Sequence record: CP068400.1
Source: a plasmid
Strand: one strand, 5' to 3'
Length of the DNA stretch: 19,650 nt
In this document: one piece after another, positions 1 through 19,650 of the stretch
Position numbering within the stretch: the first letter of the stretch is position 1
How the letters are laid out: every line of letters starts with the position of its first letter
The notes under the pieces: model-generated
Told to the model about the DNA's origin: nothing
Database searches by the model: none
The model's input: only the letters and a program-made list of their open reading frames with translations
Translations under genes and position numbers: made by a program

Positions 1-1462
1 GATCTCCCCACCGGTTACTGCCGGTAACGTAGACATCCCTCCGCCTCAGACTATCCTGCAGTTTACTGAGAAAGCAGAGCGTGTATCCCCTGCGGGTGAT
101 ATGTTTTTCCTTGTTAATCACCAGCCGTTTCCATGACCGACTGATAATTTCCGTTGGTGCGTCGTCAAAAAACTGCCGCCGTGAGCTGAACTCCCGGCTG
201 AGGTAGTCACAGGCATTCAGAGTGGTAACCCCGGCAGGTGCGGATGAAAATTTAACGGTATTCAGCAGATGGGGCAGGAAACGACGAACGCGCCCGTACT
301 GCTCCACCATTTCTTCATGAAAATTATCGTCTGAGGGCCGGGCAATTTCACGGACAAGCGTGATGATTTCAGCCAGCTTTTGCCTTGGGATGTAGCTGAA
401 CACCTCAGCACGAATCGATTCGTCCGGTGTTTCTTCTTTCAGCAGGTACGAACATGCGCTGGCGAGCGCCAATGCAGATTTATCCAGATCCTTCAGCGAG
501 CGGAGCCGTTTTTTCTGCCCAATCTTTCTGGCGTCACGGATGATAACGGCCAGCATGGCGTCCAGAACGTCCAATGCATCATCCAGCGCCAGCGTTTCCC
601 ATGCAAGGACAAAGGCAACCAGAACCGCCATCCTTTTCTGCGGTGACATCCTGGCAATATTGAACACCGAAGTCATACCAGCATAACGTGCGAGATTTTT
701 CAGGCGCACAGCCGGGAGTGTACTCAGGTTTTCAGCATGCAGGCCAAAATCGTTCAGAGTTTTCCAGCGTTCAATTGCTTCATTAAACGCCGGACCACTG
801 ATGGTCACAGGGCCCTTTTTCAGTGATTCCAGTAAAGACAGGCGGCTGCAATCAGTTGGCCCCAGCAGCATCTCCAGCTGTGAACGCTGTTCGGCTGACG
901 GTATCAGTGCCAGTTTGTTCCACAGGCGCAACGTCGCCTTTTCCCTTACCTCTGAAATCAACCGGGTCAGCGTAGTGGCTCCGGGGAGAATAATACGATG
1001 TTGCATAAGCCACCCTGTCGCCAGATCGAAAAGCAGGCCAGGACGTTCGTTGCTTATCCAGCTCCGGGTATATAAAAGACGGGTAAGGCGAAATGTCCAG
1101 GGCCAGGCAAATTCACGATACTGATAGTGCTGACGTATCAGCGCTGCATGCTCACGGCGGGTATTTTCCCTCTGACCGTATTCTGCAAGAACGGTGATAT
1201 CACGAATCCCGAGCTGTCTGGCGGTAAAATGCCGGACGCCGGAAGGAATATGATTCATATCGGTGAGGAAGGTGCCCAGAAAACGGACACATCCAATTTG
1301 CAGGGCAATGCCCAGACGGTTGTGATCACCTCTGCTTTTTCCGATAAATTCCTTGTCTGCTTCATCAAGGTGAAAATATCGTGCCAGCTGAAGCTCATCC
1401 GGTTCACCGGTGAATCTGCCATAGCTTTCAGTCTGCTCAGTGGTCAGAAAGTCAACGGGCAT
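1..1462 (-). CDS. tnpA: Tn3-family transposase TnpA, 5' part (N-terminal 487 codons); continues across the circular junction into 18107..19650
   Basis: Minus-strand translation from ATG at 1462..1460 gives MPVDFLTTEQTESYGRFTGEPDELQLARYF..., recognised as the Tn3 TnpA N-terminus. A GGGAGG Shine-Dalgarno lies 6 nt upstream. The frame stays open to base 1. Plus-strand ORFs in 380..1480 are antisense artefacts. Confidence 0.95.
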   Translation of the reverse strand, partial: MPVDFLTTEQTESYGRFTGEPDELQLARYFHLDEADKEFIGKSRGDHNRLGIALQIGCVRFLGTFLTDMNHIPSGVRHFTARQLGIRDITVLAEYGQRENTRREHAALIRQHYQYREFAWPWTFRLTRLLYTRSWISNERPGLLFDLATGWLMQHRIILPGATTLTRLISEVREKATLRLWNKLALIPSAEQRSQLEMLLGPTDCSRLSLLESLKKGPVTISGPAFNEAIERWKTLNDFGLHAENLSTLPAVRLKNLARYAGMTSVFNIARMSPQKRMAVLVAFVLAWETLALDDALDVLDAMLAVIIRDARKIGQKKRLRSLKDLDKSALALASACSYLLKEETPDESIRAEVFSYIPRQKLAEIITLVREIARPSDDNFHEEMVEQYGRVRRFLPHLLNTVKFSSAPAGVTTLNACDYLSREFSSRRQFFDDAPTEIISRSWKRLVINKEKHITRRGYTLCFLSKLQDSLRRRDVYVTGSNRWGD

Positions 1463-2183
<721 letters not shown>

Positions 2184-2295
2184 TACGCCTATTTTTATAG
2201 GTTAATGTCATGATAATAATGGTTTCTTAGACGTCAGGTGGCACTTTTCGGGGAAATGTGCGCGGAACCCCTATTTGTTTATTTTTCTAAATACA

Positions 2296-2324
2296 TTCAA
2301 ATATGTATCCGCTCATGAGACAAT
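2296..2324 (+). promoter_or_regulatory. bla P3-type promoter (-35 TTCAAA, 17-bp spacer, -10 GACAAT)
   Basis: TTCAAA at 2296-2301 and GACAAT at 2319-2324 upstream of bla. This matches the classical TEM promoter arrangement. Confidence 0.7.
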
Positions 2325-2353
2325 AACCCTGATAAATGCTTCAATAATATTGA

Positions 2354-3226
<873 letters not shown>

Positions 3227-3335
3227 CTGTCAGACCAAGTTTACTCATATATACTTTAGATTGATTTAAAACTTCATTTTTAATTTAAAAGGATCTAGGT
3301 GAAGATCCTTTTTGATAATCTCATGACCAAAATCC

Positions 3336-3373
3336 CTTAACGTGAGTTTTCGTTCCACTGAGCGTCAGACCCC
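3336..3373. repeat. Tn3-family 38-bp terminal inverted repeat (bla-proximal end)
   Basis: CTTAACGTGAGTTTTCGTTCCACTGAGCGTCAGACCCC is the exact reverse complement of the repeat at 18074..18111. Confidence 0.95.
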
Positions 3374-3378
3374 TGGGA
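3374..3378. repeat. 5-bp target site duplication TGGGA (copy 1)
   Basis: TGGGA sits immediately outside the repeat at 3336..3373, and an identical TGGGA sits at 18069..18073 outside the other repeat. Confidence 0.85.
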
Positions 3379-4196
3379 ATCCGATCATGCAGCCGCCTCT
3401 TATGGCCCCGTGGCTTATCGGTCACGTTGAGAACGGCGTGCCTGCCTGGTCAGTCTGGATTGGCGACAGCCAAAGCGAGGCCATACAGCGCCAGCTGCTG
3501 CGTAATCCATCAACAGAGTTTCACAACCAGCGCCCCGGAGTGACAGGGTTTAATGCGAGTGGCCACCCGGTTTATTTATGCGAGAAACACCCATCGACCC
3601 CACTCAATTGGGACTGGGACAGGGATGCCCCGACAGTAGGCACAGTGCGGTTTTATTGCCCTGAATGCGAGCCGAAGGCACGCCTTCTACCGCTCGCCAT
3701 TCCACGCTCCCCCATGCAGTTTATGACAGCTCAGGAAGCGGCAGAGATACACGCCACAGTGGAGGATAAAGCAGACACCGCAGCCATCTGCGCCGATTGC
3801 CACCGGGCACCGCTGCGAATTGCCAGAGACCGATCAGGCTTTGTTACTGCGTCATGCCCTTGCTGCAATGCCAGCGCTACCTCCTCCGGCAATAATGTCT
3901 CACGCAAGTGGATTGACCCGGAGCCAGTCCAGCCGCGCTATTTCGGCGTCTACCGGGCTGCATACAACGATTTCCCATTGAGCGGTAGCGGTGCAGCTGC
4001 GCTGCAATTGGCGTCCACTTTACCCCTAACGCTGGAAAGGGTGCCGCAGCTCCTGTTTAACCGCTTACGGGCCTGCATTCTGGCTGCGCTGGGCGAATGG
4101 GAGTATCTGGACGGGCTCATGATCGACACCGAACGTGGCGACGGGCCGGAACTTCTCGCCCTGCTGGCACAGCTACGGGCGGCAGATTTGTCGTGA
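3379..4196 (+). pseudogene. 3' part (~272 codons) of a backbone gene for a multi-zinc-ribbon protein, interrupted by the Tn3-family insertion
   Basis: The reading frame NPIMQPPLMAPWLIGHVENG... continues in-frame from 17677..18073 once the transposon and one TGGGA copy are removed. It contains CxxC pairs (FYCPECEP, CADCHRAP, SCPCCNAS). Stop codon at 4194-4196. Confidence 0.75.
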
Positions 4197-4233
4197 CAAC
4201 ACACTGGGGCCTCACAACAAAAAGAGGCATCCC

Positions 4234-6984
4234 ATGGCTATTAAAATCCCGGTCAGTGCGCAATTTGATGCTGCTGACCTTAAACAACAGATCCAGATGG
4301 TCAACGACCAGATCCGCGTCCTTGCTTCGCAGGTTGGGCAAGCCAATAAACAGAAGTTTGAGCCCATTAACCTGCGCTCAAAAGACGATCTGAATGCTTT
4401 CATTAAGCAAATGCAGAAGCTGCTCTCCATCCAGACAGAGCTCAAGCAGACCATGGGCAAGACCGGACAGGGCGCGACTAACCCGCTTATGGCTGACTGG
4501 TCAAAGATGTATACCGATCAGGCAGTACGCATCAAAAAAATGCAGTCCATGCTCCAGTTTCTCGGCGTGGAGTTTAACGACCAGCCAGCGCCGAAACCTA
4601 AGCCGCCAGCACCTACCCCCTCAAATCCTTCACCTGCGCCTCATAGCAGGCCGCAAAACAATAACCAGCCTCCGGCATGGCAGAACCATCTTAGCACGAT
4701 GCTACGCAACGCTGGCCCGGTTGGCGGCACCATTAGCGGCGCAATGAATGCCGGGCTTTCTGGCGGTGCTGGTGCAGGGCTCATGGGCTTAGTAGGCGGT
4801 CTCGCAGCTCTCGGCGTCGGCAAAATCATTGGTGCGATTGCGGACAAGATCGGACAGGCGCAGGACAACGTGATCGGGCTGGATAAGCTCTATCGTCAAG
4901 TGGGCGGAATTGTCAGCTTTTCCAGCCTCCAGCGTGGTGTCATGAGTACCGCCAACCGTCTGGGCATGACCAACGGTGACGCAATCGCGCTGGCCTCCAC
5001 TTATTCCCGCGCCGCTAACATCCAGCCGGGCCAGAACCTTGGCACCGGAATGCTGGTATCTGGCGGTCTGGCACGTTCCTACGGTCTCGACCCAAACAGC
5101 GTCGCGGGCACAATCGGACAGCTCTCCGCCTCCCGTGTCGTAAATAACGATCAGCAGCTGCGCCGCATGGGCCTGCTCATGGGGGAGGCTATCGGCAAAT
5201 CAGGTGCGTTTGCTCAGGCTGGCGAAGCAATGCAGGCAATCAGCGACTTTGCCACCCAACAGGCACGCATGAGCCTGACCGCGCCTAATGTGCCTGGCTA
5301 TGCGGGTGCAATGGCTGGCCTGATGAGCTCAGGGATCCCCGGTATGGATTTGCAGGGCTCCACCAACCTGCTGGGCCGCGTTAATGCGAACCTTCAGCGC
5401 GGTGGCGCGATGGGCGACCCATCACGGGCATTTATGGCCCGCATGGCCCTCCGCAACGGCATCAATAACCCGATGGCGCTTGAAGTCCTCCAGTCTGGCG
5501 GCGCTTTCGGCACAATCAGCAGCACTCTGGGGCCTGATTCGCTGTACGGTCAGCGTTTCGGCGGCAATTATCAGGGCGATCAGACTCTTCTCGATATGAC
5601 CCGGCAGAGCATCCATCGCGCCTATGGTTACGGCCCTGATTCAGTCGTGGCGCTCTCTCGCCACCTTGGCGTCGGTATCAATGACGCGCTGGCAATTGAC
5701 CAAATGAGCAGCGCAGATATGAGCGGCGTTTCTGATCGCCTCAGACGCCTGAAAATTAACCCTGACAGCGTAAACGCAACCAGTTACGCAGCACTGGGCC
5801 AGATCCAAAGTGGCAAAGGGCTGGAGGTCATGGGCAATGAGTACCTCAAGCGTGGGAGCCTTGATGCTGGCGAACGCCAGCGCCTTACCGATGCCCTTCG
5901 AGGGGCTGACCCGCAGAAGCTGAAAGACGTGCTCACTGAGGTTGCCGCAACGCATGGCCCGGCTAAAACAGAAGGGAGCGAGATCCGCGATAATGTAGCG
6001 AAACTTAATAATCAATTTGAGGATTATGCACGCCGCGCCCTGCCTGCTCTCGATGTCATGCGTATGGCGCTGGTCAAAATGACCGGGGGCAGTGAGGACA
6101 GTCTGCGCCGCGATTATGAGAAGGGGATGCGCCTCGATACGCAGCAGCAGGCCCGCCGCAAATACGGCTGGCGTCTCGATGCCTACCAACAGGAAATGAA
6201 CACCTTGCAGGACAAGGGCGTCGGTATGCAGACCATGGGGCCAGATGGCAACCGATACAGGGCACTGAAACGCCAGCAGCACCTCATGCGTCAGCAGCAG
6301 CTCAACTTTGTAGAGCAGGGCAATGCAAATGCACACGCAGCTGCATACGGCCCGCAAACAGCAGGAGAGGCTGCGCTCGACAGCAACTATATTTCTTCAC
6401 CATCCGCCGCCGCAGCTGGCAGCGGTGCTGCCGGAAACTGGGCAGGGAACAATGTCGGCAACGTGAAAGACGTTAACGGCAACTGGCGGCGCTTCCCATC
6501 CCAGCAGGCAGGCGTCGCAGCGTCGGCGGGGCAGCTGCTGCGCTATAGCACCGGGGCATTCAAAGGCGGACGCAAGCGCACCCTGCGCGAGATTGTCAGC
6601 ACATATGCCAGTGGCGATCCTGAGGTGCCGCGCTACATCCGGCAGGCAAGCGAATGGACAGGGTACGGGCCAGATCAACAACTGGACTTAACCGACCAGA
6701 ACACGCTGCTGAACGTGACGCGGGCCATCCTCCGCAAAGAGAACGTGAAAAATGCCAGCATCCCGCAATCAGTGGTTACTGAGGGCGTTAACATGGCACT
6801 GAACAATCAGAACAACTACAAGATCGCCCCTGAAACCATGCCAGCCGGGCAACGCGGAGGAAAAATTGATATTTCAGACGCCAATATCAATGTAAACCTG
6901 CAATACCCTGATGGGCGCACACAAACGCAAAGCGTCCCGGTAAAAAGCTCTTTCACGCAGCCGCGCAGCTTTGCCAGTCGATAG
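4234..6984 (+). CDS. Large hypothetical protein (916 aa) with N-terminal coiled coil, Pro-rich linker, glycine-zipper hydrophobic helices and a long soluble C-terminal region
   Basis: ATG at 4234 with an AAAGAGG Shine-Dalgarno 6 nt upstream (MAIKIPVSAQFDAADLKQQ...). PAPKPKPPAPTPSNPSPAP linker. AGPVGGTISGAMNAGLSGGAGAGLMGLVGGLAALGVGKIIGAIADKIG is a GxxxG-rich TM-like segment. No family recognised by eye. Confidence 0.75.
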   Translation: MAIKIPVSAQFDAADLKQQIQMVNDQIRVLASQVGQANKQKFEPINLRSKDDLNAFIKQMQKLLSIQTELKQTMGKTGQGATNPLMADWSKMYTDQAVRIKKMQSMLQFLGVEFNDQPAPKPKPPAPTPSNPSPAPHSRPQNNNQPPAWQNHLSTMLRNAGPVGGTISGAMNAGLSGGAGAGLMGLVGGLAALGVGKIIGAIADKIGQAQDNVIGLDKLYRQVGGIVSFSSLQRGVMSTANRLGMTNGDAIALASTYSRAANIQPGQNLGTGMLVSGGLARSYGLDPNSVAGTIGQLSASRVVNNDQQLRRMGLLMGEAIGKSGAFAQAGEAMQAISDFATQQARMSLTAPNVPGYAGAMAGLMSSGIPGMDLQGSTNLLGRVNANLQRGGAMGDPSRAFMARMALRNGINNPMALEVLQSGGAFGTISSTLGPDSLYGQRFGGNYQGDQTLLDMTRQSIHRAYGYGPDSVVALSRHLGVGINDALAIDQMSSADMSGVSDRLRRLKINPDSVNATSYAALGQIQSGKGLEVMGNEYLKRGSLDAGERQRLTDALRGADPQKLKDVLTEVAATHGPAKTEGSEIRDNVAKLNNQFEDYARRALPALDVMRMALVKMTGGSEDSLRRDYEKGMRLDTQQQARRKYGWRLDAYQQEMNTLQDKGVGMQTMGPDGNRYRALKRQQHLMRQQQLNFVEQGNANAHAAAYGPQTAGEAALDSNYISSPSAAAAGSGAAGNWAGNNVGNVKDVNGNWRRFPSQQAGVAASAGQLLRYSTGAFKGGRKRTLREIVSTYASGDPEVPRYIRQASEWTGYGPDQQLDLTDQNTLLNVTRAILRKENVKNASIPQSVVTEGVNMALNNQNNYKIAPETMPAGQRGGKIDISDANINVNLQYPDGRTQTQSVPVKSSFTQPRSFASR

Positions 6985-7014
6985 CGGTAGGGGCGTGCTG
7001 GCACGCAAACAACA

Positions 7015-7036
7015 CGGGGCCGCATGGCCCCTTTTT
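7015..7036. terminator. GC hairpin (GGGGCC-GCAT-GGCCCC) plus T-run; terminator for the 916-aa gene, probably bidirectional
   Basis: Perfect 6-bp GC stem followed by TTTTT on the plus strand, placed between convergent genes. Confidence 0.6.
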
Positions 7037-7037
7037 G

Positions 7038-7271
7038 CTATTCCTCGCCTTCGACGGCCTCAAACTCTTTCAGCAGCCGCTCCTCACGGAGCCAGCCCGT
7101 CAGCGTAGAGGATCCAGCCTCAACAACGTTATGCACATTGATGATGGCGTATCGACCAAACTCCCGATAGGAGGGAGAATTTGCCTTGTTAACGATAAGC
7201 GACTGACCACTTTTTTTCAGGTGGCGACTGAGGCGGGCAATGGCGGCACGCTCGGAAACGATGGCTTTCAT
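7038..7271 (-). CDS. Small hypothetical protein (77 aa), possible DNA-binding regulator
   Basis: MKAIVSERAAIARLSRHLKKSGQSL...; the GATTTTGTGTA repeat cluster lies immediately upstream. Weak resemblance to Phd/YefM- or AbrB-like N-termini, not secure. Confidence 0.5.
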   Translation of the reverse strand: MKAIVSERAAIARLSRHLKKSGQSLIVNKANSPSYREFGRYAIINVHNVVEAGSSTLTGWLREERLLKEFEAVEGEE

Positions 7272-7284
7272 GTTGGCAACCTCG

Positions 7285-7330
7285 ATTTGTGTAGATGTGA
7301 TTTTGTGTATATGTGATTTTGTGTAGATGG
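7285..7330. repeat. Three direct copies of GATTT(T)GTGTA (plus TGTGTAGATG x2) in the promoter region of the 77-aa gene; candidate operator
   Basis: gatttgtgtag, gattttgtgtat and gattttgtgtag occur at 13-16-bp spacing directly upstream of the start at 7271. Confidence 0.55.
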
Positions 7331-7362
7331 GATTCTATATGAAAATTCTATTTGGTCAAGCC

Positions 7363-7391
7363 AAAAAAAGGCCCTAAACGGGCCCTTTTTT
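7363..7391. terminator. Bidirectional intrinsic terminator (A7-GGCCC-TAAAC-GGGCC-T6)
   Basis: AAAAAAAGGCCCTAAACGGGCCCTTTTTT. The stop codon of the 7390..7557 ORF abuts the hairpin. Confidence 0.7.
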
Positions 7392-7557
7392 ATGCTCTCG
7401 GCGGCGTAGGGTAGCGCCAGTGCCATGTTGGCGCAGCCATTATCCGGCGCATCCTCTCGCGTGCTGCGGCGCGGATCCCTGCGTGCATCCTGCGCCTTTT
7501 CTTGGCGTCATGGGGAGCCATAACGCGCGAGGGGATCACCAGATTGGACTCAATCAT
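7390..7557 (-). CDS. Small basic Arg-rich hypothetical protein (55 aa), distal gene of the overlapping operon
   Basis: ATG at 7557 overlaps the upstream stop by 8 nt (ATGATTGA). The ORF ends at the terminator. Composition only; could be non-coding. Confidence 0.35.
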   Translation of the reverse strand: MIESNLVIPSRVMAPHDAKKRRRMHAGIRAAARERMRRIMAAPTWHWRYPTPPRA

Positions 7558-7918
7558 ATTCAGGTTTGCCCTCCTGCTTAACCGGATCGCGTAACTGGTG
7601 CTCCCGGTAGTTATCGCCCTGTTCCTGCCTCGCTTCATCCTCAGGTAAGAGGTTTAACGCAACAAGGTGCTGGAGTTCGGCATGGCGTTGACGCATATCA
7701 GCGGAGTCAGCCAGCCACTCACGGCGGGCCTTTGCCAGCCCCTCAGCCTCTTTGAGTAAAGCCGCGTCGTCATGAATAGCAGGGGAGGAATACCCCTCGT
7801 TACGCAGAACGGTGCGAAGATGTGCCAGCTGCATGACGTGATCAGAAGTGCGCTCACCCGCAGGCAAGCGCAGCGCAGACAGACAGGCCAGCAATACGGC
7901 CCGGCTGTTTATTTCCAT
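7550..7918 (-). CDS. Hypothetical protein (122 aa)
   Basis: Overlaps the upstream gene by 10 nt; no recognisable motif. Confidence 0.5.
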
Positions 7919-8514
7919 CCCTGAGCGCTCCAGTCGATACCCTGTACAGCTGGAGAGAGCGGCTCCTCCGTCAGCTGCTGGCGAACGGCTGCGATACCGG
8001 GGGCACGGGCAGCGTCTGGAAGGCCACGAGAGGCAGAAAGAGCCTCGCTCAGCTCAACAATCTGCCCACTTGAAACGCCAGCGCTCTCACACTCGCGCAG
8101 CAGCTGCTGATCGGCAATCTGCTGCTGCCGGGCCAGATGGATTTGCTCAACCGACAGGTTGCGGGTGATCGTCATATCCGGGACGGACTGCACAGGGGAA
8201 CCGCTCATTGCCTGCGCCAGCACATCGCCAGCGGTGGATTTGGTCATTGGCTCAGTGGAGAATCGGCGCATAACGCCAGCAATTCGCCCCTCGATCTCCT
8301 CCTGAGAAACGCCAGCAGCCTCACCAGCTGCAACCATATCTTTGAGCATCCTCTGATGATGCTCCGGCACGCCCAGCTCAACACAGCTTTTCAGCGCTAA
8401 ATCCAGCGACTGACGCGCCAGAGGTTGACCGGAAGCCACAGACAGCGCTTTAGTCAGCGTCACAGGGCCCTGCGCATCACGCAGCAGCTCAAGAAGTTTT
8501 TGGAAGTTACCCAT
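7909..8514 (-). CDS. Hypothetical protein (201 aa; [20 protein letters not shown]...)
   Basis: ATG at 8514 overlaps the stop of the upstream gene as ATGGGTAA. The longer ORF-track start (8613) is probably an over-extension. Confidence 0.55.
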
Positions 8515-9142
8515 TAGCGCGATCCCCCTGGTAATTTTTAAGCGCCAGAACCATACCCTGATTTTGCAGAAGCAGCCCCAGACGACGATCCAGCGTAACC
8601 GAAGCCGCGCCATTGCTTACTTTCGCGCCAGCCATCGCAGCCAGATCCATGGACTCACGCAGCAGAGTGCTCACGTAGGCCAGATGGGCGCTCAGATACG
8701 CATCCTCAGCCGCACGGTCTACGTTTGCATTGAGCATATCGATCTGGTGCTGGCAGGCTGACAGCTCGCTGCGGGTGGCTGCTGCCACCTGCTGCGCCGC
8801 TACCAGTTCGTTTTGCACCTCAGGCAGAAGGGCCGGAGCCATACCACACTCAGGGCGAACCGGTTCGCCAGAACGTAGGCAGGCTTTACCCTCCTCGATC
8901 AGCTCATTCAGATTCGCCAGCTGGGACTCCAAAGAGGAAACCTGCCCATTTTCAATCTCAAGGCGCAGGCGAAGCCCGGTAGCGGCGATCTCCTGCTCGC
9001 TGACCTTATCCAGCAGACGCAGCATGTGTGACCGGAGAGTGCTCAGGTCGCCTAATTTAGGCCCGGAGACCGTCAGGCTCTCCAGCCGGGTGGAAATTTG
9101 GTCGAGTACACGATCAACGTGTTTTTCGCTTTCTTTGCTCAT
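8507..9142 (-). CDS. Hypothetical coiled-coil protein (211 aa), first gene of the operon divergent from the serine recombinase
   Basis: [23 protein letters not shown]... is heptad-rich. AAAGGG Shine-Dalgarno upstream. No Walker motif. Confidence 0.6.
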
Positions 9143-9269
9143 TCGGTATGCCCTTTCTCGTTATAGCCAGCGGAATGCTGACCCTGACAGTTTGCCGTCA
9201 CGACCAGAGCGGTAGGGGGCGTGCCGTTGGCCCGCAAAGGTGACTTTTTGGGTACACCTCAAAAAAGCA

Positions 9270-9325
9270 GTGATTAATGCGTCTTATAGATTGATTTTTT
9301 AACTTAAAAGACGCAATATCTAAAA
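9270..9325. promoter_or_regulatory. Candidate recombinase crossover/res site or divergent promoter-operator (imperfect inverted repeat AATGCGTCTTA ... AAAAGACGCAAT around an AT-rich centre)
   Basis: Inverted repeat at 9276-9286 and 9307-9318, directly upstream of the serine recombinase gene. Confidence 0.3.
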
Positions 9326-9364
9326 ACGCACTACAGAAAACACCCCATAGCGCGGGAGCTAACG

Positions 9365-9991
9365 ATGAATTGCATGATTTACATGAGGGCCAGCACTGAG
9401 ACACAGGACGCCAGCCGCGCAGAGGATGAGCTCAAAACCTTTGCCGCAGCTAATGGCCTGACGATCTGCGGCTGGTATCGGGAGAATATCTCCGGCACGC
9501 AGCTGGAGCGCCCGCAGCTCAATAAACTGCTGCACGACGCCGGGCCGGGATTTGTCCTGCTGGTTGAAAAGCTCGACCGCCTGAGCCGCCTCACCCGTTC
9601 AGAGTGGGAGCAGTTGAAAGAACGGATCAGAGCCAAACGGCTGCGCATCGTCTGCTGCGACATCCCCACGACGCTGGCGGTATTGCAGGGAGAACAGCCG
9701 ACCGGGGCGGGCGGTTTCGACGTTCGCAACGTGGTACTCGATGCGCTCAACTCGATGCTGCTCGATATTGCCGCAGCATGGGCCCGCGACGATTACGAGA
9801 CACGCCGGAAACGTCAGGCGCAGGGAATCCAAAAGGCAGTAGAGGCCGGGAAATATAAGGGGAAACAGCCCAACACGGCACTGCATAAGAAGATTTTGAA
9901 ATACGCAGCCGCAGGACATAAAACGGGGGAGATCGCCAGACTGGCGAACTGCTCACGCTCCACGGTGCTGCGAGTAACGCGAGAGCAGTAG
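9365..9991 (+). CDS. Serine recombinase/resolvase family protein (208 aa) of the backbone
   Basis: N-terminal catalytic domain IYMRASTETQDA with the Ser nucleophile. C-terminal HTH (GEIARLANCSRSTVLRV). GGGAG Shine-Dalgarno 8 nt before ATG 9365. Confidence 0.85.
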   Translation: MNCMIYMRASTETQDASRAEDELKTFAAANGLTICGWYRENISGTQLERPQLNKLLHDAGPGFVLLVEKLDRLSRLTRSEWEQLKERIRAKRLRIVCCDIPTTLAVLQGEQPTGAGGFDVRNVVLDALNSMLLDIAAAWARDDYETRRKRQAQGIQKAVEAGKYKGKQPNTALHKKILKYAAAGHKTGEIARLANCSRSTVLRVTREQ

Positions 9992-10036
9992 AAAAGATTT
10001 GGCCCCGTTGCGTTGGAGCGCAGCAGGGCCAGAGGC

Positions 10037-10074
10037 GGCGCGGATCAGGTGGCCACCGTAACCGCGCCTTTGTC
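10037..10074 (+). terminator. Hairpin GGCGCGG-(loop containing palindrome GGTGGCCACC)-CCGCGCC plus TTTGTC; weak terminator after the recombinase gene
   Basis: 7-bp GC stem with an 18-nt loop and a short T-run. Confidence 0.4.
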
Positions 10075-10100
10075 AGAACCAACCCAATGGAACCAACATT

Positions 10101-10295
10101 ATGATTATTGCATCACAGCGTCATACGGCGCAAACCTTCCCCGGACTCAGCATTGAGCATGGGCAGATCTACCAGCACGGAAAACCTCGCAGTGTAGCGA
10201 TGAACGGGCGCGGCATTCATCAAGTAAGCCTCAGAACTACAGAGGGGCGGGTGCTGACCCTGCCCGTCTGCCGACTGTTCGAGTGGCAGGCATAA
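10101..10295 (+). CDS. Possible small protein (64 aa); doubtful
   Basis: ORF with no clear Shine-Dalgarno; followed by a GGGGCCCC-containing palindrome at 10297..10322. Confidence 0.2.
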   Translation: MIIASQRHTAQTFPGLSIEHGQIYQHGKPRSVAMNGRGIHQVSLRTTEGRVLTLPVCRLFEWQA

Positions 10296-10356
10296 CAACC
10301 GGGGCCCCTGCGGGGGCCCTATATCGTAATCAATATGGTGTAATGAATTACATACT

Positions 10357-10713
10357 ATGAAAATCAATATACCCGCAGCGCTCGCGCTACTGCTGACCAC
10401 CGCGCCGCTATACGCTAAACCGCTCTCCCTGCTCCACTGGTGCAGCGACGGCACCGCGATCCACCTCAGAGAGGACAACGGGCGGCTAACGATAACTTGG
10501 CGCGGCGCTTCCTTCCCGGTTGATAAGATACAGACCGGAAATCTGACAGTGGACATGACCGGAAGCACGCCAAACCAGAGCACGGTCATGCTCCTGGCTG
10601 CTTTTAACGACACTCCCACCCCAACAACGACCATCACCGCAAACGTGGTAGGCCGGGGAATGATGAGCGCCACCTGCCGCCCGGACACTGGCGCAAAACA
10701 TATCGACCTGTAA
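10357..10713 (+). CDS. Small secreted/periplasmic hypothetical protein (118 aa) with Sec signal peptide
   Basis: MKINIPAALALLLTTAPLYA|KP has an n-region, h-region and AxA-like cleavage site. Thr/Pro-rich stretch TPTPTTTIT. No Shine-Dalgarno seen. Confidence 0.5.
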   Translation: MKINIPAALALLLTTAPLYAKPLSLLHWCSDGTAIHLREDNGRLTITWRGASFPVDKIQTGNLTVDMTGSTPNQSTVMLLAAFNDTPTPTTTITANVVGRGMMSATCRPDTGAKHIDL

Positions 10714-10720
10714 CCGCCTC

Positions 10721-10750
10721 AGCGCCTCTCTGCGGGGCGCTTCTCTTTTT
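10721..10750 (+). terminator. Intrinsic terminator (AGCGCC-loop-GGCGCT + TTCTCTTTTT)
   Basis: 6-bp stem followed by a T-rich tract 8 nt after the stop of the 10357..10713 gene. Confidence 0.65.
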
Positions 10751-10903
10751 GTCGTGGTAACGCATTGCCCCGCCTCGTTTAACAGCGTCGCGGCTGGCAG
10801 GCTGAGCCAGTGGCAGGCCATCGGTATGGCGGCAGCTGCGCTGCCACACAAAGCAGTCGTGATGCCACCATGCAGATCCAGAGCAGCAGCAGAGGCAGCA
10901 CCC

Positions 10904-11359
10904 ATGAAACCAACACCACAACAGAAAGCCGCCGCACGCCAGATGCGGAGAGATCACCCCGATATGAGCGTGCGCCAGATCGCCGCAAAGCTCGGCATCA
11001 ACAGCGGAACCGTCAGCAAATGGCTCCGCCAGCCTGAGGCAGAAACACCGCTCAGCATCGAGGGCCTGATCGCCCAGACGCAGCAGAACTTTGAGAACCT
11101 GCCACCCAGCGAGGCCGAAAAGCTCAGCCAGCTGCGCGATGAGCTCCGGGCAAGGCAGCAAGCCATCATTAAGCGGCAGATCAGCCTACTGGAGGGACTA
11201 CAAGCGGAGGGGATGACCGCGCTCAAAAAGAAAGACCTACCCACAGCCCGCGCAGCAGCCAGCCTGATCTCTGCATTCACAAAGGCATTCAGCCATGAGG
11301 CCATGGTCTACCAGATCATTGACCCCGCCGCTGTCATGAAATCAGCGCTCAAAGAGTAA
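10904..11359 (+). CDS. HTH DNA-binding protein (151 aa) with leucine-zipper-like C-terminus (IS3 OrfA-like or small-terminase-like fold); candidate iteron/ori-binding or regulatory protein
   Basis: MKPTPQQKAAARQMRRDHPDMSVRQIAAKLGINSGTVSKWLRQ followed by heptad-rich LSQLRDELRARQQAIIKRQISLLEGL. GAGGC Shine-Dalgarno 7 nt upstream. The longer ORF-track start (10754) is not favoured. Confidence 0.6.
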   Translation: MKPTPQQKAAARQMRRDHPDMSVRQIAAKLGINSGTVSKWLRQPEAETPLSIEGLIAQTQQNFENLPPSEAEKLSQLRDELRARQQAIIKRQISLLEGLQAEGMTALKKKDLPTARAAASLISAFTKAFSHEAMVYQIIDPAAVMKSALKE

Positions 11360-11529
11360 TCATTTTTTATTTTTAGGCAGCAGGCCCGGCAGGCGCTCGT
11401 CTGGCTGGGTTTTGCAGTGTCCGTGCGAAAGCACGGCCCATACCGTTCCCCCCTCAAACCATCCACCAAAGCAGAACCGCGTCACGCAGCTGCACCCTAA
11501 CGGGATGCACTTTGCGCCGCTATGCGGAT

Positions 11530-11618
11530 GTAACCTCATACGTAACCACTGTAACCACACGTAACCTTTTATGTAACCAGAATAAAATCATATAAATCAA
11601 TAACGTAACCTTGTAACC
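11530..11618 (+). repeat. Left iteron block of the origin: 7 direct copies of the hexamer GTAACC (consensus a/c,c/t-GTAACC) at roughly helical-turn spacing
   Basis: GTAACC at 11530, 11542, 11551, 11561, 11573, 11605 and 11613. Confidence 0.8.
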
Positions 11619-11692
11619 TTTTTTATAATAAATACTTTTGAATAAAAAAATAAATACATAGATATATATATCAACTAGCAATTAGCAAAAAA
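11619..11692. other. AT-rich DNA-unwinding element of the origin (about 90 percent A+T)
   Basis: ttttttataataaatacttttgaataaaaaaataaatacatagatatatatatcaactagcaattagcaaaaaaa lies between the two opposed iteron blocks. Confidence 0.7.
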
Positions 11693-11694
11693 AT

Positions 11695-11796
11695 GGTTAC
11701 GAGGTTACACATGGGTTAAGGCCACGAATGGCGGGGCTTTAGGCGTAACCATGGGGGAGGTTACGCATGGTTACACGTAACCTTTAATTTGGTTAC
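11695..11796. repeat. Right iteron block: 6 copies of GGTTAC/GGTTAA (inverted relative to the left block) plus 2 GTAACC, including the inverted pair GGTTAC-AC-GTAACC at 11769..11782
   Basis: GGTTAC at 11695, 11703, 11759, 11769 and 11791; GGTTAA at 11714; GTAACC at 11745 and 11777. Confidence 0.8.
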
Positions 11797-11802
11797 AGGT
11801 AC

Positions 11803-11822
11803 AAAAAAGCCCCTTTCGGGGC
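11803..11822 (-). terminator. Intrinsic terminator of the 518-aa gene (GCCCC-TTTC-GGGGC followed by T6 on the minus strand)
   Basis: AAAAAAGCCCCTTTCGGGGC on the plus strand; on the minus strand the hairpin is followed by TTTTTT, 6 nt after the stop at 11828. Confidence 0.75.
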
Positions 11823-11827
11823 TCTCG

Positions 11828-13384
11828 TTAATCGTTGGCGGCTCGCATCGTCATGCGGCTTGCTACCGTTTCCGGCAGCGGAGGGATAAGCGTACCCTTC
11901 ACAAACCCTGTCTTAGTTCGGTGAGTGGCAGGCTTACCGATAATGGCTGTACGGTCACGAATCAGCGTATTGAACTCATGCCCGTTCGTTTTCCCTGTAT
12001 AGGCACTGACGAACTCACGCCACCATTGAGCGACACATTTAAGCACAATGCCCTTTTCAGCCGATTCATACGGCAATCCGTGGCGCTTCTGCGCAATATC
12101 GGAATGCGCAAAGCTGTAGAACTCATCACAAATTTCGCCGTAATGGTCGGTGATAACGCCGGATGACTTGGCAAGGCCATACTTTTTGTGAAATTCATTC
12201 AGATACTCAGCAGCCTGCTTTGAAGCCAGCGCGGGGCCAGCCTGCTGGTAAGCCTCAATGCGGCTATTCAGACCCTTTGCAATGGCATCCTGTACCCGTG
12301 AGGCATAGTAACCGGGATCGGCCTGAAACAACGGACGGTCATTAACCGGGCCAGACTGGGGCTGGATATGTGAGAATCGGCGGGCGATCTGCTCATCAAT
12401 ACCGGATTCACTGATAAGACCAGGAATAGGATCAGCTGAGGTGTAAATCTTGGTGTAAAGCGGGACTGTCTGGGCTATCTGGTGCTTGGTTGATACGGTG
12501 ATCGCACTCTCCAGAACAAAGGATTTTTTCGTGATGCGCTCCGGCTCGTTAATCGCCAGAATCAGCGCCCGGACAAACTCGCTTGCCGTCCTGCCACTGG
12601 CTGACCCCTTCACGATGGAGTCCAACTCCTGCTCGTTAACTTCCACGACCAAACCCAGCTTTGAGAACGCCCCATTCTTACCGAACAGCAGCCCCTTACC
12701 GAAGTCAGAGACCGCCTGCAAAAACAGGTAAGCGTTTTTACGGTCTGGTGCGAAACGGGCTGCGGCGATCAGGTCGATAAGCTCAGGGAACTGCGGGAAA
12801 TGCTCGCGCCAGTCGTCATTGATGGCCTTGTCCAATTTTGTGACCGGGTAAGGGACATGCGCCAGAGTGATGCGTGCTTTTCCTTCCTCGTCCAGTGTGA
12901 CAGATGCGCTATCGGTGAACATATCAACCGCAACATGAAGGGCAACGAACTGCCGATATGTGCGGATGCAGTCACCAACAATGCCAGAGATAGCTTTTCG
13001 CAGGTCTGTCAGTCGTTCAGAGGCGGTTTTCTTGGTCAGCGCTAATGCTACGGCCTGCCCTGCTGCCTCTTTGCCCTTTTCGGTGTCATGGAAGAAGCCG
13101 CCACAGCTGGATTCAATCAGGCGGAAATCGGACGCTCCAAAGCGCTTAATATGTGCGGCCTTGTCCAGGTGGATGTATTGCTTTTTCTCCGGGAACCAGA
13201 GAGACCGGGAAAGGCAGTAAGCTATTGCAGGGAGGTTAATCCCCAACTCCTGCGCTTTCTCGCTGCGCTCCATTTCCGCCAATTGAAATAAGTCAGCGCA
13301 TAAATGCTCACGGACGGCGGCAATGATTTTGCCGAATAGCTGCGGGGGGAGCTCGATAAAAGAGGCCGTGATGTTATCTGCCAT
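11828..13384 (-). CDS. Large hypothetical protein (518 aa) flanked by the iteron origin (3' side) and DnaA boxes/leader elements (5' side); candidate replication initiator, no P-loop
   Basis: Long uninterrupted ORF MADNITASFIELPPQLFGKIIAAV... with an AAGGA Shine-Dalgarno. No GxxxxGK[ST] Walker A, no HUH motif, no family recognised by eye. The role is inferred from position only. Confidence 0.7.
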   Translation of the reverse strand: MADNITASFIELPPQLFGKIIAAVREHLCADLFQLAEMERSEKAQELGINLPAIAYCLSRSLWFPEKKQYIHLDKAAHIKRFGASDFRLIESSCGGFFHDTEKGKEAAGQAVALALTKKTASERLTDLRKAISGIVGDCIRTYRQFVALHVAVDMFTDSASVTLDEEGKARITLAHVPYPVTKLDKAINDDWREHFPQFPELIDLIAAARFAPDRKNAYLFLQAVSDFGKGLLFGKNGAFSKLGLVVEVNEQELDSIVKGSASGRTASEFVRALILAINEPERITKKSFVLESAITVSTKHQIAQTVPLYTKIYTSADPIPGLISESGIDEQIARRFSHIQPQSGPVNDRPLFQADPGYYASRVQDAIAKGLNSRIEAYQQAGPALASKQAAEYLNEFHKKYGLAKSSGVITDHYGEICDEFYSFAHSDIAQKRHGLPYESAEKGIVLKCVAQWWREFVSAYTGKTNGHEFNTLIRDRTAIIGKPATHRTKTGFVKGTLIPPLPETVASRMTMRAAND

Positions 13385-13404
13385 TTACTTTAGTCCTTGT
13401 ATGC

Positions 13405-13427
13405 AAAAAAGCAGCGCCAAAAGGCGC
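13405..13427 (-). terminator. Terminator-like hairpin (GCGCC-TTTT-GGCGC + T6 on the minus strand) about 20 nt upstream of the 518-aa start codon; candidate attenuator
   Basis: On the minus strand the hairpin is followed by TTTTTT, then the Shine-Dalgarno and ATG. Its position inside the leader suggests attenuation. Confidence 0.35.
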
Positions 13428-13434
13428 GTAACAC

Positions 13435-13463
13435 TTGATTGCTCAGGAACCAATGGCTATCAT
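13435..13463 (+). promoter_or_regulatory. Near-consensus sigma70 promoter (TTGATT, 17-bp spacer, TATCAT) reading rightward, away from and antisense to the 518-aa gene leader
   Basis: -35 at 13435-13440 and -10 at 13458-13463 with exactly 17-bp spacing. Confidence 0.45.
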
Positions 13464-13469
13464 CACTTT

Positions 13470-13560
13470 TGCCCGGTGATGATTTGTAACCAGCCCATGT
13501 GGTTCCAACGCAAATCAAAACTATTTCGCAGAGGCCCCAGTTACCAGCTGGGGCCTTTTG
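13470..13560 (+). ncRNA. Candidate ~90-nt countertranscript (antisense RNA) from the promoter at 13435..13463 to the terminator at 13532..13560
   Basis: The promoter is followed about 70 nt later by an 8-bp GC stem (AGGCCCCA/TGGGGCCT) and TTTT. No convincing ORF with a Shine-Dalgarno in the interval. Confidence 0.35.
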
Positions 13561-13670
13561 CATTTCAGGGATAAGCATAGCGATCCAAAACGGCGTCGGC
13601 AAGCGATGATCAGGCGTCGATCTTCATCTTTTTTGCGTCACCCCTCCCCTCCTTACGTCATGCCTGCCGT

Positions 13671-13709
13671 TGTGGATAAGTTGTTGTTGAAAAGGTGATT
13701 TTATCCACA
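13671..13709. promoter_or_regulatory. Two perfect consensus DnaA boxes (TTATCCACA) in inverted orientation, 21 bp apart
   Basis: tgtggataa at 13671-13679 and ttatccaca at 13701-13709, both 9/9 matches; a third degenerate copy (ctgtggac) lies nearby. Confidence 0.65.
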
Positions 13710-13834
13710 CTTTATGGCTCCGCTGTGGACTGTCTTTGTGTCGAGCCAACGGCTCGGCCCTTACCGCTAATGTGTCACATTGCATTACGTAGTGTATGAC
13801 GTAATAATGCACTGAAACACAAACGGGGGACGCC

Positions 13835-14353
13835 ATGAAAGAGAACAAAACAGCCGCCCTGAGCCTCAGGCTCCCGGCAGATCTCATGCAGTTACTTGAT
13901 GAGCGAGCCAGTGCTGAACACCTCACCCGCACAGATATAGCGCTGGCTGCGCTCCGGGAGTACCTCGGCGTCGCTACAGCTCCGGCAGCGTCTGACAAGC
14001 TCGATAGGGTGATCGAACTACTGGAAACCATTGCTGGGAATGCCCCACAGCGTAAGACAGCCGCACCACAGCGTCAGACAGTGCAACACGCTGAAGCAAC
14101 ACAACGTAACACGCCGTCAGGCAATGAAATACAGCGTAATACGGCGCGAGCCGCCGATCCTCGTTTTCATGCCGTAGACCCTGAGGCCGATGCCATGATA
14201 GTGCGCATGAGTGCTGAGGGGGCCGGGCTGGCTGACATTACGAATGCGCTCAATGCGCTGGGCTTTACCAGTGCGACCGGGCAGGAGTGGACACGCAGCC
14301 GCCTGCGGGACTATCGGCATAAGCTGCGGGATAGTGGACTGCTCAATGGCTAA
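13835..14353 (+). CDS. Ribbon-helix-helix (CopG/Arc/MetJ-like) DNA-binding protein, 172 aa
   Basis: The N-terminal LSLRLPADLMQLLDERASAEHLTRTDIALAALREYL fits the RHH beta-alpha-alpha pattern. The gene overlaps the downstream gene by 8 nt. Confidence 0.7.
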   Translation: MKENKTAALSLRLPADLMQLLDERASAEHLTRTDIALAALREYLGVATAPAASDKLDRVIELLETIAGNAPQRKTAAPQRQTVQHAEATQRNTPSGNEIQRNTARAADPRFHAVDPEADAMIVRMSAEGAGLADITNALNALGFTSATGQEWTRSRLRDYRHKLRDSGLLNG

Positions 14354-14807
14354 GAATAACTACGGCATTAATGGCTCACCTAACAGCCATATAGCCCACC
14401 CAGCAGGGCTCCCATGTTTTGGCTCTTTACCGGAGTTTGTTTCAAGAGGGGATGTAATACCTGCCGGGGATATATTTCTGCGCGTGGGGAATCATAGAGG
14501 CCCTAATAGCGGCTTTGGCGTGCGTCATATATGGGCAGAGCATGAAAAGGAACTGGTGCGGCTCGGTTATCATACCGTGAATGATGTGGCCCGTTTCGTG
14601 TGTGACGTTATTCAGCCAGGTGCTGGAGTGTATTGTGAGTTCAACCATCCGGGTGGGAAGCACAGGCCGAAGGTTTTACGTTCAGCGCTTGGGATCGTCA
14701 TACTGGAGCCAAAAGAGGCTGACTGGGCTCAGAGCGGATGGATTTACAGCGTAGTAACCGCGTATGAGACTCACAGGACGCAAGGCACGTTGTTAGGCAG
14801 GTTATAA
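14346..14807 (+). CDS. Hypothetical protein (153 aa) translationally coupled to the RHH gene
   Basis: The ATG at 14346 overlaps the RHH stop as ATGGCTAA. MAKNNYGINGSPNSHIAHPAG...HIWAEHEKE... has no recognised family. Confidence 0.6.
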   Translation: MAKNNYGINGSPNSHIAHPAGLPCFGSLPEFVSRGDVIPAGDIFLRVGNHRGPNSGFGVRHIWAEHEKELVRLGYHTVNDVARFVCDVIQPGAGVYCEFNHPGGKHRPKVLRSALGIVILEPKEADWAQSGWIYSVVTAYETHRTQGTLLGRL

Positions 14808-14812
14808 GTTAT

Positions 14813-14843
14813 AAAAAGCAGAAGGGCGCAATAAGCGCCCTTC
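14813..14843 (-). terminator. Intrinsic terminator oriented for leftward (minus-strand) transcripts: GAAGGGCGC-AATAA-GCGCCCTTC with T-run on the minus strand
   Basis: 9-bp GC-rich stem. The A5 on the plus strand gives a U-run for the minus-strand RNA. It lies about 290 nt downstream of the 143-aa gene stop. Confidence 0.6.
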
Positions 14844-14852
14844 GTAATGCTT

Positions 14853-14919
14853 GGTAGCCGCAGCCAATCTTTAGCTCGTGGGTTCAGATACCAACCTGAT
14901 TATTCAGGTTGAGCTACCG
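14853..14919. repeat. Nested inverted repeats forming a compound stem-loop (GGTAGC...GCTACC outer arms; inner perfect hairpin AACCTGA-TTAT-TCAGGTT)
   Basis: Seen directly in sequence, in the long 3' non-coding region of the primase-side operon. Confidence 0.5.
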
Positions 14920-14998
14920 ACAGGAGACCAGCCTCCTGACTGCCCAGCGCAAAGGGCCAATTACTGGTTGATACCCTCTGCGAATGCTCTTGCAGTAC

Positions 14999-15018
14999 AA
15001 CAATAGTAGACTATTGTT
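14999..15018. repeat. Perfect 9-bp inverted repeat AACAATAGT-AG-ACTATTGTT
   Basis: Seen directly in sequence. Confidence 0.6.
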
Positions 15019-15135
15019 ACGGGACATGCAACCGTCATTATCCGCGCCAGACGTGACGGGGAGCGGCTTTGCGGAGATATTTACTCTTTTTTGAAGTCTA
15101 TCGGTATGGGCGGCGGTGCCGCAGTTTGTGCCAAT

Positions 15136-15567
15136 TCACGCCATACAGCTGCTAATAAACTCAACGATCTGGCGCTGCTCATTCTCGCTGATTGTTTGCC
15201 ACTCAGGAGCCACGTCAGGCAACCCACGATAAGCAGTTTGCGTCAGCCCCATAATTCGTGCGAACAGCTGGCAGGTGAATGTTTCCCGTTCTATCTGGCA
15301 GTGGCTGGCGTATACCTTGCCCGTTTTGTCTTTGCGCAGGCTGCGGGCCACATCAGCGTAATAGGCTGGGGTGGCCCATTCGTGTCCGCGTATGGAATGC
15401 CCCACTATCATCATCACACCGCCGCGCATAATGCGCTTACCGAACGCGATCACAGGGCCCTCAGGCCCTGCTGATTTGCCGCCTTCCCGGTGCCACTGTG
15501 CAAGCGATAATTTGATGATGTGCGTGAGCTCCGCTGTGGTATCTCTGCGGATTTGTTCGTGGTTCAT
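15136..15567 (-). CDS. Hypothetical protein (143 aa)
   Basis: MNHEQIRRDTTAEL... The start ATG overlaps the upstream stop as ATGA. No family recognised. Confidence 0.55.
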   Translation of the reverse strand: MNHEQIRRDTTAELTHIIKLSLAQWHREGGKSAGPEGPVIAFGKRIMRGGVMMIVGHSIRGHEWATPAYYADVARSLRKDKTGKVYASHCQIERETFTCQLFARIMGLTQTAYRGLPDVAPEWQTISENEQRQIVEFISSCMA

Positions 15568-15851
15568 TGAACTCTCCCAGCGTGCGCCGCTGCTGCGCTT
15601 GCTTCAATGGCGTCAGCCATGGCCCCAAGACGCTCGATTTGAGTCGCCAGACCGTTAGCGCCATGCAGCTGCTGGAGCGTAACCATTTGAGAACCGGCTA
15701 CCGCGATCCATTGTGCCAGAACAGCAGGGTTAGCGACGGCGTAACCTTCTCCCAGCATTGCGTCGAGGTCAGTCACAGCGCGGGCCACAAACAGCGTGGC
15801 GGTCTTGCTGGACTCGTTAAACAGCATCGTTTCAAAGTCCTGATCGGTCAT
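15564..15851 (-). CDS. Small hypothetical protein (95 aa), Ala-rich
   Basis: MTDQDFETMLFNESSKTATLF... A strong AGGAG Shine-Dalgarno lies 7 nt upstream, immediately after the terminator hairpin. Confidence 0.55.
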   Translation of the reverse strand: MTDQDFETMLFNESSKTATLFVARAVTDLDAMLGEGYAVANPAVLAQWIAVAGSQMVTLQQLHGANGLATQIERLGAMADAIEASAAAAHAGRVQ

Positions 15852-15865
15852 GATTTACTCCTGGC

Positions 15866-15899
15866 ATAAAAAAGCCGCTTCCCCAATACGGGGAGCGGC
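15866..15899 (-). terminator. Intrinsic terminator between the primase gene and the 95-aa gene (GCCGCTCCCC-GTATT-GGGGAAGCGGC + T6), probably a partial terminator allowing read-through
   Basis: 10-11-bp stem followed by TTTTTT on the minus strand. The downstream gene's Shine-Dalgarno starts right after the T-run, with no room for a promoter. Confidence 0.65.
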
Positions 15900-15909
15900 G
15901 TGTGAATAT

Positions 15910-17127
15910 TCAAATATTGTGACTGGCATCCGATGAGCTCGGCCCGGACAGAGTACCGTCACGACTTTGGCGGGCTTCACGGAACAATGAGCGGAGGAGG
16001 GCGCGGGAATTGTCCACGCCATGACGGGCCAGCAGGTCAAATGGATCGTTGCCGTCCTCAAACAGGCAACGAGAAAGCGGCACGGAATAAACTGGAGGAT
16101 AGCGACGAGTGTTAGCCTCCGCGATACTTTGCGCTATCTCCTCGCCTACGCCCACGTCGCCCACGATGTAGATCGGGCTGTGGTCGTAAACAATGCGCAG
16201 CTCATCAATGACTGCGGCAAAATTATTGCAGCTCATTGCACAGAACACAGGCAATGCTCCGCCCATAGCGAGAGACAGGGCCAGCCCAGAGGTAAAACCC
16301 TCGCAGATAAACAGAGGTGAACCGTGACGGGCCTTGTCGATGTTGAACGGGTAGAAGCTCCCGCCACGCTGGGCACCCTTGAGGCCGCGTTTTGCTCCGG
16401 TGAATGACAGCTCAGTTTCTGGGCTAGGGCGACCGCAAACGATCTCGACGGTGCTCATGCCCAGCTGCAACTCGTCATCAAAGCGATACAAAGGGATAAT
16501 CATCGAGTGATTCCAGAAAATTCCCTTGCTGGATGCGCCTTTTTCAAAGGTGCGCCAGTTTGCGGCTTTTACGTCATCCGGGAGCGGTAGGGGCAGTGCG
16601 GCTGCACTGCATTTGCCCTGCCAGTATGGCGACAGCGCGGGATCGAGACTGGCCTTGTTATAAATCTGCGTAGCCTGCCGGACGGCAATCTGGCGCTGCC
16701 GTTCGTCAGCCTCCAGTGCTACCCGGTGGGCCTCCTCCATTTCCCGGCGCTGTGCTTCACGTCTGGCGAGGTCTGCGGCGGTCGGTTGGTAGGAGCCAAA
16801 GCGCCCAGAGTGGATCTCCGGGATAAGACCAGAATCACGCAGGAACGCGCCAGCCATGGAGAACGGGCTGAGTTTTTCGAGAGACTGAGGGCGGAGAGCG
16901 GCGCGAATAAGTCCCGCGTCAGCCGGGGCTGCATTAACGCCTGATGCGCTCCAGCGCTCGCAGATGGTCTGCGCATCGCCCAGCCTCAGGATGTTAGCCC
17001 AGCAGGCGATCTGCCGTACCTGCTGCACCCACCCAAGATAATCAGATGCAGGCAGCACGCGTGCCAGCGCCTCATCAAACACGCCGGGCCACAACAGGTA
17101 TTCGTCTTTGCTCTCGCTCATTCTCAT
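15910..17127 (-). CDS. Toprim-domain DNA primase-like protein (~405 aa), satellite-phage (P4 alpha-type) or plasmid primase-like
   Basis: C-terminal Toprim signature LFICEGFTSGLALS ... IYIVGDVGVGEEIAQSIA (invariant Glu and acidic cluster). The start ATG at 17127 overlaps the AlpA stop as ATGA. No helicase P-loop. Confidence 0.7.
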   Translation of the reverse strand: MRMSESKDEYLLWPGVFDEALARVLPASDYLGWVQQVRQIACWANILRLGDAQTICERWSASGVNAAPADAGLIRAALRPQSLEKLSPFSMAGAFLRDSGLIPEIHSGRFGSYQPTAADLARREAQRREMEEAHRVALEADERQRQIAVRQATQIYNKASLDPALSPYWQGKCSAAALPLPLPDDVKAANWRTFEKGASSKGIFWNHSMIIPLYRFDDELQLGMSTVEIVCGRPSPETELSFTGAKRGLKGAQRGGSFYPFNIDKARHGSPLFICEGFTSGLALSLAMGGALPVFCAMSCNNFAAVIDELRIVYDHSPIYIVGDVGVGEEIAQSIAEANTRRYPPVYSVPLSRCLFEDGNDPFDLLARHGVDNSRALLRSLFREARQSRDGTLSGPSSSDASHNI

Positions 17128-17309
17128 CTCTCCGGGCGTCTTTGCGCCTTGATTACCTTCTTTAGCTCCGGGGTAAGCCACCAGTAATGGCCTCCCGGAT
17201 ATGTCCTGCCGTCTGGGGTAGGTACTTTTCCCGCAGCGATCAGGTTGTCCAGGTGGCGAGCGCTGATCCTCAGTGATTCAGCGAGCGCCTTTCGATAAAT
17301 TTTTCTCAA
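17124..17309 (-). CDS. AlpA/Vis/excisionase-family HTH regulator (61 aa)
   Basis: LAESLRISARHLDNLIAAGKVPTPDG....WWLTPELKKVI matches the prophage AlpA-type pattern (HTH followed by conserved P.P and W). Confidence 0.55.
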   Translation of the reverse strand: MRKIYRKALAESLRISARHLDNLIAAGKVPTPDGRTYPGGHYWWLTPELKKVIKAQRRPER

Positions 17310-17676
17310 AGGGTTGGTCTCAACTTCAAAAGGATTTGGCCCCGAAGGGCCGGAGGTACTTTCATGCCAAAAGCATTTTGCAGGTCATAAGGGCTTATGC
17401 GGTGATGCGGGTATTTCTACCCCGGAGAGAGCCGCACTGATCTGCGCCTTTCGCTCTCACGCCCCGTAATGGGTGGAGAGCGCACCCATCTAACCCCTCG
17501 TGGCTGGGGTGTCCTTCAACAAACTGCCGTTGAAATTGGTAAGCGGTGCCCTTGTGATTGCTCCGCCGTGATCAATATAGAAAAAATTGCGGAATTGTGT
17601 CAAGATAAAAAACACGATAAAACCAGCAATGGCGCGGCTTACGGCGTATATGACGTAATGAAAGGCGGTTATAAAA

Positions 17677-18073
17677 ATGGATTCTCCAACACCCGAAAAA
17701 CTCCAGCTTGTCGGAGCCGTCGAGGCTTACCCGGATTTGATGCCCGGCATTCTGTTTGTCACCTGCCCGGATAAAGCAAAATCATGTGTCAGTGTCAGCA
17801 CCTGCCAGCGTCTTCACGACGAAACGATAAGTCGTAAGGCAGACCCTGAGGCTTGCGCCAGACCATGCTCACGATGCGCTACGGGAGTGATTTTGTGGCG
17901 CGGTGAATCTTCACGGCTACCTCCCGTTAATATTGAGCATTGCCCTCGATGCGGGAGAACAGGGAGACTTGTTGGGAAGAAGAACGGCAGCAAGGCTACA
18001 CCATGGAGCGTGTGTTGCGTGTCTTGCTGGAATCGCGTCGCTGAGAACAAAAAGGGCGTTGGAGCCCGTGGGA
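17677..18073 (+). pseudogene. 5' part (132 codons) of the backbone zinc-ribbon protein gene interrupted by the Tn3-family insertion
   Basis: MDSPTPEKLQLVGA...CPRCGRTGRLVGKKNGSKATPWSVCCVSCWNRV... runs in-frame into the inverted repeat, where a transposon-encoded tail follows. The frame continues at 3379 after excising the transposon and one TGGGA copy. Confidence 0.75.
18069..18073. repeat. 5-bp target site duplication TGGGA (copy 2)
   Basis: Identical to 3374..3378 and directly abutting the inverted repeat at 18074..18111. Confidence 0.85.
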
Positions 18074-18111
18074 GGGGTCTGACGCTCAGTGGAACGAAAA
18101 CTCACGTTAAG
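18074..18111. repeat. Tn3-family 38-bp terminal inverted repeat (tnpA-proximal end)
   Basis: GGGGTCTGACGCTCAGTGGAACGAAAACTCACGTTAAG; the tnpA stop codon lies inside it. Confidence 0.95.
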
Positions 18112-19650
18112 CAACGTTTTCTGCCTCTGACGCCTCTTTTAATGGTCTCAGATGTCCTTTGGTCACCAGTTCTGCCAGCGTGAAGGAATAATGGCCGAGC
18201 ATATTGATATGTCCGTGGCAAAGCGGGGAGAGGCGTGCGATATCTTCATCATTCAGTGTTTCACCCTGCGCCCGGAGATGATCCAGGGCTGCCTGCATAT
18301 AAATAGTGTTCCATAACACGACGGCGTTAGTGACCAGCCCCAGTGTGCCCAGTTGATCTTCCTGACCGTCGGTATATCGTTTTCTTATCTCACCTTTTTG
18401 ACCGTGACAGATGGCTCTGGCAACGGCATGGCGACTTTCTCCCCGATTAAGCTGGGTCAGAATGCGCCGGCGGTAATCTTCATCATCAATATAATTAAGC
18501 AGATACAGCGTTTTGTTGATGCGCCCCACTTCAATGATTGCCTGAGTCAGTCCGGAAGGACGTTCACTTTTCAGCAATGAACGGACCAGCACTGAAACCT
18601 GTACTTTGCCCAGCTTCAGGGAGCCAGCGGTCCGGATCATTTCGTCCCACTGAAGGACTATTTTTCGGGGATCTGATTGCCCTCTGGCAATATCATTCAG
18701 CACGCCATAGTCGGCATCATGGTCCATTCGCCAGAAAACCGAAGCACCGGCATCAGCCAGGCGTGGAGAAAACTGGTATCCCAGCAGCCAGAAAAGGCCA
18801 AAGACAAGTTCGCTGGCACCTGCTGTATCGGTCATAATTTCGGTTGGATTCAGCCCGGTCTCCTGTTCCAGAAGACCTTCCAGCACAAAGATAGAGTCCC
18901 TCAGCGTCCCCGGTATAACGATGCCATGAAAGCCGGAATACTGATCGGACACAAAGTTGTACCAGGTGATCCCTCTGTTATTACCAAAGTATTTGCGGTT
19001 CGGTCCGGCATTGATTGTTCTGACTGGCGTAACAAAGCGCATTCCATCTGCAGATGCCACTTCTCCTCCACCCCATATCTGTGCCAGTGGCAGCGTTGCC
19101 TGAAAATCAACCAGTCTGGCATTAGCGCTGGTGATAGTTTCAGCCCGCAGATAGTTCGCTTTTGTCCAGTTCAGCCGGTGTCGGGTCAGTGCAGGAACAT
19201 TTGATCTGATCAGTGGTTCCAGACCGATATTGCAGGCTTCAGCCATCAGCACGGCGCTGATGCTGACGGGCAGATCATCAACTCTGGCACTGGCTTCACT
19301 GGCATGGAAAAACTCATCAGCAAATCCGGTATGGGCGTTAATTTCGAGCAGCAACTCCGTTAAATCCACCGGAGGGAGTAGATCACTGATCATTTTGCTC
19401 AGTCGTTTCAGACTGTCCGGCTCATCAAGACTGGCGAGGGGAGAAATTGTCAACCGGGGCTTCGGGCCAGAAACATCGAGTTCGACAGCCTCATTTTCGC
19501 AAAGACGTGCAGCAACCTGTCTGTAACGACTATCAAGCTGATGACCCAGAGATTTTATTGCTTCCTGCGGGTCTGTCGGGTGCCCCAAAGAACGATAAAC
19601 CTTAATCCGGTTTGCCTGCCAGTCAGCACCCTGTAGTAATCTTGCACGAG
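18107..19650 (-). CDS. tnpA: Tn3-family transposase TnpA, 3' part (C-terminal 514 codons); joined in-frame to 1..1462 across the circular junction (total 1001 aa)
   Basis: Minus-strand translation ...ARLLQGADWQANRIKVYRSLGHPTDPQEAIKSLGHQLDSRYRQ...EASEAENVA* is recognised as the Tn3 TnpA C-terminus. It has no start codon inside the window. The ORF-track M at 19588 is an internal TTG. Confidence 0.95.
   Translation of the reverse strand, partial: RARLLQGADWQANRIKVYRSLGHPTDPQEAIKSLGHQLDSRYRQVAARLCENEAVELDVSGPKPRLTISPLASLDEPDSLKRLSKMISDLLPPVDLTELLLEINAHTGFADEFFHASEASARVDDLPVSISAVLMAEACNIGLEPLIRSNVPALTRHRLNWTKANYLRAETITSANARLVDFQATLPLAQIWGGGEVASADGMRFVTPVRTINAGPNRKYFGNNRGITWYNFVSDQYSGFHGIVIPGTLRDSIFVLEGLLEQETGLNPTEIMTDTAGASELVFGLFWLLGYQFSPRLADAGASVFWRMDHDADYGVLNDIARGQSDPRKIVLQWDEMIRTAGSLKLGKVQVSVLVRSLLKSERPSGLTQAIIEVGRINKTLYLLNYIDDEDYRRRILTQLNRGESRHAVARAICHGQKGEIRKRYTDGQEDQLGTLGLVTNAVVLWNTIYMQAALDHLRAQGETLNDEDIARLSPLCHGHINMLGHYSFTLAELVTKGHLRPLKEASEAENVA

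Follow-up and report, generated by a model that had tools for sequence, protein, structure and literature searches.

What does a protein related to phage tail components do on a small plasmid that carries no other tail gene? The question is raised by a large open reading frame of plasmid CP068400.1. The window, i.e. the whole stretch of 19,650 nucleotides that was analysed, consists of a ~14.7 kb non-mobilizable primase-helicase plasmid and a Tn3/blaTEM insertion. Gene and profile annotation revealed in it no tail gene other than this one, and no capsid, portal, lysis, secretion, conjugation or immunity gene; the first-pass annotation had rightly placed the protein on a small plasmid lacking tail, capsid and lysis genes. 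The same annotation proposed that the protein is a membrane-active effector, partnered with the product of an upstream zinc-ribbon gene.

Identity and architecture of the protein

The open reading frame at 4234-6984 (+ strand) is real and encodes 916 aa, as previously annotated. The longest ORF in the same frame is 4135-6984; the 916-aa length is the right one because the ATG at 4234 has a Shine-Dalgarno sequence (AAGAGG, 4222-4227, + strand, 6 nt 5' of the ATG, read directly from the sequence) and because the N-terminus that it gives, MAIKIPVSAQFDA, recurs unchanged in the phage homologues. The gene, its parts and its 3' flank are as follows.

4234-6984, + strand: complete tape-measure-protein (TMP) homologue, 916 aa, with full-length homology to the phage gene in the TMP position
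4234-4533, + strand: N-terminal ~100 residues, presumed docking end, matched to phage tape measure
4585-4641, + strand: proline-rich linker PAPKPKPPAPTPSNPSPAP, residues 118-136, read directly; phage homologues are also proline-rich here
4714-4854, + strand: glycine-zipper hydrophobic segment, residues 161-207, the sole predicted membrane-inserting stretch of the TMP
6436-6813, + strand: predicted Enc34-type (PHA02564) muralytic domain, residues ~735-860, from profile and fold match to PDB 7q47
6934-6981, + strand: C-terminal tail, last 16 residues, matched to phage tape measure
7016-7036, + strand: terminator-like hairpin GGGGCCGCATGGCCCC followed by TTTTT, 32 nt past the stop codon, a consensus match only

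By tblastn, residues 1-916 align with the gene in the TMP position of Escherichia phage ECML-606-1 (ECML606-1_000023, 47% identity) and of Yersinia phage fHe-Yen8-01 (fHeYen801_017, 46%). The homologue of Bordetella phage PHB04 (gp008) is 36% identical over its whole length. The Yersinia phage homologue bears the depositor's note "phage particle associated protein", and PHB04 gp008 is annotated as "internal virion protein with endolysin domain". In these myoviruses of ~90-95 kb the gene order is sheath, tube, chaperone, TMP, baseplate, and the phage gene 5' of the TMP matches the tail-assembly-chaperone profile phrog_25000. Among PHROGs profiles the window protein itself matches phrog_669 at 4e-36 and phrog_2276 (tape measure) at 2e-15, and its orthologues carry an NCBI name, "lytic transglycosylase"; to call it entirely unassigned was therefore wrong. 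Its relatives form 840 clusters at 50% identity, and most full-length relatives among the 150 clusters listed are ~850-1050 aa long. Its 916 aa compare with 919-974 aa in phage and other plasmid homologues.

Judged by this full-length homology, the plasmid gene is a complete phage tail TMP of the family's normal length. It shares with the TMPs of ECML-606-1, fHe-Yen8-01 and PHB04 its size, N-terminus, proline-rich and glycine-zipper segments and C-terminal tail. Unlike them, it lies on a ~14.7 kb plasmid lacking sheath, tube, chaperone and baseplate genes, and its middle has diverged from the phage TMP to 10-66% identity. Because no tail cluster surrounds it (no sheath, tube, chaperone or hub gene was found within the window), we class it as a TMP homologue outside its phage setting rather than as a phage tail gene. 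The resemblance to tape-measure or ejection proteins noted in the first-pass annotation, and the domesticated phage structural protein listed among its options, thus hold. Tape-measure homology together with conserved tail-gene neighbours in relatives, which that annotation had itself set against its effector proposal, is what the phage genomes present.

The protein contains 11% Ala, 11% Gly and 8% Gln, in keeping with the long, low-complexity and presumably helical ruler of the TMP family. The N-terminal ~130-aa heptad-rich coiled coil described earlier was recovered in part: residues 7-43 pass the shuffle threshold of a crude heptad test and the remainder falls below it. The proline-rich linker was found again at residues 118-136, and so was the glycine-zipper stretch at 161-207, where 6 GxxxG and 16 small-xxx-small motifs were counted. 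Residues 173-207 form the sole hydrophobic window of the whole protein (Kyte-Doolittle 19-residue mean > 1.2). The zipper region (residues 151-200) is 64-72% identical to three phage tape measures; by this conservation, the glycine zipper is a hydrophobic segment kept among tape measures and no evidence for a toxin.

The distinct C-terminal module of the first-pass annotation does exist, as a folded domain at ~740-860, and can now be assigned to the Enc34 type. [quoted passage not shown] In the AlphaFold model the block-mean pLDDT is mostly 83-96 over the domain, and the top Foldseek match in the PDB is 7q47_B (E = 1.1e-4, probability 1.00, target TM-score 0.65); no other PDB match had an E-value below 0.9. 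The model and the Foldseek match agree on an all-helical domain resembling the alpha-lobe of lysozyme. The catalytic residues reported for Enc34 are Glu131, Tyr95 and, at an aromatic position, Trp79 (PMC8943055); their equivalents in the plasmid TMP are Glu836, Tyr801 and Tyr791. Glu836 is invariant and Tyr801 nearly invariant in alignment A3, and the residue replacing Trp79 is aromatic, as in other structural homologues. On profile and model, the C-terminal module is a predicted Enc34-type cell-wall-degrading domain in which the catalytic Glu is kept. It is like the ORF39 endolysin of Hafnia phage Enc34 (PDB 7Q47; PHA02564 family) in profile, fold and catalytic Glu and Tyr, and differs from it by the Tyr in place of Trp79 and by an NNVGN motif in place of NNPGN. 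ORF39 is moreover a free endolysin anchored in the membrane by its C-terminus, whereas the plasmid domain forms part of a TMP, near its C-terminal end.

The TMP of fHe-Yen8-01 has the same Enc34-type module, whereas those of ECML-606-1 and PHB04 have an SLT module at this place. Pfam gave no match to the window protein even at E = 1, and so none to SLT (PF01464) with its Glu-Ser motif; SLT does match the PHB04 homologue (Pfam, 1.5e-15) and the plasmid variant P0120. The NCBI name of the orthologues seems to have been carried over from such SLT-bearing relatives.

Plasmid context and distribution

The remaining features of the window are listed below; the transposon runs across the window origin.

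18074-19650, no strand assigned: Tn3-family transposon, left part, with inverted repeat and 3' half of tnpA
1-3373: Tn3-family transposon, right part, with the rest of tnpA, tnpR, blaTEM and the right inverted repeat
17677-18073, + strand: 5' part of the Cys-rich ("zinc-ribbon") gene, severed by the transposon; tblastn places residues 6-162 at 17602-18072
3375-4196, + strand: 3' part of the same gene, residues 162-434 of the 434-aa form
10904-11359, + strand: 151-aa HTH protein, possibly a remote terminase-small-subunit-related relative (weak)
11828-13384, - strand: D5/primase-helicase-type protein, 518 aa (phrog_35045 at 8e-40)
15910-17121, - strand: Toprim/primase-like replication protein (Pfam Toprim_3 and DNA-primase PHROGs)

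The transposon is bounded by perfect inverted repeats of 38 bp (18074-18111 and 3336-3373) and flanked by a target duplication, TGGGA (18069-18073 and 3374-3378). Its left part contains the Tn3 DDE transposase domain; tnpR lies at 1626-2183 and blaTEM, transcribed towards the TMP gene, at 2366-3226. The interrupted zinc-ribbon gene is intact in the sister plasmid L001. Its 3' part matches residues 162-434 of the L001 gene at 98.5% identity, and the ORF of its 5' part starts at 17677, which is Met31 of the L001 protein, the point where most homologues start aligning. [quoted passage not shown] Except for this part of the zinc-ribbon gene, no other ORF of the window matched the phage genomes by tblastn.

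Homologues of the zinc-ribbon gene occur in 54 small plasmids, most of them without a tape measure: the zinc-ribbon gene without TMP was found in at least 30 plasmids, and the TMP without zinc-ribbon gene in L008 and L009. From this distribution, the zinc-ribbon gene is part of the backbone of a wider plasmid family, varies independently of the TMP and is no dedicated partner of it. The partnership proposed earlier comes down to adjacency, and the co-occurrence across genomes by which it was to be checked gave two genes varying independently.

The plasmid family is mosaic and the TMP is an accessory gene in it. In related plasmids its slot holds a ProQ/FinO gene or nothing; since the slot is variable, the TMP behaves as cargo. 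At least two TMP lineages are present on plasmids, and they alternate between Enc34-type and SLT muralytic modules as real phage TMPs do. Plasmid L013 combines a TMP with the phage's post-TMP gene (50% identity) and a terminase-small-subunit-related gene (37% to that of the phage), and further has a phage-like primase-helicase and a tyrosine integrase; plasmid L012 has a TMP and the same terminase-related gene as L013. Aligned by hhalign with this terminase-related family (phages, L012 and L013), the HTH protein of the window gave a probability of 88%, which is weak evidence.

Every plasmid-type copy of the TMP found lay either on a plasmid or on a 13-15 kb contig, and many near-identical clusters belong to such contigs. 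Among 5426 complete E. coli genomes, one carries the gene. In viral contigs of IMG/VR no plasmid-type copy was found, only phages of 86-96 kb being matched, which is a weak negative. All 14 close relatives in PLSDB (14/14) are typed as non-mobilizable.

As in a satellite, the window holds its own replication module, made of the Toprim primase-like and D5-type helicase genes, together with an incomplete virion set. The Toprim/primase-like protein is only 29-94% conserved across the family, and the 518-aa D5-type protein has no tblastn match to VapE of L001, the two replication modules not being homologous. The only recombinase of the window is a resolvase-type serine recombinase; an integrase, typical of PICI, PLE and P4-like islands, was not found there. 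A PADLOC-DB v2 scan of ten plasmid proteins gave no meaningful defence match, only a 28-residue HTH match to mad1.

Matched ends and selection

Conservation between the plasmid TMP and its phage counterpart is concentrated at the termini. Compared with ECML-606-1, identity reaches 92% over residues 1-50 and 80% over residues 51-100, vs 60% over residues 1-640. At the other end the last 16 residues are 75% identical and the adjoining region 10-36%; elsewhere values range from 10 to 66%. Over the first 100 codons, the window and ECML-606-1 differ with dN = 0.09 and dS = 1.8. In the sister plasmid L007, all 18 codon differences from ECML-606-1 within the first 60 codons are synonymous. Plasmid L009 follows a different phage, IMG/VR L015 (98% identity, with 24 synonymous differences and 1 non-synonymous). 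The same pairing is seen over the last 14 residues, where the window is 79% identical to ECML-606-1 and L009 71% identical to L015 instead.

Over its entire length the TMP gives dN/dS values of 0.07-0.13 among plasmid copies, dS reaching 0.47. The TMP is the best-conserved gene among the plasmids compared (91-98% identity vs 28-98% for backbone genes), and its ORF is intact in every plasmid examined but pYe4449-2, where it is split into two ORFs. These substitution patterns indicate that the gene is functional and under strong purifying selection, and that selection keeps it intact, with both ends identical or nearly so to those of a particular ECML-606-1-like myovirus lineage.

Possible roles in phage tail assembly

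The presence of a TMP without other tail genes suggests a plasmid that intervenes in tail assembly of the ~90-95 kb phages, using it to spread or blocking it. A comparable known case is that of the PLE satellites of Vibrio cholerae, which parasitise phage ICP1 and make chimeric tails with their own TMP in satellite virions (bioRxiv 10.1101/2025.01.29.635557). By analogy with them, the reading that we favour, with slightly better than even confidence, is that the plasmid-borne protein is an alternative TMP that enters the tail assembly of its cognate phage. When this phage infects a plasmid-bearing cell, the matched ends of the plasmid TMP would bind the tail-assembly chaperone and the baseplate hub of the phage, and the protein would be built into phage tails, replacing or accompanying the phage TMP. 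The plasmid would be a satellite-like hitch-hiker, its DNA being packaged in phage heads and joined to tails that contain the plasmid TMP. On injection, the muralytic domain would open the wall and the glycine-zipper segment would line a membrane channel. A "non-mobilizable" plasmid, here with blaTEM, would in this way gain a route between cells. The plasmid (~14.7 kb) is far smaller than the helper genome (86-96 kb) and would have to be packaged by the headful as multimers. This difference in size speaks against the reading, as do the variable TMP slot of the family, the lack of plasmid-type matches in IMG/VR viral contigs and the single carrier among 5426 complete E. coli genomes.

The chimeric tails of PLEs make satellite-like transfer the most likely purpose. 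The gene may serve plasmid transfer, phage inhibition or both, the matched ends and the purifying selection being expected for hijacking and for interference. The main rival is accordingly a defence by decoy or poison subunit, which we regard as rather unlikely: the plasmid TMP would compete for chaperone and hub, tails would be defective or non-infectious for the phage, and the bacterial population, hence also the plasmid, would be protected without plasmid transfer. A competitive inhibitor would need just such matched termini around a diverged middle, the gene occupies a variable cargo slot, and tail assembly or the TMP is a known target of defence by Tab (PMC10884400), Tai (PMC11364771) and Rta of PLE11. 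These systems block the same step (Tab and Rta via the tape measure) and protect at the population level; they are however small non-TMP proteins that bind or sense a phage component, whereas the candidate agent here is a complete TMP. A decoy needs no full-length ruler, glycine zipper or intact catalytic residues, yet all are under a dN/dS of ~0.1. Plasmid TMPs moreover exchange their muralytic module like real phage TMPs, in more distant plasmids the TMP is accompanied by a gene for the hub and one related to terminase, a combination that speaks for building virions rather than disrupting them, and PADLOC gave no match.

The three other readings fit much less well. The membrane-disrupting effector of the first-pass annotation, in which the zinc-ribbon protein would be the sensor or activator of an abortive-infection-type two-gene module, could call on the strongly hydrophobic glycine-zipper segment, on the 37 nt that separate both genes in intact plasmids, and on the intrinsic toxicity reported for TMP expression (bioRxiv 10.1101/2025.01.29.635557). 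We hold it to be very improbable: the hydrophobic segment is inherited from phage TMPs, the two genes occur independently (L008, L009 and at least 30 plasmids), in the window Tn3 has destroyed the zinc-ribbon gene and left the TMP intact, and no defence profile matched. An inert remnant, i.e. a captured and functionless fragment of a tail operon, is likewise very improbable: the 2.75 kb ORF is intact in all plasmids compared except pYe4449-2, its dN/dS is ~0.1 at dS up to 0.47, its conservation exceeds that of the replication genes, and at least two TMP lineages are carried by plasmids. This reading would have in its favour that the TMP is the only tail gene of the plasmid, that part of the zinc-ribbon gene is the only other phage-genome match among the window ORFs, and the split in pYe4449-2. 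Least plausible of all is a plasmid-autonomous function in wall or membrane that is unrelated to phages, for instance as a VirB1-like transglycosylase serving a transfer apparatus, or as a bacteriocin-like lysin. A muralytic domain is present and the NCBI name points the same way, but the plasmid has no secretion, conjugation, immunity or lysis genes, its 14 close PLSDB relatives are non-mobilizable, the protein has no signal peptide and its N-terminus is that of a phage TMP; such a function would also leave unexplained why the ends track the TMPs of specific phages.

Incorporation into the tails of a cognate phage, which we favour, can be compared with other satellites. P4, a small element of 11-15 kb, replicates in plasmid form by means of a primase-helicase and needs a myovirus for its particles; it carries cos sites, controls capsid size through Sid/Psu, has the Delta activator and encodes no tail protein. 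The backbone described here is like P4 in its plasmid state by its primase and D5/VapE-type helicase genes, and neither cos sites nor Sid/Psu or Delta were found on it. Like the PLEs, it is mobile, brings its own genes for replication and lacks a tail structural set, yet encodes a homologue of the helper's TMP; PLEs carry a hub gene, and the more distant plasmids likewise have a gene in the hub position. PLE TMPs are only 19-41% identical to that of ICP1, and a chaperone gene and a hub gene accompany them; the plasmid has no tail gene besides the TMP, whose ends nearly coincide with those of the phage protein. PLEs are also integrated islands with a TMP that is built into satellite virions, whereas the element here is a plasmid whose TMP may be incorporated in this way. 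The EPIP satellites of mycobacteria (Mycolicibacterium) also encode a TMP (PMC12822802); unlike the plasmid TMP, they alter tail length and have actinobacteria as hosts.

As a broader and tentative proposal, which we consider possible but doubtful, the widespread, mosaic family of small "non-mobilizable" enterobacterial plasmids could be plasmid-form satellites of ~90-95 kb myoviruses, supplying their own helper-matched TMP for chimeric tails and spreading between genera in phage particles. If true, they would represent a new class of satellites, with the tape measure as its sole structural contribution. Some plasmids of the family carry blaTEM or CTX-M.

Identity and architecture of the tape-measure gene

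As a whole, the 916-aa protein encoded at 4234-6984 gave no match in Pfam, NCBIfam or a PDB sequence search. Its identification as a tail tape-measure protein (TMP) came via PHROGs (phrog_669, 4e-36; a tape-measure family, 2e-15), tblastn to phage genomes and a profile of its C-terminal region. The features of the locus are:

4234-6984, + strand: TMP homologue, 916 aa
6436-6813, + strand: Enc34-type module (A3 profile, fold match)
7016-7036: terminator-like hairpin 3' of the TMP stop codon

Among phage genomes, tblastn matches were found in phages of ~86-96 kb only. Over residues 1-916, local tblastn gave 47% identity to gene 23 of the Escherichia phage ECML-606-1 and 46% to gp017 of the Yersinia phage fHe-Yen8-01. 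In these phages and in the Bordetella phage PHB04, two small genes separate the homologue from the sheath and tube genes ahead of it, and the baseplate genes follow; a 142-aa gene upstream of it matches a tail-assembly-chaperone PHROG. This slot, between sheath/tube/chaperone and baseplate genes, is the position of a tape measure. An exhaustive HMMER search returned relatives in 840 clusters at 50% identity. Full-length relatives are mostly of ~850-1050 aa among the 150 clusters listed, and those from IMG/VR are present on contigs of 86-96 kb.

The longest ORF at the locus is 4135-6984. On reading the sequence, an AAGAGG ribosome-binding site precedes ATG 4234 and the N-terminus from this codon, MAIKIPVSAQFDA, is common to all homologues found, so the length of 916 aa given by the first-pass annotation is correct. 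The proline-rich linker and the glycine-zipper stretch described there were both found, at residues 118-136 and 161-207 (six GxxxG motifs) respectively, and the single hydrophobic window of the protein (Kyte-Doolittle 19-residue mean > 1.2) covers residues 173-207. The N-terminal coiled coil of 130 aa survives in part: by a crude heptad test, residues 7-43 are above the shuffle threshold and the rest is below it.

The distinct C-terminal module, proposed earlier without assignment, is an Enc34-type domain. An alignment of residues 691-916 with relatives (A3), used as a profile, matched the Enc34 endolysin catalytic domain (PDB 7q47, E = 3e-30) and the N-terminus of the 1295-aa 'Gp29' (PDB 9vvp chain L, E = 2e-42). 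The AlphaFold model of the domain was confident throughout, and 7q47 was its sole significant match in a Foldseek search of the PDB (E = 1e-4, probability 1.0). The Enc34 domain (family PHA02564) has an experimentally shown muralytic activity, for which its authors propose a glycosidase (N-acetylglucosaminidase) function; its key residues are the catalytic Glu131, Trp79 and Tyr95 (PMC8943055). Their counterparts in the plasmid TMP are Glu836, Tyr791 and Tyr801. The tape measure of fHe-Yen8-01 has the same type of module, whereas in those of ECML-606-1 and PHB04 an SLT module takes this place. SLT is also present in some plasmid TMP variants, and Pfam detected no SLT domain in the window TMP. 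The name 'lytic transglycosylase' given by NCBI to the orthologues therefore does not suit the muralytic module of this variant, and the present result corrects it. Almost certainly, the gene product is a complete homologue of tape measures whose muralytic domain is of the Enc34 type. The protein itself belongs to a known family, being an ordinary tape measure with a muralytic domain; what is unusual is a lone full-length TMP gene on small plasmids of clinical and environmental Enterobacterales. As a side observation, the Enc34-type domain opens 'Gp29', and is thus present N-terminally in another large protein too.

The plasmid family and its phage-related genes

The window spans an entire circular plasmid that belongs to a family of ~14-15 kb. 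Megablast against PLSDB gave 14 related records, all typed as non-mobilizable, from Enterobacter, Citrobacter, Escherichia, Klebsiella, Kosakonia and Yersinia (pYe4449-2); our literature search found no paper on pYe4449-2 or on this family. Backbone genes comprise a Toprim primase-like gene, a D5/VapE-type helicase, a resolvase-type serine recombinase, a ribbon-helix-helix gene, a 151-aa HTH gene and a three-gene operon. The other elements discussed below are:

18074-19650 and 1-3373: Tn3-family transposon, 4950 bp, with tnpA, tnpR and a TEM-type bla
17677-18073 and 3375-4196: Cys-rich gene, split by the transposon (7438-8742 in the plasmid L001)
7550-9142, - strand: three-gene operon (211, 201 and 122 aa), converging on the TMP gene
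10904-11359: 151-aa HTH gene
11828-13384: helicase, 518 aa (phrog_35045)

The transposon is bounded by perfect 38-bp inverted repeats (18074-18111 and 3336-3373) with a 5-bp target duplication (TGGGA), and interrupts the Cys-rich gene near codon 162. The intact Cys-rich protein of L001 is annotated as 434 aa; most homologues align from its Met31, which suggests that the annotated start is too far upstream. [quoted passage not shown] A role like that of the P2 Ogr or P4 Delta regulators is only a guess. The first-pass annotation made this 'zinc-ribbon' gene the partner of the TMP gene, a pairing that does not hold across plasmids. Cys-rich homologues are present in at least 54 small plasmids (53 typed non-mobilizable) and TMP homologues in 23; two plasmids (L008, L009) carry the TMP without the Cys-rich gene, and in four others (L010, L011, L018, L019) what comes after the Cys-rich gene is a ProQ/FinO gene or no gene at all. 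Since each occurs without the other, they are independent modules and the TMP slot is variable.

When all proteins of the window plasmid and of L001 were searched by tblastn against ECML-606-1 and other phage loci, only the TMP and part of the Cys-rich protein matched; by blastn, the TMP gene was the only match of the window. The 150 nt upstream of the TMP gene contain, on inspection, a block kept among plasmids (TCGTGACAACACACTGG...), and no promoter or pac-like motif common to plasmids and phages was seen there. PADLOC gave no meaningful profile match to known defence systems among the ten plasmid proteins scanned.

Two larger plasmids carry further phage-related genes: L013 (Atlantibacter plasmid pLH84-a-B, NZ_CP100496.1, 19 kb) and L012 (E. 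coli plasmid pEC224_4, NZ_CP018944.1, 27 kb, non-mobilizable, with blaCTX-M-14). Their genes are distributed as follows:

L013, 2912-4120, 5752-8544, 9114-9602 and 13320-17644: integrase, primase-helicase, terminase-related gene, TMP and post-TMP gene
L012, 6967-9816, 17894-18448 and 23497-24372: TMP, terminase-related gene as in L013, blaCTX-M-14 (L012 also has a Cys-rich gene)

The integrase of L013 is of the tyrosine type, its primase-helicase is 33% identical to that of the phage, its 'terminase small subunit-related' gene is 37% identical to ECML606-1_000061, and the 519-aa gene directly after its TMP is 50% identical to ECML606-1_000022, the post-TMP gene of the phage. L013 resembles a more complete satellite of this group of phages. 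The family of the window 151-aa HTH protein aligned with the terminase-related family by hhalign (probability 88%, 108 columns), structure and profile searches being otherwise uninformative. Homologues of this HTH protein occur within this plasmid family only, and its equivalent in sister plasmids is annotated 'transposase'.

The window helicase is non-homologous to the VapE-type gene found at the same place in L001 (1762-3042), a plasmid otherwise 87-100% identical to the window; within the family, one replication module has thus been exchanged for another. No family match was found for the three-gene operon in Pfam, PHROGs, NCBIfam or PADLOC; its first product (211 aa) is coiled-coil-looking, and homologues of its first two genes also occur in plasmids without a TMP.

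Selection on the tape measure

Between plasmids, the TMP gene shows 91-98% identity, whereas the primase, helicase and recombinase genes of the same plasmids show 28-98% identity or no homology; conservation of the TMP gene exceeds that of the replication genes that accompany it. For the plasmid copies of the TMP gene, every 150-codon block has a dN/dS of 0.07-0.13, and dS reaches 0.47. Identity to the phage protein is concentrated at the ends:

Identity of the window TMP to the ECML-606-1 protein along its length
Residues 1-50: 92%
Residues 51-100: 80%
Residues 101-650: 32-72%
Residues 651-900: 10-36%
Last 16 residues: 75%

Over residues 1-640 the window and phage TMPs are ~60% identical. Recent transfer is ruled out as the cause of the matched N-terminus by the values for the first 100 codons (dN = 0.09, dS = 1.8, window against ECML-606-1). 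The TMP of the Kosakonia plasmid L007 agrees with that of the phage at each of the first 60 residues (100% identity), while 18 codons differ synonymously. The TMP of L009, an SLT-type plasmid of a second lineage, matches a different phage, IMG/VR L015: identity is 98% across 60 residues, with 24 synonymous differences against 1 non-synonymous, and 71% across the last 14. From these two comparisons, each plasmid lineage tracks its own phage; plasmid TMPs fall in at least two lineages relative to phage TMPs in a neighbour-joining tree. By these codon patterns, selection keeps the TMP ends identical or nearly so to those of particular phages. Tape measures are bound by the tail assembly chaperone and lie in the tail with their C-terminus at the hub end and their N-terminus nearest the head; on this basis, the two ends are presumed to dock onto components of the phage tail. 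The selection pattern makes it probable that the plasmid TMP interacts with the tail assembly of its cognate phage. The record of pYe4449-2 (NC_012209.1, 957-3703) gives the TMP gene as two overlapping ORFs, the frame shifting near codon 759; this is either a sequencing error of an old record or a true disruption.

Possible roles: alternative tape measure or decoy

The closest functional precedent is given by the PLE satellites of Vibrio cholerae, which parasitise phage ICP1 and have alternative TMPs (bioRxiv 10.1101/2025.01.29.635557); mycobacterial EPIP satellites likewise encode a TMP (PMC12822802). The plasmid arrangement is a variant of this recently recognised theme of satellite-encoded tape measures. 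By analogy with PLEs, we favour an alternative TMP that would join tail assembly in a cognate phage of the ECML-606-1 type and so serve plasmid spread; that phage-mediated hitch-hiking is its purpose we propose only tentatively. The main rival reading, which the matched ends also fit, is a decoy that poisons tail assembly; its effect would be like that of Tab, Tai or Rta (PMC10884400, PMC11364771). We consider such a decoy less likely than hitch-hiking. The ruler length, hydrophobic segment and catalytic residues kept at dN/dS ~0.1 fit a working TMP better.

Several facts speak against a satellite. Genes for packaging, capsid size, a chaperone or a hub were not securely identified on the window plasmid, which has about one-sixth of the helper genome length, and the plasmid family can do without the TMP. 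The plasmid is also rare (1 of 5426 complete E. coli genomes), and protein-pattern, DNA motif and alignment-based scans of IMG/VR gave 86-96 kb phages only and no plasmid-type contig. Two other candidates were rejected: a linear element of the tectivirus-like or protein-primed kind, since genes for a polymerase or capsid are absent, and a VirB1-like transglycosylase of a T4SS, since there are no genes for transfer.

If the plasmid TMP enters tails, satellite-encoded alternative tape measures would extend from PLEs to Enterobacterales plasmids, and non-mobilizable plasmids, resistance carriers included, would have a phage route; if it is a decoy, a structural homologue would provide defence by poisoning assembly. 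Both readings are directly testable, the window plasmid having a selectable blaTEM and candidate helper phages being already isolated. The bla gene reads towards the truncated Cys-rich gene and the TMP gene, so that read-through might change TMP expression.

Follow-up and report, generated by a model that had tools for sequence, protein, structure and literature searches.

The 19,650-nt DNA analysed in this study (CP068400.1; hereafter, the window) is a complete circular plasmid that carries 14 exact copies of GTAACC/GGTTAC within 267 bp (11530-11796). We consider it very likely that this array serves the plasmid as its origin of vegetative replication and that the 518-aa protein encoded next to it is the initiator, a function deduced from sequence comparison and from analogy with known systems. 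The first-pass annotation had proposed a replication origin of short iterons around an AT-rich unwinding element, closer to the origins of P4 and PICIs than to classic theta-plasmid iterons. This proposal was backed by every comparative test run on the sequences. Locating the origin and its initiator would explain how a plasmid family without a listed replicon type replicates, and would assign a role to a family of helicases that comprises about 490 clusters and lacks a Pfam model.

The iteron array and its flanking elements

Exact GTAACC copies on the plus strand start at 11530, 11542, 11551, 11561, 11573, 11605, 11613, 11745, and 11777, and exact GGTTAC copies at 11695, 11703, 11759, 11769, and 11791. 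The hexamer is preceded by a pyrimidine at position -1 in 14 of the 14 sites, giving the word YGTAACC. Shuffling gave an expectation of 4.46 ± 1.96 hexamers across the whole 19.65-kb window, and the background outside the array (6.7 per 10 kb) corresponds to approximately 0.18 copies in 267 bp; the Poisson estimate for 14 copies was P ~ 1e-21. About 15 copies had been counted in the first-pass annotation. The 14 exact ones were upheld, whereas GGTTAA at 11714 is probably not a site and was rejected as the fifteenth, since the closest sister origins do not retain it and have ATCAAA (L006) and GATGAG (L005) there.

The start-to-start spacings were 12, 9, 10, 12, 32, and 8 bp on the left, 82 bp across the centre, and 8, 42, 14, 10, 8, and 14 bp on the right; the spacing of about one helical turn ascribed to the repeats was true within sub-blocks only, with steps of 32, 82, and 42 bp elsewhere. 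The distal arm (11530-11578, plus strand) consists of five direct YGTAACC copies (11530, 11542, 11551, 11561, and 11573) placed 9-12 bp apart; L006 (GTAACC) and L005 (GTGACC) keep all five in register between spacers that have diverged. The motif TATAAATCAAT (11591-11601, plus strand), which separates this arm from the inner left pair, sits within a run of invariant columns in the alignment of the three origins (window, L005, and L006) and is possibly a site for a bending protein. The inner left pair GTAACCttGTAACC (11605-11618, plus strand) abuts the AT-rich core and has its counterpart in phage relatives, and the inner right pair GGTTACgaGGTTAC (11695-11708, minus strand) runs in the opposite direction and is kept in L005 and L006; together, the two inner pairs form a 47-nt imperfect inverted repeat (I1). 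After GGTTACgaGGTTAC, the right side continues with the gene-proximal arm (11745-11796), whose five iterons follow in the order + - - + - (11745 +, 11759 -, 11769 -, 11777 +, and 11791 -). The array had been described as two opposed blocks, which holds for the inner pairs, but the right arm is mixed in orientation and not purely inverse.

The AT-rich core (11619-11692), which is presumed to be the DNA unwinding element, measured 74 bp with 86.5% AT, in place of the 80 bp with about 90% AT given earlier. No 70-bp stretch of the plasmid is less stable: at -69.5, its nearest-neighbour dG departs from the plasmid-wide 70-bp mean (-101.5, sd 6.3) by about 5 sd toward lower stability. At the right end of the array, about 32 bp separate the last iteron (11791-11796) from the initiator gene's stop codon (11828-11830), with the intrinsic terminator of that gene alone between them (11803-11826, minus strand). 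This hairpin with a U-run (-15.4 kcal/mol, z = -3.3) is kept in L005 and L006. Thus, of the terminators expected on both flanks, that on the side of the initiator gene proved real, whereas that on the HTH side was weaker.

At the left end, a non-coding element of approximately 58 bp with a mini-hairpin (11470-11527) ends 2-6 bp ahead of the first iteron and forms the left joint of an exchangeable module (see below). The element is 90-100% conserved beside modules of the REP518, DUF927, DUF5906, and VapE types, with a constant stem and a variable loop in its mini-hairpin, and is missing from L003 and L009. A role as a priming site or a recombination anchor is possible. A separate hairpin, CCGTGCgaaaGCACGG (11421-11436), was observed 3' of the HTH gene and is kept even in pYe4449-2 (L003) and L009, despite the different left flank there.

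Two perfect DnaA boxes (TTATCCACA; 13671-13709) in inverted orientation, together with an additional box with one mismatch (13685-13693), are located upstream of the initiator gene, between this gene and the divergent RHH gene. In most relatives, DnaA boxes occur approximately 290-420 bp upstream of the initiator start independently of the module; they are a backbone feature, possibly with an auxiliary or regulatory function. These conserved boxes, 2 kb from the array, are another replication-related element on the plasmid. Inside the array no DnaA box was found except one match with one mismatch within AT-rich DNA. The cumulative GC skew, which had been suggested as a check on the origin, was uninformative: the curve was shallow with its minimum near 14.2 kb, not 11.65 kb, and a Tn3 copy interrupts the plasmid.

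No second GTAACC cluster was found in the window, which thus has one array only. Thirteen dispersed GTAACC copies outside 11530-11796 exceeded the shuffle expectation. They were rejected as extra binding sites and attributed to backbone composition, because the same density and sites were found in relatives carrying other modules. The copy at 13486 was also rejected as an operator, being absent at that site in L006.

The probable partner protein and the exchange of the module

Every member of the plasmid family has a slot between the HTH gene and a convergent gene, with the same layout and a differing word and helicase-type gene. The word was TGAATACAC (in L001) or GTGTTCA in the plasmids with a DUF927 initiator (L001, L011, and L013), GCCACT in that with a DUF5906 initiator (L002), and GTCACA, TGGCCCA, or GGAGACA in those with a VapE initiator (L003, L008, and L012), whereas GTAACC, GTGACC, or CTCACC accompanied the 518-aa protein and its homologs (window, L006, L005, and L009). 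Homology between the window and relatives with other initiators breaks at 11527-11533, where the first iteron begins (11530), and resumes at 13368, five codons into the 518-aa ORF, or at 13665. These boundaries therefore delimit the exchangeable unit as exactly the initiator ORF plus the array. The right-hand joint lies inside the ORF because the 518-aa type and the DUF927 type share the first 5-6 codons (MADNIT/MADSIT), the ribosome-binding site, and the upstream region (13368-13384 and the starts in L001, L009, and L011). The proteins of the two types had no detectable sequence similarity, and a profile of the helicase family, when set against one sequence each of the DUF5906, DUF927, and VapE initiators, a weak test, detected no relation to them.

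Among the origins with a homolog of the 518-aa protein, that of L006 (protein 87% identical) matched the window in all 84 bases of its 14 copies, as against 64% identity in the spacers and 81% in the AT core. In L005 (protein 74% identical), all 14 copies read GTGACC; 13 of these align in register, and the fourteenth is shifted in the alignment. L009 (protein 44% identical) carries 18 copies of the word (AC)CTCACC. The constancy of the copies while the spacers drift suggests that the word is under selection, and the comparison with L005 points to a concerted change of all iterons at position 3.

The first-pass annotation had named three possible binding partners of the iterons: the HTH protein, the 518-aa protein, and the Toprim primase. 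The HTH protein was 100% identical to that of the window in L002, whose word is GCCACT, 97% identical in L001 and L008, and 58% identical in L006, whose word is GTAACC; it was rejected because of its complete identity in L002 despite the different word. The Toprim protein was likewise rejected as the specificity partner, with 92% identity in L001 under the word TGAATACAC and 42% in L006 under the same word as the window. The RHH and resolvase regions are conserved among plasmids with different words (in L001 and L009, the RHH region keeps 93-94% identity), and neither protein was retained as a candidate. Only the 518-aa protein co-occurred with the GTAACC-type word. Hence, the data point to the downstream 518-aa protein as the partner of the iterons, and the co-occurrence argues against the HTH protein and the Toprim primase. 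As the word changes with the initiator and with no other protein, a cognate specificity between initiator and origin is suggested.

The identity of the word did not scale with that of the protein: relatives with 26-37% identity share GGTTAC, and one with 74% identity differs. Specificity must therefore rest on a few residues. The N- and C-terminal domains were the most divergent parts between homologs with different words, which fits a specificity determinant in one of these domains of the 518-aa protein. The sister plasmids thus form a natural series for asking which few residues set the hexamer specificity, how all iteron copies change together, and whether a swap of the initiator-origin module lets related plasmids avoid incompatibility.

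The Toprim-domain primase-like protein (15910-17181, minus strand) is encoded by a backbone gene separate from that of the helicase. It matched Pfam Toprim_3 below the cut-off and PHROG DNA primase families with E = 9e-12, and is probably the priming partner. Its gene is approximately 2.5 kb from the helicase gene, is linked to the backbone, and does not travel with the module.

We also entertain, tentatively and as a less probable extension, that the backbone provides a universal docking slot for cassettes of a self-loading helicase and its origin, in which the 58-bp element would have a function of its own, for instance in priming or as a recombination anchor, and not be passive homology. 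The slot would comprise the 58-bp hairpin element, the conserved promoter and first 5-6 codons (in members of the MADNIT/MADSIT type), the DnaA boxes, and the Toprim primase, and this backbone primase would cooperate with at least four initiator families without detectable sequence similarity (REP518-type, DUF927, DUF5906, and VapE). If so, cassette exchange at fixed joints would switch replicon specificity and incompatibility.

Two of the sister sequences showed further peculiarities. L005, a Scandinavium plasmid contig, contains at 9900-10150 an orphan array of 14 copies of the GCCACT type, which is the word of the DUF5906 type, without a DUF5906 gene; the orphan lies directly upstream of the GTGACC origin of L005 itself, and would be either left over from an exchange of modules or a second origin that can be used in trans. 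In the DUF927-type module of L013, a Citrobacter plasmid, the word GTGTTCA/TGAACAC (9595-10088) resembles the type I iteron of P4, TGTTCACC.

The 518-aa protein and the presumed mode of initiation

The 518-aa protein (11828-13384, minus strand) is predicted to be an iteron-binding, self-loading initiator-helicase with a D5-type SF3 fold. It belongs to no Pfam or NCBIfam family and has no sequence relative in the PDB. A match was obtained to PHROG 35045 ('DNA primase'), in the C-terminal part of that profile. An exhaustive search with the protein yielded 489 cluster representatives, most of which were 800-1000 aa long with the match in their C-terminal half; none of the 10 family members checked had a Pfam match. 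Named phages with the family include Vibrio phages CP-T1 and vB_VchM-138, in which the members are annotated as primase, and Pseudoalteromonas phages PHS21, whose member is also a primase, and AL.

A structure model from five sequences was poor (pLDDT 60) and was replaced by one from a 39-sequence alignment (pLDDT 92, pTM 0.83). Foldseek matched the latter to ASFV C962R, the C-terminal region of NrS-1, and mpox E5, at a sequence identity of 10-12%. The model also resembled SaPI Rep, to which no similarity was detected at the sequence level. According to this confident model, the protein would be a D5-type SF3 helicase. G229 and K230 (in SDFGKG) and E280 (in INE; DEF in the family consensus) were invariant in the 39-sequence alignment, and the SF3 fold was thus accompanied by a conserved P-loop lysine and a conserved Walker B glutamate. 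The Walker A motif SDFGKG is atypical, GKG replacing GK[ST]; these features are in keeping with a P-loop NTPase whose Walker A motif ends in an unusual way, and its ATPase activity is an assumption because of that ending.

Relatives of the 518-aa protein with 26-38% identity are encoded by 16 viral contigs, most of which carry arrays of 10-13 copies directly 3' of the gene, with the words GGTTAC, GGTAAC, GGAACC, or GGAACA. The phage layout runs from a gene-proximal mixed arm through an inner pair, an AT core, and an opposed inner pair to distal direct copies. A mixed-orientation arm similar to that of the window was seen in L016, L017, L018, and L025, and an AT-rich core between the inner pairs in most family members. 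As the phage relatives share it, the origin layout is an old property of the helicase family and not the peculiarity of one plasmid.

By analogy with SaPI Rep, the E1 protein of papillomavirus, and the T antigen of SV40, these findings suggest the following course of initiation. The 518-aa helicase would recognise the 7-mer YGTAACC, probably via one variable terminal domain, and protomers would bind both inner pairs, which are opposed on either side of the 74-bp AT core; the outer iterons would supply cooperativity. Two hexamers may then assemble and the AT core melt, whereupon the helicases would encircle single strands and move apart, with no need of a dedicated loader. Bidirectional theta replication would be completed by the host polymerase together with the Toprim primase, which has a gene of its own. 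The initiator ORF and the array form one exchangeable module, whose word would set the replicon specificity.

It is improbable, in our estimation, that the array is instead a helicase-bound copy-control, incompatibility, or cis-enhancer site, like crr of P4 or incA of P1, with initiation at the DnaA-box region. In its favour are the two perfect boxes at 13671-13709, conserved in most relatives, and a GC-skew minimum near 14.2 kb. Against it, the DnaA-box region lacks both AT richness and an unwinding element, whereas the least stable DNA of the plasmid is inside the array, between the inverted inner pairs. Moreover, the boxes stay constant across modules while each module brings its own AT core, and the same layout is an experimentally shown origin in SaPIs and EcCICFT073.

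An even smaller likelihood attaches to a parC-like partition centromere or a packaging site bound by the HTH or the RHH protein. The parC site of R1 likewise has two blocks of short repeats as the target of an RHH protein; an RHH gene is present on the plasmid, whose HTH protein weakly matches small-terminase families. However, plasmids with wholly different words have an HTH protein of 97-100% identity, and L006, which shares the word, has one of only 58%; the RHH region keeps 93-94% identity in L001 and L009, both of which have other words. In addition, no ParA, ParM, or ParB domain and no partition NTPase was found in the ORFs scanned, and in phages as well the array goes with a helicase gene. 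That the repeats are non-functional, as a simple-sequence expansion or a cluster by chance, is conceivable as a general possibility, the dispersed GTAACC copies being a matter of backbone composition; it can practically be dismissed given 14 copies against about 0.18 expected, copies that are conserved across three origins while the spacers drift, a change of position 3 in 14 of 14 copies in L005, and the layout shared by phage relatives.

Comparison with known systems and the plasmid family

As the origin that we favour, the array would work like a SaPI/PICI/P4 origin with a self-loading helicase, yet the element is not a PICI. The origins of SaPIs and Gram-negative PICIs contain six to twelve penta- or hexanucleotide iterons immediately 3' of rep, with an AT-rich centre and at least two iterons of opposed direction per side, and their Rep binds the iterons through a C-terminal winged helix and melts the origin without ATP and without a loader (PMC9371898, PMC6092414). 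The systems compared here were SaPI1, SaPIbov1, and SaPI5 of S. aureus and EcCICFT073 of E. coli. Common to them and the plasmid are many short (5-8 bp) iterons (14 YGTAACC in the plasmid), an array immediately 3' of the initiator-helicase gene, and opposed iterons flanking an AT centre, which in the plasmid takes the form of GTAACCttGTAACC, 74 bp with 86% AT, and GGTTACgaGGTTAC. In contrast, the plasmid has 14 iterons instead of 6-12 and is free and circular, not an integrated phage-inducible island with int, att, and helper-phage induction; its primase is 2.5 kb off and linked to the backbone, whereas that of SaPIs/PICIs is adjacent to or fused with rep. Its helicase also comes from a different sequence family, without detected sequence similarity to SaPI Rep, and its slot is accompanied by conserved DnaA boxes and the 58-bp element.

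The alpha protein of P4, an element that can also live as a plasmid, recognises the type I iteron TGTTCACC and has a C-terminal winged-helix origin-binding domain. The P4 ori/crr system resembles the plasmid in having short iterons of the octamer class, placed in either orientation next to AT-rich DNA and recognised by an SF3 helicase that is its own initiator, as is presumed for the plasmid. It differs in that P4 alpha fuses primase, helicase, and DNA-binding domain, whereas the plasmid helicase (518 aa) stands alone, in that P4 needs the second cis site crr whereas the plasmid has one array, and in its word and protein family. The D5-type SF3 primase-helicases (vaccinia D5/mpox E5, ASFV C962R, and phage NrS-1) gave the best fold matches to the 518-aa protein, but with only 10-12% identity, and the latter has no Pfam match and a GKG end of Walker A.

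Classic theta plasmids have 17-22-bp iterons bound by dimers or monomers of a winged-helix Rep that recruits host DnaB (PMC4980987). Those of the iteron type (pSC101, F, R6K, RK2, and P1) resemble the plasmid in that repeated initiator sites adjoin an AT-rich unwinding element and in having DnaA boxes on the replicon; unlike them, the plasmid has sites of 6-7 bp, an initiator predicted to be the helicase itself, and no Rep_3-type protein in the ORFs scanned. From parC-type centromeres the plasmid differs in having no partition NTPase in the ORFs scanned and HTH and RHH proteins that stay constant while the word changes. What goes beyond the known systems is the natural plasmid context, with four exchangeable initiator-origin cassettes at fixed joints, the concerted change of the word, and the conserved 58-bp element and DnaA boxes.

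The backbone of the plasmid without Tn3 is about 14.7 kb. The Tn3 copy (18074-19650 and 1-3373), with tnpA, tnpR, and a TEM-type bla, has perfect 38-bp inverted repeats at 18074-18111 and 3336-3373 and a TGGGA target duplication on both sides; the sequence is a closed circle because tnpA runs across the window junction. The plasmid family has here acquired Tn3 with a TEM-type beta-lactamase and thereby ampicillin resistance. The relatives form a 13-15-kb family from Enterobacter, Klebsiella, E. coli, Serratia, Citrobacter, Kosakonia, and Yersinia of clinical and wastewater origin. For all PLSDB records retrieved for this family, the typing line read only 'non-mobilizable', without a replicon type. 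The whole origin region was present in a single PLSDB record (CP056414.1), and the module of 518-aa ORF and array had no match in RefSeq complete E. coli genomes. A search of the available literature found no description of the plasmid family or of its replicon, the lone match for pYe4449 dealing with pYe4449-1.

Scanning of the ORFs revealed serine recombinases and the Tn3 transposase as the only recombination genes, and no integrase or helper-phage functions were seen on the plasmid. An AlpA protein had been placed on the replicon in the first-pass annotation, but the ORFs scanned contained no AlpA-type domain, nor any ParA, ParM, ParB, or Rep_3-type domain; an Rfam scan of the whole window detected no known RNA. 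The plasmid backbone encodes several further conserved proteins without a family match. A 949-aa protein (4135-6984) matched phage endolysin/lytic transglycosylase and tape-measure families, an unexpected find on so small a plasmid with a non-mobilizable typing. Finally, in the region 13835-14807 the RHH (CopG-like) gene precedes a gene whose annotation in L001 is that of a PBECR2 nuclease-fold protein; the two lie in divergent orientation to the initiator gene and may act as a regulator or an addiction-type pair.

Follow-up and report, generated by a model that had tools for sequence, protein, structure and literature searches.

A candidate cis-antisense RNA copy-control cassette in the leader of a replication-slot gene from an enterobacterial plasmid family

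The DNA upstream of the gene for a 518-residue protein on a plasmid (sequence record CP068400.1; we analyzed one stretch of 19,650 nucleotides, hereafter the window) contains an outward promoter (P_anti) followed by an intrinsic terminator; the best reading of this pair is a cis-encoded countertranscript of ~90 nt that would be complementary to the 5′ part of the gene's own leader (Table 1). We favor this reading because of the conservation pattern of the elements, the bias of substitutions toward predicted loops, and the occurrence of a non-homologous cassette with the same parts in sibling plasmids. From these elements we infer two transcripts with their start sites, and also the sign and mechanism of the regulation: taking sequence comparison and folding models together, we lean toward a cis-antisense-RNA copy-control cassette that acts indirectly, in which a terminator-like hairpin close to the gene is a constitutive, leaky terminator. 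A first-pass annotation of the window had described this hairpin with its run of six U residues (U6), the outward promoter, and the terminator, and all three are present where it placed them.

Table 1. Features of the leader of the 518-aa gene and its surroundings (window positions).
Feature	Position	Strand	Basis
518-aa gene, replication-protein slot	11828–13384	−	PHROG match and position
Shine-Dalgarno AAGGA (13397–13393) and ATG (13384–13382) of the 518-aa gene	13382–13397	−	Sequence reading
Predicted untranslated leader of the 518-aa gene, ~183 nt	13385–13567	−	Position of P_rep
Terminator-like hairpin and U6	13404–13427	−	Sequence reading and consensus scan
Predicted long irregular leader hairpin	13434–13519	−	RNAalifold consensus of the sense strand
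P_anti, outward promoter	13435–13463	+	Consensus scan and conserved hexamers
Putative countertranscript, ~92 nt	13471–13562	+	Fold, substitution pattern, conservation
Stem-loop 1: apical loop, 3′ arm of inner stem, internal loop	13493–13509	+	Variation hot spot
Intrinsic terminator of the putative countertranscript	13532–13565	+	9-bp GC-rich stem (13532–13540/13548–13556), 7-nt loop, U-rich tail
P_rep, candidate promoter of the 518-aa gene	13574–13602	−	Invariant hexamers, variable spacer
Two perfect inverted DnaA boxes, TGTGGATAA (13671–13679) and TTATCCACA (13701–13709)	13671–13709		Candidate origin adjoining P_rep
Divergent ribbon-helix-helix (RHH; CopG-like) gene	13835–14353	+	Weak RHH_1 match; CopG family annotation in relatives

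Results

The plasmid family and its replication slot

The center of the window (about 3370–18073) corresponds to the backbone that defines a family of 13–15 kb enterobacterial plasmids, and its flanks match Tn4401/Tn3-family genes. The closest relative is from E. coli (CP056414, 98–99% identity); MOB-suite classifies the backbone plasmids as non-mobilizable and gives them no replicon type, and a search of the literature on pYe4449-2 and on DUF927 plasmids turned up no work on this replicon. Members of the family carry either a leader homologous to that in the window (type 1) or a non-homologous cassette in its place (type 2); the DnaA boxes are kept in both.

The 518-residue protein matches PHROG 35045 (‘DNA primase’, E = 8e-40). 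Pfam (including a permissive scan) and NCBIfam gave no match, a sequence search of the PDB found nothing, and BLASTP detected no similarity to DUF927 or DUF5906 proteins; the quality of the AlphaFold model (pLDDT 46.8) was too low to search by fold. The genes that fill this slot in sibling plasmids encode DUF927, DUF5906, VapE, or primase-helicase proteins. The position of the gene and the PHROG match suggest that it is the replication gene, and its product could conceivably be the rate-limiting replication factor, as the first-pass annotation had supposed. The divergent RHH gene may supply a protein component of the control circuit.

A predicted countertranscript

P_anti combines a −35 hexamer TTGATT (13435–13440), a 17-nt spacer, and a −10 hexamer TATCAT (13458–13463), that is, nine of 12 matches to the consensus. 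A promoter-like match by itself is not above chance (two found in 4 kb, with 3.0 expected); in all nine distinct homologues (described below) neither hexamer changes, while the spacer is variable at 13444, 13445, and 13452. The terminator has the form AGGCCCCAG-UUACCAG-CUGGGGCCU (13532–13556) followed by UUUGCAUUU; its stem is invariant and its loop variable among the homologues, and in one of them (L010) the U-tract is interrupted. Only three perfect hairpins with stems of 9 bp or more, this one included, are present in the 19.65-kb window, with 0.77 expected from shuffled sequences. A consensus scan listed the minus-strand hairpin and did not list this terminator; in our reading, the scan missed it because a G-T extension of the stem consumes the T-run.

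The putative RNA between these signals would consist of a single-stranded 5′ tail, stem-loop 1 (~13480–13517), and the terminator stem-loop. Its sequence (13468–13565) is predicted to fold with −38.7 kcal/mol (z = −4.5; none of 200 shuffled sequences folds as well), which, together with the promoter and terminator conserved in nine homologues, agrees with the ~90-nt plus-strand non-coding RNA that the first-pass annotation had predicted. A 3-bp helix in the MFE fold of the antisense RNA (13475–13477/13520–13522) is not retained in relatives and was discarded. The comparison of the putative RNA with Rfam gave no family at gathering scores and, at E ≤ 10, just unrelated weak matches.

The leader of the 518-aa gene

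We read both strands from 13200 to 14100. On the minus strand, the candidate gene promoter P_rep consists of a −35 hexamer TTGCCG (13602–13597), 17 nt, and a −10 hexamer TATGCT (13579–13574); the hexamers are unchanged in all nine leaders, and the spacer differs at six or more positions. The first-pass annotation had made overlap of the two transcripts depend on a gene promoter further upstream, near the DnaA boxes, and P_rep is a conserved candidate for it, with complete overlap predicted. Because the predicted start (~13566–13567) is a few bases past the stem of the antisense terminator, the first ~93 nt of the leader would be complementary to the putative countertranscript; the antisense target (the 13470–13562 region) ends 86 nt before the ATG.

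The long leader hairpin (13519–13434) is capped by the inverted repeat AUCAUCAC/GUGAUGAU (13483–13459). Only its 5′ half is inside the antisense target; its 3′ half, which holds a UUCC segment resembling an anti-Shine-Dalgarno sequence (13449–13446), is upstream of the plus-strand start, so the long hairpin is possible in minus-strand RNA only. In our manual reading of the alignment its internal loop is closed in two lineages, by C-G in one and by G-C in the other. The predicted hairpin and this closure lend support to a minus-strand transcript across the region.

Closer to the gene, the minus strand reads GCGCC-UUUU-GGCGC (13427–13414), then UGC and U6 (13410–13405). By its architecture this hairpin would be a weak terminator, because the stem has only 5 bp and the U-run is 3 nt away. 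The hairpin is present in all nine leaders and invariant in eight; in the ninth (L010), a C-to-U change keeps a G-U pair in the minus-strand RNA only.

Conservation among type-1 leaders

The nine distinct leader versions were taken from plasmid records, one GTDB genome, contigs encoding homologues of the 518-residue protein, and one metagenome contig. Between the start codon and position ~13640 their identity is 88–97%. The genes downstream of them encode members of the 518-aa family (87%, 74%, and 44% amino acid identity; the range within the family is 44–87%) or an unrelated DUF927 protein; homology between the window and plasmids of the DUF927 type ends 17 nt into the ORF. Coding on either strand is excluded because 1-nt indels among the homologues break the frame; an 83-aa plus-strand ORF (13323–13574) was rejected for this reason.

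All predicted stems of the putative RNA are invariant in the nine leaders. Substitutions avoid the predicted stems of the antisense fold (odds ratio 0.27, p = 0.015) and are biased to unpaired positions of the sense leader (p = 0.005), and the 1-nt indels are likewise mostly in unpaired positions. The variation clusters at 13493–13509, in the apical loop of stem-loop 1, with six different loops among the nine leaders. Antisense copy-control RNAs with lineage-specific recognition loops would be expected to vary mainly in those loops and to be nearly fixed elsewhere; segment 13493–13509 is a candidate recognition and incompatibility determinant.

RNAalifold finds no true compensatory pairs in the type-1 leaders (zero double-sided changes), so the structural evidence for type 1 is conservation, not covariation; the type-1 leaders are too similar for covariation to be visible. 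Searches for further homologues added few leaders, which keeps the diversity too low: a phage collection gave no match, IMG/VR gave none by DNA pattern or RHH protein, one of 5426 complete E. coli genomes matched, the RHH profile recovered only two loci from GTDB, and a pattern scan of metagenomes gave six matches of which only one is real (the other five, Ga03075xx contigs, lack BLAST similarity). The high conservation of the type-1 leaders could derive in part from functions at the DNA level, for example, operators or origin elements.

A second, non-homologous cassette

In other plasmids of the family, positions 13385–13665 are replaced by the type-2 cassette, which precedes DUF5906, VapE, or primase-helicase genes or a gene for a 72%-identical member of the 518-aa family. 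This cassette also has a near-consensus outward promoter (TTGAAA-17-TAGAAT; TTGAGT-17-TATAGT in more diverged members), a predicted RNA of ~100 nt, and a strong terminator, and a promoter equivalent to P_rep is located at the corresponding place, with a shared CGCTAT(G/T)CT motif. Its penultimate hairpin is CAGAC/GUCUG, CAGAUAG/CUAUCUG, AGAAGG/CCUUCU, or GAGAAG/CUUCUC, that is, it changes in a compensatory manner, and RNAalifold finds seven pairs with double-sided changes; in pYe4449-2, the stem of the terminator is replaced wholesale. Because promoter, predicted RNA, and terminator recur in a non-homologous sequence, we have greater confidence in the type-1 reading, and a leader countertranscript appears to be a design feature of the plasmid family. 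The type-2 cassette has no terminator before the ribosome-binding site; a conserved, covarying hairpin sequesters the Shine-Dalgarno sequence instead, which also points towards translational control in this plasmid family.

The two cassettes bear on whether the conserved elements function as DNA rather than RNA. In that alternative, which we consider very unlikely, GCGCC-4-GGCGC and ATCATCAC-9-GTGATGAT would serve as operators for proteins or belong to the origin/partition region, and the promoter and terminator motifs would be incidental to rep control. The block does adjoin the perfect DnaA boxes and TTACGTCA-type repeats, extreme conservation that lacks covariation fits DNA-binding sites, and the counterpart position in type 2, just upstream of the outward promoter, has a different palindrome (GCGTCATAAATGACGGC) with no U-run. 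However, the conservation is promoter-like where promoters are predicted (hexamers fixed, spacers free) and RNA-stem-like where RNA is predicted (stems fixed, loops free); the change in L010 breaks the DNA palindrome, yet the G-U pair is kept in the RNA; and the compensatory changes by which the type-2 hairpins keep their pairing are a signature of function at the RNA level.

A different role for the plus-strand transcript is also conceivable: it could serve the origin (activation or priming, loosely like RNA II of ColE1), or collision of convergent polymerases could control the gene. P_anti does face the DnaA boxes, ~200 bp away, P_rep and P_anti are convergent, and convergent transcription influences the output of antisense RNA in pIP501 (PMC5703833). 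We judge these roles highly improbable; in both cassette types a strong terminator is located ~110 bp short of the DnaA boxes, and neither role needs an RNA body that is structured and variable in its loops.

Folding of the leader with and without its antisense target

We folded the leader from its predicted start to the end of the GCGCC hairpin, to the end of the U-run, or into the ORF, and we mimicked antisense binding by making 13470–13562 unavailable; the models describe equilibrium. The five pairs of the GCGCC hairpin have probabilities of 0.93–1.0 in the free leader and 0.98–1.0 with the target blocked. In the positive control, the repC leader of pT181 treated by the same procedure, the terminator increases from 0.08 (free) to 0.97–1.0 (blocked), and the MFE structure shows the known preemptor pairing. 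In the leader of the 518-aa gene we found no antiterminator (preemptor) that is mutually exclusive with the GCGCC hairpin at equilibrium; the best one that could be forced, in which the long hairpin is extended at its base to take in the first nucleotides of the terminator stem, is 6.2 kcal/mol worse than the terminator form. An antiterminator from the 5′ end of the leader (8-nt complementarity between CAAAAGGC and GCCUUUUG, the latter within the hairpin) was rejected: by a rough estimate this complementarity is near chance in 460 nt, and it competes with a 9-bp GC stem. An RNAduplex scan for antiterminators gave only heavily gapped, uninformative duplexes.

Attenuation of the pT181/pIP501 type is defined by an antisense-operated switch between terminator and antiterminator (PMC5703833). 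Because the GCGCC hairpin is predicted to form in both the free and the blocked leader, unlike the terminator in the pT181 control, this defining switch is missing from our models at equilibrium. The proposal of antisense-RNA/attenuation copy control in the first-pass annotation is thus supported as regards the countertranscript; the attenuation switch, and with it the specific parallel to pT181 and pIP501, is not supported.

Attenuation, in which antisense binding would induce termination at 13427–13405 and an antiterminator would otherwise prevent it, is in our estimate unlikely. It would account for the presence, in all nine leaders, of a terminator-like hairpin and U6 between the target and the ribosome-binding site, and for a sole hairpin substitution that keeps its pair just in the minus-strand RNA; it would also supply the indirect mechanism that is needed because there is no overlap between the target and the ribosome-binding site. 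A weak antiterminator is possible, in which UGCG (13530–13527), inside the antisense target, pairs with CGCG (13428–13425). Against attenuation are the high probability of the hairpin regardless of target blocking, the energetic cost of the forced antiterminator, the short stem and its distance from the U-run, and the type-2 cassette with its lack of a terminator ahead of the ribosome-binding site. Since the folding predictions refer to equilibrium, they are compatible with a kinetic, co-transcriptional switch.

Blocking the target does affect the predicted state of the ribosome-binding site. The mean unpaired probability of the Shine-Dalgarno sequence decreases in all nine variants, from 0.40–0.92 to 0.22–0.41, an effect that is consistent in direction and modest in size, with free-state values that depend on the length of downstream sequence folded; in the models, the Shine-Dalgarno region pairs with the freed 3′ half of the long hairpin, including GUUCC (13450–13446).

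As another route to indirect control, we considered a leader peptide (tap in R1, repY in IncB) and rejected it. In the window, a 60-codon leader ORF (13563–13389) ends 5 nt before the rep ATG and is the only such ORF; its start is ACG in six of the nine homologues, and 1-nt indels break its frame. Translational coupling of the R1 type is unlikely because no leader peptide is conserved, and the analogy to IncB/IncFII plasmids in the first-pass annotation loses its defining component.

Discussion

Proposed mechanism

In our preferred reading, that is, an antisense RNA with an indirect effect on translation, P_rep and P_anti are convergent promoters ~97 bp apart. P_rep would transcribe the mRNA of the replication-slot gene with its leader of ~183 nt; P_anti would yield a structured RNA of ~92 nt that stops, at the strong terminator, where the leader begins. 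The concentration of the countertranscript would track plasmid copy number, and its pairing with the leader would reduce replication-gene expression. Because the target stops 86 nt short of the start codon, the effect must be indirect: pairing would open the long leader hairpin; the opened hairpin would free its 3′ half, including the UUCC segment; and this segment would pair with the ribosome-binding site, so that less protein would be translated. Cleavage of the ~90-bp duplex by RNase III would be a likely additional contribution, and interference between the convergent promoters may also contribute (cf. pIP501). The GC hairpin and U-run (13427–13405) would not be a switch operated by the antisense RNA; they would terminate transcription constitutively but leakily, so that little read-through would reach the gene.

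Comparison with known systems

The closest parallels are to the CopA/CopT system of the IncFII plasmid R1, which shares the enterobacterial host group. CopA is an RNA of ~90 nt with two stem-loops, the second of which is the terminator, and its promoter is inside the rep leader, as is predicted here. In R1 the antisense target is upstream of the rep ribosome-binding site and the replicon includes a small repressor protein (PMC5717011); likewise, the target here is well upstream of the ribosome-binding site, control would be indirect, and the RHH gene may be the counterpart of the repressor (CopB). In contrast to R1, the cassette has no conserved tap-like leader peptide and no sequence or Rfam similarity to CopA, the regulated gene encodes a helicase/primase-slot protein and not RepA, and the RHH gene is divergent and not co-transcribed.

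As in pT181, pIP501, and pAMbeta1, the 5′ portion of the rep leader has a complementary countertranscript (here predicted from sequence and conservation), and a terminator-like hairpin followed by a U-run separates the target from the ribosome-binding site; an antisense RNA, a small repressor, and convergent promoters also occur together in pIP501 (PMC5703833). Here, however, the hairpin has a weak 5-bp stem and is predicted to be formed in both states with no preemptor, the host is Gram-negative, and there is no homology. In pMV158, an antisense RNA with a single-stranded 5′ tail inhibits rep translation (PMC4485353, PMC5717011); the combination of a ribbon-helix-helix (CopG-like) protein and a small antisense RNA in pMV158/pLS1 is shared, and the 5′ tail of the putative RNA here (13471–13475) is complementary to the loop that caps the leader hairpin. 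pMV158 differs in that it is a rolling-circle plasmid with copG and repB in one operon. Here the RHH gene has a divergent orientation, 86 nt separate the target from the start codon, and the putative RNA has about double the length of its pMV158 counterpart.

Three further groups are more distant. RNAI of ColE2/ColE3 is an antisense RNA of ~100 nt; it is complementary to the 5′ untranslated region of an mRNA that encodes a primase-type Rep, and it reportedly inhibits translation from a site some way off the start codon. Neither its sequence nor the Rep protein nor the origin type is related to those here. RNAI of IncB, IncI, and IncL/M plasmids is a ~70-nt RNA with a single hairpin (~92 nt and two hairpins here), it blocks an activator pseudoknot, and these systems have a repY/repB leader peptide, whereas no leader ORF is conserved here. 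In ColE1 (RNAI/RNAII) the sense transcript primes replication, which requires no plasmid Rep protein; here the sense transcript would leave the DnaA-box region and enter the 518-aa gene. Because there is no leader peptide, homology, or Rfam match, the cassette is a member of neither the R1 nor the pMV158 family, and it fails the key test for pT181; we file it as a putative antisense-RNA family not described before, carried by a plasmid group that is itself uncharacterized.

Implications

Antisense control of a replication gene is a classical, textbook principle; what is worth noting is the portability of the cassette, the existence of two alternative cassettes, and a backbone flanked by Tn4401-family sequence in a plasmid family that has been little studied. 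A defined antisense RNA would give the family a determinant of incompatibility and copy number and would offer a handle for curing or copy-number manipulation; its hypervariable, lineage-specific loop would serve as a typing marker. In a bolder reading, the cassette would be a portable, gene-agnostic copy-control module; in the boldest form of this reading, it would act by preemptor-free, kinetic, antisense-enhanced termination at the GC hairpin and U-run. We regard this reading as quite unlikely. If true, the module would be recombined between genes and control each one with no gene-specific sequence, and the boldest form would represent antisense-driven attenuation in an enterobacterial plasmid; the examples of it in the literature consulted are all plasmids of Gram-positive bacteria. 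The same ~220-bp block (P_rep, leader, and putative countertranscript) precedes no fewer than three helicase/primase-slot genes that are unrelated or have diverged; with two non-homologous cassettes, at least four unrelated replication-slot genes, and sharp breakpoints, the family is a natural example of modular replicon evolution.

Modularity of the leader and the replication slot

The leader cassette and the gene in the replication slot assort independently. Alignment of the window with homologous loci L001, L003, L015 and L017 places sharp recombination breakpoints at 13368 and 13665: in plasmids with DUF927 in the slot, homology to the window begins at the first of these, 17 nt into the ORF of rep (the 518-aa gene), and in DUF5906/VapE plasmids it begins at the second. 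In L015, for example, the type-2 cassette (the non-homologous cassette that occupies the same place in sibling plasmids) lies in front of a gene of the 518-aa family.

The type-2 cassette has its own terminator, AAAAACCAGCTGCCCGGCTGGTTTTTTTT; because this lies between an A-run on one side and a T-run on the other, it could also end the sense (rep) transcript, ~50–60 nt past the predicted start. If so, the sibling cassette may have a different attenuation point.

In the window, a 60-codon ORF (13563–13389, minus strand) covers the entire leader, and its stop codon is 5 nt upstream of the rep ATG. We rejected this ORF as a coupled leader peptide, which it resembles, because it lacks conservation: six of the nine homologues have an ACG start, and frame-breaking indels occur.

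Candidate origin and regulatory repeats

The DnaA boxes (see the table) are kept in type-1 plasmids, which have the window's leader, as well as in type-2 plasmids. This region, flanked by the divergent promoters of rep and the ribbon-helix-helix (RHH) gene, is likely the origin. TT(A/G)CGTCA-type repeats are found upstream of P_rep (the candidate rep promoter), where the copies differ between lineages, and at the RHH side; the RHH protein may use these repeats as operators, or they may be iterons.

Features of the replication region, backbone and flanks (window coordinates unless a locus is named)
Feature	Position	Strand	Remarks
949-aa ORF	4135–6984	+	PHROG matches: endolysin, tape-measure-like proteins
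TT(A/G)CGTCA-type repeats	13633–13661		copies at 13633 and 13653
Perfect DnaA boxes (2)	13671–13679, 13701–13709		mutually inverted; spacing 21 bp
Third, weaker DnaA box, GCTGTGGAC	13722–13730
TT(A/G)CGTCA-type palindrome, ATTACGTA...ATGACGTAAT	13783–13804		overlies putative RHH-gene promoter
Perfect 9-bp GC-rich hairpin, GAAGGGCGC-TTATT-GCGCCCTTC	14821–14843		T-run on minus strand
423-aa ORF	15910–17181	−	Toprim/primase-like matches
DDE_Tnp_Tn3 transposase	18107–19588
Type-2 terminator	L003 3820–3858		also L009, L015, L017, L019, L021, L022

Backbone context

The GC-rich hairpin, directly past an ORF (14211–14807) downstream of the RHH gene, is likely a terminator between convergent units.

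Tn3/Tn4401-family sequence borders the plasmid backbone on both sides (1–3369 and 18074–19650). Because these flanks match plasmids with Tn4401 and KPC-2/KPC-3 (up to 100% identity), the window looks, from its sequence, like a small cryptic plasmid that either acquired Tn4401 or was captured by it.

One homologous locus, L009 (VAFL01000034.1; 15,070 bp), is labeled 'MAG: Paracoccus denitrificans' and has the enterobacterial backbone described here; its RHH protein is 95% identical to the window's, and its type-2 cassette shares 98.6% identity with the one in a Serratia plasmid. This is probably a mis-binned plasmid contig.

Although the plasmid is called non-mobilizable, its gene content (the 949-aa and 423-aa ORFs) is phage-like; in relatives, a 'lytic transglycosylase' is annotated on the backbone.
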